DNA of 62,951 nucleotides, the filler included, from Chlamydiia bacterium (lineage in GTDB: Bacteria; Chlamydiota; Chlamydiia; Chlamydiales; FEN-1388), in NCBI GenBank assembly GCA_903848235.1. It is 5 parts of 5 records of this genome, joined end to end, with 100 filler letters (N's around TTAATTAATTAA, not from the genome) between each part and the next. Parts side by side here need not be neighbours in the genome. Positions count along the whole stretch, not along the records: positions 19,298 to 50,746 come from CAINFV010000096.1; 4 more parts are not named here. One strand, written 5' to 3'. Shown here in pieces: positions 1 to 62,951 of the stretch. Below the pieces are notes generated by a model. It was not told where the DNA came from. It saw only the letters and a list, made by a program, of their open reading frames with translations, and did not search any database. Position 1 is the first letter of the stretch; every line of letters begins with the position of its first letter. A program made the position numbers and the translations under genes.

Positions 1-159
1 AGAGAGGAGAGCCCTATGGCGGTTGCTTGGTGAGACTGAGCGATCAAATAATCGCTGTAGATATCAAGCAGATCATTGCTCATGTCGACCCCCTCAAAAT
101 GAAGAGGGCAGACTATGCTATTCTCAAACTCTTTTCAATTCCTGGCTGCGTAAGGTGAG
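1..159 (-). mobile_element. IS701-family-like insertion sequence, left end plus transposase N-terminus (runs off window)
   Basis: Minus-strand ATG at 83 after GAGGGG reads MSNDLLDIYSDYLIAQSHQATAIGLSSL, resembling the LLD-YSDYL...TATGLS start of IS701-type transposases. End sequence CTCACCTTACGCAG is next to TTAA (160-163). Not in the ORF track because it is too short. Confidence 0.65.
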
Positions 160-1796
160 TTAAGAGCCGATGGTGTGTGGTCGCCGCGATTGCTGTCGAT
201 GATGCGGTATGCGTCGTTAGCAACGGCCTCTATGGCAGGGCGATAGGTAGTGAGAAAATGGAGTGGGGCGGAGTACCCAGCGTCGGAACCGGTTCCTCTG
301 TTTTCGAGGGACGATGTCTGCTCTTGAAAGAGCTGCGAGAGGTGATAAAGGACGTCGTCGTCGGAGAAGGTTGACGTTGAGGATGCTGGGAGGTTTTGGG
401 GGAGGGTGATTGCTTGGAAGGAGAGAGGGTAGAGGTTGCGAAGCTCCATGAGGGCAATGGTGCTTGGATGTTCCGGTGTGGAGGAGATGTTCTGGAGGTT
501 TGTATAGGCCCATGTGAGGAAGGGATTGTCGGATCTTGAGAATTGGTTGTTTTCGAGCGCTTGGAGGGCAGCGCGAAACTCAGGAGCAATGTCATAGCCG
601 AGGGTCGGCGCTGAGAGGACGACAGTTCGTATGGTGCGCCGGTAAAGGCTGTCATTGGTCTGTATCTCATCTGTGAGGGCGCCAGGGGTATTCCCAAGGA
701 TAGAGCGCTCATCGCCGATATGAGGGATCAGCCGGTTGAGGGAGAAGATCTGCGCTATTTTGAGAGCTAGATATGGAAGGCCTATTTTTACCAACAGGCA
801 AAATGAATAGTGAAGAAGCGTTGAGAAAATTCCGTTGTCGACCCCTATTTTCTCAAGGCCGTTCCATATGGCGTCAATGCGTTCTGGTAGTGGACGTTGT
901 GACTCGTCTAGCTTCTGGCCAAGCTTTTCAAATGTTTGGGCAAGGGAGGTATTGGTATATTGTCCGATGGCGATGGAGTCGAGAATGTCGATGAGTGGGA
1001 TGTCTGACATGCAAAGGGCATTGTAGAGAGGCGAGGAGTAGATAGCTCTGAGGGTGAGGAGGACATTTCGATTTCTGTCTTCGAGCTCTTCTGTCTCCTC
1101 TGGGGGAGAGGTGAGAAGCTGTTCTAGAGTGGCGAGGGCGGCGGTGAGATGCTCTTTTTCGATGGCAAGAGAGCTTGGGTTTTCAAGAGGGGCGTTTTTC
1201 GCTTCTTGTTCGTTGAAGGCAACGATCAGGCGATGGCTAGCCGGGGTCAAGGTGATGCCAAGAGAGGCGCATATGCTCGCTATCGGACGAGCGACGGCTG
1301 CTGCTGTCTCTGCTCTTTGGAAGAGCATCTCTTGAGGAAATGATGGGTCGAGCGCTCCGAGGCGACAGAGGAGGCGATACTGTCTGTTGAGTTTTTCTTC
1401 TGTGATGGTATCGATGGAGATTGATGCTGCGGCATCGGCGAGGGATGAGAGGCCGTGAGCAGTCTTTCTGCTTTCCATGGCGCCGGCGCCGGCTGTGAAG
1501 TGCGCATGCTGCTCTTCTTGGCGAGCGGGGGCATAAAGGCTGTCGAATGTCATCGGCAGCTCATCGACGGTTGTCGCAATGGGAAGAACAGGAGCCAAGA
1601 CATTGGAAGAAGGAAGATCTCTGAATAAAAAATGTTCTGGCGGTGGTGGAGACTGGATCTGTTGCATCAGATTGGCTAATGTTCTATCTACTCTGAGGAG
1701 TTCGTCGGATATGCGTTGGAGGACGCCTCTAGGGGGTTGTTGTATTTCACGAGGGGTATATAAATCATCGAAATTTTTGCTAACGGCGTAGGACAT
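135..1796 (-). CDS. Hypothetical chlamydial protein, possible secreted effector; C-terminus probably cut by the IS
   Basis: 553-aa ORF with a low-complexity Pro/Ser/Gln N-terminus. The last codons run into the IS end at about 159. Confidence 0.7.
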   Translation of the reverse strand: MSYAVSKNFDDLYTPREIQQPPRGVLQRISDELLRVDRTLANLMQQIQSPPPPEHFLFRDLPSSNVLAPVLPIATTVDELPMTFDSLYAPARQEEQHAHFTAGAGAMESRKTAHGLSSLADAAASISIDTITEEKLNRQYRLLCRLGALDPSFPQEMLFQRAETAAAVARPIASICASLGITLTPASHRLIVAFNEQEAKNAPLENPSSLAIEKEHLTAALATLEQLLTSPPEETEELEDRNRNVLLTLRAIYSSPLYNALCMSDIPLIDILDSIAIGQYTNTSLAQTFEKLGQKLDESQRPLPERIDAIWNGLEKIGVDNGIFSTLLHYSFCLLVKIGLPYLALKIAQIFSLNRLIPHIGDERSILGNTPGALTDEIQTNDSLYRRTIRTVVLSAPTLGYDIAPEFRAALQALENNQFSRSDNPFLTWAYTNLQNISSTPEHPSTIALMELRNLYPLSFQAITLPQNLPASSTSTFSDDDVLYHLSQLFQEQTSSLENRGTGSDAGYSAPLHFLTTYRPAIEAVANDAYRIIDSNRGDHTPSALNSPYAARN

Positions 1797-1815
1797 TGAA
1801 TTGTCTCCGAGTCAA

Positions 1816-2763
1816 TTACGATTGAGAGGCTTTTTCCAGCCTGTCAAGGATGGCGAGCCAGTCTGCTGATGCTGGTACGTTGATGTCGACGTACACAGAT
1901 TTAAGCTGAAAACGGTCAAGATCGCGTAAAGCGCTGTAGAGCGCATTGCCGGCGCTTGCCGCATCTGTTGACGTGCTGAGGGTGATGATACGACGCGCCC
2001 CTGGGTAGGAGCGGTCTGAGAATCCGAGGACGCCATCGTACTGTGATGCGTCATCTTCCTTCCATGCCCCTGTGGAGAGTGTCAGCCGTGCCTGTGGGGC
2101 ATAGTGACGAAACAGCTGCCCAGGACAGAGTGGTTGGTCAGAGTGTGCTGTGTGGCGGGCAGGCTCATAGCCTAATACCGTGGCGATGGCGTCGATGCCT
2201 ATCGCTCCTAAGCGCCCTACGTGCCAGGCGTCATCTTGCCAGATGAGGATGGTAGACTCGATGCCATGGCGGCAGTATGTCTTTGTTTGGAGGATCGGCA
2301 GCCAGCTGCCAAAGTCCTTGATGATATGGGCTGGTGTTGTCGCTGATGGCGAGCCAGAACGATTTGCTGACGGTGCTACCAATGGCCCTGTAATCTTGAT
2401 GAGGCTGAGGGTTGTCGTGTGATCGGGAATGCGAAAAGCGGCTGTCGGCAGGCCGGCACGGGCAAGGGAGGGCACCTTATTTTCATTCACAGGAACCACC
2501 ACTGTCAGCCCTCCTGGCCAAAAAGCATCGATGAGCTCATGCAGCCCTGGCGGCTTGATGGTGCAACAGGAAAAGAGAAATTTCGGGTCGGAGAGGTGGA
2601 TGATCAGGGGGTTTTTTAGCGGGCGCCCTTTGAGGAAGAAGATCTGCCGCATTGCAGGCTCATCGTCGAGCCGCGCTGCCAGTCCCCACACGGTCTCTGT
2701 GGGGATGGCAACGGGTTGCGAGCATTTTAGAAGGGCTGCTGCCCTTTCAATGGAGACTTTCAT
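1816..2763 (-). CDS. sua5: L-threonylcarbamoyladenylate synthase (Sua5/TsaC with SUA5 C-terminal domain)
   Basis: PTETVWGL, KGRP..NPLI.H, APSANRSG and CPGQLFRHYAP motifs; 4-bp overlap with thrS. Confidence 0.95.
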   Translation of the reverse strand: MKVSIERAAALLKCSQPVAIPTETVWGLAARLDDEPAMRQIFFLKGRPLKNPLIIHLSDPKFLFSCCTIKPPGLHELIDAFWPGGLTVVVPVNENKVPSLARAGLPTAAFRIPDHTTTLSLIKITGPLVAPSANRSGSPSATTPAHIIKDFGSWLPILQTKTYCRHGIESTILIWQDDAWHVGRLGAIGIDAIATVLGYEPARHTAHSDQPLCPGQLFRHYAPQARLTLSTGAWKEDDASQYDGVLGFSDRSYPGARRIITLSTSTDAASAGNALYSALRDLDRFQLKSVYVDINVPASADWLAILDRLEKASQS

Positions 2764-4700
2764 ACAGAAGGCGGCGACAGTGGTGAGCAGAGGCTCTTCT
2801 GCTCGCGTTCTTCTATGATGAGGGCGAGGAAGGCATCGATGTCCATCTGCCCGTGGACGACATTGTCACGGGTGCGTATGGAGATGTTCTTATCCTCTAT
2901 CTCTTTATCGCCTACGGTGAGTATGTAGTTATACTGCTCAAGCTGTGCCTCACGGACCTTTTTCCCGACGGATTCTGATGTCTCATCGACTTTGGTCTCA
3001 AAGCCGGCGTCGAAAAACTTTTTCTTCACTGCATGGGCATAGTCAAGATGGCGATCTGCGACGGGAAGGATGGCAATCTGCACAGGGCTGAGCCAGAGAG
3101 GGAACTTCCCAGCGTAGAACTCCACGAGGTTTCCTAAGAACCGTTCTAGGGACCCAAGCAGTGCCCTATGGGCCATGATCGGGCGTTTTTTTGTGCCATC
3201 GGGCGCTGTATATTCGAGCTCAAAACGTTGGGGCAGCGACATGTCAAGCTGCACAGTGCCGCACTGCCATGTCCTTCCTAATGCGTCAAACACGTGGATG
3301 TCGATCTTAGGGCCATAAAATGCCCCGTCGCCTTCGGCAATAGAAAATGGCTTGCCGGTAGCTTCAAGAGCCTTGCGCAGAGCATGGGTTGTCAACTCCC
3401 AGTCTTCATCGGTGCCAATGGTATTTTCTTTTGGCCGTGTTGAGAGGACGAGCTTATAGGAGAGGCCAAAGGTATTATAGATCTCATTGAGAAGGGTGAG
3501 GCATCCTAAGATCTCACTTTGGATATCTTCAGGGCGCATGAAGATATGAGCGTCATCTTGGTGGAAGCAGCGAACGCGGAAGAGTCCTGACAGGGAGCCG
3601 CTTGGCTCATAGCGGTGTACCATGCCAATCTCTGCTACGCGCATAGGAAGCTCTCGGTAGCTGTGCCCCTTTGAACGATACCAGAGCATGCCGCCAGGGC
3701 AGTTCATGGGCTTGATGGCAAACTCACGATCTTCAATGACGGAGAGGAACATATTCGCCCGATAGTTTTGCCAGTGGCCGGAGACTTCCCAGAGGGATTT
3801 TACCATCATTGATGGGGTCTTGATCTCTACATACCCTGCTCGTCTGTGGCATTGCCTCCAGTAGTCGATGATCCTATTCCAGATGATCATTCCTTTTGGA
3901 TGGAAGAATGGAATGCCAGGGGCTTCTTCGTGCAGAGAGAAGAGATCGAGCTTAGGTCCTAAAACCTTGTGATCGCGTTTTTTCGCCTCTTCTACTTTAT
4001 GAAGGTATTCTTGCAGTAGTTTTCTATCTGGAAAGGAGATGCCGTAGATCCGTGTTAACATATCCTTGGTGGAATCTCCGCGCCAGTAGGCACCTGAAGT
4101 CTTGAGAATTTTTATGGCTTTTATCTTGCCGACGTTCGGGAGGTGCGGCCCTCGGCAAAAGTCAAAGAACTCCCCTTGCTCGTAGCCTGTCAGCTTGCTT
4201 CCTGCTGTGGAAATCTCTTTGATAAGCTCAAGCTTATAGGGGTTGTCTTTAAAGCGTGCTACCATCTCATCTGGATTGTCGAAGACATGGCGCACAGGCT
4301 TGAAGTTTGACTGAATAATCTTTTGCATTTCCTCTTCAATCCGCTGGAAGTCCTCGTCGGAGATGGTGAGGTTTGCAAAGTCGTAGTAAAACCCTTCGTC
4401 GATAGCAGGGCCGATTGTAGGCTTTGCCTCTGGGAATAGTCGGAGGACGGCTTGTGCTAGAACGTGAGCGGATGAGTGCCAAAACACATCTTTGCCGGTC
4501 GGGTGGTCAAAGGAGATAAATTCAACGCAATCTCCTTCGTTCAGAGGAGTCTGTAGGTCAGAAGGGTTTTCGTTGATAACGCAATAGAGAGCTTCTGCAG
4601 GAGCTGTTAATTTCAGCGTTGCAGCAAGATCGGTACCTGTGGCATTTGGAGGAAGAGTGATGGGTTGTTTTCGAGCGTTTTGGATAAGATGGATTTGCAT
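2760..4700 (-). CDS. thrS: Threonine--tRNA ligase
   Basis: FWHSSAHVLAQAV, CRGPH, RDHKVLG, KPMNCP and HQDDAHIF motifs; probable ATG at 4700. Confidence 0.98.
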   Translation of the reverse strand: MQIHLIQNARKQPITLPPNATGTDLAATLKLTAPAEALYCVINENPSDLQTPLNEGDCVEFISFDHPTGKDVFWHSSAHVLAQAVLRLFPEAKPTIGPAIDEGFYYDFANLTISDEDFQRIEEEMQKIIQSNFKPVRHVFDNPDEMVARFKDNPYKLELIKEISTAGSKLTGYEQGEFFDFCRGPHLPNVGKIKAIKILKTSGAYWRGDSTKDMLTRIYGISFPDRKLLQEYLHKVEEAKKRDHKVLGPKLDLFSLHEEAPGIPFFHPKGMIIWNRIIDYWRQCHRRAGYVEIKTPSMMVKSLWEVSGHWQNYRANMFLSVIEDREFAIKPMNCPGGMLWYRSKGHSYRELPMRVAEIGMVHRYEPSGSLSGLFRVRCFHQDDAHIFMRPEDIQSEILGCLTLLNEIYNTFGLSYKLVLSTRPKENTIGTDEDWELTTHALRKALEATGKPFSIAEGDGAFYGPKIDIHVFDALGRTWQCGTVQLDMSLPQRFELEYTAPDGTKKRPIMAHRALLGSLERFLGNLVEFYAGKFPLWLSPVQIAILPVADRHLDYAHAVKKKFFDAGFETKVDETSESVGKKVREAQLEQYNYILTVGDKEIEDKNISIRTRDNVVHGQMDIDAFLALIIEEREQKSLCSPLSPPSV

Positions 4701-4782
4701 ATGATCCCCCAAAATTAATGACACGGTGGTTGCGCGTTAATACGAATTACGTACAGTGTAGCTAATAAAGAAGAAAAATACT

Positions 4783-7725
4783 ATGGCAGATGAGTCTTTG
4801 GGTATAGAAACAGAACGATCGATGTCTTTCGGGGCGGCGTATGTCCGTTCTGTGGAAAGCTGTCCCCCTCTTCGTCTTGGAAAGGACGAGCTGTTGGAAA
4901 AGGTTCTCTTTGATGAGGATGCTGCTGAGGCTTTTGATATCGATGTGAGCAACATTCAAGCAAGCTGTTCTGTGCTTGATGTGAGGCGGGCGCGAGAGTT
5001 GGCGATGCTTCTTGTCAACGATGCCGGCGACCTTCTTGTGCCTCGAGTTCGTCTTGCAAAGGAAATATTGGAAAGCCATCTGTTTGCCATTGCCTATGGT
5101 GCAGAAGAGAGGAGGCGGCGTGACGAGAGGTTCCTCAAAGCGCTGACCTTTCTCTGCGAGAGCGTTGAAGCACAGAGGCTTATCAAGAAGATGAGCCGCC
5201 CTCTGACAAACCGTCTTGCTGAAAATGCCATTCGTGACACGCTTCTTCTTCCTGAAAACCAACTTGTCAATGATGCTTCTGTACGGCGCGCTGCCGTTGC
5301 GGCCCTGCTGACGACCCTCCGCCAGAGTCTAGGCTCCTGTTTTGCCACGGCTCCTGCCATCGTCGTCCATGACGAGCAGCCGTTGTTATTCTTACGCGAC
5401 TTAGACGAGCTGATGGGGACGGCGAAGCTCAAGCGCACTGTTGCTGGTAATGAGTACAGTGTTCCTATGAGTGCTAGCTGGGGGCAGGGAGATCTGAAAA
5501 AGCCTGTTCCCATCACCTCTCCTCTGACGGCGTCAGCTCCTGTATGGCGATCAGCACCCTTGCTCCGCGTCCTTCAGGCGCTTGGCATTGTGCCGACGGT
5601 GGCGACTCATGAGAAGGGATATCAGGAGGTCTATTCACTGCTTTCTACCCTGCTGGAAGGATGCTTGACAGAAGGCGGGTGGATGCTCACAAATGTCGAG
5701 GAGATTCTCAAGCTTCTTCTCTTACGGCATCTGCAGCTGTCTGAAAAAGAGCTTCGTGATTTTGAAAGCCGTCCGAAAGCCATGCTGCAGACCGCGCTTG
5801 TGGTGGCAGCACCTGAGGCGAAGGGAGGCCGTGCTGCTGTCGACAAGCTGTTTGCTCGGTTTTTCTCGATGTGGGAGGACGGCAAGCGGATGTTCAAGGC
5901 GGAAGCTGACTGCGCCTTGTTAAAAAGCTGGGAGTTTACCATTGCCTCCTTTGCAGAGGTGAAGTTTGACCTTGCCCGGTGGAACTTCTATTCCAGCCTT
6001 GGGGTAAACTGGGATGATGTCGGCGGGATAGGGAATGTGTTATATGAAATTGCTAAGAAACGCGTTGACGAGACGAATCTTGAACTCGAACAGAACAAAG
6101 AGAAATACGATGCCATCTCCTTAGAGATTGACTATCTCGGTCGTCGTCTGCAGCAGGCATCGTCGGAGGGTGAAGCTCAATGGATGAAGATGGAATATCA
6201 ATCTCGCCAGGTGGAGCAGTATCATCTCAAAGAGCTCTGCGACATGGCGGCGGAGAAGGCGAACAAGGTCTCTCATATCCATCAGTTTCTGATCGATCAG
6301 TATGACGCGTTGATGAAAGAGTATTTCCAGGAGATCTATGATGCTGACCTGCATGACATTCAGGCGGGCCCTTTTGACGATGCTCCTGCTGGCTTCCGTC
6401 TGCTGTACAAACACGGGCGGTCGAACCCATCACTATGGACAAAGATCACCTCTTTAGATGAGTATGTAGAGGCGCTTGTCTCCTTTTTTACTATCACCGA
6501 GCAGGAGCTGCTGCACGCTCCTGAGGTGAAGGGGATAGAGGCGGAGTTTAGCTCTATCATTACTCGTCTTGCAAACCACGTTCGGTCCGACGAGTTTCTG
6601 GAGTCTGCCCTGACGAGGACAGCGGTAGCTCATGGTGTCAGGCCCATTGCCCATCCTCTTCAAAATCTCGAACATATTGAGAAAAAGCCATGGGTATACA
6701 CCTCTGGCGGCAGCATGAACACCCTTGTGTCATCGTACTTTTGTCTTGAGGGGCAGCCGGAGATCGTTGAGCGGTGGGTGGAAAATGAGACAGAGCTGCT
6801 TGCCTTTCTCATAGATACTACACGGCAGGCGAACTCTCGTGCTGGACGTGTACGGCCAACGTCGCTCCTCATGCACTCGCCGACGCATGCCTTTTCACTC
6901 ATTCCCATGGCGCCTTTTTTTGAAGAGAGCTGGATAGGAGATACCTATAGCTATTCCTGGATTACTAATCATGTGCGTGATCCAGGGCAGCTGTTTTATT
7001 CTACCTGTGTCTATGATCAGGCGGCTGTCGTTGAGTTTTGTTCTTTGCTTGCACAGAGCCTGCCGGTGGGCATCAGAACACGGTTTATCAATGAAGCGCC
7101 GACGATCCCAGGATTTTTGCGCCCTTATGAGCTGGCAAAAGAGATCGAGCGTCTGTTTTCATTAGATATTGTGCTGCGGCATCATCAGTCGACCTTACAG
7201 AATCTCTCTCTTGCCAGTATGCTCTTTGAATCATCTCCGTATACGTCTCCTGAGTCATTACGAGATGTCGTTACTGATGTGCTCGCGACTATCCTTCCGA
7301 AGGAGAGCCGGAAGAATGGAGCAGAACAGCTCATCCGCGCTGCTACGGCGTCCGTTCATAAGCCCCTTCGCTCCAAGGATCTTTTGTGTCTTCTGAAGAC
7401 ACTTGTGATACAGCTGACAAAGAGATATCGCTTTGACAAAGATCTGCTTTCTTCTCTTGTGAAAACCATGCGTGCTAAAAAGCTTCTTCCTCCGCGGCCG
7501 TTGATTATTGCGGATTCGAATTGGGTAAAGGATCTGTTTGCCTTTATGATCAGCCCTGTCTCACAGGAAATTGAGCTGTGGAGCGTCAATGCCTATGGCA
7601 CTGAAGGGGGGCCCATTCAAAATTGGAAGATGTGGCTTGACGGCAGTCGAAAAGATGGCAAATGGGGTGTCCTGATTAATCCAAATGAATATCGAGCCTT
7701 TGTTGGGTCAATGCAAAGACGATGA
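4783..7725 (+). CDS. Conserved chlamydial hypothetical protein (CT590-like)
   Basis: 980 aa; LRQSLGSCFATAPAI, LLKSWEFT, PAGFRLLYKHGRSNP and PWVYTSGG match my recollection of the C. trachomatis CT590 family. Confidence 0.75.
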   Translation: MADESLGIETERSMSFGAAYVRSVESCPPLRLGKDELLEKVLFDEDAAEAFDIDVSNIQASCSVLDVRRARELAMLLVNDAGDLLVPRVRLAKEILESHLFAIAYGAEERRRRDERFLKALTFLCESVEAQRLIKKMSRPLTNRLAENAIRDTLLLPENQLVNDASVRRAAVAALLTTLRQSLGSCFATAPAIVVHDEQPLLFLRDLDELMGTAKLKRTVAGNEYSVPMSASWGQGDLKKPVPITSPLTASAPVWRSAPLLRVLQALGIVPTVATHEKGYQEVYSLLSTLLEGCLTEGGWMLTNVEEILKLLLLRHLQLSEKELRDFESRPKAMLQTALVVAAPEAKGGRAAVDKLFARFFSMWEDGKRMFKAEADCALLKSWEFTIASFAEVKFDLARWNFYSSLGVNWDDVGGIGNVLYEIAKKRVDETNLELEQNKEKYDAISLEIDYLGRRLQQASSEGEAQWMKMEYQSRQVEQYHLKELCDMAAEKANKVSHIHQFLIDQYDALMKEYFQEIYDADLHDIQAGPFDDAPAGFRLLYKHGRSNPSLWTKITSLDEYVEALVSFFTITEQELLHAPEVKGIEAEFSSIITRLANHVRSDEFLESALTRTAVAHGVRPIAHPLQNLEHIEKKPWVYTSGGSMNTLVSSYFCLEGQPEIVERWVENETELLAFLIDTTRQANSRAGRVRPTSLLMHSPTHAFSLIPMAPFFEESWIGDTYSYSWITNHVRDPGQLFYSTCVYDQAAVVEFCSLLAQSLPVGIRTRFINEAPTIPGFLRPYELAKEIERLFSLDIVLRHHQSTLQNLSLASMLFESSPYTSPESLRDVVTDVLATILPKESRKNGAEQLIRAATASVHKPLRSKDLLCLLKTLVIQLTKRYRFDKDLLSSLVKTMRAKKLLPPRPLIIADSNWVKDLFAFMISPVSQEIELWSVNAYGTEGGPIQNWKMWLDGSRKDGKWGVLINPNEYRAFVGSMQRR

Positions 7726-7793
7726 AACATCTGAGCTCACCCAACTTGCGCATGTTATTCTTGCACAGTCCCTTATCCTTGCATACAAGTCCA

Positions 7794-8156
7794 GTACAAT
7801 ACGAATGAGCAATTCTCGACCTTTTGTATGATGTTCCGCATCAAGCAATTGCAACCGCTGACATACATCTAATATCCCTGTACACTCGGTAGCAGATCTT
7901 TTAGCCATGCGATAAAATCGGATCTTCTCTTCCACAGCATATGCACCAGCACCTTCAGCGATGTTCAATGGAATTGAGAGGGAAGCTCTATGCAGTTGAT
8001 CGCTCACGTAAGCTCGGTCTCTAGGCAAGTGCTCAACAATCCTGTCAGCTCCACGAATTCTATGGCAATTTGATAAACGGCTAATTTTTCGTGATCTAGG
8101 ATCAGTGTCTTTTCTTCTGTAGTCGTTTCGATTGTCTGTCCTCTAGACTACGTCAT
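7794..8156 (-). pseudogene. Four-helix-bundle protein (23S rRNA IVP family), disrupted
   Basis: DQLHRASLSIPLNIAEGAG...YRMAKRSATEC motif. The N-terminal LDHEKLAVYQIAIEFV is in another frame (frameshift about 8050). In-frame TAG follows ATG 8156, and the C-terminus diverges after RELLIRIV. Confidence 0.8.
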
Positions 8157-8198
8157 GAATTGACCATGCATTATATTAAAAGCCTCAACCAGAAGAAA

Positions 8199-8359
8199 GA
8201 GGCTTTTGTAAAACCGGCGACCGCGCTCTGCTCGCGGCGGCTCGATTATAAAATCGATCTCTCCTTGCCTATAGCTGCCGCTATGGGCCTCGTCGCGATC
8301 GATTTTCTACTCTTCGCCGGCGCTTCGCATATCGCGATCGCGAGTTTTGCAAAAGCCTC
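8199..8359. repeat. Palindromic MITE-like element, family A (full copy, 161 bp)
   Basis: Terminal inverted repeats GAGGCTTTTGTAAAAC / GTTTTGCAAAAGCCTC; the 3' half is near-identical to 19362-19408. Confidence 0.85.
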
Positions 8360-8697
8360 GAAAGATTAATTTTTGGGCAGCGGTACGGGCACGCACACGG
8401 GCACGATTTGGACTTGTGTGTAAGGATAAGGATTAGGGACAGTAGCATCTCGATTTTGTACACAGTCGAGCTAAGGTCCAGTAACACTGTGATTTGATAT
8501 CTGTTTGTTTTTTGAATACGGAGATGTAGGGCTAATAACCGTCTACATATCAATTCTTCATTTGTCCTTTCTCACGAGGTTGAGCAGCAATCTTACAGAG
8601 TAATTGCATTTACAAAAATGGAAGTGGCGTTTTATACAGGATGTTGAACTTTTCAACATGAGACTTATACGCTGAAACCATCCAAAGGGAGAGGACA

Positions 8698-10095
8698 ATG
8701 AAATTTTTGAGGTATTTGCTGCCTGTTGCCGTAGCAACATGCTGCATCGGAGTATCTCTTAGGGCTCAAGGGGACTATGAGTCTGGATATTCCACCGAGT
8801 CTGAAGCTCAAGAGCGGGACATGGAAGCTCTCCAGGAATACATTCGGACAAAAAGAGCCATCACTGTCAAAGAGAAGGGTGGCAACCTCATGATCAGCGG
8901 TGACATCCGCGGTGAATGGTATCACATGCATGCCAAGACAAACCATGTAGAGCAACGTGGATGGAAAAGTCGGAAGAACTTCCCAAACTCCTTCTACAAT
9001 GAAAAGACACCCCGTGCTTCTCATAAAGAGTATAAGAAGATGATTTACAAGGAGCGCGTAGCATATCGAGAAGGACGCGATAAAATACTCCCTCCTTTTG
9101 CGACCAATGAATTTGATGCTGAAGCAAACCTCGTCTTTGATTATGTCGCTGATCGTGGCTGGGGCACCATTCGTCTTCAGCTCTCAAATCCAGCAGGGAT
9201 TACTCCTCCAGAACGCAAGCCTATCGTAACTGATAGTGGTAGAATGATGTATGGCAGTGGAAAGCTCAACGACTTAGCTCTTCGCAAGTGCTATGCCGGC
9301 TATAATTTCTGGGAACAAGGCACCTCTCGATTTGACATGGAAGTCGGTCGTCGACGTCTGTACGATGTTTTTGATTCAAAGATTGAGTTCTGGTCATACT
9401 TCGACAGTGTCTTAGCACGCTTTACAAGCAGCTATGAAGGCATTACTGATCTTTCGTTGAAAGCTGCTGCTTTTGTTGTCGACTATACCGTCAATCACTA
9501 TGGGTATGTCGGTGAGCTTGGCTTGCTCAACCTGTGTGACACAGGCCTTGATCTCAAATACTCGTTGATCGACTGGAATACTCACCATCGTCCAAATCGA
9601 TTTGGAAGACACCATGCTATGGGAACTCAGTTCTGCAATTCGCAAATTCAGACGAGCTATACGTTGAGCCCAGATCTTGTCAGCCTGAAGACAACGCTGT
9701 ACGCCGCTTATCTCTATAACCACGCTGCACGCGCAACCAGCTGGACCAAGCACATTAAGGCCGCCGACGCTTGCTATGTTGGAGCTCGTCTTGGTGAGGC
9801 TATTCGCAAGGGCGACTACTCAGTAGAGTTGTTCTACCAATGGGTTAAAGCGCAAGCAGTGCCAGAATGGGATGTCTCATCATCAGGGCGTGACAACCCA
9901 CGTGGAATCTCCTTCTACAACCGTCGCAGTGGTGGTAGGGCAAACTTCCGCGGATGGAGACTTGAAGGGTTCTATGCTATGACCGATAACTGGACCCTCA
10001 ACGCTCATTTTGACCGCCTTCGTGAGATGGACCATCGCATTGGCGGCCCACACCGCTCAACAGAGTTCTACTTCGGCGCTATCTTCACGTTCTAA
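8698..10095 (+). CDS. Chlamydial beta-barrel outer membrane protein / putative porin (CT623-like)
   Basis: Signal peptide; DMEALQEYIRTKRAITVKEKGGNLMISGDIR motif; aromatic amphipathic strands; C-terminal Phe (GAIFTF); RBS GAGAGG. Confidence 0.8.
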   Translation: MKFLRYLLPVAVATCCIGVSLRAQGDYESGYSTESEAQERDMEALQEYIRTKRAITVKEKGGNLMISGDIRGEWYHMHAKTNHVEQRGWKSRKNFPNSFYNEKTPRASHKEYKKMIYKERVAYREGRDKILPPFATNEFDAEANLVFDYVADRGWGTIRLQLSNPAGITPPERKPIVTDSGRMMYGSGKLNDLALRKCYAGYNFWEQGTSRFDMEVGRRRLYDVFDSKIEFWSYFDSVLARFTSSYEGITDLSLKAAAFVVDYTVNHYGYVGELGLLNLCDTGLDLKYSLIDWNTHHRPNRFGRHHAMGTQFCNSQIQTSYTLSPDLVSLKTTLYAAYLYNHAARATSWTKHIKAADACYVGARLGEAIRKGDYSVELFYQWVKAQAVPEWDVSSSGRDNPRGISFYNRRSGGRANFRGWRLEGFYAMTDNWTLNAHFDRLREMDHRIGGPHRSTEFYFGAIFTF

Positions 10096-10130
10096 GCGAA
10101 GAGATCGCATAAAGTAGCTGGTTTGTTAAC

Positions 10131-10174
10131 AAAACCCCCGAGAAGGGCATAACGCCTCTTCTCGGGGTTTTTTT
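10131..10174 (+). terminator. Rho-independent terminator after the OMP gene
   Basis: AAAACCCCCGAGAAG...CTTCTCGGGGTTTTTTT hairpin with U-tract. Confidence 0.85.
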
Positions 10175-10198
10175 GTCTATATTGGATAGATGACGCAA

Positions 10199-10276
10199 GA
10201 AAAAGTCTGCAGATTTGATCGGCAAAAATAGACCCGCTACTAGAAGTAGGGGGTGTTTTTACCGACTCGAAGACGC
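10199..10276. repeat. Palindromic MITE-like element, family B (internal fragment)
   Basis: Near-identical to about 26658-26735 (GACCCGCTACTAGAAGTAGGGG...TTTTTACCGACTCGAAGA). Confidence 0.8.
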
Positions 10277-10483
10277 CCCCTATTACCCATAAGTGTTGAA
10301 AAATTCGTTTTGGAATGGTCGTGGAAGGCTCTTTGAAGACTGTTTGCATGGCAAATGTTCGAACAAAGAACCATCCTCAACGGAATTTTAGCAAAAAAAT
10401 TCTAGATTTTTTCTGAACCACAGAGATCACAGAGCACACAGAGACAAGAGAACTTCGGATGCGTAGGCGTTCCCCACCGCTCT

Positions 10484-12283
10484 TCACTCTCCAGACAATT
10501 CTGAGAGATGATGGGAAACTCCTTCTGCTGACAGCGGTTCGATTTGTGCTGATAAAGACAGCTTCCCTGTTTTAGCGCCGTTTTCGGAGGGCTCTGGGAT
10601 GGCGACGGTGAAGAAGGGGACGTCTTTCATCAGAGGCTCTTGTGTCCATGCGCTGATCAGAGGGTGGGCATAGTGGGAGAGGGTTCGTTTTGAGCAGAAG
10701 ATGGCGATAGAGATGCCGCGTTCTATGGCATGACGAATTTTCTCTGCCGACTCTCCGGTAGGGGCTATTTCGTGGATGTCATGGAGCTCGAGGATAGGAA
10801 TCATCCGGCGCATGATGTTGGCTGGAAAAGGTGGTGTTGTCTGCGGGGAGAGGGTGAACAGCCGCATCCGTCGTCGCTGTGAGCCGAGGAGGACGGCAGC
10901 CCATGGCCAGAACGACTGCGGGACGAGGAAAATCGATGGCTTATCGGCAGAGACCTGCTCTTTGCCCTTCAGATATGCTGGGAAGAAAAGGTAGCTTATG
11001 ACCAAAGAGCAAAATCGGATGACATACCCAGACATGGAGATAGAGATAGCTGTTGCCATGAGAAGGGTGACAATGCCAACGACGGTAAACCCCTGATCTG
11101 GGGTTAGGCCAACAATTTCGCTCAGCACATACATGGCCATCGCTGACGTCAGAACGCCGCAAAAGCCGAGGACATTTCCTGTAGCGACGATCTGCCCTCT
11201 ATGGGTTTTGGGGCTTGCCACTTGGATATAGGAATCTAGGGGGACGAGGTAGATGCCTCCGAATAGCCCGATGAGAAAGACGAGGAAGAGAACTGTCGTC
11301 AGAGAGTCGGAATAGTAGTCGAGGCAGATGCAGGAGATGGCCATGCCAATGCCTCCTAGGGGCACTAAGCCAAATTCAACAGCCTTTCCAGACAGATTTC
11401 CGGCGATGAGAGATCCCATCCCAATGCCGAATGCTGTAAGGAGGAACATATACCCTCCCTGGACGTCAGAGAGGTGAAGGGTCTTCATGGCAAAAGGAAT
11501 CATATTGAGCTGGACGTAGGAGCCGACGAAGAGAAAGAAGGCGGAGCCTAGGACGGCGGAGAGCAGTGAGGGCTCATTTCTGATGATGCCGATATTTTCA
11601 ATAATCTCGGTGAAAAGCCATGGGGTGACTTTTTTCTCTGACCCTGCTGGCGGTGTTTTTTGGATATAGAAGCTTGAGATAATGGAGATCAGGGAGAAGA
11701 TACAGCAGAAGATAAGGGCGATGATAAAATTTCTGTTGGTGATATCTGCGAGGAAAGATGCCAAAAATGTACCGACGATGATTGCGACGTAGGAAAACGA
11801 TGTGAGGATGCCATTGGCCTGTGAGATATCGTCTTTGGGGACGATTTCAGGGACGATACCGTATTTACAGGGGCCGAAGATCGCGCTGTGTGCCGCTAGG
11901 AGGAACAGAGCGGTAAATGACAGAAGCTGACTTTGCAGGGCGAAGGCAATCATCCCCAAGAAGAGAACGACGATCTCAGCGATCCTCGTAGCGACGATGA
12001 TTGACCGTTTGCTGTATCGATCGGCGAGGATGCCCGCGGTTGTTGACAAAAGGATGAAGGGCAAGACGTATACAGCGCCAGCAAGGGAGAGGATTCTGTT
12101 GCTGGATGCTGCGCCTTCGAGTTGGATGAAGCAAAAGGCAAGGAGGAGTTTGAAGGTGTTGTCATTCATCGCCCCGATGAACTGAGCGATGTTGAGGTAT
12201 CGAAATGAGGCCCATTCTCGTGTCGGCGGCGCACTTGTCGCGCTGCTGGTCCCTGTGTCTGGCGTGTTTGGATTCACAAACAT
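10484..12283 (-). CDS. LplT/Aas-type MFS lysophospholipid transporter fused to a degenerate acyltransferase-like domain
   Basis: QFIGAMNDN.FK, GILADRYSKR, SAIFGPCKYGIVPE and ANG motifs with about 12 TM helices; short C-terminal soluble domain. Confidence 0.85.
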   Translation of the reverse strand: MFVNPNTPDTGTSSATSAPPTREWASFRYLNIAQFIGAMNDNTFKLLLAFCFIQLEGAASSNRILSLAGAVYVLPFILLSTTAGILADRYSKRSIIVATRIAEIVVLFLGMIAFALQSQLLSFTALFLLAAHSAIFGPCKYGIVPEIVPKDDISQANGILTSFSYVAIIVGTFLASFLADITNRNFIIALIFCCIFSLISIISSFYIQKTPPAGSEKKVTPWLFTEIIENIGIIRNEPSLLSAVLGSAFFLFVGSYVQLNMIPFAMKTLHLSDVQGGYMFLLTAFGIGMGSLIAGNLSGKAVEFGLVPLGGIGMAISCICLDYYSDSLTTVLFLVFLIGLFGGIYLVPLDSYIQVASPKTHRGQIVATGNVLGFCGVLTSAMAMYVLSEIVGLTPDQGFTVVGIVTLLMATAISISMSGYVIRFCSLVISYLFFPAYLKGKEQVSADKPSIFLVPQSFWPWAAVLLGSQRRRMRLFTLSPQTTPPFPANIMRRMIPILELHDIHEIAPTGESAEKIRHAIERGISIAIFCSKRTLSHYAHPLISAWTQEPLMKDVPFFTVAIPEPSENGAKTGKLSLSAQIEPLSAEGVSHHLSELSGE

Positions 12284-12481
12284 GAGGCTCTGTCCGGCGT
12301 TGATTTTCTGTTAAAGTCCAGTGGAAAAGAATAAGCTGAATCGTTTTGAGTTATTTTTTTTCAGTTCCTACTGTATTCCTTGCCACAAGATCTGTTTACC
12401 GTTCACCCCTCTTTAAGGTAAACGCGTATTTTGAGCCAATGGTGGGCGCGAAAACCCAAGAAGAACACCACCATTTCTGTA

Positions 12482-12645
12482 TATACCTCTTCTTGTTCGA
12501 GAATCGGATTTCACACTTAGAAAAAGCTTCGGGATTCGATCGATCAAAAAGGGACCCATATTGCAATATTGGCCCCTTTTTGATCGTCGAATCGCGAGAG
12601 CTTTTTCTTAAGCGTCAAACCGATTCGTGAACAAGAAAAGGTATA
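12482..12645. repeat. Palindromic MITE-like element, family B (full copy, 164 bp)
   Basis: TATACCTCTTCTTGTTC...GAACAAGAAAAGGTATA terminal inverted repeats; imperfect palindrome along its whole length. Confidence 0.85.
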
Positions 12646-12788
12646 GTTCCATTCGTGCCGAGAATATGTCGAAATTCGGTGTTAAGCGCAATCTTGACGT
12701 TGAGAACTTTTTCTCAATATGTGTAATTGTCGGATAACCCAAGAAGGAGTATATAAAAATTTAGATTTTTCATCTGCGAGGTAGCCCT

Positions 12789-15700
12789 ATGTCTTTATCA
12801 GACTTGTCCCCTGTCAACGTCGATCCAGCTACTGTGAATAGACTATGGGACGACTTTGGGGGGAAAAAAATTCCAACAAGAATAGATGCAGGCGTGCAGG
12901 GTATCTTTGGCAGGATCGCCGAAGAGTGCAGGATTGTCATTTACAAGGGAGATTTGTCTAATTTCGACAATGTCCGAGTTCGTGCGAAAAAAGACGGGTG
13001 GATAACTTGGTTTTTGGATCGGGTGCTTGGGCGTAAACCTGAAGAAGCGAAAGAAGGGCAGATCAAACAAATCTTTGATGGCGTGTCAGTGGCACTAAAC
13101 AAAGCTGATATGGAAAGGAAGGGTTTGCCTTCAGCTTCCGCAATAAAACCGACAAAACAACAAACGGAGATTTCAGAGAGGATTACGAAGCTTGAGCATC
13201 TCAAAATAATTCTAGAAACGAAGTTTGGTTATCTGAAGGAGGAAGCTAAAGAAGAAGCTCCTAAGCCACCTACGCTACTAAGGGAGCCGGTACCTGAACA
13301 CCTGGATGAAAAAAAGAAGCAAGAAGGAAAAGAAGCAGTAGATACTTCTGGGCCCTCCCTGCTACCAGGGGGGGAGGCACCTCCAATCCCTCTGGGGGCA
13401 GCGCCTCTCCCCCCGGGGATCGTTCGAGAAGAAGAAAGGGCTACTATACTACCTCCACCAGGTTTCGCGGCTCCTCTACCCCCTAGGGAAGAGCTAGATC
13501 GAGTTGCGGAAGCTCTTGGGACGCCACCACCCCCTGGTGGGCTTGAGCTTGCAACCTCTGTGGTGGTGGATTCTTCCCTTGCCGTGAACGTTGAGGAAGG
13601 AGGTAAACCACCGCCGCCACCACCGCCGCCACCGCCACCGCCGCTACCGCATGGCGGGCGCTTAGCTGGGAGCGGTGTTTCTGTGGTAGATTCAAAGGGG
13701 GAGGCAGTTCCTAAAGCTAAACCTCAACAATCGCCCGAAAAATTAGCTTTTATTACTGAAATTGAACTAGGAGTCAAAAAGAGGCAAGCTGCGCGGGCTG
13801 TTGCTGAAGGCGTAGGAGAAGCTCGGGGAACTGTTGCAGAAGAAAAATATAGAGAGGGCATCAAGGAGATCATTAAGAAGGGGACACTACCTGAGAACAT
13901 CAGGGCACTTGGACTTATGAGATCGATGCATATATTCGGACAAAAAAAGAAAGAAATTAAAATTAGTAAGGATTCATTAGATACGATAGTTGACGATCAA
14001 GAGACGAGAGGGATTTTTTGTTCAATATTTGGCCTGACAGATGCCCAATATATGATTGCAGCTAAGTTGGCATATTCTGTAGATACAGAAAAACTAATGA
14101 ATATTTTCGATGATTACATGAAGTCTGAAGTCGATGATATAAGAGCGGCACAAAAACTGAAGAAATTTGAATTTTTTCTTAAAATTCTCACAGTGGGCTG
14201 TTCCGCAGAAATGCAGGAATTAGATGGGGAAATCGCCAGTAGTGAAAAAGCGAAAAAGTATCTCGACAGAGTTTTAAGTTTCATTACTTCCATTCCCTCC
14301 CATGATATCCCAGATGACCTTGAACTTCCCGCTGCGCTTAGCGGAGAACAGGTCTCCACCTTACAAAGAGATGGGCTCCCTCGTGCTTATCAAGAATCTG
14401 TGGCCTCTCTTAAGGCGAAGCTTGTGACTTCAGAAGATATAGATGGCTTTTTCTCAGATTTGTCAGCTTATCTGGCGAAAGCGAAAGAGTCAGAACTGTG
14501 GAAATTGAAGATCAGTCAAGAGTCACAATCTCCAGATCTTCAATTATTCTATGAAAATAAAATTTATGGATTTAGAGCTGATTTTAAGTCCAAGGCCATC
14601 GAAAAAAGTGCGTTGCTGGCCGAAATGGACGAATTTATAAAACAAGCTAAATTACAAATTGAGATAGGGGAAAATTATAGAACTCTTAAGAAACGAGAAG
14701 GGATAGATGGAAAAACATTCGCGCCTCTTTTAGAATTAATTGATGGAGCTGATGAGATAATCAAAGGAGGGACAACTGCCATTGGGCCTCTAGGGATCTT
14801 AATATCTAATTTGGCACAATCCTTAGCATTTGCAAAAAAAATTCCTGTATATCTCCATTTTCTTATCCCTTCCAAAGTCTCGCGTGAAAATATTAAAGAA
14901 TACCTTGCAGTGTTAAAGGCATTAGTTACGGATCAAAGGTTGAGCACTCTCAGTCAATGCTTGAAGAAAAATGCAGAAGGAATTTCTGCCCATAAGAAAG
15001 CGCAAGCATTTGCTCTCGCAGCAAAAGAGAGTAAAGAAGGTTCTGATAAAGAGCTTGGAGTAAACTATCGTGCCTGTATTGCCGCCATTAGTTCTCTTGA
15101 AACAGCAGGGTGCTTTGGTCCGCTTGTGTTCCATCTACAGCGATTGCAAGGAAAAGCGGAAAGCGGGGAATTGTCTTGGCCCGTTTTTGCGGGTGCTGTC
15201 CGGAGTGCTTTTGAGGCAGTTGACGTAGCACTGGCAGTATCTGGAAAATTAGCATCCGGAGGCGACGCAGCGGCTATGTACAGGAAGAAGACACAACTTC
15301 AAGCTGTAAAATCATTTATTGATCTTCAAAACTACAAAACGTTGCTTGATGGGCTCAAAGATGACGTGGGGACCAAAAACATTAACGAAAAAATTAAAGA
15401 ATTTGAGGGCGCTGAATTAGCAATTAAAAGAGATTCAGATGAGGTATCGATGCTTCTTGTTAGTAAAGGCCATGTTGTTGAAGAGAAATGGGTGTATGAC
15501 AAGGGTATGCGTAGTCGGAAAGAACTGAGAGTTTTTTTCCAGGAATATGATGCGCTTTTGCAGTCGATACAAATAGATAAAACGGCTTTTTCACCATTGT
15601 TGACAGCGATTAAACAATTCAACGAGCAGCTCCAGAAAGGAAATCTTACGTATGCTGAGGTGGCAGAACGTGTTTCAAAGTATACTCGGGCGATAGAAAT

Positions 15701-17320
15701 TGCTAAAAAGGTGGATGAAAAATTATTCGTTGCGCTACCAAAAGAATTTGTGGATATCGACACATATATCTCGACTTTAGAAGCATTAAACGATGCGTCT
15801 GAAGCGTTTGTAAAAGTTGGCGCTCAAATTGAACAAATGCAGCGCGAAATTAAAAGAAGGGCGACTAGTGCAACATTAAGAGCCCCAGGCTCCCCTTCGA
15901 GCAATAGAGGTGAGCTGTTGAAAGAAATCGTTGAACCCAAAGTGGTGTTAAGGAAAACGCAAAAGGTAGAAGGGGGGAGGGGGGTGTCCTCGGCAACTCC
16001 TCTAGTGACACTGCAGCTCGCTCTTCAAAATCGATTGAAGACGGTTGTCATCCTCAAAGATAAAAATGTTGGCACGCCAGAGGAAGAGCCGTGGGGTGAT
16101 GAGACAGAGGCGACACCAGCGCAGAAGGTTAAAGAGGCTCGAACTGAGATCGAGACAGCTGCAGAATCACTCAACGCTTTTGAAGAACATGTGGCAGCTG
16201 CTTCAAGGACAGTCGCGGCTTTGAATGCCCAGGCCGACGCATTGGGTGCAGTAATACTCAAAGATGAGCCTCTGGATGTCCAGATAGCGACAGCTGCAGC
16301 AGCACGAGTAGATGAGAAATGCGAAGAGATCCTCACTGAGGCAAAGAAAGCGAAAGCTGACGCGCTACGCATTAAGGTCGAAATCGATAAACAACTACAA
16401 ATCGCACGAGCTGCTGTTGAGAAAGCTGAGTCGTCGTTAGCGCATATAGAGAAGTCAGATGAAGAAGCCACCAAAGCAGCAGTAGAATTATTGAAGGCAG
16501 CTGCTCAAAAAGCAATAGAAAGTGCAGGACAACTTTTGCAACGGCTGGCTTTGGTAGAAACTACAGCAGACGACACGAACCTAAAGGTTGCTGCGGCACT
16601 TAAAAAGTATTCCGGTCTTAAAGAACAAGCAATTGTAGTGGAAAAGGAAAAGGCTGCTGAAGAGCTGAAAAGAAAAGAGGGCGAAAAAGCCGAGAAAGAA
16701 CGAATAGAATCCGTACGGGTGGCAGTAGCTGCAGCAACCGCAAAAGTCTCGAGCGTGCAAAAGGCGTTTGACCTTCGCCGTGAAAGCTCGATACTGGCTA
16801 CGAGTGGTGCTGACGGGCGGATGGAGGAGATCGCACGGACCCGGCAATCGGTCGATGATTTTCTTAGGGAGTCAGCCCAATCTCTCGATGTTGATAAAGA
16901 GGCGCAAGCGTTGTTAGGAAATCTAACGCAAGTGAGGCAGAAATCAGGAGAAGTTCTCGAAGCCTTGAAGCGGGAAATCTCCGGAGTTCGAGTCCTTGAA
17001 GCTGAAGTTGCTGAAGCATTGAAAATCACTGAAGCCGCGGTTTTGGCTGGGCAGGCGGCGAAAGAGGCTGGCAATGATGCGGCAAAAATACGCTCCCTGG
17101 TGGATGCACTCCAGAAAGGAGTAAGCGAGATATCAAAGAGTCTGGAAGCGAAGATTGCATCAATAAACGATCTAACAATATTCGATCAACTGACGGCGCA
17201 GGTGGTCGAAAGAAAAGAAGCTGTTGCGCAAAAAAGAAAACTGGCCGAAGAAGCGGAACGAGAAAAAGCAGCGGCAGCGGCAGCGGAGGAGGTGCTTAGG
17301 GCGCAACAAGCAAAGGAAGC
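12789..17320 (+). CDS. Large putative secreted effector with polyproline tract, WH2-C-A (WCA)-like module and long coiled coil; 3' truncated by contig end
   Basis: 12-Pro run; RGELLKEIVEPKVVLRKT; PLVTLQLALQNRLKTV; EEEPWGDE; Ala/Glu/Lys-rich C-terminus; RBS GAGGT. Confidence 0.8.
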
Positions 17321-17420
17321 NNNNNNNNNNNNNNNNNNNNNNNNNNNNNNNNNNNNNNNNNNNNTTAATTAATTAANNNNNNNNNNNNNNNNNNNNNNNN
17401 NNNNNNNNNNNNNNNNNNNN
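17321..17420. other. Artificial contig linker
   Basis: N-run/TTAATTAATTAA/N-run, giving stops in all six frames. Confidence 0.99.
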
Positions 17421-19197
17421 ATCACGTTCTATCGTTCTCATGGGTTGTTTTTCAAAGTAATCACGCATGACGGCCCATTCTAAATCGAAATTCGTGCTGA
17501 AGATAATCTGTCCGGCAAAATTAACTCTACTCGTTACATCAGCGCAAAGATGTGAGGTGAAAATGCCATAAGTCGAAAAAAAGGTTTGATATTTCTCTTC
17601 GTCTCTCATCGAAAGATATCTAGAAGAAGATACAATATCGACAGCCTGCCCCAACACAGCATGGTAGAAGGCCAGCATTGCAATAATCGTCGATTTCCCC
17701 TCCCCAGTTTTAACCTGTGCAATTCGCCCTCTCACTTCCGCCGAAGGGTGCAATAGACCAAGTACTGCAATTACCTGGGTGTTGTACGGATAAATCCCGA
17801 ACTCTTTTCGAATAGCCTCTCTAGCTATGGCAAGCAATAAAGCACTCTCAGAGGAAGAAAGAGGCCGTTTTCGTGCCAGAGCCTGAATGTGCTCAACTTT
17901 CGAAATAAGCTCATCTATTCTCAAAAACCGCAACTCCTGGCCACAGGCATACACTTGGGGATAGTCGTGAAAGACAGAGCCAATCTGTGCTTTCGTCAGT
18001 GGGTCCATCTGCATTGCAATGTCATCCAGCTCCTTCTCTGGACTTTGCATATCACTCATTTCAACCTTAATTTTTTCCAAAAAAACTTCAAGTTGAACGA
18101 TCGAAATACGAGCGCAGAAGAGTCTTTGCAGTAACTCGTCTATCTTTCCACCCATCCCAGCAACAATTTTGATCTGGTGAAACACCCTGTAGAGGGCTGT
18201 ATAGCTATGCACATGTTGATAACTTACTGGGTTTAAGAGCAGAAGGAAATCACCCCTTCCCAGTAGTCCCTTAAGAACCCTTAGCTCATCAACAACATCC
18301 TTCTTTGTTTTTTTCTCTGCCGCATCTCTTCTCCATTCTATTGCAGTAAAAATTCCATCAATTCTGAAGCGTTCAAGATCATCCAACCCGTCATCTGAAA
18401 AACACTTTTTTTCAAATAAATCTACAGCCCTCTCTTCAGCCCTATGGAGAACTGCCTGCAACTTTTCGACAGCTGCCCTAACAGTTAAGGACCCCTCATA
18501 AAATCCCGTGGCAATACCAATAACCTCCGCGTCGATTTTCTTTACAGCATTCAGCTGAGAGAAAAGCTGCAACATGAGCATTACGTCTTCAAAAGATTCA
18601 CCTTCTAGGGCATAGCATGAAGGCTGAGAGATCAGTAAAAAGAAAAAAAGCCCTATCATGTCTTTGACTTTAGCAAGCACAAACAAAAACGACTCGATAT
18701 CGAGCTGAGTCGCAACAGGCGCATCACGACCAAAAAGCCGATCGCAGATCTGAATGACCCGAGAAACATGTACAGGGTCAATAGCATAGATCGAAATTTT
18801 TTCTAGAACACATTTTTCTGTCGACAGCCTTTCTGGTGCTAAGAAAGGGAGTAATTCAAAGAAAAGACCTACTGCACATCCGGCCCCACGAAAAAACTGC
18901 TGTGTCCCAAACTTCATGTATTTGGCGGTTGTCAACTCACTATTTTCTCCAACAACGGCCGGTGACAGGGTGATAGGCTGTTGTTTTAATGTTTTCAAAG
19001 CAGCTATTGATGTAGATCTCGCCTGATTACGGGGTTTAGTGCTTTTGATATATGCCTCAAGCCACTCCTTCCCACCTTCGTCAAAGTAGGGGACATCATC
19101 TACTGAGGTTGGAAGCGTTCCTTTATCCCGTACCTTCTGAAAAGACAAAAAAAGACTTACTAATTCGGAAAACTCTTCTCGGCTATAGTACGCAGGA
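17421..19197 (-). CDS. SecA-DEAD-like helicase-domain protein (non-canonical SecA-like), fragment open at both contig ends
   Basis: PYNTQVIAVLGLL, IAQVKTGEGKS (Walker A) and VDIVSSSRYLSMRD after about 430 aa of unrelated sequence; the frame stays open up to the contig edge. Confidence 0.8.
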
Positions 19198-19297
19198 NNN
19201 NNNNNNNNNNNNNNNNNNNNNNNNNNNNNNNNNNNNNNNNNTTAATTAATTAANNNNNNNNNNNNNNNNNNNNNNNNNNNNNNNNNNNNNNNNNNNN
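19198..19297. other. Artificial contig linker
   Basis: N-run/TTAATTAATTAA/N-run. Confidence 0.99.
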
Positions 19298-19408
19298 ATA
19301 GCATTGATCTCTCCTCACCTATAGTTACCACTATGGGTGAGGAGAGATCAATGCTATGCCCTTCGCCGGCACTTCGCATATCGCGATCGCGAGTTTTGCA
19401 AAAGCCTC
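19298..19408. repeat. Palindromic MITE-like element, family A (partial, cut by contig start)
   Basis: Near-perfect hairpin ATAGCATTGATCTCTCCTCACC...GGTGAGGAGAGATCAATGCTAT, followed by the same 3' arm as the 8199-8359 copy. Confidence 0.85.
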
Positions 19409-19573
19409 TGGACTTTAGCATTTTTGTGGCTTTAACGGGCCCGAGCTCCCTTTTTCAAAAGAGCTGCGCCGGTCATTTCTCTCTTGACATTCTATTGAAT
19501 ACTGCATAGCCTCTGCCCAGGGATCTTCCCGTCTGCCCTCATGCGAGGGCGGGAGAATGATGAGACTAACTGT

Positions 19574-20392
19574 ATGTCCATAGTCCATGCTTTTATACCT
19601 GTCCTTATCCCAGCCATTGAGATCTTTGCTATCGCTTTTGTTCTCTATCACCTACTGTCGTTCTTTTGGAATACACGGGCTATGGATCTCGCTGCTGGGA
19701 CACTAGTCTTTTTAGTCTTTTTTTCCCTTGCAAACTGGCTGAACTTCCCTGTGCTTCAGACCATCATGAGGTACTTCGTCAACGCTGCTGTCATCGGGCT
19801 CCTTATCATCTTCCAGCCTGAACTTCGAGTGGCTCTGTCGAAGTTGAGCATGAAAGGAAAGAAATACGAGAAGCTTACAGAATTTGATAAGTTCCTCGAT
19901 GGCCTGTGCAACTCTGTCTATCGAATGTCAGAGAGACGTATTGGCGCTATCATCATCCTCGAAAATCAAGACTCTCTAGATGAATATGCAGCAAAAGCTG
20001 TTCTTCTGAATGCGCATTTTTCTTCGGAATTGGTCGAATCGATCTTCATGAATTCATCGCCGCTCCATGACGGCGCAGTTATTGTCCGAGGCACGACAGT
20101 GTTAGCTGCAGCCGTTATCTTACCTCTGGCGGATGATACCTCTCAGATCACGCGTTCTATGGGAACGCGCCATCGTGCAGGGCTTGGAATTACACAGCAT
20201 TCAGATGCGTTGAGCATTGTTGTGTCGGAAGAGACCGGGAAGGTCTCTATTGCACGTGAGGGGATTATGACACGTGGGGTCCGTGCTGATCGATTTAAAG
20301 GAGTGCTGCGAAGTCTCTTTACCCCGCAGGAAGAGAGCTCAACAGTTCGGTCGAGATTGCAAAAGTGGTTAGGGGCATGGAGACATTCTTAA
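19574..20392 (+). CDS. dacA: Diadenylate cyclase DacA/CdaA
   Basis: Three N-terminal TM helices; IIFQPELR, SPLHDGAV, GTRHRAGLG and VVSEETG motifs. Confidence 0.96.
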   Translation: MSIVHAFIPVLIPAIEIFAIAFVLYHLLSFFWNTRAMDLAAGTLVFLVFFSLANWLNFPVLQTIMRYFVNAAVIGLLIIFQPELRVALSKLSMKGKKYEKLTEFDKFLDGLCNSVYRMSERRIGAIIILENQDSLDEYAAKAVLLNAHFSSELVESIFMNSSPLHDGAVIVRGTTVLAAAVILPLADDTSQITRSMGTRHRAGLGITQHSDALSIVVSEETGKVSIAREGIMTRGVRADRFKGVLRSLFTPQEESSTVRSRLQKWLGAWRHS

Positions 20393-21642
20393 AAAACATA
20401 TTCGTTCAGAATTGGCAGAGGAAGCTGATCTCTGTCCTTGCTGCTATTGTCATCTGGACTATTGTGAGTTCCTCGATTACCTCTACCCGTGTGTTCACAC
20501 GCATCCCTGTGCGTATCGTCAACCTTCCTGCCAACAAAACGATCCATGGCCTGATGCCTGATGGTTTTCTCGATAAACGGATTACTGTGACGCTGACAGG
20601 GGCAAAGGATGTGATCGAGCGATTGGGGCCACAGGACTTTGAAGTGGTCATCGACGCCTCTGACAATGGCAATGAATGGGTTGCCAAGATCACCAAGAAC
20701 AATCTCCTCTGCTTCAACCCTGATATCCACCTTGTCCATGCAGTGCGGCAGCTCAGCCATTCTGAGCTTGTGATACGGTTGTGTCCACTTGTTACACAAA
20801 AGATACCGATCTTTGTTCGTCTGCCAAAGGGAGAGGCTCCCGAAGGCTATCAGTTTCTCGATGTGTGGCCGCAAAAACTCTACCATCTCATCTCTGGCCC
20901 TGAAGAGGATGTCAAACAGCTTCAGGAAGAAGGGCTTGAGCTGACCTTTGATCTTTCTTTGATTACTCCAGAACAGCTGGATGCTCTAAAAGGGGAGGGC
21001 CCTGGAGAGGATGAGGTGAGCTTTTTTATCCCAGAAGCATGGAAAAAGGTGCGCATTCCTTTTCTCCACGATGCTATCCAGCCTATCAATGGTCAAGAGG
21101 CTCGGCAACTGAGAATAGACTTTCTTCATAAAACTGAACTTCCCGTCGACGGGTCGATTCCTCTCAAGATCTTTTACCCCATTGCACTGCTCAAAACCCT
21201 CAATCCATCGACGCTGGTCCTAAAGCCCAATGAACTTGTCAAAAAGGATTTTGGCGTCTCCTATATCGATCAGCGGCTGTATGTCAATGCTGTCAGTCGT
21301 CTCTTCCTCGATATTGTGCGTGATCGATTAGAAATAGTGGTTGTCCCTGTGCCGAAAGACTCAGGGATTTCCTTTCTCTGGGATGTCCAATTCATCGATC
21401 CACATCAGCTCGAAGAGGCGTATGTGACGATTGCTCTTTCCAGTGAATTTGAGGGGGACTCACATCTAGGAAGTGCTAAAGCTGTTCGACAGCATCTGAT
21501 AGAGCGTGAAAAATATCTGCGCGCTCGCTTTCAGGAGTATGTGCGATCTTTTCAGCTATACAGGGCTAAAGATATTCCTCTTGCCTTGAATATCTCCCTC
21601 GACAGTGATGGGAACATCGTCGTCGAAGAGCCTTCTTTATGA
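20377..21642 (+). CDS. ybbR: YbbR/CdaR-like regulator of diadenylate cyclase
   Basis: NWQRKLISVLAAIVIW membrane anchor; overlaps dacA as in the chlamydial dacA-ybbR operon. Confidence 0.85.
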   Translation: METFLKNIFVQNWQRKLISVLAAIVIWTIVSSSITSTRVFTRIPVRIVNLPANKTIHGLMPDGFLDKRITVTLTGAKDVIERLGPQDFEVVIDASDNGNEWVAKITKNNLLCFNPDIHLVHAVRQLSHSELVIRLCPLVTQKIPIFVRLPKGEAPEGYQFLDVWPQKLYHLISGPEEDVKQLQEEGLELTFDLSLITPEQLDALKGEGPGEDEVSFFIPEAWKKVRIPFLHDAIQPINGQEARQLRIDFLHKTELPVDGSIPLKIFYPIALLKTLNPSTLVLKPNELVKKDFGVSYIDQRLYVNAVSRLFLDIVRDRLEIVVVPVPKDSGISFLWDVQFIDPHQLEEAYVTIALSSEFEGDSHLGSAKAVRQHLIEREKYLRARFQEYVRSFQLYRAKDIPLALNISLDSDGNIVVEEPSL

Positions 21643-22754
21643 AGCCCTTGAGGATTGCTCTGCTAAAAAGCACGCTCCATGCGTCAGGAGGGCTTGAAAA
21701 ATACTGTCTGCGCATCACTAATGCGCTCTTGCAACGAGGGCATGAGGTCACGATTCTGACTTCTTCTTCGCGTCATGACCTGCCGATGACGAAAGTCTGT
21801 CGCCGCCTCAAGCCATCAGCTCTCAACCTTGTCTGGTTTGACTACCACTGCCGACGGTATTTGAAGACACATACCTTTGATGTCATCTTTGGCTTTGACC
21901 GTCATTTTCTCCCTCTCACCCATTACAGAGCTGGCAATGGCTGCCATGCTGCCTATCTTGCTCGCCGTGCCAAAGAATCGTCGTTTTTAAAGAAGCTCTC
22001 CCTCCGTATCAATCCGCTTCATTATCTCACGCTTCTATCAGAGCGGTATACCTTTGAGAAGACACCTCCTGCCGCAATTATTTGTAACTCCCATCTCGTC
22101 GAGCGAGAGCTTCTGCACTATTACCCGCAGATCCCCCTCTCCAACCTCGTTGTCATCCATAACGGTGTTGAGTGGCATGACTTTGAGCCTCACTTTCAGG
22201 AGAAGATTGCCTCTCCGAAAGACCCGACAGCTCCTCCGCACCTGTTGTTTATAGGGCATGAATGGGAGCGGAAGGGGCTGGATCGACTTCTATTAGCGCT
22301 CAGTCTCATTAGGGAGCTTCCATTTCATCTTACAGCGGTTGGTAGAGAGCGCCATCCTCAGCGCTTTGAAACGTTAGCGAAGGCCCTTCATATCCATGAA
22401 AAAGTGACCTTTATACCCACAGCTCAAGCCTCTCTTCCCTACTACAAGGCAGCGCAGATTGCTCTTATCCCTTCGCGATATGATCCCTTTGCGAACGTGA
22501 CCCTCGAAGCGCTTGCCATGGGGCTTTTTGTCGTCACCACAGCGGCAAATGGGGGCTCTGAGGCGATCACTCCAAATCTCAATGGCGTGGTGCTGGATGA
22601 AGAATGCTCTGCTGCTGATTTGAGCCAAGCTATTGCCGCTGCGCTGCCTCGCTGTCAGGATCCAAAGCTTCCCGTTGCTATCCGTGATAGTGTTCGAGGG
22701 TATGACTTTTCGCAGAAACTTGAAGAGTATATTTCACTCATCGAAGGAAAATAG
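21639..22754 (+). CDS. Glycosyltransferase family 4 (WaaG/RfaG-like)
   Basis: GGLEKY, HNGV, RKGLD and PSRYDPFANVTLEALAMG motifs; ATGA overlap with ybbR. Confidence 0.9.
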   Translation: MKPLRIALLKSTLHASGGLEKYCLRITNALLQRGHEVTILTSSSRHDLPMTKVCRRLKPSALNLVWFDYHCRRYLKTHTFDVIFGFDRHFLPLTHYRAGNGCHAAYLARRAKESSFLKKLSLRINPLHYLTLLSERYTFEKTPPAAIICNSHLVERELLHYYPQIPLSNLVVIHNGVEWHDFEPHFQEKIASPKDPTAPPHLLFIGHEWERKGLDRLLLALSLIRELPFHLTAVGRERHPQRFETLAKALHIHEKVTFIPTAQASLPYYKAAQIALIPSRYDPFANVTLEALAMGLFVVTTAANGGSEAITPNLNGVVLDEECSAADLSQAIAAALPRCQDPKLPVAIRDSVRGYDFSQKLEEYISLIEGK

Positions 22755-23897
22755 TTTTTTCCCCATCTCCAGATACGACGGTCCACGCGCTTTGATAAAA
22801 GCACCTCCAAGGCAGCTTTGGCCATCATAAAAGACAACGGCTTGCTGAGGGGTGATGGCACGCTGCGGGGTGTCAAAAGAGACGATTAAAGTGTCTGCCT
22901 CGCCTTGTCGTACAACGCAGTGCTGATCTGGCTGGCGATATCGGATTTTGGCTGTGCAGCGCACGGGAAGAGCAGGGGGTTCTCCTCGTATCCAGTGTGC
23001 CTCTTTTGCGGTGAGCTCATCGGCAAAGAGGCTTGGGTGTTGGGCTCCTTGTACGATGATCAGCTGGTTTGATGCTACATCCTTTCCTGCCACAAACCAC
23101 GCCTCTCCATCTCCTCCGATGCCGAGTCCTTTCCGCTGGCCAATGGTGTAGTAAGGCAGGCCGCAGTGCTTTCCGAGGAAGCGCCCTTCTGGAGTTCTCA
23201 TGTCGCCAGGAGTGTTTCCTAGATACGGTTTCAAAAAGTCTTTAAACTTCCTCTCTCCAATGAAGCAGATTCCCGTGCTGTCTTTCTTATCAGCAACGGG
23301 CAATGACAGCGCTCTGGCGATCTTCCTCACCTCAAGTTTATTCAGGTGTGAGAGGGGAAAGATCGTCTTACTGAGTGAGGCTTGTGTTGCAGTGTAAAGA
23401 AAATAGGTTTGATCTTTCGTTGAGTCTAAAGCGCGTTCGAGCAGAAATCCTTCAGGAGTAGATCTATTAGAGGCGTAGTGGCCTGTTGCTAAGGCAGCAC
23501 CTCCAATGCCAAGTGCTTTATCAAGAAGCTTTTTAAACTTGACCTCTCGATTGCAGAGGACATCAGGGTTTGGGGTGAGTCCTTCTTTCAGCTCCTGTAA
23601 GAAGTGCTCAAACACCTCTTCCCAATATTCTTTCGTAAAGTTGACGGTATAGAAGGGGATGCCGATGACCTTTGCCACTTGGGCGACGTCGCGAGCGTCA
23701 GCTTCTGCAGGGCATGCGTCACCGGACTCTTCTTCCCAATTCTTCATAAACAGGCCGACGACGTCATACCCTTTGGCTTTGAGAAGCGCGGCAGAGACGG
23801 CGGAGTCAACACCCCCTGACATGCCAACGACGATGCGCCCCTGATCGATGTGGGAGTGAACCTGCTCGAGTGCTGAGTCAATTTCTTGAGAATACAT
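22734..23897 (-). CDS. mnmA: tRNA-specific 2-thiouridylase
   Basis: MSGGVDS, TPNPDVLCN, ATGHY, KDQTYFL and DSTGICFIG motifs. Confidence 0.98.
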   Translation of the reverse strand: MYSQEIDSALEQVHSHIDQGRIVVGMSGGVDSAVSAALLKAKGYDVVGLFMKNWEEESGDACPAEADARDVAQVAKVIGIPFYTVNFTKEYWEEVFEHFLQELKEGLTPNPDVLCNREVKFKKLLDKALGIGGAALATGHYASNRSTPEGFLLERALDSTKDQTYFLYTATQASLSKTIFPLSHLNKLEVRKIARALSLPVADKKDSTGICFIGERKFKDFLKPYLGNTPGDMRTPEGRFLGKHCGLPYYTIGQRKGLGIGGDGEAWFVAGKDVASNQLIIVQGAQHPSLFADELTAKEAHWIRGEPPALPVRCTAKIRYRQPDQHCVVRQGEADTLIVSFDTPQRAITPQQAVVFYDGQSCLGGAFIKARGPSYLEMGKKLFSFDE

Positions 23898-23912
23898 CGC
23901 TGTACGATCCCT

Positions 23913-24722
23913 TTAGGGCTGGGGGCTTTGTTGGCGTCGGCGCAGCTCTTCTGCTCCTTCCTGCACGAGGCCTCCTATGACCCGTAACATCACAATTCTC
24001 ATCATTCCGAGAAGATTAGTCGGTCTGGGACCGACTTGCTCTCTGTAGTCCAATCCAAGAGCCGCTTGACGCTCCCTATTCTCTACCCATATGAGAGATA
24101 ATAGATCGGCCGTCGCGTGAACGGTTATTTGTTCTACTTCAGCAGTGGGCCTGTTGTCTAATTGAGGAAGTTGAAATCGCATGACCATCCTGGTGGCCTG
24201 CCCATGTCTTTCCAAAAAGGATATCTGCTGTCGAAGACTCTCTTCTTCTGAGACCACGTGGGCTTCCGAATCTGGGAGGGGTGCGTGAGCTTTGTGCATG
24301 GTTTTCAAGTGGGCATCTGCCTCATCCATTGTTTTCTGTTGCTGCTCGATGTATGTCTGCCCGGCCTTTTCGTCTTTTTCCAACAGCTCAAGCTGTTGTA
24401 TCTTAGCGGCTATGCGGTCTCGAATGATCGAACGAAATTCTTCGAAATTTTCGCGTGTGGCGTACATCTCTGGCTCTTTGAGCATCTCTGTTAGATCTTC
24501 GATGCAGCCAGAGATTCCATCATGACCCGGTTCAAGTTTGGGAGTAGTTTCGCATGAGGTAAGGAGAGGGCGCAACGCCGATGCAAAAAGAGAAAATGTT
24601 CTTTGATCCTGAATTTGGACGGCGCGAAGCTTGTCATTGATAAGCTCGACATATTGTGTGCGCTCTCGTTCTGAGAAATGGGCGGCACATGCGGCTGCGG
24701 CTTGCATATTGTTTTTCTCCAA
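23913..24722 (-). CDS. Hypothetical coiled-coil protein (start uncertain)
   Basis: 269-aa ORF rich in helical Glu/Gln; no recognised motif. Confidence 0.6.
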   Translation of the reverse strand: MEKNNMQAAAACAAHFSERERTQYVELINDKLRAVQIQDQRTFSLFASALRPLLTSCETTPKLEPGHDGISGCIEDLTEMLKEPEMYATRENFEEFRSIIRDRIAAKIQQLELLEKDEKAGQTYIEQQQKTMDEADAHLKTMHKAHAPLPDSEAHVVSEEESLRQQISFLERHGQATRMVMRFQLPQLDNRPTAEVEQITVHATADLLSLIWVENRERQAALGLDYREQVGPRPTNLLGMMRIVMLRVIGGLVQEGAEELRRRQQSPQP

Positions 24723-25107
24723 ATTTTATGTGGCTATTATTTTTTTCATAAAACCGTTGTGAACAAATTTATAGCATAATGCAATAGTTGTCTCTCCATA
24801 TTGTTGGTGCAATTTAGACTTTTCAGTTTTGTGTAACACCGACTTTGCAAATTCGGGGGAACTCCTTATCCATAAGTCACAAATGGGCTAGCACCAAACA
24901 ACATGTCTTGCAATCCTGGTTGGGAATATTTGAATCATCGAGAACATAGAGAGAGAATTATGGTCTCATGCGACGCAATCCATACCTTCACTGGACTTTA
25001 TTACTTTCCTGGAGCGACCGATTAAGTTCAGAGGATGAGAAAATTTTGCTGACAAAAAGGTAGAGTCTGACAAAAAATTTCGTGACTTTCTGAAAAAAGG
25101 ACATGAT

Positions 25108-25190
25108 ATGCAGACTCTGCCTGAGGCAATTGTATCAATCATCAGATCTTTTTCCAGCTTATTTTCTCGCTCCGTTTTCTCTCACCCTGC
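25108..25190 (+). pseudogene. Possible N-terminal remnant of an IS701/DDE-type transposase
   Basis: ATG after AAGGA reads MQTLPEAIVSIIRSFSSLFSRSVFSH and then stops; resembles transposase starts of the LP..I..L..F..LFS..V type. Confidence 0.4.
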
Positions 25191-25329
25191 TGTAAACCAG
25201 GGTTGTAAGGGTGGTCTCTTCTATTGAGAGACAACTTTTCTCAACAGCCTCGTGTCGCAATAACCGAGCATAGCCAAAAGCACAATAAGCCAATTTTTTC
25301 ATTTACGAAGGATATAGAAGAGAAAAACA

Positions 25330-25368
25330 ACCCTGCATTTTCAAGATTTCATCTTGAAAATGCAGGGT
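25330..25368. promoter_or_regulatory. Perfect 18-bp inverted repeat upstream of AAA ATPase (putative operator)
   Basis: ACCCTGCATTTTCAAGAT-TTC-ATCTTGAAAATGCAGGGT, ending 44 nt before the ATG; no U-tract. Confidence 0.55.
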
Positions 25369-25412
25369 CTTTGCGATACAATACGACATAAAGTGACAAA
25401 AGGAATAGTTGT

Positions 25413-26585
25413 ATGTATATACACCGCACCTTAGAAAAAGCCCTCAAAGAGGCGTTGGAGCAATTTCCAGTTGTGCTTGTCACCGGTCCACGGCAGTCAG
25501 GAAAAACAACTTTTTTGCAGCATAGCTTAAAAGAATATAATTACGTCACTTTTGACGACATCCTGCTACGCAATTTAGCTGAATCTGATCCTGTTCTCTT
25601 TCTAAAGACGTATGCCCCTCCTCTTATTTTGGATGAGATTCAGTATATTCCTTCCTTGCTTTCGCATATTAAAATGATCGTTGATGCAGATAGACGAAAG
25701 TATGGGCAGTACGTGCTCACGGGTTCTCAGATTTTCCCCCTCATGAAAGGTGTTTCGGAATCCTTAGCTGGTAGAATTGCTATTTTTCAACTATTTCCCT
25801 TGAGCTGGAAAGAGCTCCACTCTTTAAATCTGTTAGATGAAAAAACCGTTTTAGAGAACATGTTGAAGGGATTTTATCCGGAATTTCAAGTCCAACCAAA
25901 CCTGAATCCTAAATTTTGGCATAGTGCGTATCTTTCAACGTATCTAGAACGAGATCTGAGATTGATGAGAAATATTCAGAATCTTGGGCAATTTCAACAG
26001 TTCCTTGTGTTGCTTGCGGCTCGAGCGGGACAAATCTTGAATCTCAGTGAAGTTGGAAAAGAATGTGGCATTTCTCAGACAACCGCCAAAGATTGGCTCA
26101 CGCTTCTCCAGGCAACCTCAATTGTTTATCTTCTCGAGCCCTATGCAAAAAACATGACAAAACGGGTCGTGAAGTCCCCCAAGCTTTTCTTTGCCGATAC
26201 CGGGCTTCTCTGCTATCTTTTTCGCATCGAAAGCGTTGATCAGTTGGTTCACTCTCCGTTTAGAGGCCACATTTTTGAAAATATGGTAATCATGGAGGTA
26301 GTAAAATGCTTTGCTGGAAGGGGAGAAAGAGCTCCGTGTTATTTTTACAGGACCTCATCTGGTCTTGAAATTGATCTACTTCTAGATCATGGTGATCATC
26401 TCAGTGCTTATGAGATCAAATTTTCATCGACACCGACGATTGGGATGGCAAAATCGCTGATTCAATTCAAAAACGAATATCCAGTCAAACATGCCGCACT
26501 TTTAACGCTCTGTTCAAAGCACCTGCCATTTTCGCATGGTGTTTCTTCGGAACATTGGAGCAAAATCAGCTCGTTTTTGTTATAA
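25413..26585 (+). CDS. AAA_14 ATPase with DUF4143 domain
   Basis: GPRQSGKT, LILDEIQ, LTGS, ESLAGR, KSPKLFFADTGL, FENMV and EIDLL..YEIK motifs. Confidence 0.93.
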   Translation: MYIHRTLEKALKEALEQFPVVLVTGPRQSGKTTFLQHSLKEYNYVTFDDILLRNLAESDPVLFLKTYAPPLILDEIQYIPSLLSHIKMIVDADRRKYGQYVLTGSQIFPLMKGVSESLAGRIAIFQLFPLSWKELHSLNLLDEKTVLENMLKGFYPEFQVQPNLNPKFWHSAYLSTYLERDLRLMRNIQNLGQFQQFLVLLAARAGQILNLSEVGKECGISQTTAKDWLTLLQATSIVYLLEPYAKNMTKRVVKSPKLFFADTGLLCYLFRIESVDQLVHSPFRGHIFENMVIMEVVKCFAGRGERAPCYFYRTSSGLEIDLLLDHGDHLSAYEIKFSSTPTIGMAKSLIQFKNEYPVKHAALLTLCSKHLPFSHGVSSEHWSKISSFLL

Positions 26586-26619
26586 GTAAGGGTTAGCAAC
26601 TGCTCCATAAAGTCCAGTG

Positions 26620-26746
26620 TATACCTCTTCTTGTTCAAGAATCGGATTTCACGCTTAGAAAAAGTCCGCAGATTCGATTGGCAAAAACAGACCCGCTACT
26701 AGAAGTAGGGGTTGTTTTTACCGACTCGAAGATGCGGAATTTTTTC
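26620..26746. repeat. Palindromic MITE-like element, family B (partial)
   Basis: Starts TATACCTCTTCTTGTTC..GAATCGGATTTCAC like 12482; centre matches 10199-10276. Confidence 0.85.
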
Positions 26747-26790
26747 GATGGCTGGTATGCGACTTTCAATTGGAAGCGGTATGCATTCCC

Positions 26791-27501
26791 TTAACGCACA
26801 ACTGCTTTCTTCCGTGATTTCTTTCCTTTGTTGCCAAAGGAATCGAGTTCAGACAGATCATGCCGGGTTTTGATTACCAGCTGTTCTAATGGCCGCGATG
26901 GTTCTTTGCGCTGCATAGCTAATCGATTCAGGTCCATTTCGAGCTGGCTGAGGAGGTGGAGGACAGCGTCTACTTCCCCCTTATGGCAGGCGTTGCGAGC
27001 CTGGGGTTGATATAAGGATATCAAGCCGACGACCCCGTCTTTCTCTGTCATATCTAATGAAGAGGTTCTCACTCTCATCTCATTGAAAAAGTGATTGAGC
27101 CGTTCCATGAACTTGTCTTCAGAGTTTTTGAAGTTCTCCTTCGCTTTTCGAACCTGACTTTTTAGGTCTTTTGGAAGCTCATCAAAGTGTCCCCATTCTT
27201 CGATCACCGTTCCGATGGTAATCCCCAGTTCAGGGTGTAAGATTCGAGGAGATTTGAGATTCGAGGCTGAGACAAAGGTCTTTGCTATCGATACCGATTC
27301 ATTCCACTCGCCAGCGATAAGTCCAAAATGATTCGTATAATCCTCTTGCCGCATTCTTCGAAAAGCCATTACAAGGTCAGTCATCTGTAGCTGGCTTGGC
27401 ATTGGCTCTATCCCAAGTCGGCCTTTTGCTAGTTGGGAGGCATTGACAAACAACGATTCGCAAAAAAGAACGGGGTTGAATTCTACTATCGGCGTGGTCA
27501 T
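26791..27501 (-). CDS. Hypothetical protein with basic C-terminal tail
   Basis: ATG 27501 after AGGAGAG; ends KGKKSRKKAVVR. Confidence 0.65.
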   Translation of the reverse strand: MTTPIVEFNPVLFCESLFVNASQLAKGRLGIEPMPSQLQMTDLVMAFRRMRQEDYTNHFGLIAGEWNESVSIAKTFVSASNLKSPRILHPELGITIGTVIEEWGHFDELPKDLKSQVRKAKENFKNSEDKFMERLNHFFNEMRVRTSSLDMTEKDGVVGLISLYQPQARNACHKGEVDAVLHLLSQLEMDLNRLAMQRKEPSRPLEQLVIKTRHDLSELDSFGNKGKKSRKKAVVR

Positions 27502-27803
27502 GGTCACTCTCCTTAGGTCAAAAAAAAACATCAACCCCAGAAGTACCACTACCATCTATTTTTTTTCACGATATTCTGAAGGGCGGGTCAAATTTTTGAA
27601 GGAATGGATAGGTAGCCGGCTGCATTCATCATTGTCAGAATTGTATGTTTTCAGTAACGATACCTGTAGTTGTACTAGTGCGATATAGAGGTGGCGATCC
27701 TCTCTTTTTTCAGGTTATGAACTTTAGATCAAAGGAGTAAGTAGTAGTTCTTCATGGGCTCCCTTTCAGGGTTGTTTTTGTGGAAGAACACTCTACATAC
27801 CAG

Positions 27804-29570
27804 ATGAGAACACGTACCAAAATTATCTGTACGATTGGCCCTTCGGTGAACAGTGTGGAGAGCATGATTCAGCTGATTCAGAATGGGATGGATGTTGCGC
27901 GGCTGAACTTTAGCCACGGAACGCACGAGGAACATCGAAGTACTATCGAAAAGCTCAAAGAGGCTCGCAAACGCTGTTCTCGTCCTCTCGGAATCATGAT
28001 AGACACGAAGGGGCCGGAGATCAGGACAGGAGCTGTCATGGAAGGCGGCATTCTAGTACGGCAAGGCAGTCGCCTTACCCTGGTGAAAGATTCTGTCGAA
28101 GGGAATGAAGAGGTGTTAACCGTTCGCCCTGGCGTGGTGTTAGATTTCCTGAAAATAGGAACGCCTATTCTCATCGACAATGGATATATCCAATCTCATG
28201 TTGTTGAAGTGACGCCGCAAGGCGTGGTCGTCGAGTTTGATAATGCCGGGACGATCCTCTCGTCGAAAGGGGTAAATATCCCAACGATTGAAGTCCCTCT
28301 TCCGACACTGACGGAGAAAGATATTGCTGATATTCATTTTGGCTGTGAGGAAGGTGCTGAGATTATCGCCGCATCGTTCATTCGAAATGCTGAAAACGTG
28401 CTGGAAATTAAACGATTGCTGTCGAAGTTCAAACGTCCTGACATGCAGGTGCTGGCAAAAATAGAAAGCACGGAAGGCGTTCATAATTTCGAGAGCATCC
28501 TTCAAGTGGCGGACGGCATCATGGTCGCACGGGGAGATCTTGGCGTAGAAGTGCCGTTAAGCCAAGTCCCACGCCTTCAAAAAATGATGATCCGCAAGTG
28601 TAACTTTGTCGGGAAGCCTGTCGTGACGGCCACACAGATGCTTGAGTCGATGATGAACAATCCGCGGCCTACAAGAGCTGAAGTATCCGACGTTGCCAAT
28701 GCGATCTATGATGGCACATCGGCGGTGATGCTTTCTGGTGAGACAGCAGTGGGAAGCTATCCTCAAGAGACCGTCAGTATCATGCGGCGTATCATTTCAG
28801 AGGCAGAGCAGGATTTTGACTATCGTTCATTTTTTGAAACTCATGCAAAAATGACCTATCATGACATCCCATCGGCTCTCACCCTTGCCAGTGTAAAAAC
28901 AGCATATAGCCTCGAAGCAAAGGCTATTTTTACATTCTCTCATAGCGGATCTACAGCGCGCCTTCTCGCCCGCCTTAAGCCAAAGATGCCAATCGTTGCA
29001 CTGACAACTGATGAGGCGACCTACAACCAGCTGGCACTGTCGTGGGGTGTCATTCCTGTCTTATGTGACAAGCCATGTGCGAGTGTTGACGAAGCGTTTC
29101 AGTACGCTAGCCAATGTGGGTTAGCACTTGGCATTGTCACCTATGGCGATCTTGTGGTTTTGACTGCTGGCTCACCATTATGGGTGCCAGGGACTAGCAA
29201 CACCATTCTTGTCGATAGTATAGGAGATGTCCTGGTACGAGGGGCTCATGGTGTCGGCGAGAGGGTCCATGGTGTCGTGGCCTTTGTGCCCAGTGTTAAT
29301 GGCGGCAAGCCCTATGCCGTTCGCGGCTGTATCGTTGTGCTCTCTTCTTTTGACGAGAGCTTTACCCCTCTTATCCACGAAGCTGCGGGTATTATTCTCC
29401 AGAACGCCCCTGATGACACCTGCTCTGAACCTCTGTTATTAGAAGCCTGTCAGCGTGAAGGGAAAACAGCGATCACTGGTGTAGATGGAGCGTTTCGAAT
29501 TCTGAGGGAAAAACAGCTCATTACGTTAGATCCGTACAAGGCCATCGTGTATAAAGGCGTGGTACGATAG
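27804..29570 (+). CDS. pyk: Pyruvate kinase with C-terminal PEP-utilising-like extension
   Basis: RTKIICTIGP, RLNFSHG, MVARGDLG, TATQMLESM and MLSGETA motifs. Confidence 0.98.
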   Translation: MRTRTKIICTIGPSVNSVESMIQLIQNGMDVARLNFSHGTHEEHRSTIEKLKEARKRCSRPLGIMIDTKGPEIRTGAVMEGGILVRQGSRLTLVKDSVEGNEEVLTVRPGVVLDFLKIGTPILIDNGYIQSHVVEVTPQGVVVEFDNAGTILSSKGVNIPTIEVPLPTLTEKDIADIHFGCEEGAEIIAASFIRNAENVLEIKRLLSKFKRPDMQVLAKIESTEGVHNFESILQVADGIMVARGDLGVEVPLSQVPRLQKMMIRKCNFVGKPVVTATQMLESMMNNPRPTRAEVSDVANAIYDGTSAVMLSGETAVGSYPQETVSIMRRIISEAEQDFDYRSFFETHAKMTYHDIPSALTLASVKTAYSLEAKAIFTFSHSGSTARLLARLKPKMPIVALTTDEATYNQLALSWGVIPVLCDKPCASVDEAFQYASQCGLALGIVTYGDLVVLTAGSPLWVPGTSNTILVDSIGDVLVRGAHGVGERVHGVVAFVPSVNGGKPYAVRGCIVVLSSFDESFTPLIHEAAGIILQNAPDDTCSEPLLLEACQREGKTAITGVDGAFRILREKQLITLDPYKAIVYKGVVR

Positions 29571-29586
29571 AAACGATCTGCAAAGA

Positions 29587-30324
29587 ATGGATAGGATAAT
29601 CATGACACGCCTTCGCTTTTTCATAGATGTTGATGGATTTACAGTTGGTGAAACGGTTTTTTTGGAAGGCGCTGAGTTCCATCATCTACGAGGCGTGGTG
29701 CGGATTGCTGAAGGAGAAGAGGTTTTTCTCGTCAACGGCAGGGGCTGGGTTGCCAAGGGCACTGTGGAAGCTGTTGAGCGGCATCGATGTGTCATCCGTA
29801 TTCTTTCTTCAGAGCATACTCAAGCGCCGTCAGCCAAGCTCTTTTTAGGGGTAAGCCTTCTTCGGCCAAATCACCTAGACTTTGCCATTGAGAAGGGGTG
29901 CGAAGTTGGAGTTGATCAGTTTGTTCTCTTCCCGGCTGATAAATCAGAGAGGAAAGAGAGCTCTCCTGCACTGCGCCGCCGCCTCGACTCAATCATCACA
30001 GCTGCTATGAAGCAATCAGGACGGGTCTTCCGCCCAGAAGTACAAGAGGCGTCGTCACTTAAAGAGGCTCTTCTTCTGCTTCCCTCTCCCCGCCTGTTCG
30101 CAGACCTTCATGAAGGAGCAGTCCTCCTTTCGAAGCGGTTAGAAGAGCTTTCCAAGGAGAATCCGCTTTCTCTTTTGATTGGGCCAGAGAGCGGGTGGAG
30201 TGATGATGAGAGAAAACTCCTTCTCGTAGAAGGGCCTCCCGTTCTTCTTCATACAAACGTCCTTCGAGCAGAGACGGCAGCCATCGTTGCAGCATATACA
30301 GCTTCACTCTGGTTTCAATCCTAA
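29587..30324 (+). CDS. rsmE: 16S rRNA m3U1498 methyltransferase
   Basis: HHL..VVRI, EKGCEVG, AMKQS.R, IGPESGWS and LRAETAA motifs. Confidence 0.93.
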   Translation: MDRIIMTRLRFFIDVDGFTVGETVFLEGAEFHHLRGVVRIAEGEEVFLVNGRGWVAKGTVEAVERHRCVIRILSSEHTQAPSAKLFLGVSLLRPNHLDFAIEKGCEVGVDQFVLFPADKSERKESSPALRRRLDSIITAAMKQSGRVFRPEVQEASSLKEALLLLPSPRLFADLHEGAVLLSKRLEELSKENPLSLLIGPESGWSDDERKLLLVEGPPVLLHTNVLRAETAAIVAAYTASLWFQS

Positions 30325-30416
30325 GCATAAAATCGGTTTTTCGGGTATGCTCGTGCTTTTTGCGAGCTTTTTGCAGCAAGCAAGGTTCTTATAACTAACA
30401 TACGGTCTATTTCCCA

Positions 30417-30899
30417 ATGACGCTTGATCCATATAAACAACGAGAACTTGTTTTTCTCCTCCTGTATAGCTTTGATATGGGACAAGACATCCTATCGAGT
30501 GATATTGTTGAGCTTGTGAAAGACGAATGTAAGGTAGCGAAAAAATACGTCGTTGAGGCGAGAGGGCGTGTAGAAACGATACTCAAAGTACGAGAAGCAT
30601 GTGATACGCTGATCGCGAAGGTGTGCACAGACTATAAGATTGAGCGTATTCAAAGTGTGGAGAGAAATATCATACGGCTGGCGATTTTTGAATTAATTCT
30701 TGAGCAAGAGCTCCCTCCAAAGGTCGTTTTTGCTGAAGCAAAGAGGCTCGCTAAAAAATTTTCTACAGAAGAGTCGTCCAACTTTGTCCATGCACTTTTA
30801 GCCGCTGCTTCTACGCTGTCCGGCATGTCCGTTGAAGGCGAGGCACCGGATCTTAAAGAGGCCTATCAAGTTCTGAGCGAAGCGATCGAAAAAAGCTGA
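30417..30899 (+). CDS. nusB: Transcription antitermination factor NusB
   Basis: RELVFLLLY, ERNIIRLAIFE and EAKRLAKKFS..FV motifs. Confidence 0.92.
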   Translation: MTLDPYKQRELVFLLLYSFDMGQDILSSDIVELVKDECKVAKKYVVEARGRVETILKVREACDTLIAKVCTDYKIERIQSVERNIIRLAIFELILEQELPPKVVFAEAKRLAKKFSTEESSNFVHALLAAASTLSGMSVEGEAPDLKEAYQVLSEAIEKS

Positions 30900-30939
30900 G
30901 CCGTCGGCTCTCTTACTGCGGAGGCACACTGAAGAATAT

Positions 30940-31815
30940 ATGGGATTTCTCGATCGGTGTATGAGTGATGTGCCTCTTTCGACACTCTCTACCTTTGGGA
31001 TAGGAGGTCGTGCGAAATGGCTGTTTCGAGCAGAGCGAGCCGAAGATCTCCAAGATGCCTTGCGTTTTGTCATGAGGGAACACTATCCCTTCCTTGTTGT
31101 AGGCCGTGGGTCGAACTGTCTTTTTCCTGATGAAGGATTTTCTGGCCTCGTAATTCATAATCGTGTAGAGACTCTCAAAGATGTGGGTGACGGCTGTTTT
31201 GAGGTAAGCGGCGGGTATAGTTTCCCTGCCCTTGGTGTAAAGACGGCGCGAGAGGGGTGGGGCGGCCTTGAGTTTGCCGGCGGGATTCCAGGCAGTGTTG
31301 GTGGAGCTGTGTTTATGAACGCAGGCGCCAATCAGCAGCAGATAGCAGACACAGTGGCATGGGTTGACTATGTTGACGAGGCAGGTGACATTATCCGTCT
31401 GAAACGAGAGGGTTTGGCGTTTGCATATCGATCTTCTTCATTTCAAGGCCGACGAGGCGTGATAGCGGCAGTAGGAGTTCAGCTGAAACGAGATGAAGGA
31501 GCCGCTTTCAGGCAACAAGAGATGGTTGCATATCGAAAGAAAACTCAGCCGTATCATGATCGATCAGCAGGCTGTGTCTTTCGGAATCCAGCTGGCGCCT
31601 CTGCTGGACGGCTTATCGAAGAGGTTGGCCTGAAGGGGAAGAGAATTGGGGGCGCCGAAGTGTCTCCCGTTCATGCGAATTTTATTGTGAACCGAGAAAA
31701 AGCCACGGCGCACGATGTCATTGCCCTTATGAACCACGTTCGTGATGTCGTTGCGCAGAGAAAAGGGGTGTGGTTGGAAAGCGAGATTCGTTGTATTGCA
31801 TCAACCGTCGAATAA
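30940..31815 (+). CDS. murB: UDP-N-acetylenolpyruvoylglucosamine reductase
   Basis: GRGSN, GIPGSVGGAVFMNAGA, SAGCVFRNP and HANFIVN motifs. Confidence 0.96.
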   Translation: MGFLDRCMSDVPLSTLSTFGIGGRAKWLFRAERAEDLQDALRFVMREHYPFLVVGRGSNCLFPDEGFSGLVIHNRVETLKDVGDGCFEVSGGYSFPALGVKTAREGWGGLEFAGGIPGSVGGAVFMNAGANQQQIADTVAWVDYVDEAGDIIRLKREGLAFAYRSSSFQGRRGVIAAVGVQLKRDEGAAFRQQEMVAYRKKTQPYHDRSAGCVFRNPAGASAGRLIEEVGLKGKRIGGAEVSPVHANFIVNREKATAHDVIALMNHVRDVVAQRKGVWLESEIRCIASTVE

Positions 31816-31825
31816 GAGGTGACTT

Positions 31826-32653
31826 TTGGACAGAAAAGTGGATCTTCATTGTCACAGCCTGTATTCGGATGGGACGTACACTCCTCGGCAACTTGTAGAC
31901 CTTGCTCTACAGATGAGTTTTAGCGGCCTTTCGATCACGGATCACGACACTATAGAAGCCTTTGATGAAGCATATCCATATGCTACCGAGAAGGGGTTGA
32001 TTTTTTTGCCTGGTGTTGAGATCTCTTCGAAGTTTCGTGACGAGCCGGTCCATATTCTTGGCTATTCCTTCGACCCCCATGCACAGAGTCTGATTGACTT
32101 TTGCAAACAGCATAGGGAGCGTCGTGAGATCCGAAATCAAATGATGTTAGAGAAGCTTTCCCGTGCCGGGATGACGGTTACGATGGAAGAGGTGAAGGCT
32201 CTCTCGCCACATGCGACGACCTATGGCCGCCCCCATATCGCCCTTGCTATGATGCAACGGGGGTATGTCGAAGACATTTCCTTTGCCTTCCGCCACTATC
32301 TGGGTTCTGGACGAAGCTGTTATGTAGAAGGCGATAAGTGGACGGTACAAGAGGCGATAGGAGCTATTCATACAGCACGTGGAAAGGCTGTCCTGGCCCA
32401 TCCGCAGCTTCTCAAAGCCCGCTCTCCGATCGAAGACCTGCTGGCCCTTCCTTTTGATGGGATCGAAGCCTATTATGCTTCGATGAATGCTGATGTGAAT
32501 CGCCGCTGGTGTGAGATCGCACAACGACATGGATTGTTTGTGACAGGGGGATCTGACTTTCACGGAAAGGTGAAGCCTGAGAGTCGTTTTGGCTCTTCAT
32601 GGGCACCTGAGGGGACCATTCAACTCCTCCAACAACATTTTCTTTCTTTGTGA
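31826..32653 (+). CDS. PHP-domain metal-dependent phosphoesterase (TrpH/YciV-like)
   Basis: DLHCHS..SDG, ITDHD, GVEIS, GRPHIA, LAHP and GGSDFHG motifs. Confidence 0.93.
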   Translation: MDRKVDLHCHSLYSDGTYTPRQLVDLALQMSFSGLSITDHDTIEAFDEAYPYATEKGLIFLPGVEISSKFRDEPVHILGYSFDPHAQSLIDFCKQHRERREIRNQMMLEKLSRAGMTVTMEEVKALSPHATTYGRPHIALAMMQRGYVEDISFAFRHYLGSGRSCYVEGDKWTVQEAIGAIHTARGKAVLAHPQLLKARSPIEDLLALPFDGIEAYYASMNADVNRRWCEIAQRHGLFVTGGSDFHGKVKPESRFGSSWAPEGTIQLLQQHFLSL

Positions 32654-33921
32654 ATAGCATGGAAGCTCTGCACTATAACGACGTTGTGCGTTGGCTCTTT
32701 TCCAAACATCGCTCTGCAGGGGTTCTGCTAGGGCTAGAACGCATGAAGAGAGCCTGTCGCCAACTTGGAAATCCGGAAGAGACTCTTCGCTGTGTTCATG
32801 TCGCGGGCACCAATGGCAAGGGATCGGTGTGCACTAAGATGGCAAAGGCCTTTGAGCTGGCTGGATATATCACAGGGCTGTTCACCTCTCCTCACATCAG
32901 CTCATTTCGAGAGCGGTTTGAGGTTCACAACATGTGCATCAGCGAAGAGGAGGTCGTAGAGGGCATTGCTACCATTCGAAGGAAGTGCTCTGACGATCTT
33001 ACATTTTTCGAGATCACTACCCTGCTGGCGTTCTTATGGTTTCAAAAGATGGGCGTCCAGATGGCTGTTCTTGAAACAGGCCTTGGCGGCAGGCTGGATG
33101 CTACTAATGTATGTCACCCTGAGCTGACTGTCATTACCTCCATTAGCTTCGACCATATGAACTATCTAGGAAATACCCTTGAGGCGATTACAGCTGAGAA
33201 GGCTGGGATTATCAAAGAGAAGGTGTCTGTCGTCATTGGGCCTAGGGTTCCTGTTGAAATTGTGCGTCATGAGGCACTGCTGCATCAAGCCGCCCTCTTC
33301 ATTGTGGAAGGATCGTTTACTGACTTTGACGCTGAAAATTCAGCCATTGCTGCCGAGGCTCTTAATCTTCTCAATATGCCCTCTCGATATATTGCTGAAG
33401 CTATTTGCTTTAGGCCTTCATGTCGCTTTCAGGAAGTACCGACGGATCTGGTTTTGCAAAAATGGGGGAGGGCTCCTCTGGCTCTGATTCTGGATGTGGC
33501 TCATAATCCAGATGGCATGGAGCGGCTTGTCATGAAGGCCAAGGGGGCATTCATGAGCTCTCCGTTGTGTATTCTCCTAGCAGTATCGCAGGACAAAGAT
33601 GTTTCGGAGATGATAGAGAGTCTGCGAGGCGCTGCAGCAGCTATTATCTGTACGGAGGCTTTGTCGCCCCGTGCGATGCCTGCTGCTGCACTTGCAGATA
33701 TTGTGAGAAAGAAAAGTGATGATATCCAGGTGATGGAGAATTCTGACTTGAAAGAGGCTCTCTCTCTCGCTCTTGATTTTTCTGCATCCCATCAGCTCCC
33801 TCTCATTGCTACCGGAACTTTTTTCTTTATGAGCGCCGTCCTCCAGGCTCTTGGTTTTGATGAGACTGTAGATCAGCTCGAGCTAAATTGTTCTCACCAC
33901 AATATTCCCCATTTCTTATAA
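32650..33921 (+). CDS. folC: Folylpolyglutamate/dihydrofolate synthase
   Basis: HVAGTNGKGS, FTSPH, LETGLGGRLDATN and LDVAHNPDG motifs. Confidence 0.95.
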   Translation: MNSMEALHYNDVVRWLFSKHRSAGVLLGLERMKRACRQLGNPEETLRCVHVAGTNGKGSVCTKMAKAFELAGYITGLFTSPHISSFRERFEVHNMCISEEEVVEGIATIRRKCSDDLTFFEITTLLAFLWFQKMGVQMAVLETGLGGRLDATNVCHPELTVITSISFDHMNYLGNTLEAITAEKAGIIKEKVSVVIGPRVPVEIVRHEALLHQAALFIVEGSFTDFDAENSAIAAEALNLLNMPSRYIAEAICFRPSCRFQEVPTDLVLQKWGRAPLALILDVAHNPDGMERLVMKAKGAFMSSPLCILLAVSQDKDVSEMIESLRGAAAAIICTEALSPRAMPAAALADIVRKKSDDIQVMENSDLKEALSLALDFSASHQLPLIATGTFFFMSAVLQALGFDETVDQLELNCSHHNIPHFL

Positions 33922-33962
33922 AAGGGGATTCTGAACGGTAAAGCCGGAGGAGGAAGAGGAGA

Positions 33963-34259
33963 ATGGATATGCTTTTGATCGGACAGTGGATTCTTTTTGG
34001 CATTGTGGTGCTTCTTGGAGTTGTCTTGCTCTGGAAGGCTGCAGGCTACTTGTTGAAGCTTGTATGCATCCTTGTTGTGGCTGTCATCATAGTGTATGGG
34101 CTACACCGCTATTCTTTATTGCCAGAACCGGCCCAGAAATACATTGACGAGCTTGTTTCGCAGGATACTGCTCAGAAGGTAAAGGGCTGGATGCATCAGA
34201 AGTGCCAGGACGAAAATGGAGAAAAAACGACTCAGGATGATAAAGAATCTAATTCCTAG
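33963..34259 (+). CDS. Small membrane protein
   Basis: Strong RBS; two hydrophobic helices. Confidence 0.7.
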   Translation: MDMLLIGQWILFGIVVLLGVVLLWKAAGYLLKLVCILVVAVIIVYGLHRYSLLPEPAQKYIDELVSQDTAQKVKGWMHQKCQDENGEKTTQDDKESNS

Positions 34260-34288
34260 TTGTTGACATTTTCCGTCACCGGTATACT
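34260..34288 (+). promoter_or_regulatory. Probable sigma66 promoter for tRNA-Val
   Basis: TATACT at 34283-34288; upstream TTGTTG (17-nt spacing) overlaps TTGACA (14-nt spacing). Confidence 0.5.
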
Positions 34289-34301
34289 GGTGCCACTTTT
34301 G

Positions 34302-34375
34302 GGGGTATTAGCTCAGTTGGTTAGAGCGCCACGTTGACATCGTGGAGGTCGGCTGTTCGAGCCAGCCATACCCCA
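34302..34375 (+). tRNA. tRNA-Val(GAC), CCA not encoded
   Basis: Acceptor stem GGGGTAT/ATACCCC; D-arm AGCTCAGTTGGTTAGAGC; anticodon arm CCACG-TTGACAT-CGTGG; T-loop GTTCGA. Confidence 0.97.
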
Positions 34376-34390
34376 ATTGGGTTGACGTCA

Positions 34391-34749
34391 GTCAGCCACA
34401 CCCCTCCCTAAAGGGAGAGGCTTGAGGGGAGAAATCTCCAAGGGCGGTTGACCAGACCCCTCGGGAATCCGAGGAGACGCTTTTGTGGAATGGCAAGGGG
34501 AACCTTGCCGAAATAGGTACTCAGGGATGCGTTGCCAGTCCCGGACTGTGCGGTAGATGTTCATTCTATAGAGAGGTGACTTTCTGAAGGATGTCTACAA
34601 AAACCCACAAAAGACAAGGTCGAGGCGAACGTTATTCAGGTCCTTACGGGCATTTTGGGAGGGGAAACCCTCCCATTTTTAGCACTTAACTTAGGGAGCG
34701 AGGCTTCCTCCATGACCTAAAGGTCACGGTCTTTAGCCTCGTCGAATTG
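34391..34749 (+). ncRNA. ORF-less HEARO/omega-RNA-like element (non-autonomous IS200/IS605, IscB type)
   Basis: 5' GTCAGCC..CCCTCCCTAAAGGGAGAGGCTTG with GTCAGCC pairing to GGTTGAC(CAG); AATAGGTAC..GGGATGC..CCAGTCCCGGAC; GTCGAGGCGAAC; 3' hairpin TTCCTCCATGACCTAAAGGTCACGG; no ORF inside. Confidence 0.8.
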
Positions 34750-34778
34750 ATGAAAGTACAGCAGAGGGAAAAAAGCTC

Positions 34779-35297
34779 TTGAGAGTAAACCACGAGATTC
34801 GAGCTCCACGAGTGCGTGTTATCAATGAGGCTGGGGAGCAACTTGGTGTGCTCACCCATCACGAGGCGATGACATTAGCCCGAGATTCAGGGCTTGACCT
34901 TGTTGAAGTAGTTTCGACGTCAGTTCCTCCTGTGTGCAAGATCATTGACTACGGGAAGTTTCGGTACGATCAGACAAAACGCGAACGAGAAAGCCGAAAA
35001 GCTCAACACCAGGTGAAAGTCAAAGAGGTCAAGATTGGACCGAATATCTCCGAACATGACTTGATGGTTAAAGTGCGTCAAGCGCGAGATTTTCTCGATA
35101 AGGGGAATAAGGTCAAAGTTTCTTGTCAATTTCGAGGAAGAGAGATCACTCATCCCGAAGTTGGTGAGAAATTGATGATGCGTGTCGTCCAAGAGCTGGA
35201 AGATGTATCGATAGTTGAAGCTATGCCGAAGTTTTTAGGAAAGCTTTTGGGATTGGTGCTCGCTCCATCTGGGAAAAAGAAAAAGGTCGGTCCTTAA
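34779..35297 (+). CDS. infC: Translation initiation factor IF-3 (TTG start)
   Basis: RVNHEIRAPRVRVI, LDLVEV...PPVCKIIDYGKF and FRGRE motifs. Confidence 0.97.
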   Translation: MRVNHEIRAPRVRVINEAGEQLGVLTHHEAMTLARDSGLDLVEVVSTSVPPVCKIIDYGKFRYDQTKRERESRKAQHQVKVKEVKIGPNISEHDLMVKVRQARDFLDKGNKVKVSCQFRGREITHPEVGEKLMMRVVQELEDVSIVEAMPKFLGKLLGLVLAPSGKKKKVGP

Positions 35298-35486
35298 CCC
35301 GAAGTTCTTTCTTTTCCTTGCCTGATACCAGGGCTGCAGGATAAGATATTTAGCTTAGATGTATTACCCGTTATACGACAGACGGGAAAAGCATTGATTA
35401 TTAGAAATCGTTTCTGGTGATCAGACCACCGGCGGGAAGGGTGCCGAAAGCCGAAGAATGGTTACCGTGAAAAGGAGATGATTGCT

Positions 35487-35681
35487 GTGCCAAAAATGAA
35501 GACTGTAAAGGCCATCAAGGCAAGATTTCGTGTCACAGGGACAGGGAAATTAAAGCGAAGTCGCGCCGGAAAGCGCCACTTGCTTGCAGGAAAGAGTCAA
35601 AAACGTAAACGTCAATTGAGACAACCGGCAATTGCCGATCATGCTCATGAAAAGGTGTACTCCCTTCTCATGGGAGTTTAA
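35487..35681 (+). CDS. rpmI: 50S ribosomal protein L35
   Basis: PKMKT..A.KARFRVTGTGK, KRHLL; GTG start 9 nt after AGGAG. Confidence 0.96.
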   Translation: MPKMKTVKAIKARFRVTGTGKLKRSRAGKRHLLAGKSQKRKRQLRQPAIADHAHEKVYSLLMGV

Positions 35682-35709
35682 TTCGGAAGGGAAGCGAGGG
35701 AGATAAGAC

Positions 35710-36072
35710 ATGGTTAGAGCGACAAATTCAGTGGCGTCCCACAAGCGCAGAAAACGGATGATGAAGCTGGCAAAAGGGTTCTGGGGCGACCGGAAGAACC
35801 ACTTACGGCTTACCTCCGATGCTGTAGCAAAGGCACTCTCAGATAACTATAAGCACAGAAAACTGCGAAAAAGAGAGTTTCGAAGCCTATGGGTGACGCG
35901 GTTGAGCGTTGCTTCAAAGATGCATGGATTGTCCTATAGTTCATTTATCGATGCTTTGAAAAAAGCAGGGTGCCTACTCAATCGTAAGATTCTCTCAGAG
36001 ATGGCAATTCACGATCCTAAGGATTTTGCTGCTGTCGTCAGTCAGGTCAAGCCGCACGCTGTTGTGGTATAA
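35710..36072 (+). CDS. rplT: 50S ribosomal protein L20
   Basis: LAKGFWGDR, KREFRSLW and LNRKILSEMAIHDP motifs. Confidence 0.97.
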   Translation: MVRATNSVASHKRRKRMMKLAKGFWGDRKNHLRLTSDAVAKALSDNYKHRKLRKREFRSLWVTRLSVASKMHGLSYSSFIDALKKAGCLLNRKILSEMAIHDPKDFAAVVSQVKPHAVVV

Positions 36073-36085
36073 GGCCTTTTAGATA

Positions 36086-36129
36086 ATCCTTGATGTTGTT
36101 AGCAGCATCAAGGGTTTTTTCTTTTTTTT
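36086..36129 (+). terminator. Rho-independent terminator after rplT
   Basis: ATCCTTGATGTTG-TTAG-CAGCATCAAGGGT followed by a long T tract. Confidence 0.8.
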
Positions 36130-36206
36130 CTGCTCATTTTTTTGCTTTCTTATGACTTCGACTTTGCTCAATTTTTGGACTCTTCTACGACCCCGAAAAA
36201 CAGTCC

Positions 36207-36920
36207 CTAAGCGGTTGGTTGGGATACGGTTGCGACATTGGTCTGGTTCAGAGCCTCAACTTCTACATCGACGATGAGGAGAGAATTGGGCGCGACGTGG
36301 CCGAAGAGCGCATAGCCGAGCTCTGGGTGGATGTAGAGCTGTCGCCGCTCACCCTCTCGCATCCCCTCTACTCCCTTTGCAAAGCCAGGAATTGTTTCGT
36401 CAAGAGGTACCGTATGCGGTCCCATCCCTTTGCGTGTAGTAGCAATCGTTTCGCCATCCAGGGTCCAAACACTGTAGTGTAAGAGGGGAGAGCTACCTCC
36501 CTGAACAGAGGCGGTCCCGCGACCTTCTTGAAGCACCTCGTAAAGTATCATGCCTCTCTCAAGGGCGTGTATAGTTGGCTTGAGGGCGACTTTTTGTAAA
36601 AATGAGCGCGCATCCTCAAGATTCTTCTGTGCTTCAGCCTCAAACAATTTGACGGCCACGCTGAATGAATTCCCACTCCCATCGAGCATTGCAATAGCTG
36701 CTTTCCCAGAAGCATAGTCTTCGATTCCCTCAATGACGGCCCGAAGATCGATCCATTCTGCATTCTCGTGGAGGTCCTGTGCAATTCTGTATCCTTCTCT
36801 TCGAGAGAATTGGCGTGTAATATTCTTCATCTCTGACGAGGCTTGTACAAGGACCAGCTCTTGATCTTCGGAATATCCACAGATAGAGCTAAGAACAAAA
36901 ACAAGAATCCAGCATCTCAT
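36207..36920 (-). CDS. FKBP-type peptidyl-prolyl isomerase (Mip-like), exported
   Basis: YEVLQEGRG and IPGFAKGVEGMREGERRQLYIHPELGY..PNSLLIVDVEV motifs; N-terminal signal. Confidence 0.9.
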   Translation of the reverse strand: MRCWILVFVLSSICGYSEDQELVLVQASSEMKNITRQFSRREGYRIAQDLHENAEWIDLRAVIEGIEDYASGKAAIAMLDGSGNSFSVAVKLFEAEAQKNLEDARSFLQKVALKPTIHALERGMILYEVLQEGRGTASVQGGSSPLLHYSVWTLDGETIATTRKGMGPHTVPLDETIPGFAKGVEGMREGERRQLYIHPELGYALFGHVAPNSLLIVDVEVEALNQTNVATVSQPTA

Positions 36921-37912
36921 TGGGCCCCCACAGACTCAAAAAACTTCTCCAGGACTTTTTCTAGAATTTTTTCATCATTTAACAGCTGTGTCAATTGAGC
37001 TTGTACTGCTTGATATTCATTGACTAGCTGTACTGTCTCTTCGTTTTCCGGATCGCCGGAGAAACAGGGTAACATAATTGAGGACGCAAGACGACAATGG
37101 CGACAGACGCCGCCTGCTGGGCCAAGTTGTTTATCCAACTCCGCATATCTTTGCTCAAGGGTCTGGATGTCGGAAGAGAAAGCCCTTCCCTGTGGTGTCA
37201 CGGTCATTGTACGACGGTTTTTGTCCTTACGGTTATCATTGAGCAAAAAAACCTCGTTCATATCGACGAGATTTTGTTGGGAGGGATCTTTCCATGGAGG
37301 AAATCCTTGGTTATGGATGAAGTTCTCGAATTGAGAACGGCGATCAAAGGCTAAGGCATTGTGTGTGCCAAATCCAAAGAGGATACCAAAAAGTGCATGG
37401 TTCCTCTGGATAGCAGACCCTAATGTGCATTTCTTCTCTTCAATGTCTCTGAGCAATCCTTCTGGGGTAATGTCTGTTCTGAGGACTTCCTGAAAAATCG
37501 TTAAATTTTCTCGAACAACCCGAAGAAAATCCCTCTTGTTCACCAGGTAAATCCAGGGCATTTCTTGATTTTCTTCTAGGAGTACTAAAAACTTTTGCGA
37601 ATTGAGGTTCTTTTCATATTTGCTGAGTAGAGGGAGAGCGAATTTCAGAAAAAAAAATCTATGATCTAGTACCGATAAAGACCCGTCGCTCGTACATGAA
37701 AGAGGCTTGTTCCCAAAAAGGGTATACCCGAATGTGGACGTGAAGAGGAGTTCTTTACACAAACAGCTAAGGAACTTGCGTTCTGTTGGGGAAAGTTTTT
37801 GGAGGAGTTCCCGTGCATATGCCTTCTGTGTCGGGTTCCCCTCCTTTGGTATGTGCTGCAAAATAACAAAGACAAAACTAAGTAGCGTGAGCAAGCATAG
37901 TATCTTTTTCAT
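36917..37912 (-). CDS. Hypothetical exported/membrane-anchored protein
   Basis: N-terminal hydrophobic segment; FGYTLFGNKP and GILFGFG.HNA..F motifs, which I recall from environmental-chlamydia hypothetical proteins. Confidence 0.7.
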   Translation of the reverse strand: MKKILCLLTLLSFVFVILQHIPKEGNPTQKAYARELLQKLSPTERKFLSCLCKELLFTSTFGYTLFGNKPLSCTSDGSLSVLDHRFFFLKFALPLLSKYEKNLNSQKFLVLLEENQEMPWIYLVNKRDFLRVVRENLTIFQEVLRTDITPEGLLRDIEEKKCTLGSAIQRNHALFGILFGFGTHNALAFDRRSQFENFIHNQGFPPWKDPSQQNLVDMNEVFLLNDNRKDKNRRTMTVTPQGRAFSSDIQTLEQRYAELDKQLGPAGGVCRHCRLASSIMLPCFSGDPENEETVQLVNEYQAVQAQLTQLLNDEKILEKVLEKFFESVGAQ

Positions 37913-37929
37913 ACTTCAATTTTCTATAA

Positions 37930-38241
37930 TTATTGGTGGCGGTGACATTTGGGGCAGTGAGTATGATCGTGCCAATTGTACTTAAATCCGCAAGTTCTAC
38001 ATTCAATAATGTATGGTGTTTCCCTCTTGATATACAACCCCCCCTTGTCTTTTGAGATGGTTTCTACAGGGACCAAGCGGCCCTTTTCTAGAACGAAGAT
38101 GCCATTTTCACTGACTCTGATATCACGAGGATCAACATATGTTTTTTTGGACTGGTGAGAATTTTTCACGTTAGTTTTTGCCTCACAAGACATCATAGAA
38201 AGGCATGCGATACCGAGCAGAGCGACAAAAATACTTTTCAT
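37930..38241 (-). CDS. Small exported protein/lipoprotein with C-terminal CxxC..CxxC zinc ribbon
   Basis: RBS AAGGA; signal peptide containing Cys; ECRTCG...HCPKC. Confidence 0.7.
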   Translation of the reverse strand: MKSIFVALLGIACLSMMSCEAKTNVKNSHQSKKTYVDPRDIRVSENGIFVLEKGRLVPVETISKDKGGLYIKRETPYIIECRTCGFKYNWHDHTHCPKCHRHQ

Positions 38242-38515
38242 GATTTATTCCTTTTTGAGATTAGGCAGAGGTTCTTTCCATGACTCGTCTCGTATACTCC
38301 TGCACCCAAATTCTAAGGAAGACCGAAATCCTTGTTGGTTTTTTTCTTCAAACACGATTCAATTGATAGGTTTTAACCCAACGATGCCCTCGTGAGTAGG
38401 GTTTCACGCTTCGGGTTTAGGGACTGGAAAGAAATAAGTCAGACGATTCGGGTGAGCAAAGACCAATTCTTCAACTTATTTGGGTATACATTTAACTGAT
38501 TGCGAAGGAGATAAA

Positions 38516-39364
38516 ATGAAAATGGATAGAGAAGTGAAAGAGGAAGAGCAGGAATTCCCATGGACACATCCAGAGGTATTGGAACTTCACAAGATGTTTG
38601 ACCAAGAGTTTGCAAAAACGCGGTCGGCAGAGGAAGGAGAGGCTCTTTTTGTGCGATTTTTCTCGCCAACAGGGCTTGTCGAAGAAAAGCTGAAGGATTG
38701 GCAGGGCAGAGATGTCGATATTAACGATGTCATGACCATTGCTTTTGAGCTCTACACCTTTTCGTGTTTTATCTTTTCCTGCTTCTTTTTTAATGACTAT
38801 CCAGAAGAAATTGTCAAGGAGTGGTGGCAAAATCCTGGGATGCGGTCATGGGCAAACGAAAATGCGTTCTTAGAACCTTCTGTGATGAAGATCAAAGTCG
38901 AATTTGATAAAGAGGCATCAGCCTGTCAGACGATGCTTGACTTAGAAGAGCTTCGTGAGAAGTACCTCGCTCCACGTGGGGTGATAGGCCAGGAATTTCA
39001 AAAGCTTGTGTCGTTAGACAAGAAGAGACAGGTGGCGATGGGCGCTGAGCTCTTTAGCTTGAAGTCCTATATCGATTATGCCCTGTTTGCGATAGAATAT
39101 TCTGCGAAAGTGGAAACATGGACAACCCCAGCGGTGCGGAAGATCCACTATCAGTTTGAAAGCGATTTGAAAGCGGGGAAGACAGAAGAAGACTTTCGCG
39201 CTTTAGAGCAACGGTATATTGGGAAAAAGGGTGTGATTGCCACTGAGTTGGCAAAGGTGCAAAGTAATGGCGGGCAGACACCGTCAAAGCACGCTGAAGA
39301 GCTTGCTCGTCTTCGAGATGCCTTTCAGTCGTTTTTCTCATCACATGCAAGCGAAAAGAAGTAA
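38516..39364 (+). CDS. Protein made of three tandem PheS N-terminal-arm-like repeats
   Basis: ATG after AAGGAG; repeats LEELREKYLAPRGVI and FRALEQRYIGKKGVI align with VEALKLRYLGKKGII of the adjacent PheS. Confidence 0.75.
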   Translation: MKMDREVKEEEQEFPWTHPEVLELHKMFDQEFAKTRSAEEGEALFVRFFSPTGLVEEKLKDWQGRDVDINDVMTIAFELYTFSCFIFSCFFFNDYPEEIVKEWWQNPGMRSWANENAFLEPSVMKIKVEFDKEASACQTMLDLEELREKYLAPRGVIGQEFQKLVSLDKKRQVAMGAELFSLKSYIDYALFAIEYSAKVETWTTPAVRKIHYQFESDLKAGKTEEDFRALEQRYIGKKGVIATELAKVQSNGGQTPSKHAEELARLRDAFQSFFSSHASEKK

Positions 39365-39372
39365 CGAATTCT

Positions 39373-39417
39373 GTCAACTACCTCTCCCTAAGGGGAGAGG
39401 CTTGGAGAAAATTCTAA
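39373..39417 (+). mobile_element. Miniature IS200/IS605 (IscB-type) end-hairpin remnant
   Basis: GTCAACTACCTCTCCCTAAGGGGAGAGGCTTG is nearly identical to the 5' end of the 34391 element. Confidence 0.7.
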
Positions 39418-40437
39418 ATGAAATGCGTACAGGAACAGTTTGAACATGCGCTTCTTGAGTGCAAGACGGCGAAAGATGTAGAAGCGTTGAAGCTTCGGTA
39501 TCTTGGTAAGAAGGGGATTATCCAGGATCAGATGCGTCTGTTGAAGGAAGTGTCTCCTGAACAGAGGCCTGCTGTAGGCGCACAGGTGAATGCCCTGAAA
39601 GTATATATCGAAGGAAAACTAGACCAATTTCTGAGTCGTATTGTTGACCAAGAGCGTGAGCAACGTATGGCAGGAGAGCGGCTTGACGTCACACTGCCAG
39701 GGCGAGCGCACTTCCTTGGATCTAAGCATCCGATCCCAGCGACAATTGATGAGATTGTGCGGATTTTAAAAGACCTTGGCTTTTCGGCTCAGGTAGGCCC
39801 TCAAATCGAAACCGAGTACTATAACTTTGAAGTGTTAAACTTCGCTCCTGACCATCCTGCGAAGGATATGCAAGATACCTTTTATATTGAGCCTGGTATC
39901 TTGCTTCGCACGCAGACGTCAAACGTGCAAGGACGAGTTATGGAGAGGACATCGCCTCCCATTCGGATTGCTTGTCCTGGCAGGTGCTTTCGTAACGAAG
40001 AGGTGAGTGCGCGATCCCATTGCTTCTTTCACCAGGTAGAGGCTCTCTATATCGACCAAGGGGTGAGCATGCAAGATCTCTTCTCGACATTTCGGGAGTT
40101 TGTGCAGCGCCTCTTTCAGCGTGATGACTTAGAAGTACGCTTCAGGCCCAGTTACTTTCCCTTCGTAGAGCCTGGTACTGAATGTGATGCTACCTGCTTA
40201 GTCTGCAATGGCAAGGGGTGTCAGCTCTGTAAATACTCTGGGTGGCTTGAGATCTGCGGTGCTGGCATGGTTCATCCCCAAGTATTGCGGAATGTTGGGA
40301 TAGACCCTGAAAAATATCAGGGGTATGCCTGGGGGATGGGTGTAGAGAGGCTTATTATGCTGCGTCATAGTATCAGAGACATTCGCCTTTTCTCTGAAAA
40401 TGACATGCGATTCTTGCGTCAATTTCACGGCGCATAA
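39418..40437 (+). CDS. pheS: Phenylalanine--tRNA ligase alpha subunit
   Basis: HPAKDMQDTFY, LLRTQTS, FRPSYFPFVEP and GMGVER motifs. Confidence 0.98.
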   Translation: MKCVQEQFEHALLECKTAKDVEALKLRYLGKKGIIQDQMRLLKEVSPEQRPAVGAQVNALKVYIEGKLDQFLSRIVDQEREQRMAGERLDVTLPGRAHFLGSKHPIPATIDEIVRILKDLGFSAQVGPQIETEYYNFEVLNFAPDHPAKDMQDTFYIEPGILLRTQTSNVQGRVMERTSPPIRIACPGRCFRNEEVSARSHCFFHQVEALYIDQGVSMQDLFSTFREFVQRLFQRDDLEVRFRPSYFPFVEPGTECDATCLVCNGKGCQLCKYSGWLEICGAGMVHPQVLRNVGIDPEKYQGYAWGMGVERLIMLRHSIRDIRLFSENDMRFLRQFHGA

Positions 40438-40456
40438 CGAAAAAGGAGGGGAGGTT

Positions 40457-41350
40457 ATGCCTGTAGAGCGGTGGAGGGTGTCGGACGAAGAGTCTGGTGC
40501 TCGGCTGCCAGAAATTCTCGTTGGGCATGGACCTCTCCATCTTCCATCTTTAAAGCAAGCACGCCGTCTTATTGAATCCGGTCGGTGCTCTGTCAACGGC
40601 CGGATTCGGAAGTTTGCCTCTGTTGTTGTCGCATCGGGGGATTGGATAGAGGTGGTTCCTGGGGAGCCGAAGAAACGACGTCCTGACTGTTCTATCATCT
40701 ATGAAGATGAGTGGATGTTTGTTATCAACAAGCCACCTGGCATAACAGTTGAGCATGAGATTATAGAACGTGTGACAGCGCGAAAATGCTATCTCGTCCA
40801 TCGTATCGACAAGGACACCTCAGGGCTGCTCATGGTTGCCAAGAATCCTGACATGGCAAGCTTTCTGGAATTGTTATTTCGCGAGCGTTCTATAAAAAAA
40901 GAATACCTCGCGATCGTTGACGGGGAGCTGCGAGAAAAACATGGCATTATCCGGTGGTCGCTGAAGCTGAAAAAGCGATGCCAGGGGGGGGTATATTGGG
41001 GAATTACTAAGGATTCTTCTGGAAAGTCCGCCTATACAGAGTTTACCCTAGTGGCGAGGAAGAATGATGCTTCACTGGTGCACCTTCTTCCGACGACAGG
41101 ACGTACCCATCAGCTTCGCGTTCATATGGCAGCTCTTGGAGCTCCGATCCTTGGTGATTATCAGTATTCGGAGCAGTTTCGCTGTGCCATGCGGCCAGAG
41201 CGTCATATGCTGCATGCGTGGAAGCTTTCCATGCCGCATCCTATCTTAGGAGAGCAGAAGTCATGGACAGCGCCGTTGCCTGATGATATGGCAGAGGCTG
41301 TTCGGTCGTTATTTGGTGGAGAAGTAGAGAGGAAGCTATGCGAGCTTTGA
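40457..41350 (+). CDS. RluA/RluC/D-family pseudouridine synthase with S4 domain
   Basis: NKPPG, HRIDKDTSG, TGRTHQLRVH and LGDYQY motifs; RBS AGGAGG. Confidence 0.93.
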   Translation: MPVERWRVSDEESGARLPEILVGHGPLHLPSLKQARRLIESGRCSVNGRIRKFASVVVASGDWIEVVPGEPKKRRPDCSIIYEDEWMFVINKPPGITVEHEIIERVTARKCYLVHRIDKDTSGLLMVAKNPDMASFLELLFRERSIKKEYLAIVDGELREKHGIIRWSLKLKKRCQGGVYWGITKDSSGKSAYTEFTLVARKNDASLVHLLPTTGRTHQLRVHMAALGAPILGDYQYSEQFRCAMRPERHMLHAWKLSMPHPILGEQKSWTAPLPDDMAEAVRSLFGGEVERKLCEL

Positions 41351-42408
41351 TCGTAAAGACATCTTCGTTAGGGGATGTTGTTCAAGCCTTTCCCGTGGTC
41401 GAATACCTGAAATCTCGGCAGCATATATCCCATGTCGGATGGGTTGTTGAGAAAAAGGCATCTTCTCTCGTGTATGCCCATCCGTATGTAGACACTGTTA
41501 TCGAAATCGACAGCTCTTCTCTTCGTTCATTGTTCCCTCGATATGAGATGATTAGAGAGTGGAAGCGTCAACGGGCGATGGTCAGAGAGTCCTGCTGGGA
41601 CTGTGTTTTTGACCTTCAGGCAAACATCAAGTCAGGCCTTGCTACCTGGTATGCGAGATCTCCCGTCAAAGTAGGGTATGGCAGAGCATCGGCAGCAGAA
41701 TGGCCGAATATTTGGGCCACGGCAGAGCGGCATGACCCTCCCTCTGGGCTTTCGATACGAGAAGAATATCTTCATATCGTCCAACGTCATTTTCATGATT
41801 CGCTAGCATTTGAAGCATCGCCCCTGGAGCTTCGTCTGACAGAAGCGCAGGAGCGCGCTCTTACTATAGAACGTTCTCGTTGGCCAGCTTCATCTCCAAT
41901 CTGGGTTGTCTCTGTAGGCTCTACCTGGCCAAATAAAATGTGCAGGACACAGTCTCTTCTTGATGTCCTACGGCTCTGCAAAGAGAAATATTCCCCGTAT
42001 TTCGTGTTTATTGCCGGCAATGGCGAGGAGCTGCGAGAGGTAGGAGCTTTAGCTCAAGACTTCCCTCGTTCGAGTCATGTGCTGTATCGACCCGAGCTTC
42101 CCCTCCTCCAACGGGCCATGAATCATGCAAGTGCAGTCCTTGCCGTTGATTCCATCATCCTTCATCTTGCGGCCACCACGCAGACGCCTACTTTTGGCTT
42201 TTTTGGGCCGTCCAGCGCTCAGAAATATGCTCCAAAGGGCAAGCGCCATGGCTTTTTCCAAGGTATTTGCCACTCAATGGCTAGCTATGAAAAGCGATGT
42301 CCTTTGCTGCGCACCTGTGCGACGGGACAGTGCTTGAAGGGATCGGATCCTGAGGATATATTCCGCAGCATTGAGGAGTGGCAGGAGAGGTATATTCTGC
42401 CTTCGTGA
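41338..42408 (+). CDS. waaC: Glycosyltransferase family 9, heptosyltransferase I (WaaC/RfaC)-like
   Basis: LIVKTSSLGDVV, FDLQ..KS and VDS..LHLAA...PTFGFFGPS motifs. Confidence 0.8.
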   Translation: MRALIVKTSSLGDVVQAFPVVEYLKSRQHISHVGWVVEKKASSLVYAHPYVDTVIEIDSSSLRSLFPRYEMIREWKRQRAMVRESCWDCVFDLQANIKSGLATWYARSPVKVGYGRASAAEWPNIWATAERHDPPSGLSIREEYLHIVQRHFHDSLAFEASPLELRLTEAQERALTIERSRWPASSPIWVVSVGSTWPNKMCRTQSLLDVLRLCKEKYSPYFVFIAGNGEELREVGALAQDFPRSSHVLYRPELPLLQRAMNHASAVLAVDSIILHLAATTQTPTFGFFGPSSAQKYAPKGKRHGFFQGICHSMASYEKRCPLLRTCATGQCLKGSDPEDIFRSIEEWQERYILPS

Positions 42409-43120
42409 GCTCTCTTTTCCCAATCCAGATGGCGAGGTATCCTCGATATATTCGACTGTCGGTGTCGACGGTATGAAGACTTCTGAGAAGGCGACTTCTT
42501 TTCACCCAGTACGGTCCTGTCCACTCTCTATCCACATCCATTACAAGAACGTGCCGGCTGCTGATGTTATAATCACCAAGAGGTGAGAAATGACCCACAG
42601 GAGTGCCGATGGGTATGAGAATCGACTGGTCAAAATTGGCAATGAGCAGGCAGCGCAGCCTTTTTTTTGACGCTAATAAATGTAGCGCTTTGTGGAGAAG
42701 TCCTTTTGATGGATGTGGATGTGAGACATGCCTCACATCTACACGTGGTACGTGCAGTCCATAGGCGCGCAATACTTTTTTCAGGATGCTCGCGCACTGA
42801 TTCAACGTGATTCCTGGGCCGCCTCGTGCCACGGCCTTTGTCCATGTTCTATCGTGAGAGCGTTCCAGCACTTCTTTTTGTGTCTGCGGTGTGAAATTAG
42901 TGACAGTTTGTGAGAGCAAAGCGTTGACAATCATGGTGATGGTGGCAAGTGAGCATGAGCTCTCGTTTTCCTGTTGTACATAGTACGGGCTGAGAGATCG
43001 ATAGGCATAGGAGGCTGAATGGGTGGTTGGTGAATAGGGGACTGCTGTCTGCGGGTAGACGCTCTTCAGTGGGAGAAGAAAGAGGGTGAGAAAGAATAAG
43101 ACTGAAAACAGCCGGTTCAT
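42281..43120 (-). CDS. Phytochelatin synthase-like papain-fold enzyme with signal peptide
   Basis: QENESSCSLA (Gln/Cys), GHFSPLG.Y (His), VLVMDVD (Asp) and PYWV motifs; hydrophobic N-terminus from ATG 43120. Confidence 0.85.
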   Translation of the reverse strand: MNRLFSVLFFLTLFLLPLKSVYPQTAVPYSPTTHSASYAYRSLSPYYVQQENESSCSLATITMIVNALLSQTVTNFTPQTQKEVLERSHDRTWTKAVARGGPGITLNQCASILKKVLRAYGLHVPRVDVRHVSHPHPSKGLLHKALHLLASKKRLRCLLIANFDQSILIPIGTPVGHFSPLGDYNISSRHVLVMDVDREWTGPYWVKRSRLLRSLHTVDTDSRIYRGYLAIWIGKRELTKAEYTSPATPQCCGIYPQDPIPSSTVPSHRCAAKDIAFHS

Positions 43121-43466
43121 CTCGAAATTTTCCTGTGAGGCTTCTGTTGTGTGAAGGAGCATGCTCGTGGAGTATTTTTGATGATCACTGATTTGTAGTA
43201 CTAGAAAAAATTCTTTCTTTGCAGTACGTATACAATGAGAGGTGAGGTTGTATGAGTATAGTACCGGATATCAAAAAGTTCTGTGTTGATCTGTACGAGA
43301 CAGCATCGCATGCCCGCCCTCTCTGCAGGTGCTGAGATGCTTGTCCTGAGCGATCTTCTCCGAGTGGTTAGGACAGTACGAAAGCCGGTGTTGAAGAGCG
43401 CTGAGAAGTTCGTGAAGCGAGGGCAAAGGCGATTCTGTAGCCACAGGCTCTTATAAACTCGAGCTA

Positions 43467-45935
43467 GTGACAGGGCCTGTTAAAAATCAAAGGAGAGCCG
43501 CAATTATGGAAACATCAGCTGGTGAAGTAGCGTGGCGACCTACGTCGGCAGAGAGTGCATTTGCCACTAAACTTGGCGATATCACGAGATGTACTGGCGG
43601 CTCCCCTACTCTTTTGGGCAAAGTATGCCGAACGATGGCTCGCTTCGCGGAAATGTGTGGATTAGTGTCTTGCAAAAGGTCCTGGGAGGTTCATGTCGCT
43701 GCAGAACACATGGCGCAAGAAGGGTATTCCGGAAATGCGTCGTCGGTAGGACTTAGCAGCACTGCCGAACATCTCGAGGCTCTAGGGCACCGTGATCTGG
43801 CCCAATCCTTGTTCCCCGCAGCAAAAATCTCAAAACGGTCCGAGGCATTGCTCCCAATACCTGCTCTCGCGCGATCGGTTCGGAAAGACGTTCAGGCACT
43901 TAACGAAAACGAGTCTCTAGTCATCCCTGTGGGGACGAGGGGGCACGCTCTTCTCATGGAAGTAACGTGTACAGGGGAAGACGTAAATGGTAAAAAAATC
44001 TTTTCTGTGACCATTCATAATACTGGTGGGGGATTAGAGTACCATCATTCTAGGATAGTTGACGGAAAAAAAATGCATCAAACGGCTTATGAAATACTCT
44101 CTGTTTCGGAAGATAGCCTTTGCGGAGAAAATTCATCGTTTTTTCAGAAACTGTTTGGTGCAGCATTCCATGATACTGATCATTTGTACAAAAAGGTTCT
44201 ACCAACCCTTGATGGAGAGCTAGGCAGCGCGAGGAGGCCTGAAGAGCGAGCTTTTTGGAGCCATGGACAGATGGGGGGGTCATGCACTGCATCATGCGTT
44301 CTTTCGTACCTTCGGTCCCATATGACTCGGGATGAGTATAAGAGTTTTAAGGAGTCCGTTCGGATGGAGGTATTTCTAAAACAGTACGAAATAATACGGG
44401 CTGGCAAAGCGACCTCGCACACCGTCAATATTACCATGGAAATCGGAAAGAAATTGCTGAAAAGAATGGAGAGTCCGCAACTTCAGGCAGCCATGCAAGA
44501 TATAGAAACAACCTTTTCGAAACTAGGAGAGGCTCAAAAAACCAGCTCACCATCTTCACCGCATGGTTGCACGGAGAGGGTTAAATCTTTATCTCTTGCA
44601 TTCGAGGCCTTGAAAAAAAAGGGGGCATTCACATCAGAACGTCGTGAAATTGTAGAAGCAGAATTGCTTAGATCAGGATTGCTTGAGGAAGGTATGCTGG
44701 GTAGTTTAAGTCCTGAGGAAAAAGAGGATCTTCGTAAACTTGCTGAAAAAATTGCCACGTATCTGGGGAATGAGCCCATGCTCACAAAAGATCAAATATG
44801 TCTTTACGCTGCGTTGGCTCTGCGCATGCGCAGTCTTGATCTGCCTGAAAAACTTAGAAAAAACATGAATTCGGTACAATGCGACTATGTGCAAATGAAT
44901 AAGACGGGGTTGATGACGCATCCAAAAATCGTCGGTATTCTTGTTGACCTTGAGGCGGATATGCCAGACCAGGTCTCGAGGGAAGCTGGATTTCACGTCC
45001 AACAGTTTTCCCTAAACCCTCCTTTGGGGAGGGTTCGATTATCTCAGATAACCGACGGAGCTCTTGCTATTGAGATCGGTGTGGAATTGTTGAAACAAAA
45101 GAAACTCCCTCTAGCTGATGTTCTTTGTGCCTTAATCGAAAACCCTTCTGTTGCCATAGAAGATATACACAAAAAATTGGGCTTGAAGAGCAAGGATATA
45201 CCAGAGAGTACGGAAATAGAAAACGCCTTGCGTACAAGATCGGGATATAACACTTTGCCATCAGTAGAACAGACACGATATGATAAGCATGTTAAGGTCA
45301 GGGTTTCTCTGGCCTGCAACACTTTTGGTCGCTCCTGGTATGAATCTATGGTCTACGGCCATGCCTGCGCCCAGATTTGCATCACTGAAAAAACGTATAG
45401 TCTGAACACGTTGCCTCGTGACAAAGCCCTGAAACTAGCAACGGCCTACTGGATGATCCCTCAGGAGCGGGCGGATACTTTTGATTTGCTTTCTCAAAAC
45501 GCCCAGATAAGCATCGAAGATTTGCAGGGGTTCCTGGATTCAAAGACACAGCAAGAAATAGATATGGCTCGAATAAGTACTCAAATGAATCTAAAGACCC
45601 GCTTCCAATCAGAATTACCTGCTTCGTTTTCCGAAAAAGAAAAGGGGCTATATCTGGAGCGATATGACAAATATTATGAGAAGGCAAGATCTCTGGGTGT
45701 TTCTTGGTTCACGGCGAACAAACTTGCGCATACATGCGCGATGGAGTACGTCCTAAAAGTGAGAAAGGCGACCGCAGGGCCAGAAAAGGTTGATGAGTAC
45801 TTCGAGCGTTTTTCCGTGAATTTTGGCATTGCACTCTGTTTAAACGAACACACAGACGATCGGAAATCCTTTGATGTGCTGAAAGATGATTGCTTTAAAA
45901 AAATAGACAAGCAAATAGATCTCTATTATTTTTGA
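43467..45935 (+). CDS. Putative secreted effector with candidate cysteine-protease domain (start uncertain)
   Basis: 822 aa; GHALL, HNTGGG and QMGGSC motifs in His-Asn-Gln-Cys order. Confidence 0.7.
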   Translation: MTGPVKNQRRAAIMETSAGEVAWRPTSAESAFATKLGDITRCTGGSPTLLGKVCRTMARFAEMCGLVSCKRSWEVHVAAEHMAQEGYSGNASSVGLSSTAEHLEALGHRDLAQSLFPAAKISKRSEALLPIPALARSVRKDVQALNENESLVIPVGTRGHALLMEVTCTGEDVNGKKIFSVTIHNTGGGLEYHHSRIVDGKKMHQTAYEILSVSEDSLCGENSSFFQKLFGAAFHDTDHLYKKVLPTLDGELGSARRPEERAFWSHGQMGGSCTASCVLSYLRSHMTRDEYKSFKESVRMEVFLKQYEIIRAGKATSHTVNITMEIGKKLLKRMESPQLQAAMQDIETTFSKLGEAQKTSSPSSPHGCTERVKSLSLAFEALKKKGAFTSERREIVEAELLRSGLLEEGMLGSLSPEEKEDLRKLAEKIATYLGNEPMLTKDQICLYAALALRMRSLDLPEKLRKNMNSVQCDYVQMNKTGLMTHPKIVGILVDLEADMPDQVSREAGFHVQQFSLNPPLGRVRLSQITDGALAIEIGVELLKQKKLPLADVLCALIENPSVAIEDIHKKLGLKSKDIPESTEIENALRTRSGYNTLPSVEQTRYDKHVKVRVSLACNTFGRSWYESMVYGHACAQICITEKTYSLNTLPRDKALKLATAYWMIPQERADTFDLLSQNAQISIEDLQGFLDSKTQQEIDMARISTQMNLKTRFQSELPASFSEKEKGLYLERYDKYYEKARSLGVSWFTANKLAHTCAMEYVLKVRKATAGPEKVDEYFERFSVNFGIALCLNEHTDDRKSFDVLKDDCFKKIDKQIDLYYF

Positions 45936-46006
45936 AAACATGATATCTAAGAATATTTTCCCATTTTAAAACTGCGGAAGTTGGGTGAATCTGTAGCCGC
46001 AGCCCC

Positions 46007-46510
46007 TTATAGTATCCGTGTCAGAGAGTAACTTGTGCTGCGTCCGCCCTTTGAGTCTTTTGTGAGAATTCCTCGGTTCACAAGATCGAGAATGTCTCGA
46101 TAAGCAGTGTCCTGGGAACACTTTGCTATCTTAGCCCATTTTGATGAGGTTAACGGGCCTTGCAGGCCGCCCAGTAGGCGATTAATTATTTTCCTCTGCC
46201 GATCGTTTAAGGGAATCTCCTTAAGCGCTTCCCAAAACGACGCTTTGACTAGAATACTGTCAAGGGTGGACAACGCACCGTCTATTGCTCGTCCAAGACG
46301 CCCGCTTCCATCGTCAAAGCGGTGAATTGTGACGAACCAAAGGTGAGCAATGGCAGCCTTTAAGACAAGATCAATTGTTGTCTCACTGTTGATCCAATTC
46401 AGAAAAAGAGTGCATTCATGATCGACTCGATCGGTGGAGGGGCCCTCGAAATGAACTTTTTCCTCTTCCATCCGACCTGAGACGGCCTGAACAGAACTGT
46501 CAATCTCCGC
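46007..46510 (-). pseudogene. Fic-family (DUF4172-type) gene remnant with deletions
   Basis: Degenerate Fic motif HRFDDGSGR (consensus HPFxDGNGR); C-terminal LTSSKWAKIAKCSQDTAYRDI winged helix; much shorter than intact members and lacks an N-terminus. Confidence 0.8.
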
Positions 46511-46553
46511 AAGTGCAACAGAATTCTCCGCATATTTGCGGAGAATAGTAGGT

Positions 46554-49500
46554 TTATTCTCCGCACGTTTTTTTGGGGAAGCTCTTTCCTTTGCTAAGCG
46601 ACACATACAGTACTGGTGTTACATACAAGGTCAGCACTTGAGAAAAAAGAAGACCTCCTACAATCACAAGGCCAAGTCCTCGGAGCATTTCTGCACTCTC
46701 GCCAATCCCAAAGGCAAGCGGCAAGGCACCTATGATAGCGGCAACTGTTGTCATCATAATCGGCCGAAGGCGGATCAAGCTCGCCTCAATAATAGCTTCT
46801 TCAGGTGACGTGACAGTTTTTTGGATTTCAAGAGCATAGTCCACCATCATAATTCCATTTTTTTTCACGATGCCAATGAGAAGGAGGAAGCCTACAGCAC
46901 TAAATATGGAAAGCGGCTCATGAGTGATGAACAGGGTGAGAATACCTCCTAAGCCAGCAAGAGGAATCGATGAGAGAATCGTCAGAGGATGAGAAAAACT
47001 TTCGTAGAGTATGCCCAGTATCGTGTACATCACAATCGTGGCTACCAGAAGCAAGAGAAGAGTGTTTCGTGTCGTCGTTGAGATGGTTTGGGCAGAACCA
47101 GAAAGATTTGCCGAGATGGTATCTGAAGGAACGAGGGAAGCTGCTGCCCTTGCTACACTCTTAAGTCCCACATTGATAGGCACGCTATCTGCAAGACTAA
47201 AATAGACGTTGGTTGAGGGCAAGCCCTCATGTCGATGGAGGGAGGCAGGGCCGAGCTTTTCTTCTACAGTGCAAAAGGCACTGAATGGCACGAGGGTGCC
47301 TAAACGTGATGAGCACATCAGTTTTGAGGGAGCATCAAGTCGCTTTTGATATTCAGGAAGAAGTTCGATAGCAATCTCTTCTCGAAATGGACCTTTCTGT
47401 ATAAACCCCACCCTTGTTTGGCCGAAAGCGTTGTGTAAAAGGGTCTGAATATCGTGTCTGTCGATGCCATACATATGCGCCTTTTTCTCATCCACAAGCA
47501 CTCGTAATAGAGGCATCCCTTCATTGCTCGATGCTGAAACAAATGTTACCTCTGGCATTTTTTTTATATGAGCTTCTATGGCACGGGCTGCTGCCTCAAC
47601 AGCTTCGTTTTCAGTTCCTTTCACAATAAGACTATAGTGGCCAGGGTGGTCAAAATTCATGCCCACCGTAATAAGCCGCCAAGGAGCAAACGTGGCGATG
47701 ACGCCAGGAATGGCCTGCAACTGTTTTTCTAAAGAGGCAATAATATCTTTTTGCGGAGGGCGGTTCGTCTCTTTGGTGTGAAGCTTCACAACGAACACAA
47801 TCTGGCCAGGAACTGCAAAAGTCAAAAAATTGTCAATCGAAGGCTGTTGTCGAAAGATCTTCTCAATGCTCCCTTGCCGTTCTAGAATGTGCTTCTGTGA
47901 GGTCGCTGAAGGAACAGAGACGAAAGCAAAAAAATAGCCTCGGTCTTCTTCAGGGAACAAATTTACCGGTAATCGGGTGAAAAGGGAGATTGACGCGAAT
48001 AGACACATGAGGGCGCAGAATAAGACACTCTTAGGATATCCGAGAACCAGCCGTAGGCTTTTCGCATAAGCAGTTTTGAAAATAGAAGTGTTTTTTGTTG
48101 CTGTACATGAGGCTTGTACAAATCTGCTGCTTAGCATTGGGATGATCGTAATGGAAACAATTCCAGAAACCGTGATGGCGATGGCAAGCGTCATGCTAAA
48201 CTCACGGAAAAGTCGGCCCTCCATGCCCGGCATAAACAGAAGAGGGATAAAAGCGGCGACTAAGGAAAGTGTAATGGAGACGATCGTAAAACAGATGTGT
48301 TCAGTGCCGAGGATACTTGCCTCTCTTTTTGATTTTCCCTGTTCCCGATAGCGGACAATATTTTCCAAGACAACAATAGCATCATCGACCACAAAGCCGC
48401 ATGAGAGGGTAAGGGCAACTAAAGAGAGGAGGTTCAGGCTAAAGCCTGCACAGTACATGATCGCAAGCGTTCCGAATAAGGAAAAGGGAAGGGAGATGCT
48501 CGTTATCAAGGAATTCATACCGCGCTTTAACGACACATATATGACGAGGATGACAAGGATAAAGGCAATGCCAAGGGACCACTCGACATCAACGAGGGAG
48601 GCATTGATCCACATGGCTTTGTCAAACCAGATGGAGAGAGAGATATTTTTTGGAAGTTCCTTTTGAATTGTGGTAAGAGTACTTTGGACATCCTGTGAGA
48701 TTGCTACAGTATTGGCATCGCTCGTTTTCTGAATGCTGATTATCACTGCATTTGCAGAGCTCTCATGGCTGACAAGGCGGTCTTCTTGTGGGAATAGCTG
48801 TTCCTCCGATATGGTGCCTATATCCTGAAATAAAACAGCACCATCTCCGATTCGGATTGTATTCAAATCCGACGCTGCTGCGATTGTCTGGGCCATTTCG
48901 ATAGCTAACAGGCCATGCCCTGTGTCAATGCCGCCGAGAGCGGCATAACCTGTACTTCGTTTAACAGCATCAATAACTTGTGGAAAGGTGATCCCTCGAG
49001 CTGCCATAAGTTCTGGATTGATACGCATGTAAATCGTTTTTGACTCGCCGTATGCATCCACCTTAGCTATCCCTTCGATACGTTTTAGACGGGGAAGAAC
49101 ATACTTTTCGGCAATCTGACGCAGCATCCCATTATCGGCTTCCAACGAAGTCGCGATAAGATAGATGATAGGTTCGTTTTCACGTTCTTGAACAAAATAT
49201 GTTGGTCTGTGCTCAAGGTCGATGGGAAGCGAATATTCAGCCAGGTTTATTGCTGTTTGCACGTCAATGACAGCCTGGTTTATATCCTTACTGATATCGA
49301 AGGTGAGTGTTATTGAAGAGTGTCCCTTGCCGCTATGTGATGAGATCTCCTGCACTCCTTTTACAAGGGCCAAATGCTCTTCGAGAGGGATAGTTATCTG
49401 GTTGAGGACTGTTTCAGGGTCTGCCCCTTGGTATTCAGTGTGTATTCCTATGCAAGGATGGGTTATTGGTGGAAGGTCTGTAACTGGTATCTTTATATAG

Positions 49501-49583
49501 GCTAAAACCCCAGCCAACACGAGGCTGAGCATGACAAGAGTTGTCATCACGGGACGTCGAATGAAAGGCTCTGAAATATTCAC
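46554..49583 (-). CDS. RND efflux transporter permease (MdtB/C/AcrB family)
   Basis: SEPFIRRPV, GFVVDDAIVVLEN, GIVKKNGIMMVD and RLRPIMMTT motifs. Confidence 0.95.
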   Translation of the reverse strand: MNISEPFIRRPVMTTLVMLSLVLAGVLAYIKIPVTDLPPITHPCIGIHTEYQGADPETVLNQITIPLEEHLALVKGVQEISSHSGKGHSSITLTFDISKDINQAVIDVQTAINLAEYSLPIDLEHRPTYFVQERENEPIIYLIATSLEADNGMLRQIAEKYVLPRLKRIEGIAKVDAYGESKTIYMRINPELMAARGITFPQVIDAVKRSTGYAALGGIDTGHGLLAIEMAQTIAAASDLNTIRIGDGAVLFQDIGTISEEQLFPQEDRLVSHESSANAVIISIQKTSDANTVAISQDVQSTLTTIQKELPKNISLSIWFDKAMWINASLVDVEWSLGIAFILVILVIYVSLKRGMNSLITSISLPFSLFGTLAIMYCAGFSLNLLSLVALTLSCGFVVDDAIVVLENIVRYREQGKSKREASILGTEHICFTIVSITLSLVAAFIPLLFMPGMEGRLFREFSMTLAIAITVSGIVSITIIPMLSSRFVQASCTATKNTSIFKTAYAKSLRLVLGYPKSVLFCALMCLFASISLFTRLPVNLFPEEDRGYFFAFVSVPSATSQKHILERQGSIEKIFRQQPSIDNFLTFAVPGQIVFVVKLHTKETNRPPQKDIIASLEKQLQAIPGVIATFAPWRLITVGMNFDHPGHYSLIVKGTENEAVEAAARAIEAHIKKMPEVTFVSASSNEGMPLLRVLVDEKKAHMYGIDRHDIQTLLHNAFGQTRVGFIQKGPFREEIAIELLPEYQKRLDAPSKLMCSSRLGTLVPFSAFCTVEEKLGPASLHRHEGLPSTNVYFSLADSVPINVGLKSVARAAASLVPSDTISANLSGSAQTISTTTRNTLLLLLVATIVMYTILGILYESFSHPLTILSSIPLAGLGGILTLFITHEPLSIFSAVGFLLLIGIVKKNGIMMVDYALEIQKTVTSPEEAIIEASLIRLRPIMMTTVAAIIGALPLAFGIGESAEMLRGLGLVIVGGLLFSQVLTLYVTPVLYVSLSKGKSFPKKTCGE

Positions 49584-50638
49584 ATGCTCACCTTACACCC
49601 TTCAGAGAGCCGTTCCTGACCCTCAATGACAACAGAATCGATTGCAGCAAGGCCTTCACCTACAATTCGATTATTTTCAATCAAATCTCCAACAGCAATC
49701 TGCCGAACCGCAGCAGTCATCTCAGGCGTGATAACGTACACATACGGACCTTTTTGGTTATACTGTAGGCAGCTTTGAGGAACGAAGATTACCGCAGGAT
49801 CGATTTTCGTATGGATGCGAACTCGGACAATCTGGCCCGGGAGGAGAGTGTGGTCCTCATTGGGAACAGAACCCTTGATAACCAGGGTTCCACGACTGGA
49901 GTCGAAGGAGTTGTTGAAAAACGTAATACTCCCTTGCCTTGTAATCATTTGATGGGAGAGGGGAGAGATTTCGATGGAGGATGCCGCGGCTGGTATTTCA
50001 AAAAATTCCTTCTCAGTAACGGAAAAGGAGACGACAAGGGTATTCAGTTGTGTGACTGTGGTAAGACATGTTGAACCATTTTGAGCATAGGTTCCCACAC
50101 AGACGGGGATTTCGCCTACTCGTCCATCAAACGGAGCTTTGACAGTACAATTATCAAGCTCAATAACGGCTTTTTGAAGGCCGGCAGTAAGATTCTCGAT
50201 AGTGCTTTTTGATTTTTCTACCTCAGTTTGGATCTCATCCCATTCGATTTGGGGGATGAGATCCTTCTGTGCAAGACTTGTATATCGTGACATTTTGTTC
50301 ACCAGCCCCTGAAGGACGGCGTTTTCAGTAGCAAGATTTGCTTTAGCCTGTTGAACATGCAGCTGTTGCATCGCGCTATCCAGCGATACAAGAGGACTTC
50401 CTTCGCTTACGTTTTGACCTTCGTGAACATGAATTTTGGCAACAACCCCATCAGCTCGAGAGAAAATAGAAACAGAGGCTATTGGGGTCAGAGTTCCTGT
50501 TGTTTCGATAGCGCGTGCATGATCTTGGATAGACGGATGCACGACAGAGATAGGAATCACCTCTTGTAACGAAGATTTCTCTTCATTCTGCGAGCTACAC
50601 CCAACCAAAAGGACGCAACAAAGAAGATATTTTTTCAC
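49580..50638 (-). CDS. RND periplasmic adaptor (MFP) lipoprotein
   Basis: GTG start with lipobox LVGC; APFDGRVG, LLPGQIV and VVIEG motifs; overlaps the RND gene. Confidence 0.9.
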   Translation of the reverse strand: MKKYLLCCVLLVGCSSQNEEKSSLQEVIPISVVHPSIQDHARAIETTGTLTPIASVSIFSRADGVVAKIHVHEGQNVSEGSPLVSLDSAMQQLHVQQAKANLATENAVLQGLVNKMSRYTSLAQKDLIPQIEWDEIQTEVEKSKSTIENLTAGLQKAVIELDNCTVKAPFDGRVGEIPVCVGTYAQNGSTCLTTVTQLNTLVVSFSVTEKEFFEIPAAASSIEISPLSHQMITRQGSITFFNNSFDSSRGTLVIKGSVPNEDHTLLPGQIVRVRIHTKIDPAVIFVPQSCLQYNQKGPYVYVITPEMTAAVRQIAVGDLIENNRIVGEGLAAIDSVVIEGQERLSEGCKVSM

Positions 50639-50746
50639 TTTTGTACCATCATAAAAAAAGTCACAGCGTCCCCGTTGCATAGGCGAGGTTAGCAATCCCT
50701 GTGAGCCATTGGGTTTTTACAGTGTTGTACTGAATGCGTGCTGCTG

Positions 50747-50846
50747 NNNNNNNNNNNNNNNNNNNNNNNNNNNNNNNNNNNNNNNNNNNNTTAATTAATT
50801 AANNNNNNNNNNNNNNNNNNNNNNNNNNNNNNNNNNNNNNNNNNNN
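50747..50846. other. Artificial contig linker
   Basis: N-run/TTAATTAATTAA/N-run. Confidence 0.99.
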
Positions 50847-52419
50847 GGCAAATCTCTGATCTACAGCTAGCCACATGTCAGCGCCGCCAACAGATTGCTG
50901 GGCAAGCACGGCCATGGCGGCCAGATCGCGCTGCACATCTTGATATTCAGCGACAAAAACCTTTCGGCGCTCGAAATAGCTCCAGCAGAGACGGAGCAGC
51001 TCTTCTGCTACCATCTTCCCCAAGAAAATGGGATGGTCGAAAATCTTCTTATATGTTGGGAGTACAGAAAGCCGTTCATGAAGATCGGCGATCATCGAGC
51101 CATCCTCCGCCCGAATTGGGCGAATCGTAACCACTCCTCTATCAAGAGGCATCTCTTTTATATATTCAATAGGATATGGCCTACAGACAGGTGTCACACG
51201 GAAGTTAGGGTGAGCTAAAACAATTCGTGCATCAAGGCAGATGACCCCTGATGGGGACGCGACGATGGGATTCATGTCGCATTCAACTACTTCCGGCACT
51301 TCGAGAACAAGCTCTGAGAGGGCGATTAGCAAATCTTCTATGGGTTCTAACGGCACTTTCCCGCCACCCCGTGAAGTTGACAGTGCTCGTGATATTTTCG
51401 TCTTTTCGATCATCTTCCGCGCCAGTAGAGCATTCAATGGCGGCAAGCCAAGAGCTTCATCATGAAAAGCTTCAACATAAATCCCTCCAGCACCAAAGAG
51501 GAGCACCGGCCCAAATTGCGGGTCTATCGAGCTTCCTACGATCAGTTCAATACCTTTTGCCTCACACATTTTCTGAACAGTGACTCCAGAAAACGCATCC
51601 TTGCCATACCCTTCTACAACACGATTTTTTATTGATGAAAACGCCTCGCGAACTTCCTGTCGTGTCATAAGGCGAAGACAAACACCTCCCACGTCACTTT
51701 TATGGGTGATCGTTGGGGATTCTACTTTCAAAACGACCGGATACCCTATTTGTTCAGCGATCTTAACAGCCTCATCGATTGTTTTTGCTAAGAATGCCTC
51801 TACAACAGGTATGCCATATGACTTGAGGAGCTGTTTTGACTCCCTTTCGGTGAGGAAGGCGCGTTTTTCCGCTGCTGCTTTATGAATCATGTCACGTGCT
51901 TTCGTCACCCGTACTCTGACCTCTTCTTGCGAAGGATATGTTCTCCAGCGCGGTGGCGTGCAGAAGGTTTTCATAATCTTAGCGTGCTTCCACATTGTAG
52001 CAAGACTCCACGACGCATCATCGGGATATTCAAAGCATGGGATTCCTGCTTTAGAGAAGACCTGCTTTCCTTGTGCTACTGAGTTTCCCCCCATCCAGCT
52101 TGCAATCAGAGGTTTTTGCGATAGTGCGGCAAACCGTTGCAAGCTTTCAGCAGTCTTTGTTGGGTCGGTCATATCCTGAGGAGTGAGAATGACCAGCACT
52201 CCATCGACCTCTGTATCCTTCACCACGGCTTCCACTGCCTTTTCATACCGCTGTGGATCAGCATCTCCCAAGATGTCGACAGGATTCGAATGGCTCCAGG
52301 CAGCGGGAAGAAACGATGAGAGATGGTCAATGGTCTTTGCGCTTAATTTCGCCATCTCCGCGCCATTTCCCACCACGGCGTCCGTAGCAAGGACAGCAGG
52401 ACCTCCGGCATTCGTTACA
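50847..52419 (-). CDS. Acetate--CoA ligase (ADP-forming)/Pat-type protein with ATP-grasp and GNAT-like domains; fragment open at both ends
   Basis: TNAGGP, SNPVDILGDA, GYPVVLK..SPTITHKSDVGGV, DPQFGPVLLFGAGG, DMNP and IRPIRAED motifs. Confidence 0.9.
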
Positions 52420-52519
52420 NNNNNNNNNNNNNNNNNNNNNNNNNNNNNNNNNNNNNNNNNNNNTTAATTAATTAANNNNNNNNNNNNNNNNNNNNNNNNN
52501 NNNNNNNNNNNNNNNNNNN
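52420..52519. other. Artificial contig linker
   Basis: N-run/TTAATTAATTAA/N-run. Confidence 0.99.
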
Positions 52520-52951
52520 TGAATGCTCATGATTTTTCTCCGGATGTGGGAACCATTGATCACAAGGGCCTGACGGGGACGCACACATAGTAAAGAGCAA
52601 AAGAGATCACTCGGGGTGAAGCAAAGGTGTCCGAGCCCGGCTGTTTACGAAAAAATAATCTGAAGAACAGTTTACTCCTGTGTGAAAAAACTTTAAGCGG
52701 GAATTGCTGGCAGAAATGCGATTTTTGCAGAATGAACAAGTGCCTTCCGCTCTCCAAAAGATGATCATTGCTGATCAATAATCAAGTTTTGGCCAAGAGC
52801 AACCACGCTCTTGAATTAATTCCCTGTCGCTGCGATTGCTTGCTGTCCGTTTTCCAAGAAGAATCAGAGACACGAATACGAAATTAGACTCAAAAATGCT
52901 ATCGTCAATTGCATTTTCCAATGTAAAATGCTAATTGAGGTGACATATTTT

Positions 52952-54106
52952 ATGGATTACATTTCGAGAAAAGTCTTGCCGCCAGATGGAAGTTTTTTTC
53001 TTCTGGGGCCCAGGGGAACGGGAAAATCAACGTGGCTTCGCCACCGCTATCCGGATGCGGTTCGGATTGATTTGCTTTTAGGTGATGAAGAACGTCGATT
53101 TAGCGGATATCCGGAACGAATTCGCGATATCGTGTCTGCCATGCCATCAGGATCAACACTGATTTTAGATGAAATTCAAAGAGTTCCTCGCTTGCTTCCC
53201 GAAATTCATGCTTTGATCGAGGGGAAAAAAGATATTCAATACATCATGACGGGAAGCAGCTCAAGAAAACTCCGCCGATCCGTCAGCGATCTTTTAGGAG
53301 GAAGAGCGTTGTTGCGTCATATGGGGCCATTTTTGGCGTCTGAATTAGGAGATCTCTTCTCGTTGGAAAAAGCTTTGACAATCGGTCTGATTCCGCTTAT
53401 TTGGGCATCCTCAAATCCAGAAGAAAGGCTCCGCCATTATCTCAGTCTATATGTGAAAGAAGAAGTGCAGGCCGAAGGCCTAGTTCGACAAATTGGCGAT
53501 TTTTCACGATTTATGGAGATAGCCAGTTTTTCACACGGTGCCGTTTGGACGTCGACTGATATTAGTCGGGAATCGTCCGTAAAACGGGCTACTGTTGATA
53601 ACTACCTTCAAATTCTAGAAGATCTGTTCTTAGCTTTTTCTCTTCCTGTATTTGCTCGAAGAGCTAAAAGGAGGCTGATTTCTCATTCGAAATTCTATTT
53701 TTTCGATGTCGGAGTCTATCGTGTCTTGCGGCCTAAGGGAATTTTGGATAGTTCTGAGGAGATTGACGGAGTTGCCCTCGAAGGACTTGTGGCGCAACAT
53801 CTTCAGGCGTGGGTACAATCTCAAAAAGAAGCCCATTCGTTGTCTTTTTGGCGAACGCAAACACAACTAGAGGTAGATTTTATCGTCTACGGGCCAAGAG
53901 GATTTTGGGCAATCGAGGTGAAGCGCTCCCCTCATTTGGGACCAGATGACATACGGGGTCTAAAGGCCTTCAAAGAAGAATATCCTGAAGCACAGTGTTT
54001 TTTGCTGGCTCCTGTCAAACAAAAAGAAAGTTATCGTGGTTTCCCGATACTTCCAATATCAGAATTCTTATTGAATGTTGTCCCTGAGAACCCACTTGTG
54101 GTCTGA
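52952..54106 (+). CDS. AAA_14 ATPase with DUF4143 domain (second, divergent copy)
   Basis: GPRGTGKST, LDEIQ, TGSSSRKL, KFYFFDVGV and EVDF..AIEVK motifs; RBS GAGGTG before ATG 52952. Confidence 0.93.
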   Translation: MDYISRKVLPPDGSFFLLGPRGTGKSTWLRHRYPDAVRIDLLLGDEERRFSGYPERIRDIVSAMPSGSTLILDEIQRVPRLLPEIHALIEGKKDIQYIMTGSSSRKLRRSVSDLLGGRALLRHMGPFLASELGDLFSLEKALTIGLIPLIWASSNPEERLRHYLSLYVKEEVQAEGLVRQIGDFSRFMEIASFSHGAVWTSTDISRESSVKRATVDNYLQILEDLFLAFSLPVFARRAKRRLISHSKFYFFDVGVYRVLRPKGILDSSEEIDGVALEGLVAQHLQAWVQSQKEAHSLSFWRTQTQLEVDFIVYGPRGFWAIEVKRSPHLGPDDIRGLKAFKEEYPEAQCFLLAPVKQKESYRGFPILPISEFLLNVVPENPLVV

Positions 54107-54230
54107 TACAGTCACAACGTGAAAACCCACTGTTGTAAAAAAGGTGGCGGGAGGATCATGAAAGTGTAGCCTCCTTTGGAATACCCAAGCAATTTGGGGG
54201 AGGTAAGAGCTGTTTTTTTCCTGAGGATCG

Positions 54231-56099
54231 ATGGCGAATTTTCTTTCACTTCTGCGGTCCGGCCCTGATGCCATTTCTTTGAGCGTGCTCGTCGCGGATG
54301 CCAAAGGGTATAGCTTCAAAAAGGCCCGCAGCGACATCTCCGCGGCTGTATCAGTAGCACTGCTGTCAATACCGCAGGCATTAGCCTATTCTATTGTCGT
54401 TGGAGTGCCTCCCATTGCAGGCATTGTCTCGATGGTCTTGGGAACCGCTATTGCGGCTCTTTTTACCTCGTCGCGCCATCTGGTCATAGGACCAAATAAT
54501 GCAACATGTCTCCTTGTCCAAACAGCGACGGTGGAGATCTTCCAGAAGTATTATGCAGGGGCAGAGGCAGCATCACGTGCGACGATCTCTTTAGAGCTGA
54601 TCACAGCAATGACACTGCTGATAGGGTTAACGCAACTGGTGGCAGCTTTTTTTAAGCTCGGCCGTCTCATTCAATTTGTCAGCCATGCCGTTGTTGTTGG
54701 CTATATCGCCGGCACTGCCATGGCCATCGCTGTCGGCCAGCTCTTTCCTATCACAGGGATCGATTGCCCTGACAACCTTGACACCCTCTATCAAAAGGTT
54801 TCCTATTGGGTTCTCCATCTCCAAGAGACTCAGCCGATGACGTTGGCTGTTGGGGGGATGTCTCTGTACCTCGTCTTTTTGATGCGCCGCTTTCACTGGA
54901 AGTTTCCGGTCTCATTGACAATGCTGGTGGTGATGACCAGCGTCGTCGCCCTGCTGAGCAGCACCGGCATTGCCGATGAATATGGGAAGAGCGTTCAGCT
55001 GATTGCCTGCGGCGATGTCTCTTCGCTGTCGTTTTCTTTCAAGATACCTTCTATGGAGCTGCGGTTGCTCAACACCCTTCTTCCTATTGCCTTTGCGATC
55101 GCTCTTATCGGTATGCTAGAGGCGAATTCCATCGCAAAATCCATAGCTGCAACGACCGGTCAGCGGCTTACCGGCAACCAGGAGGTATTTGCCCTCGGCT
55201 GCTCAAATTTCCTGCTGGCCTTTTTCGGAGGCCTCCCCTGCTCGGGAAGCGCTACCCGTAGTAGCTTAAATCTTGAAAACGGAGCTAAAACGCGGTTTGC
55301 AGCGTTTTATAGCAGCCTTATCGTAGCGCTTCTCGTGCTTTGTCTAGGGCCAGTGATCACCTTCGTTCCTACCGCCTCTTTAGCAGCGCTTCTCATTGCT
55401 ACCGCTCTTCGCATCGTTGACAGAACGCAGGTTCTCCTCTGCTGGCGGGCAACGCGCTCTGACGCCCTTGTCCTTTCGGTGACGTTTCTTGCCTGTATTT
55501 TCTTCAGCTTGGCGTTAGCATTTTATATGGGTGTTGCCCTCTCTATCATCCTCTACCTTCGTAAGGCAGCAACGCCAAGAGTCGTTGAGTATATCTACCA
55601 GGAGTCGACGGGAGAGGTCCTTCAGGCAAGTGAAGAGGATAAGAGGCTTCCCTGTGCTATACGGATGATCAACGTAGAAGGGGAGTTGTTCTTTGGGGCT
55701 ATGGACCTTTTTCAGTATACCCTTCGCGCTATTGCTGAAGATGACTTAACCACGAAGGTCATCATCCTACGCCTCAAGCATGTCCATGACCTTGACGCTA
55801 CGACAGCTCTTGCCCTGCGTCAGCTGAAAGACTATCTGACACAAAGCGGGCGCCACCTTATTGTCTGTAGCATCCCTCCCCATGTCTTAGAGCTTTTAGA
55901 AAATGTGCGTTTGGTTGACCATCTGGGTCGCGATAATGTCATTATCTTCGACAATGCATCCCCGACATCGTGGCTGGAGAGATCTCTTTGTCGAGCGCGC
56001 TATCTGCTGCGCCACAAAGAGATGCCGGCCGTCGAGGAAGACTTGCCAACACCGCTTATCCCTGTGCGGGTGCCGGTCGTGGAACAGGGTTCCACTTAA
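54231..56099 (+). CDS. SulP/SLC26 anion transporter with STAS domain
   Basis: IPQALAYS, GP, NQEVFALG..N and GAKTR motifs; STAS domain (GELFFGA, DATT). Confidence 0.93.
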   Translation: MANFLSLLRSGPDAISLSVLVADAKGYSFKKARSDISAAVSVALLSIPQALAYSIVVGVPPIAGIVSMVLGTAIAALFTSSRHLVIGPNNATCLLVQTATVEIFQKYYAGAEAASRATISLELITAMTLLIGLTQLVAAFFKLGRLIQFVSHAVVVGYIAGTAMAIAVGQLFPITGIDCPDNLDTLYQKVSYWVLHLQETQPMTLAVGGMSLYLVFLMRRFHWKFPVSLTMLVVMTSVVALLSSTGIADEYGKSVQLIACGDVSSLSFSFKIPSMELRLLNTLLPIAFAIALIGMLEANSIAKSIAATTGQRLTGNQEVFALGCSNFLLAFFGGLPCSGSATRSSLNLENGAKTRFAAFYSSLIVALLVLCLGPVITFVPTASLAALLIATALRIVDRTQVLLCWRATRSDALVLSVTFLACIFFSLALAFYMGVALSIILYLRKAATPRVVEYIYQESTGEVLQASEEDKRLPCAIRMINVEGELFFGAMDLFQYTLRAIAEDDLTTKVIILRLKHVHDLDATTALALRQLKDYLTQSGRHLIVCSIPPHVLELLENVRLVDHLGRDNVIIFDNASPTSWLERSLCRARYLLRHKEMPAVEEDLPTPLIPVRVPVVEQGST

Positions 56100-56472
56100 G
56101 ATATCCACAGCGCAGCTTTTTTGTGCGGTAGACCCATGGATCATCGTTTTCCCGCAATAAGCGATCGCAACCAAGAACAAACCCCTCGCCGGCTCCCCAA
56201 TACAAGATCGCCTGGCGCATATATTCAGAGCTGCTTGGCACAAAGTGGCTTCGCGGGCCATCTGCTTCAGAGAGCATCTGCTGATGAAAGCAAATCAGAT
56301 ATAAGCCTGGAGAGAATGAGACGGAGGGTGGTTTTTTGATGACGCGGCGTGTCAGCGTTGCATCTTTTCCCCATGGCTCTTCTCCATAGCAGACATCTGT
56401 TGCCACAACGCCACACAGCAGGAGAAAGAGAACATGTCGTGTGAGCCAGGGGCGGATGAGCGGCGCTACCAT
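56056..56472 (-). CDS. YidD-like membrane protein insertion efficiency factor (chlamydial type)
   Basis: FHQ..S.ADGPRSHFVPSSSEYM..AI..WG..G...GCDRLLREN. Confidence 0.8.
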   Translation of the reverse strand: MVAPLIRPWLTRHVLFLLLCGVVATDVCYGEEPWGKDATLTRRVIKKPPSVSFSPGLYLICFHQQMLSEADGPRSHFVPSSSEYMRQAILYWGAGEGFVLGCDRLLRENDDPWVYRTKKLRCGYLKWNPVPRPAPAQG

Positions 56473-57437
56473 TGGTAGTGCAACTGTTGGAGGGGGAAGA
56501 GAGTATGCCGTTCGAGGTAGGGCTTGGTGATCTGTTCTCTGAGGCGCTGGTTATAGAGATCAGCAGCTAGCCCTGCTCCCGCGATACCCCCAAGATACCA
56601 TCCTCCTTCAAAACCACCAGCGATGATGGCGGCAGCTTGCTGGTGTGCAGAGAACAGCTGGCAGGTGGAGGTGATGAAAAGAGCGTTCATGATAAAGGCT
56701 GTGGCGGCGGTTTGATAGTGGCGGACGTAGAGGTATCCGCTGCCAGGAAGAATGCCGTTGAGGAAGCGCGCTGTTGTTGGGTCTTTTCGACTGTTGAGAT
56801 AGGCAGCAGACAGAGAGGCTGCCTCGTCACCCTCTGACAGTCCGACGAGGGCAGCGAGCGGGGGTGCTAGTGATAAAGAGCTATCGCTGTTGGCAGCGAG
56901 AATCTGGTAGAGAGGTAACTTTGTGCGGAGGCGGTCATCGGTGGGGAGGATGTCAATGAGGCGTGATGCATCATCTGTCCTGTCGAGCTGAGAGTAGGCT
57001 TCATAGAGGAGGCATATGCAATCGCGGGCAAGGTCTGGGTCCGAAATGGTGACTGAGGATTGCTCTTTCTCCCAGATGTCGACAGCCTCTTGATATTTTC
57101 CGCCGAGGCTGTAGGTCAGCAGGAGGGCGTGGATTAGTTGTGCTTTGTGGGGAGACGCTGGGGTGCAGAGCAGGAAGCGGGATCGGTGAAAGCAGGTGGC
57201 AGCACGGTAGTAATCCCCTTCTCGCGCAAAGCAGCTGCCGAGGCGGTATTCTTGCCCCCAACTTGACTGTTGCTCTTCTTCTGTCAGCGCCGGAGGAGGT
57301 GTGGGAAGTTTGTTGACGGTCTCTGGGAAGACAGTAGTCGTCAGGTGGATGGGTGGCTCGGTTGGCATTTTAATGCAGCCAGTCGCCAGAAGAGGACACA
57401 GACAGATCAGAGAGAGAAGCGTAGTAGAGAAGTTCAT
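56466..57437 (-). CDS. TPR-containing lipoprotein
   Basis: Lipobox LATGC; TPR-like DYYRAATCFHR; ILPGSGYLY hydrophobic C-terminus. Confidence 0.75.
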   Translation of the reverse strand: MNFSTTLLSLICLCPLLATGCIKMPTEPPIHLTTTVFPETVNKLPTPPPALTEEEQQSSWGQEYRLGSCFAREGDYYRAATCFHRSRFLLCTPASPHKAQLIHALLLTYSLGGKYQEAVDIWEKEQSSVTISDPDLARDCICLLYEAYSQLDRTDDASRLIDILPTDDRLRTKLPLYQILAANSDSSLSLAPPLAALVGLSEGDEAASLSAAYLNSRKDPTTARFLNGILPGSGYLYVRHYQTAATAFIMNALFITSTCQLFSAHQQAAAIIAGGFEGGWYLGGIAGAGLAADLYNQRLREQITKPYLERHTLFPLQQLHYQW

Positions 57438-57486
57438 GAATGAGTACAGGCGGTGCCCTCGAAAGAGGGCGCCGCTTGTTGTGTTC

Positions 57487-60021
57487 CTATGGGAAGGTAT
57501 TTGGTTCAAGGTTCAAGATGGCTTTAAGATCATCGATCTCTTTTGCCCATCCCTGTTCATTGACACGTGACTTCTCTTTCATATTCTGTTCTTGGCGTTT
57601 CGTGATTTCATCGATGTCTTGTTCGGTGTCAATGATAATAGGACGGATGAAGATCATCAGGTTGCGTTTTGCTTGTTGCTGCAACTTCGATCCGAAGAGG
57701 TTGCCAACGATTGGCAGGGAGCCTAAGCAGGGGATGCGGCTGCTTGTAATGTCTTGCGACTCTTGGATCATACCAGACAATACCAAGAAGTGGTCTGTTG
57801 GCATGTGTACGCGGGTGACGGTACGCGTTTCGTTGACAGTGGCAGGAGGTGCTGTGGTCTGCCCTTGCTGAGAGACCTGCTGAGAGTTCGCGTTACTGAT
57901 CTTTTGCTCGATGATCAGCGTGACTGTTTCTCGGGAGCTGATGAGAGGTGTTACCTTTAAGGAGACCCCTGTCTCTACGGTATTATAGTTCGTGGCGACG
58001 ATGGCCGATGGTGAGCCGGACGTAGAGTTCGCTATCGATTGCCCCTTGATAGGCGTTTGCGCTCCTACAAAGACCTCGGCGGGGACGTTATGTTCCGTCA
58101 TAATCTTAGGATTAAAGAGAATGTGAGTTTCTTGGTCAAGCTGTAGCGCCTGGATAAGAGCGCCGGTAGATCTAAAACCCTTTCCCATAAACTTAATTTT
58201 TCTTCCAAGACCGCCTGCCGATAACCCACCAGGCGCTGGTGGTGGCGTTACCTGGACGGGGGTATACTGCTGAATGGCATTGAAAGCGGAGGAAAATGGG
58301 GAAGTGGGATTTACAAACCCAGCCTGGGCCCCTAAGTTACTTCGTTGGATTCTTCCAGCCCATTCAACGCTGAATTGAAGCGAATTCGATAATGTCGTGT
58401 CGATGATGAGGGCTTCGATGAACACCTGACGGACAGGAATGTCGATCTGGCTAATGAGGTTTTTTACTTTTTCAAGACTTGCCGTCGTTCCTGTGAACAC
58501 GATGGTATTGTTATCATCAACAGGCTGAAGGCTGTTGAGGGTGATGATAAGGTCTGACTGCGATAACTCAGGGTTGGCAGCAGCTCCTGTAGACGGGCCG
58601 CCAGCCTGGTTGCCGCCTGAAACACTTGTGGCGATGGCTTTGAGGGCGTTTGCGATATCTTCGCTCTTGCGATACTGGAGGCGGTAGATGAGAAATTGCG
58701 TGGATTCAACGGTTCCTATTGGAAGGCCGCTTTCGGTAACAAGTTTTCTTTGGACGGAGCGAAGAGCCTCTCTGGCGCCATTAAGAGTCATTCTGTCAAG
58801 CTGCTCTGCCTGTATCCCTTGTTCCATAAGGCGGCGCTTGAGATCTTCTTCGGTTAAAGTCTCGATCTCATTGGTGTCCCTAGTTGAATCTTCTAGAAGG
58901 CGTTGCCTACGTGCTTTTTCTGCTGCCTCTGGGTCAAATTTCATACGGTCGAGGAGCCCGGAATGCGCTATGTTCAGATCTATTGCCTGCATGATAGAAA
59001 GGCATTTTTCGATCATAAACGGCGTAGAGACAATGAAAACACTATTGGACCCTGAATGTGGGACAAGGATAAGCGGTTTGTTGGCCGCGAGGGGAGCTAA
59101 CACCTTCTCGGAGAGGGCGACGAGGGTCGCAGGAGAGGTGTTGATAGCAACATACTGCCCTATCTCCATGCCGCCGACTGGGGAGTCCATTTTCTTTATT
59201 ACTTGTGCAATACGCTGGAGGTTTTCCGTTACATCGCTGACAACAACTGTGGAATCCCCAAGGGCTTCTACAATGGCACCCTCGCCTACCATTGTTTTAA
59301 CGATAAGCGCACACTGGTCTGCGGGGATGTTTTGCAGGACAAACACTTGAGTTGCAATCTGTGGCCCGGCAATCCCTAAGCTTTTCTGTTCGAGAGCCCC
59401 TGCGCCTCTGACGGTGGGGTTGGTATGAATGATAAAGGCGCCACCTTCTTCGAGGATGGAGTATCCATGGGCTCGAAGGCTCTGGAGTACCATGGCCATG
59501 ACGGCTTCGAGACTGTTTGGCGTATCTGATATCGTGGTGACAGTAAACTGAAGCTCTTGAGGGTCATATATGAAGTTTTTCCCTGTCAACCTGCTGACGT
59601 ATTTAAGCACCTCGGTGATGCTGACGTTGTTGAAGTTTATGACAGGGCCTTCAGCAGTTTCTGTCTTAACGGCAGAAGGAGCCGTTTTAGAAGATGGGTC
59701 AGTCGTTGGGGATAGTTCCTCGACAGCCTCTTGAGCAACTTTTTCTCGAATTTCCTTTTCGCGCTGCTCTTGAGCTTTGCGTTCTTTGATGTCTTTTCGA
59801 AGTTTTAAGGTTCCCCGTTCTTCGGTGAGGGATTCATAGCTGGAGCGAGAAGGCGATTGTTGCGGAGTAGGTTCTGTATCCAGCTGTTCATCAGACGTAG
59901 GCGGGATAAGATAGCGGGGTTGATCGGCTGCTGCAAGCTGTGATCTTTGTACGCAGGGAAGACAGCATACAACTAAGCACAGGCAAGAGAGAAAGAAGGG
60001 ATTGCTCATCGTTCGTCGCAT
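57487..60021 (-). CDS. sctC: Secretin of chlamydial SctC/CdsC type (start uncertain: 60009/60021/60069)
   Basis: INFNNVSI.E.LKYVSR..GKNF, IYRLQY..IANAL, LNSLQ..NNTIV, RQVFIEALI and IPCLGSLP motifs. Closer to my recollection of chlamydial CdsC than to GspD. Confidence 0.75.
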   Translation of the reverse strand: MRRTMSNPFFLSCLCLVVCCLPCVQRSQLAAADQPRYLIPPTSDEQLDTEPTPQQSPSRSSYESLTEERGTLKLRKDIKERKAQEQREKEIREKVAQEAVEELSPTTDPSSKTAPSAVKTETAEGPVINFNNVSITEVLKYVSRLTGKNFIYDPQELQFTVTTISDTPNSLEAVMAMVLQSLRAHGYSILEEGGAFIIHTNPTVRGAGALEQKSLGIAGPQIATQVFVLQNIPADQCALIVKTMVGEGAIVEALGDSTVVVSDVTENLQRIAQVIKKMDSPVGGMEIGQYVAINTSPATLVALSEKVLAPLAANKPLILVPHSGSNSVFIVSTPFMIEKCLSIMQAIDLNIAHSGLLDRMKFDPEAAEKARRQRLLEDSTRDTNEIETLTEEDLKRRLMEQGIQAEQLDRMTLNGAREALRSVQRKLVTESGLPIGTVESTQFLIYRLQYRKSEDIANALKAIATSVSGGNQAGGPSTGAAANPELSQSDLIITLNSLQPVDDNNTIVFTGTTASLEKVKNLISQIDIPVRQVFIEALIIDTTLSNSLQFSVEWAGRIQRSNLGAQAGFVNPTSPFSSAFNAIQQYTPVQVTPPPAPGGLSAGGLGRKIKFMGKGFRSTGALIQALQLDQETHILFNPKIMTEHNVPAEVFVGAQTPIKGQSIANSTSGSPSAIVATNYNTVETGVSLKVTPLISSRETVTLIIEQKISNANSQQVSQQGQTTAPPATVNETRTVTRVHMPTDHFLVLSGMIQESQDITSSRIPCLGSLPIVGNLFGSKLQQQAKRNLMIFIRPIIIDTEQDIDEITKRQEQNMKEKSRVNEQGWAKEIDDLKAILNLEPNTFP

Positions 60022-60313
60022 GTTCGTGTTGACCTTCTCTATTTGGGCGTGTTTCAACAAGATTGGCATTCCCTTATCCCATCATGGCCTATTTATTTTC
60101 CATTTTTTCGAACACTTTGATGAACAAATGACTAAAAAAGGAAAGCAGTTTTGGGTCGATGGCTTCTGCATATAGAGTGCAAATAATGCAGATTACTTCC
60201 TTTCATTTACATAATTATCCTTACTTTTTATAAGGGTGCTAGAACATGACGTTAAAATTTTTGAGCACAATCGTGGCGATAAGAAGTACTATTTTTTTAA
60301 AAAATGGTGGGTT

Positions 60314-61990
60314 ATGGGAACTGATGCTGAAGCTCCGTTAGGAGCGGTTGTGAAAGCTTTTTGTGGATCCGTTCAGGTTGTGGGTTCTGAGTTACTCAAA
60401 AGGCAAGTCTCTGCTGAAGACTTATGGCAGCTTCGTGATGAGATCGTTCATATTTCGCAAACGTCGAATCAGGGGCGTGAGCGACAAGTAGCAAAGGCCG
60501 TACTGGCATCTCTTCCGGAACACATTGAGACTTACAACGATCTTCCGGCGGTGAAAAACCTGTTGTGTAGTGCGCAGTTTTATCTGAAGAGCCTTTTGGG
60601 AAATGAGCTTGAAGAACTGATAGATAAGCTTGAGAAGAATATGACCAGCGGGGTCTTCCCAGACTTTGATTGGTCAGGATTTATCAAGGTGAAAACAGTA
60701 TATGGGCAATTGGAAAATCCAAAACCTCTTCTGCCACAATTTGATCAGATAGCGATGTGTGTAACGGCTCAGAGGGGGCTTCTTCAAAAACAATTGACCG
60801 CTGTGCAAGTAGAGTTCTCTGGCTGGGTGCAGAGGTTTGCCGAATCGCGAATCGTTATATTAAAAAAATTCGACGAGCTTTTGGAGACCTGTAAGTGCTT
60901 GATTGGAGATGTGGAGGCGTCCCAGAAGGAAGGTTCGGTGGAAAAAAGGATTCCGCAAGCGCTGTTGCTTTTGGATACGTTATGGGAGTTTCAGAAGATC
61001 CTTGCAGAAGAGTCGAGTAAGCTTCGGGAATCTGCTACCGCCATGCCTCTGCAACTCATTGCAGTGAGGAGGCAGCTAGACAAGGTCAATGAGGAGATTG
61101 ACAACGTACAAAAATCAATAGAAGGATTTCGGAGGGCGGTTCTTACTCAGCAGGTTTCGATCCGACAAGCCATGTGTAAGGATCTATTGTCGGCTGTGAA
61201 GGTGTTAGAACTACGGCGTCCATCGTGGTGGCAAGCTGCTCACGCATTGATTTCGATGAACCCCGCTGATGAGGGCCCTGGAAATTTGACTGACGTGCAG
61301 AAGGTAATTGAAGAGCTGGGCTCACAGATAGAAGAATGGAGAGCTAAGTTGGTGCGAGCCATGAAGAGGGCATGGGAGGGCTACAAGAAAAAAGTACAAG
61401 CTGCTGCTCGAAAGGCTCATATTACCGTCGAAGGTGGCGTCCCTGGCTTTGGCGAGGTCCCTCCTGGCCTAGAATTTTTTACTGCAAAGGAGCTGTGCCT
61501 TTTCAAAAAGAACACACTCAATTTCCTTGCCTTGGCAGAGGCTTACAAAAAATATGATGAGCTTGAAGCGGTTGCGAGAGGGAAAACGGCGAGGGGATGG
61601 ATTGCTAGGCAAATTGCCGAGACAGTCCACTTCAAATTTCATCAAAAAACGGTGGAGGCGGGCTCAGATTTACCTGTGATACACGTTGTCTTTAGTCCGC
61701 AGGATCTTGCTGGAAGTAGCGATCTTTTACAGAGGATAGTTTCGGCGTTGAACGTTGACGAAAAGGTGTTGGATTACACCGCTTTAACACGAAGGGTGAA
61801 AGCTCTCCGTGCCGCATGTCGACGGGTAGCTGGCGCTCAAGGTCTTGTGGCAAGAATTGATGCGGCATTAGCCGCCCTGCTAAGGCCGACAGAGCTGAAA
61901 AGTCCAATTTCTGTGCAGGCGTTGATAGCTGAGTTTTCGCGTCGGCTAGAGGATCTTGATGGTGAAATCAACACCATTGAACGAGGTTAG
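60314..61990 (+). CDS. Hypothetical helical/coiled-coil protein
   Basis: About 560-aa ORF; no recognised catalytic motif. Confidence 0.65.
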   Translation: MGTDAEAPLGAVVKAFCGSVQVVGSELLKRQVSAEDLWQLRDEIVHISQTSNQGRERQVAKAVLASLPEHIETYNDLPAVKNLLCSAQFYLKSLLGNELEELIDKLEKNMTSGVFPDFDWSGFIKVKTVYGQLENPKPLLPQFDQIAMCVTAQRGLLQKQLTAVQVEFSGWVQRFAESRIVILKKFDELLETCKCLIGDVEASQKEGSVEKRIPQALLLLDTLWEFQKILAEESSKLRESATAMPLQLIAVRRQLDKVNEEIDNVQKSIEGFRRAVLTQQVSIRQAMCKDLLSAVKVLELRRPSWWQAAHALISMNPADEGPGNLTDVQKVIEELGSQIEEWRAKLVRAMKRAWEGYKKKVQAAARKAHITVEGGVPGFGEVPPGLEFFTAKELCLFKKNTLNFLALAEAYKKYDELEAVARGKTARGWIARQIAETVHFKFHQKTVEAGSDLPVIHVVFSPQDLAGSSDLLQRIVSALNVDEKVLDYTALTRRVKALRAACRRVAGAQGLVARIDAALAALLRPTELKSPISVQALIAEFSRRLEDLDGEINTIERG

Positions 61991-62024
61991 CTGATTTAAA
62001 AAACACATCAGGGGCATTTTTTTG

Positions 62025-62300
62025 TTAATGCTCTGCAATGGTTTTTAAAGTGGAATCATAGTGTTTTTTCGAACGAAGCCATGTCGATAATGCCTCTCGG
62101 CCCTGCTGTGGGTCAGAAAAAATTGCATAGTTACCACAATTCCCTACTGAACTTCTGCTTCGAGAAAAAAGACTATGACTTCGCACGAACCCAGGATTAT
62201 TGAGGCGCCAGGCTAAACTACCGCCAGATGCCACATATTTGTTTCCTACAGGATCGAAGTAAAAAATGCTAAGGTCCGGCATAGGCCAGCTGATACACAA
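62025..62300 (-). pseudogene. Truncated protein with GGSLAWRLNNPG (RNNPGN lysozyme-like) motif
   Basis: GG..AWR.NNPG...YAIF....GR.AL pattern; ends abruptly after about 90 aa. Confidence 0.5.
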
Positions 62301-62335
62301 TTTCCCCTAAAACAGATGGCCAGGGTCTCTTTCGA

Positions 62336-62951
62336 TCAGGCTCCCGTATACGCTTGCTTGGGAAAGTCAGGTTCATTTGGATAAACATATTTTAATTCGC
62401 CTGCATTAACCATAGGGGTTAAATAGGTCCTTACCAGGTGTTTTTTGTCTTTTCTGTCCAAAATAATAGCTAGGTCCTGGGCTGTAAGGGGTTTCCAGAA
62501 GCACAGAACTTTAATGGTTTTTCGCAGAACTTCAGTGGATGGACGTTTGCTAAGTTTGGTCAAAATATCTTTAATGTCTTCTGGGAGGGTATCCATTTCA
62601 AACACACCGGCTACCCGGTGTGTTTGCGCTGGAAACACACCGGGTAGCCGGTGTGTTTCAGGCTTTTCTTCGGCGTGTTTAAGTATCTTGCGCCCGATAT
62701 TTTGGGTTGCCTGGGGATGGACTGGTAGAACAGTCAAAAACGAAAGTTCTTCTTTATCTGTTTGAAAAATCGGAGGCGGCGAGCCATTGACATCCATCGA
62801 CTTTTTGATTTTTGGTATGCCAGTGCAGCGTCCTTCAGTTAGGTGGAGTTCCTTAAGAAAATCGCCGACTCTACGGTTTCGGTAGCTTCGGACTCTAATG
62901 TGTCCTTTGTTGATGTCATCAATTTTTAATGGTGGCATTGGACCAGGAAAA
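62336..62951 (-). CDS. C-terminal part of an HATPase_c_4 (RecG-C-like) / winged-helix protein, often AlbA_2-fused; 5' part outside window
   Basis: PGP, YRNRRVGDFLKEL.LTEGR.TGIPKI and NGSPPP.F.TD motifs; C-terminal LA..L.R....L..YL.P...G.L..P.QAY helix-turn-helix. Confidence 0.8.
   Translation of the reverse strand, partial: FPGPMPPLKIDDINKGHIRVRSYRNRRVGDFLKELHLTEGRCTGIPKIKKSMDVNGSPPPIFQTDKEELSFLTVLPVHPQATQNIGRKILKHAEEKPETHRLPGVFPAQTHRVAGVFEMDTLPEDIKDILTKLSKRPSTEVLRKTIKVLCFWKPLTAQDLAIILDRKDKKHLVRTYLTPMVNAGELKYVYPNEPDFPKQAYTGA

Follow-up and report, generated by a model that had tools for sequence, protein, structure and literature searches.

The window, the whole 62,951-nucleotide stretch of DNA analysed here, comes from a Chlamydiia bacterium and contains the 5′ part of one giant gene. 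Positions 12789–17372 translate as a single open frame, 1510 real codons long, which carries, each in place, all the motifs that an earlier note had read from this DNA. The frame stops at 17320 solely because the contig ends there. The features of the locus, including the 3′ part of the gene that lies outside the window, are:

10484–12283, minus strand: MFS transporter gene, divergently transcribed, used as synteny anchor
12789–17320, plus strand: 5′ part of the giant gene, 1510 codons, truncated where contig C94 ends
12789–13253, plus strand: N-terminal conserved domain, ~aa 1–155 (alignments A1, A2 and A4)
13374–13649, plus strand: Pro-rich region with PLPPG, LPPPGF, PLPPRE and PPPPGG, and P12-LP at its end (13608–13649)
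13737–13787, plus strand: helix and basic patch EKLAFITEIELGVKKRQ after the poly-Pro (alignment columns 601–630)
13791–15890, plus strand: central all-helical domain of ~700 aa, with its end FVDIDTY..LEAL at 15747–15788
15906–15959, plus strand: WH2-like motif RGELLKEIVEPKVVLRKT, aa 1040–1057 (amphipathic LLKEI helix, 6-residue linker, LRKT)
15999–16055, plus strand: C-like amphipathic helix PLVTLQLALQNRLKTVVIL, aa 1071–1089, with Arg1082 (helix in a low-confidence model)
16077–16109, plus strand: acidic motif PEEEPWGDETE, aa 1097–1107, with Trp1102 (Trp-context scoring)
16119–17320, plus strand: first Ala/Glu/Lys coiled-coil unit, aa 1111–1510 (composition and periodicity)
17321–17420, no strand: N44-TTAATTAATTAA-N44, an artificial join of two contigs and not genomic sequence
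Contig C152 of the same genome (G000), 18879 to ~14972, minus strand: 3′ part of the giant gene, 1302 codons (synteny)

Modular organisation of the giant protein

The N-terminal domain, the sole module common to all family members, has neither a Sec signal nor a transmembrane (TM) segment (hydropathy maximum 1.5). An AF2 model built from six sequences is of the α/β type (pLDDT 65) and found no PDB match at E ≤ 0.001 with Foldseek. The wide VIA-align search reached a best Z of 6.1, its matches being all generic helical hairpins, and a Z 5.1 match to the actin-binding hairpin of a Legionella effector was discounted among them. The Pro-rich region that follows has a Pro content of 21.8% over aa 161–330, and the poly-Pro tract PPPPPPPPPPPPLP at its end was confirmed at aa 274–287 (nt 13608–13649), with P277–P284 invariant in alignment A1. 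Downstream, EKLAFITEIELGVKKRQ aligns with comparable helix/KR-rich stretches of the homologues P0002 and P0003; it is a possible second motif of the actin-binding type. The central helical domain is shared with P0002 and P0003 only, and ESM Atlas gave no usable match for it. Since the AF2 model of the central region (aa 321–1170), made from a single sequence, had a pLDDT of 38, secondary structure alone was taken from it.

A W-C-A-like cassette lies between the central domain and the coiled coil, in a linker that the alignment shows to be rich in indels and outside the conserved helical domain. The defining order in class I nucleation-promoting factors (NPFs) is W, then a C helix, then an acidic segment whose Trp is conserved (PMC7274804), and a figure legend in PMC9569871 depicts WH2 as a short amphipathic helix with a motif of the LKKV type a few residues further on. 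The LLKEI helix, six residues and LRKT fit this description at the level of the string, with a WH2-regex match at aa 1043, such strings occurring at chance frequency. LRKT is separated from the C-like helix by a 13-residue Gly/Ser linker, and the C-like helix from the acidic Trp by a 7-residue loop; another possible reading of the Arg1082 helix (LQLALQNRLKTV) is a degenerate second WH2 (LKTV). In the low-confidence model, a helix at 1039–1048, a loop, a helix at 1071–1091 and a further loop lead into a long helix. The order and spacing of the W-C-A-like elements and the poly-Pro upstream of them are real in the translated ORF, and the class I order is present at motif level only. In a low-depth variant contig W1102 is kept, and K1092, N1093, G1103 and D1104 are all replaced by acidic residues. 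The cassette is internal, as the earlier note had remarked, followed by 403 residues in the window and another 1302 on C152, and does not occupy the C-terminal position by which class I NPFs are also recognised.

The stretch after the acidic motif is indeed rich in Ala, Glu and Lys (21%, 13.5% and 10%), with a hydrophobic periodicity of 3.5 residues (z = 6.1 against 200 shuffles). This first coiled-coil unit is 24–25% identical to the two ~530-residue coiled-coil repeats found in the 1302 residues encoded on C152. The C152 part was placed by synteny with a genome of the same genus, which gives a giant protein of at least ~2,770 residues and largely recovers the 3′ end that had been missing. 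The giant gene is present in six DNA runs from three studies, all sediment metagenomes, on short contigs at a depth of 2–5; no contig from these runs bridges the gap between C94 and C152, and no RNA run is listed among the sequencing runs that contain the gene. A loose contig end at 17287 in the sediment metagenome contigs resembles a C152-type repeat junction.

A fast-evolving family in a genome with a type III secretion system

The giant protein is an orphan that belongs to no Pfam or NCBIfam family; the NCBIfam search was likewise negative for the five family members and for three orphan ORFs of the window. Only three homologues, all unnamed, were found among 1.84 billion representative proteins, and the gene was found in one other whole genome, of the same genus. 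A search of genome contigs for related loci returned pattern matches, but no relative. The family has four known full-length members, whose ordered domains are only 26–31% identical and whose modules are mosaic. The adjacent MFS transporter is 84–86% identical in two relatives, each with an orthologous giant gene beside it, whereas the N-terminus of the giant protein retains 22–42% identity between the syntenic orthologues. Rapid divergence next to conserved neighbours is a usual trait of host-interaction proteins.

The genome looks chlamydial in character. It carries a type III secretion system (T3SS), with SctV (755 bits) adjoining a CopN/HrpJ-type gatekeeper gene on C151, and also Hc1 and four NTT transporter genes. 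The giant protein has neither a signal peptide nor a TM segment (highest 19-residue hydropathy 1.5–1.7), so that it combines the two features looked for in a T3SS effector, a T3SS in the genome and a protein free of Sec signal and TM segments. Together with the fast N-terminal divergence and the mosaic modules, these traits are effector-like; no small chaperone gene is evident next to the giant gene. A reading as a T3SS translocator was rejected: it had leaned on a weak SseC match in P0002 that falls below threshold (E = 0.029; 14.4 bits, cut-off 30.2), and TM segments are absent from both the window protein and the C152 tail.

The elements of the cassette recur piecemeal in the homologues. 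P0003 has a WH2-like LLSAVRSGKSLRKT at the aligned site, with Phe (DPFESE) at the Trp position and a best Trp context that scores 1; in P0002, which gave no strict WH2-regex match, the aligned site reads EEDDWGETD. P0003 has a single strict WH2-regex match (aa 1197) and P0002 a single strict acidic-Trp match (aa 1289), and the two lie in this one linker. In the syntenic orthologue P0006, which has no WH2-regex match, EDEDAWD comes after a hydrophobic-Arg-Arg helix, at a different location. Across the four full-length members, the W element is seen again in P0003, the A element in P0002 and P0006, and the C-like helix in P0006. The earlier note had made its proposal depend on motifs that are exposed and conserved: they do lie outside the folded conserved domain, but no homologue has W, C and A together. 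Poly-Pro runs of 7–12 residues are found in four of the five members and PPPP in the fifth. In P0005, GRGALLEDIRRRG stands immediately after P11, and the site of this type in the near-identical P0004 scored 10.1 bits (E = 0.73) with the Pfam WH2 profile (PF02205), below its gathering score of 23.1 bits.

A candidate actin-directed function and its alternatives

The earlier note took the protein to be a secreted mimic of host actin NPFs. The proposal finds partial support, in the W-C-A order and its incomplete recurrence in homologues; the searches for Pfam WH2 and PDB WCA matches were negative. On the motifs, a new, unrelated family of secreted mimics that target Arp2/3 and actin is a plausible candidate, which we favour tentatively. 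The T3SS would deliver this lineage-restricted, very fast-evolving giant protein of a chlamydia-like intracellular bacterium into its host, most likely a protist cell, where the protein would mimic class I NPFs. Its Pro-rich tract would draw in profilin-actin and/or SH3 proteins, LLKEI...LRKT would bind an actin monomer, and the amphipathic Arg helix and the acidic Trp would bind Arp2/3, leading to the nucleation of branched actin at the site of the protein. The long coiled coil would dimerise or scaffold the molecule, WCA being more potent when multimeric, and the conserved N-terminal domain may serve in secretion, chaperone binding or localisation. In its full form the proposal is bolder and somewhat more doubtful: one genus-level lineage of environmental chlamydiae may have evolved or assembled an NPF of its own, a eukaryote-like cassette of Pro-rich, WH2, C and acidic-Trp elements within a scaffold of coiled coil that exceeds 2,700 residues. 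It would be the first Arp2/3 activator reported from the phylum, with a TarP-like role in entry and with short motifs that are gained, lost or relocated so fast between orthologues that the combinations differ from one neighbouring species to the next.

It is also conceivable, although we think it on the whole unlikely, that the motifs are fortuitous in the disordered linker of a giant coiled-coil protein that is structural or otherwise unrelated (a bacterial scaffold or a surface-associated protein, for instance) and have no role on host actin. Chance frequencies were estimated in a pseudo-proteome of the same genome (1821 ORFs, 687,240 aa). The WH2-type regex gave 55 matches, and shuffled sequences gave 53 ± 8, which puts a WH2-like string alone no higher than chance, and the acidic-Trp regex matched 18 times against 15. 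A WH2 match with an acidic Trp 20–90 residues downstream occurred once, in the giant ORF, against 0.067 expected per shuffled proteome (at least one pair in 2 of 30), a post hoc statistic, as are all those from these regexes, since they were composed after the sequence had been seen. In acidity, the context of W1102 ranks within the top 27 of the 8194 Trp of the genome (0.33%). Acidic contexts are favoured by a Glu-rich composition, and 259 of 5000 composition-preserving shuffles of the window protein attained its own maximum, so that its acidic Trp taken by itself is only marginal (p ~0.05). The corresponding counts in homologues, which are not independent samples, are 4849 of 5000 for P0003 but 4 and 148 of 5000 for P0002 and P0006, whose contexts remain extreme; P0002 scores 8, above all 8194 Trp of the window genome, and P0006 scores 6, a level attained by six of them.

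Profile and sequence tests for WH2 or WCA membership were all negative, in agreement with fortuitous motifs. The Pfam WH2 match that the earlier note had proposed to look for was absent at E ≤ 10 from the whole protein, a 95-residue segment and the 22-residue motif, as it was from the whole of P0003, and none of 27 candidates scored in the six-frame translated genome matched at E ≤ 10. A phmmer search of 177,635 distinct PDB sequences returned no WCA chain at E ≤ 10 for 15876–16130 or 15990–16110, and unrelated chains only for the CA-like stretch of P0006 and the stretch after the poly-Pro of P0005. With ESM Atlas features, a WHAMM-like cluster (81% PF02205) ranked second for aa 1030–1112 at 0.78, a value within the range that shuffled proteins attain a third of the time and thus a lead only. 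The differing motif content of each homologue also suits a fortuitous origin. It is harder to reconcile with the single linker shared by the sole strict matches of P0002 and P0003, with the retention of poly-Pro in most members and with the very fast divergence beside conserved neighbours.

The protein could instead target actin or Arp2/3 without being a class I activator, either as an acidic-Trp binder, inhibitor or tether or as an Arp2/3-independent nucleator with clustered WH2 motifs, which we regard as improbable. Arpin, cortactin and the Coro7 CA are precedents for the former, and TarP and Vibrio VopL for the latter. Of the elements of the cassette, the acidic Trp recurs most, in three of the four full-length members, against two for the WH2-like motif, and P0006 and P0002 have CA-like stretches with no strict WH2 match. 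Acidic-Trp regions are also described in Arp2/3 inhibitors and co-factors (PMC8810855, PMC10613254, PMC12592476), and nucleation by TarP is attributed to WH2-type motifs and oligomerisation (PMC9569871), for which a long periodic coiled coil would be well suited. The window protein itself, however, has the full W-C-A order, with an Arg-containing amphipathic helix correctly placed.

In other systems, DP[FW] motifs bind the AP-2 appendage and W-acidic motifs the kinesin-1 light chain. A ligand of this kind, acting in vesicle traffic or organelle positioning and not on actin, would account for a shared column that is an acidic or Pro-flanked aromatic and not strictly Trp (EPW in the window protein, DPW at aa 1251 and DDW in P0002, DPF at the aligned site of P0003), but is very unlikely, as the hydrophobic residue that kinesin W-acidic motifs have two positions ahead of the Trp is missing in all copies, the WH2-like helix, C-like helix and poly-Pro are left unexplained, and the ESM features weakly favour WH2 proteins. 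A LIR (autophagy) reading of the acidic Trp was rejected, because the hydrophobic residue at +3 is absent from every copy.

Comparison with known actin nucleators

Bacterial mimicry of Arp2/3 activation has so far been described for ActA, RickA and BimA. If the NPF-mimic reading is true, the giant protein would represent a fourth independent lineage, unusual in the internal placement of the module on a giant coiled coil. A passage in PMC4314085 describes environmental chlamydiae as lacking TarP, yet requiring actin polymerisation for entry, and invokes “other unknown bacterial effectors”; a WCA-motif effector would be a concrete candidate for such entry. Full-text literature searches found no paper that pairs WH2 with environmental chlamydiae, and no mention of WH2 among the papers listed for Parachlamydia, Protochlamydia, Waddlia, Simkania or Neochlamydia. 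The family is in addition a natural series of short linear motif turnover among close relatives.

Like the WASP-family class I NPFs (WASP/N-WASP, WAVE, WHAMM and JMY), the giant protein has a Pro-rich part, a WH2-type helix with L[KR]K[TV], an Arg-containing amphipathic helix and an acidic Trp (PMC7274804). Unlike them, with which it has no detectable sequence homology, it has an N-terminal domain that matches no known fold, a 700-residue helical domain between the Pro-rich tract and W, and, in the assembled allele, a Gly after the Trp. The WCA of NPFs is described as C-terminal (PMC7274804), whereas the stretch found here is followed by ~1,700 residues of coiled coil. RickA, from the obligate intracellular Rickettsia, has a Pro-rich centre and WH2 and CA elements and activates host Arp2/3 (PMC11077975), a combination that the giant protein shares as motifs only. 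RickA is far smaller, with a C-terminal WCA, and belongs to a different phylum, presumably with a different secretion route; no homology between the two was seen, as judged from the three homologues, all unnamed, among the 1.84 billion representatives.

To our knowledge, no CA element has been reported for TarP of Chlamydia. TarP is a T3SS effector with a Pro-rich domain and one or more WH2-like actin-binding motifs that remodels actin during entry (PMC9569871, PMC2904776, PMC5792643). The giant protein is likewise chlamydial and Pro-rich with a WH2-like motif, its secretion being a proposal. TarP nucleates directly by oligomerisation; a C-like helix, an acidic Trp and a giant coiled coil are additional elements of the giant protein. 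The difference in design from TarP drawn in the earlier note finds support, in that the Pfam and NCBIfam searches returned neither TarP nor any other named family and the homologues found are all unnamed.

The Legionella effectors RavH, VipA and MavH have WH2-like helices that were recognised from AlphaFold2 models and conservation (PMC13481308). They too have a WH2-like helix and come from amoeba-associated bacteria, but are Arp2/3-independent, membrane (PI3P)-dependent and type IV secreted, with no acidic-Trp element, and differ in these respects from the giant protein as proposed here. Listeria ActA and Burkholderia thailandensis BimA are NPF mimics anchored on the surface of cytosolic bacteria, where they drive comet tails, and their Arp2/3-activating elements are not C-terminal because the C-terminus anchors the protein. 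The giant protein has no anchor, autotransporter or TM segment, and its organism presumably resides in an inclusion. WH2 motifs of BimA are mentioned in a figure legend of PMC9569871. With ActA and BimA there is thus precedent for a WCA-like module that is internal, as in the giant protein, or N-proximal.

Two ends of one giant gene

The giant reading frame at 12789–17320 (+) runs through 1510 real codons without a stop and cannot be read past 17320, because the window consists of contigs glued with N44-TTAATTAATTAA-N44 linkers (artificial joints at 17321–17420, 19198–19297, 50747–50846 and 52420–52519). Window positions 1–17320 are contig C94 of the source assembly G000 (284 contigs, 2.35 Mb, completeness 93.15, contamination 4.85). 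Gene neighbourhood across the joints (C94, C95, C96 and so on) is not real; a SecA fragment at 17421–19148, on its own 1777-nt contig, is an example of such a false neighbourhood.

The missing 3′ end, which the earlier note had proposed to recover, was largely found on contig C152. Its minus strand carries a 1302-residue open frame running inward from the contig end, the start of which matches the last 39 residues of the window frame with 84% identity. In the same-genus relative G001, the gene order is RecC-like, Ser/Thr kinase, the 1916-residue syntenic orthologue P0006, a divergent MFS transporter, a 1000-residue ORF and a 467-residue ORF. In G000, the RecC-like and kinase genes stand on C152 immediately after the 1302-residue frame, and the MFS gene and the orthologue of the 467-residue ORF stand on C94 immediately before the window frame. 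Given this synteny and the 39-residue match, C94 and C152 each carry one end of a single gene. On C152, the gene is composed of two ~530-residue repeats, 40% identical to each other, and a ~190-residue tail. Residues 1100–1510 of the window protein form a third copy, 24–25% identical to those on C152, and these repeats account for the assembly break at the end of C94. The whole protein comprises at least about 2,770 residues; further repeat units may be missing, and the 5′ and 3′ parts were kept separate.

A divergent family in an apparently variable locus

Pfam and NCBIfam contain no family for the window protein. A HMMER search over 1,835,955,588 representative proteins returned three homologues, all singleton metagenome proteins labelled "hypothetical" or without a name:

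P0002, 1509 aa, E = 4e-59
P0003, 2268 aa, E = 2e-50
P0004, 601 aa, N-terminus only

P0005, on metagenome contig L008, represents the P0004 gene again, truncated by the contig end and adjoining an MFS gene 86% identical to that of the window. Of the family's 23 genomes, two match the family profile (G000 and G001), and of the order's 401 genomes, three match the N-terminal-domain profile, namely the same two and a weak case (E = 4.7e-4, with an in-frame stop). The central domain alone was scored on 400 genomes and matches a single one, G000 itself. On G001 contig C1, at L016:1204–1797 (−), the N-terminal domain occurs a second time as a stand-alone ORF (198 aa, E = 5.8e-14 to the domain profile); Pfam contains no family for this ORF or for the 362-residue ORF upstream of it.

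The members are mosaic in domain make-up. An N-terminal domain of ~155 residues is common to all of them, a ~700-residue helical domain to the window protein, P0002 and P0003, an insert to P0002 and P0005, and a C-terminal domain to P0003 and P0006; long Ala/Glu/Lys coils are found in the window protein, P0003 and P0006. The divergence is extreme, with N-terminal identities of 22–42% between syntenic orthologues, whereas the neighbouring MFS protein retains 84–86%.

Other large or divergent genes are:

G000 C152:13416–14915 and L012:3610–5160, Ser/Thr protein kinase of ~516 aa (Pfam Pkinase, E = 2.7e-18), immediately downstream of the 3′ end of the giant gene
L012:13074–16076 (+) and L008:4608–7826 (−), orphan ORF of 1000–1072 aa beside the MFS gene, copies 35% identical
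135–1796 (−), ORF of 553 aa without Pfam or NCBIfam family
4783–7725 (+), ORF of 980 aa without Pfam or NCBIfam family
8698–10095 (+), ORF of 465 aa without Pfam or NCBIfam family

The kinase shares only 47% identity across the two congeneric species, compared with 84% for the MFS protein; it may represent another rapidly evolving protein, possibly a secreted one. The 1000–1072-residue orphan has no counterpart in G000 at the MFS-side position; its L008 copy gave sub-threshold coiled-coil-type Pfam matches to YscO-like, FH2, FliJ and SNARE. This locus resembles a variable island that encodes large orphan proteins. The 465-residue ORF of the window and its G001 orthologue share 80% identity. 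At 19541–21642 (+), the window carries a c-di-AMP synthase gene (DAC/CdaA) and, after it, a YbbR-like gene; together they are a usual cdaA–cdaR pair.

WH2-, C- and acidic-like elements

Translation of the frame recovered, in place, every motif from which the earlier note had proposed a WASP/RickA-like Arp2/3 activator. They are listed with one further element:

aa 274–287 (+), P12-LP
13737–13787 (+), helix with a basic patch, EKLAFITEIELGVKKRQ, ~30 residues beyond the poly-Pro
aa 1040–1057 (+), WH2-like motif (W), RGELLKEIVEPKVVLRKT
aa 1071–1089 (+), C-like helix (C), PLVTLQLALQNRLKTVVIL
aa 1097–1107 (+), acidic Trp motif (A), PEEEPWGDETE

The Ala/Glu/Lys region after the acidic motif, described as a coiled coil, shows a strong 3.5-residue hydrophobic periodicity (z = 6.1). 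The helix and basic patch, which aligns with similar stretches of P0002 and P0003, could be a further actin-binding-type element. The G+C content drops to 0.41 at 14001–16000, within the region coding for the central domain (0.47–0.50 in the flanks; the rest of the window reaches 0.54 at most).

The strongest rival reading, though we consider it rather unlikely, takes these motifs as strings that arose by chance in the linker of a coiled-coil protein with a structural role. The WH2 regular expression matched 55 times in 1821 G000 ORFs and 53 times in shuffled proteomes; the WH2-like string is uninformative when considered in isolation. Acidic Trp contexts are less common, W1102 being among the 27 of 8194 Trp residues in G000 with a net acidity of at least 5. 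W followed by A occurs in G000 only in the window frame, against 0.067 occurrences expected, but the expressions were written post hoc.

Recurrence in homologues is a stronger argument than these genome-wide counts. The sole strict WH2 match of P0003 (LLSAVRSGKSLRKT, aa 1197) and the sole strict acidic-Trp match of P0002 (EEDDWGETD, aa 1289) are each aligned with their window counterparts, and P0006, which lacks the central domain, has a hydrophobic-Arg-Arg helix leading into EDEDAWD at aa ~365–388. W recurs in P0003 and the acidic Trp in P0002 and P0006; in P0003 a Phe replaces the Trp, and W, C and A occur together in none of the homologues. The Trp-context score is 8 for P0002, exceeding every Trp of G000, and 6 for P0006. 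Composition-preserving shuffles reached the observed maximum 259 times per 5000 for the window protein, 4 for P0002, 148 for P0006 and 4849 for P0003, so the first three are enriched in acidic-Trp context and P0003 is not. A variant contig (two sequencing runs, depth about 2) keeps W1102 and has acidic residues at K1092, N1093, G1103 and D1104; its eight listed changes fall in seven codons, 7/7 non-synonymous, and at this depth it is weak evidence.

Poly-Pro tracts of 7–12 residues occur in the window protein, P0002, P0003 and P0005 (PPPP only in P0006), and in P0005 a P11 tract precedes GRGALLEDIRRRG, a helix of WH2 type that lacks the basic tail. P0002 also carries DPW 38 residues upstream of EEDDWGETD. 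A non-activating Arp2/3 or actin binder, or an Arp2/3-independent nucleator clustering WH2 motifs, seems improbable. It is quite improbable that the acidic aromatic motif is aimed at a different host target, such as AP-2 (DP[FW]) or kinesin (W-acidic).

The Pfam WH2 profile, the check suggested in the earlier note, gave no match at E ≤ 10 for the protein, its segments or the six-frame genome, and phmmer with four motif segments against all PDB chains returned no WCA, WH2 or CA chain. The ESM Atlas placed a WHAMM-like WH2 cluster second, with a score of 0.78 that is sub-threshold and a lead only. The WCA-like stretch is internal, as had been stated, with ~1,700 residues of coil after it; nucleation-promoting factors are described with a C-terminal WCA in PMC7274804. 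After these negative results, we do not claim membership of the WH2 Pfam or WASP families; the resemblance we claim would lie at the functional, short-linear-motif level.

Proposed function and known systems

G000 encodes four NTT/TLC nucleotide transporters, a histone-like Hc1 and the T3SS export gate SctV adjoining a CopN/HrpJ-type gatekeeper. Such a gene set is expected in a chlamydia-like bacterium with an obligate intracellular life, so that, from gene content, it is reasonable to call the organism chlamydial. The DNA samples carrying the stretch are freshwater-sediment and sediment metagenomes. Tentatively, the most likely reading is that the window protein is delivered by the T3SS and mimics class I nucleation-promoting factors. 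The Pro-rich tract would engage profilin–actin or SH3 proteins and the WH2-like motif would hold a monomer of actin; Arp2/3 would be engaged by the C-like helix together with the acidic Trp, and the coiled coil would multimerise the protein. The evidence is at the motif level only, and the organism is uncultured.

Environmental chlamydiae are reported, in PMC4314085, to lack TarP and yet to depend on actin for entry. No publication dealing with WH2 or WCA elements of environmental chlamydiae, five named genera included, turned up in our literature search; a further query led to papers on Legionella and other organisms. Homology to any named family was not detectable with Pfam, NCBIfam or the HMMER homologue search, and the closest analogues, RickA, ActA, BimA, TarP and the WASP family, are functional only. 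The architecture, an internal W-C-A-like stretch combined with a 700-residue helical domain and a ~1,700-residue coil, is new.

Follow-up and report, generated by a model that had tools for sequence, protein, structure and literature searches.

Between tRNA-Val and infC, the Chlamydiia DNA analysed here (62,951 nt, hereafter the window, belonging to genome G000) carries 359 nt without a protein gene, which raises the question of what kind of sequence has come to lie there and how the gene behind it is expressed. From the sequence alone it had been read as a stand-alone omega/HEARO RNA element, and this proved right: the Rfam covariance model of HEARO (RF02033) matches from end to end (model positions 1-211 of 211) and scores 91.7 bits, the gathering cut-off being 83 (E = 2.4e-17). 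Apart from this RNA and tRNA-Val, Rfam gave no match in the window. The window element is a gene-less IS200/IS605 (ISC-type) copy with a complete omega-RNA at an ATGAA target (Table 1), and taken by itself it is an ordinary stand-alone omega-RNA element of a known kind. We consider it probable as a whole that this copy depends on IscB and TnpA provided from elsewhere, that the tRNA-Val promoter transcribes through it into infC, and that it belongs to a family whose left end forms a split ribosome-binding site.

Table 1. Features of the tRNA-Val/infC region (positions in the window)
Feature	Position	Strand	Basis
Likely tRNA-Val promoter, TTGTTG, 17 nt, TATACT (8/12)	34260..34288	+	Hexamers and spacing alike in G001; putative function
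tRNA-Val(GAC), CCA not encoded	34302..34375	+	Rfam match and sequence
Host trailer, 15 nt, would-be guide; predicted hairpin with the 5' strand of P1	34376..34390	+	Aligns with the gap in G001; folding
ORF-less IS200/IS605 (ISC, PATE-like) element, 359 nt	34391..34749	+	Ends set by comparison with other copies; absent in G001
HEARO/omega-RNA scaffold, beginning with the transposon right end (TAAA-loop hairpin)	34391..34635	+	RF02033
Terminator-like stem-loop and T run; likely omega-RNA 3' end, presumably leaky	34656..34680	+	Motif scan
Transposon left end: A/T-rich tract, Shine-Dalgarno-like TAGGGAG, outer stem, inner TAAA-loop hairpin, 8-nt spacer to ATG	34676..34749	+	Comparison with sister copies
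Target/TAM ATGAA (TTCAT on the other strand)	34750..34754	+	ATGAA after 9/10 left ends in G000, ATGAT after 1
10-codon upstream ORF, TGA overlapping the infC TTG; probably incidental	34750..34782	+	ORF reading
infC (IF-3), TTG start, own GAGGG motif still in place	34779..35297	+	ORF reading
rpmI	35478-35681		Downstream of infC
rplT	35710-36072		Downstream of rpmI

Identity and limits of the element

All motifs quoted in the sequence-only reading were found, as was the start 15 nt past the tRNA. Its length of 359 nt and the ATGAAA that follows also hold, but the end had been placed at 34755, too far downstream because this coordinate takes in the target, which begins directly behind the true end at 34749. 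The hairpin noted at the 3' side exists, but is actually the transposon left end with the Shine-Dalgarno-like motif at its foot. Subterminal TAAA-loop hairpins are present at both ends, and the right end reads GTCAGC in the window copy versus GTCAAC in five other HEARO copies of G000. As had been claimed, the element holds no ORF of at least 50 aa on the + strand; a minus-strand ORF of 58 aa (34388-34564) is a mechanical listing. An ORF scan and tblastn with IscB found no IscB ORF directly downstream, and the copy is a stand-alone form since IscB is encoded on contig C268 instead. The fold of 34391-34680 has a z value of -4.28, none of 200 shuffles being equally stable. A target-site duplication is absent: ATGAA does not close the 5' flank in any of six copies, and the GTCA preceding the window copy aligns with host sequence in the congener G001.

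In G001, tRNA-Val and infC are separated by 49 nt and the element is absent. This gap can be aligned to both flanks of the element, so the empty site that had been expected in relatives is found, but its sequence has diverged, and no exact ATGAA stands at the corresponding position. The HEARO model gave no match in G001, though the controls likewise gave none. With an empty locus in G001 and related copies in G000, the sequence is not one that is kept in place in all relatives and has no mobile counterparts, an outcome that the sequence-only reading had named as speaking against it. DNA contigs from four runs of three studies, which show presence only, contained no joint skipping the element; one of them (X2) spans the right junction with at least 31 letters on both sides.

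With HEARO/IscB omega-RNAs, which draw their guide from host sequence on the 5' side (Meers et al., 10.1101/2023.03.14.532601, available text), the window copy shares the full-length model match and the start at the transposon right end, but it has no iscB behind it and is followed directly by a terminator-like hairpin and the left end. The available text on ISC transposons (Kapitonov et al. 2016, PMC4810608) gives a 5'-GTCA terminus, insertion 5' of ATGA and an N|ATGA target for ISC1-1_MA, ISC2-1_HM and ISC2-1_MS, besides subterminal hairpins, ends common to several families and non-autonomous forms; the window family likewise has 5'-GTCA, an ATGA target, subterminal hairpins, ends in common with another family and non-autonomous members. 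The PATE-like elements of G. stearothermophilus are described as consisting of omega-RNA only, without a protein gene, and as being acted on in trans, with TTCAT as a reported IscB TAM (Meers et al., 10.1101/2023.03.14.532601, available text), and the window copy has the absent protein gene, the omega-RNA and the TTCAT side in common with them.

Occupancy of start codons

Across the family to which the window copy belongs, start codons are occupied in Chlamydiota-like genomes. In G000, all ten left ends abut ATGA, in line with the proposal that ATGAAA marks the TAM side, and nine of them open frames of 70-391 codons; the exception is the window copy itself, which is followed by a 10-codon frame and lies 29 nt upstream of the infC TTG. 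When ATGAA sites that disrupt no gene are judged by the same rule, 332 of 1163 (28.5%) pass (P = 9e-5 for 9/10), and the share rises to 279 of 606 (46%) for sites that are likely transcribed (P = 0.005), both being counts of a crude gene caller made for the analysis. Judged by the start label of this caller, five of the ten ends count, against a null of 24%; among the ends missed by the label is TspO, whose Pfam domain begins at residue 13.

An end pattern that includes neither the Shine-Dalgarno motif nor ATG was found in 20 of the order's 401 genomes. With G000, one false match (G019) and six further places left out, the count comprises 18 genomes and 47 of their 53 places. Of these left ends, 43 abut ATGA and 35 open frames of at least 60 codons, and 17 of the 18 genomes have at least one that opens a frame. 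Compared with the 46% null, 35/43 corresponds to P = 2e-6, a value that overstates independence; kin and sister copies in the occupancy counts are not independent. A Pfam match was obtained for 31 of 39 scanned proteins downstream of left ends, with domains beginning at residue 4 (NusA_N), 9 (S6), 4 (PolA exonuclease), 3 (RadC) and 24 (HisRS), and the host genes opened in this way include nusA, rpsF, hisS and polA. ORF-less HEARO copies stand exactly at the starts of rpsF (G219, 348 nt) and nusA (G295, 385 nt), and the congeners G155 and G404 have empty sites at the rpsF/nusA loci. Insertion thereby parts nusA and rpsF, which are of a type that is normally essential, from the upstream sites native to them. 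The same ends occur in records titled Chlamydiales or Chlamydiae.

The left end as a candidate split ribosome-binding site

Read on the mRNA strand, the left end consists of an A/U-rich tract, an AGGAG-type motif, a 6-bp outer stem round the TAAA hairpin, a spacer and AUG. A Shine-Dalgarno motif, then a hairpin, then AUG at what would be a working distance is the layout of a split ribosome-binding site, and on balance we take the left end to be likely such a site, which would replace the displaced one and keep the host gene translated. A pooled set of 57 de-duplicated chlamydial-group ends among the matches listed, with some records grouped by likeness, has a spacer to ATG of 8 nt in 41 cases, and pairing with the anti-Shine-Dalgarno core reaches -5 kcal/mol or lower in all 52 ends with full flank; 54% of the called genes of G000 reach this value. 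The standard core was presumed for these energies because the 16S 3' end was not found in the assembly. Across 18 chosen ends, three of the six outer-stem pairs show changes in both partners, with pairing in 98% of cells, the stem model being drawn from the same 18 sequences, kin included. Of 38 folds, 7 leave the outer stem less than 0.8 paired; the motif averages only about 45% unpaired, and GGAG is able to pair with the internal UUCCUCC loop of the element. TnpA, too, needs the hairpin and the spacing. For the T4 genes 25 and 38, a hairpin between Shine-Dalgarno and AUG is described to shorten an over-long spacing (PMC3014915, available text); there the genes are fixed ones of a phage and the loop takes up 22-27 nt, whereas in the family about 44 nt would be looped out, on a mobile end that has this role by prediction.

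Across taxa, the link of the motif with start occupancy is mixed. The genome-wide scan for ends comprised at least 119 loci. On viral contigs (29 loci, 20 distinct with ATGA, among the matches listed), long frames are opened by 6 of 11 ends with the motif and by 6 of 9 without it, and because motif-less ends of phage contigs are found at starts no less often, its function is only proposed. For 21 other prokaryotic ends, again among the matches listed, the figures are 9/13 and 3/8. Of 28 ends in one Clostridiales genome, 27 carry the motif and 8 open long frames, the spacer being longer there, and in Opitutae motif-less ends are found at starts in both loci (each among the matches listed). In G000 itself, a second family with a similar end lacking GGAG opens long frames at none of seven ends (Fisher P = 0.0004 versus 9/10, P = 0.095 versus the 28.5% null); these elements may carry a reversed gene. 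As this family is present in several copies in the same genome, GGAG is dispensable for such an end type.

A proposed role of the start codon as target

In the mechanism that we propose, TnpA acting in trans would have moved the window element. ATGAA is often a start codon, and an element inserted there would come under a host promoter; it depends on one, since the guide is encoded beyond its 5' end. The dependence of omega-RNA guides on transcription from outside has been reported, as has an orientation bias of IscB elements (10.1101/2023.03.14.532601, available text). The left end would then supply AGGAG, the hairpin, about 8 nt and AUG, so that the host gene stays translated. At the window locus, transcription from the tRNA-Val promoter would likely pass through the element into infC, and a leaky terminator would give rise to both free omega-RNA and read-through mRNA. 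Once the element is excised, the vacated site would be cut by IscB provided in trans, which would favour restoration of the element. For the family, we see an even chance that the start codon is itself the target: ATGAA would be recognised by TnpA as well as by IscB, the guide would be the host 5' UTR including its Shine-Dalgarno sequence, the TnpA-binding hairpin would double as a portable split ribosome-binding site, the essential genes nusA, rpsF and hisS would be spared, and ORF-less copies would add a leaky terminator for omega-RNAs that act in trans.

A competing explanation, to which we give less credit but which has to be taken seriously, is a bias of survivors only. Insertions at ATGAA inside genes would have been purged, many of the remaining transcribed sites would be start codons, GGAG would belong to the DNA end or be carried along as a passenger, and the host genes would be translated weakly or by other means. 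The higher null for transcribed sites speaks for this bias, yet the occupancy both in G000 and in the relatives still exceeds it, with independence overstated in these P values. The motif-less viral and Opitutae ends at starts and the Clostridiales copies that carry the motif mostly away from starts (among the matches listed) also speak for it, as does the reported orientation bias; the multi-copy family without GGAG, however, indicates that the motif is not needed for that type of end, and nusA and rpsF are cut off from their native upstream sites although they are normally essential.

IStrons spare the host gene that they enter by splicing out, whereas the rescue proposed here would take place at translation initiation, and no intron family has an Rfam match in the window. 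Like the window copy, IStrons are IS200/IS605 elements (review PMC13565253, available text). If the start codon is indeed the target, the arrangement would be a translation-level counterpart of IStron splicing, and if the left end works as a ribosome-binding site, one DNA end of 60 nt would combine a transposase site with a translation start and the ATGA target would gain a biological reason. Gene callers would then mis-assign 5' UTRs at such loci. While the kind of element is already known, docking at start codons with a replacement ribosome-binding site would be the new part, for which no description was found in the literature searched. In the available text of the ISC paper (PMC4810608), "start codon" and "ribosome" occur 0 times, whereas here ATG is mostly a host start codon and the end bears a Shine-Dalgarno-like motif; that of Meers et al. 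describes neither such docking nor a replacement site for PATE-like elements and uses "start codon" once, in an unrelated context.

Partner proteins and the state of the family

The assembly of G000, which is 93% complete, contains six HEARO matches, five of them above the cut-off. Four copies are ORF-less (window, C45, C192 and C168; 352-374 nt), and the two others precede a 440-aa IscB on C268 and an internally deleted IscB on C146; a further IscB on C4 has a frameshift near its end. The C268 protein possesses RRXRR and HNH domains and has IscB structures as its best solved relatives, and its alignments make RuvC-I D, RuvC-II E, HNH H and RuvC-III H..D readable, which we take to be the catalytic positions. 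The omega-RNA in front of it is identical to the window copy at 235 of 264 positions, and this intact-looking IscB is the likely cognate of the window omega-RNA. The search for iscB and tnpA that had been suggested thus led to an IscB on C268, but to TnpA only as three fragments at contig ends, one apparently frameshifted. The left end beside the TnpA fragment on C66 has the same architecture of stem and TAAA loop.

Fragmentary TnpA, deleted and frameshifted IscB copies, the altered right end (GTCAGC instead of the GTCAAC of five sisters) and a guide predicted to self-pair could together be taken to mean that the window copy is a dead remnant, an immobile and decaying deletion product that is tolerated through read-through transcription. 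We think this rather unlikely: the full-length model match lies above the cut-off, both ends are intact, and the TnpA ends fall at the contig breaks of an assembly that is 93% complete. Moreover, near-identical ORF-less copies are located at unrelated sites of G000.

The IscB genes on C4 and C146 run into the 3' part of a mini-element omega-RNA and its left end, and on C169 the start of a mini-element lies directly behind an iscB-like 3' end; these arrangements are signs of nesting or recombination among copies. Five copies (window 34730-34737, C146, C168, C192 and C282) share a left-end variant that is one base longer and altered at the presumed DNA-guide position, all of them still at ATGAA. 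The guide-pairing scheme of such left ends does not account for this variant.

The tRNA-Val trailer as a proposed guide

It had further been proposed that the tRNA promoter would transcribe the element and that tRNA 3' processing could release an RNA with the trailer as its guide. In the full form of this model, RNase Z would yield a precise omega-RNA with a 15-nt guide, which would load IscB in trans and actively guard the locus. Such a model, which we consider doubtful, is possible in principle. The tRNA encodes no CCA, G000 has an RNase Z homolog just under the cut-off (288.5 versus 292.95 bits, model positions 2-300 of 302), the cognate IscB would be that of C268, and the 15-nt trailer fits the guide lengths of 14-16 nt with which two IscBs are reported to work best (PMC13180657, available text). 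The score of the likely tRNA-Val promoter lies below the scan threshold of 9/12. A tRNA is found directly upstream in only one of 33 HEARO loci (six in G000 and 27 from 8 of 25 genomes searched), namely at the window copy, and a recurrent layout of tRNA and omega-RNA with a guide predicted to be free did not emerge. The trailer contains a second GGUUGAC, which in the predicted fold pairs with the first seven scaffold bases (p about 0.98), that is, with the 5' strand of P1. Adding the trailer lowers the probability of P1 from 0.50 to 0.01 in a 290-nt fold and from 0.91 to 0.00 in a 100-nt fold, the latter being below all 200 random flanks. As a target in G000, no match of at least 8 nt followed by ATGA was found for the trailer, the best having four mismatches in 15. 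Since the natural flank of the C168 copy causes a similar drop of P1 and IscB could refold the RNA, the predicted self-pairing would lower the activity but leave room for it. The guide derived from the tRNA trailer looks like a by-product and probably has little activity.

Expression of infC

Because the insertion lies 29 nt ahead of its start codon, infC retains its own ribosome-binding site, and translation rescue by the left end is not needed here. Outward promoters in left ends were not enriched (3/25 at a score of at least 9/12 versus 3.1 expected), and with a terminator-like hairpin just upstream, expression of infC would have to come by read-through. This stem at 34656-34680 had not been reported in the sequence-only reading. 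Two terminator-like sites are seen in the region where 1.5 are expected by chance, and the strict form of the terminator is present in four of eight ORF-less elements and in none of seven with full IscB. Translational coupling of the 10-codon ORF to infC was considered as a special feature and rejected; TTGA opens most infC genes in relatives, so the ORF is probably incidental.

At the infC loci of 29 relatives, a tRNA lies at most 115 nt away in three, 1.1-1.4 kb away in 13 and nowhere within the locus in 13. The gaps between tRNA-Val and infC in G003 and G040 (115 and 27 nt) are too short for the element. The suggestion that the element is the leader of infC is correct as to position, but what lies there is an insertion absent in G001 and not a conserved leader. 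A domesticated regulatory leader of infC-rpmI-rplT, to which this position, the terminator-like hairpin and the ORF overlapping the infC start might point, is highly improbable in view of the empty locus in G001, the short gaps in G003 and G040, the lack of an Rfam leader match in the window and a TTGA overlap that results from the infC start itself. The stretch of 1.1-1.4 kb between tRNA-Val and infC in 13 of the 29 relatives is missing there in G000, G001, G003 and G040; by position, it is probably a thrS-like gene.

Other repeats and elements

A 45-nt remnant consisting of a right end only (window 39373-39417) lies exactly before the ATGAA start of pheS, with GGAG about 10 nt upstream of the ATG, and is absent in G001. 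On C37, a frame opened by ATGAA is preceded by an almost identical 45-mer, and C102 has a related one.

The second IS200/IS605 family has left ends on C149, C76, C173, C67, C228, C57 and C197, and right ends on C107, C141, C50, C80, C179, C30, C133 and C33. It has the same right-end start as the window family and an ATGA target, carries no Shine-Dalgarno motif, and is mostly unassembled in its interior. By eye, the interior looks TnpB-like in reverse, a label based on reading a motif, since PF01385 (TnpB) has no match in G000. The copies on C57 and C197 are palindromic minis with a double left end.

Another dispersed repeat, about 160 nt long and containing palindromes, has no Rfam match in the window (12478-12646 and 26657-26782) and recurs on C87, C67, C174, C17, C186 and C196. 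Group II intron-like reverse transcriptase ORFs are located on C20 and C23, the one on C20 next to an IS200 tnpA fragment with a frameshift. The same CCTAAAGG hairpin also marks a third end type, of which four near-identical copies lie at contig edges (C52, C182, C201 and C247).
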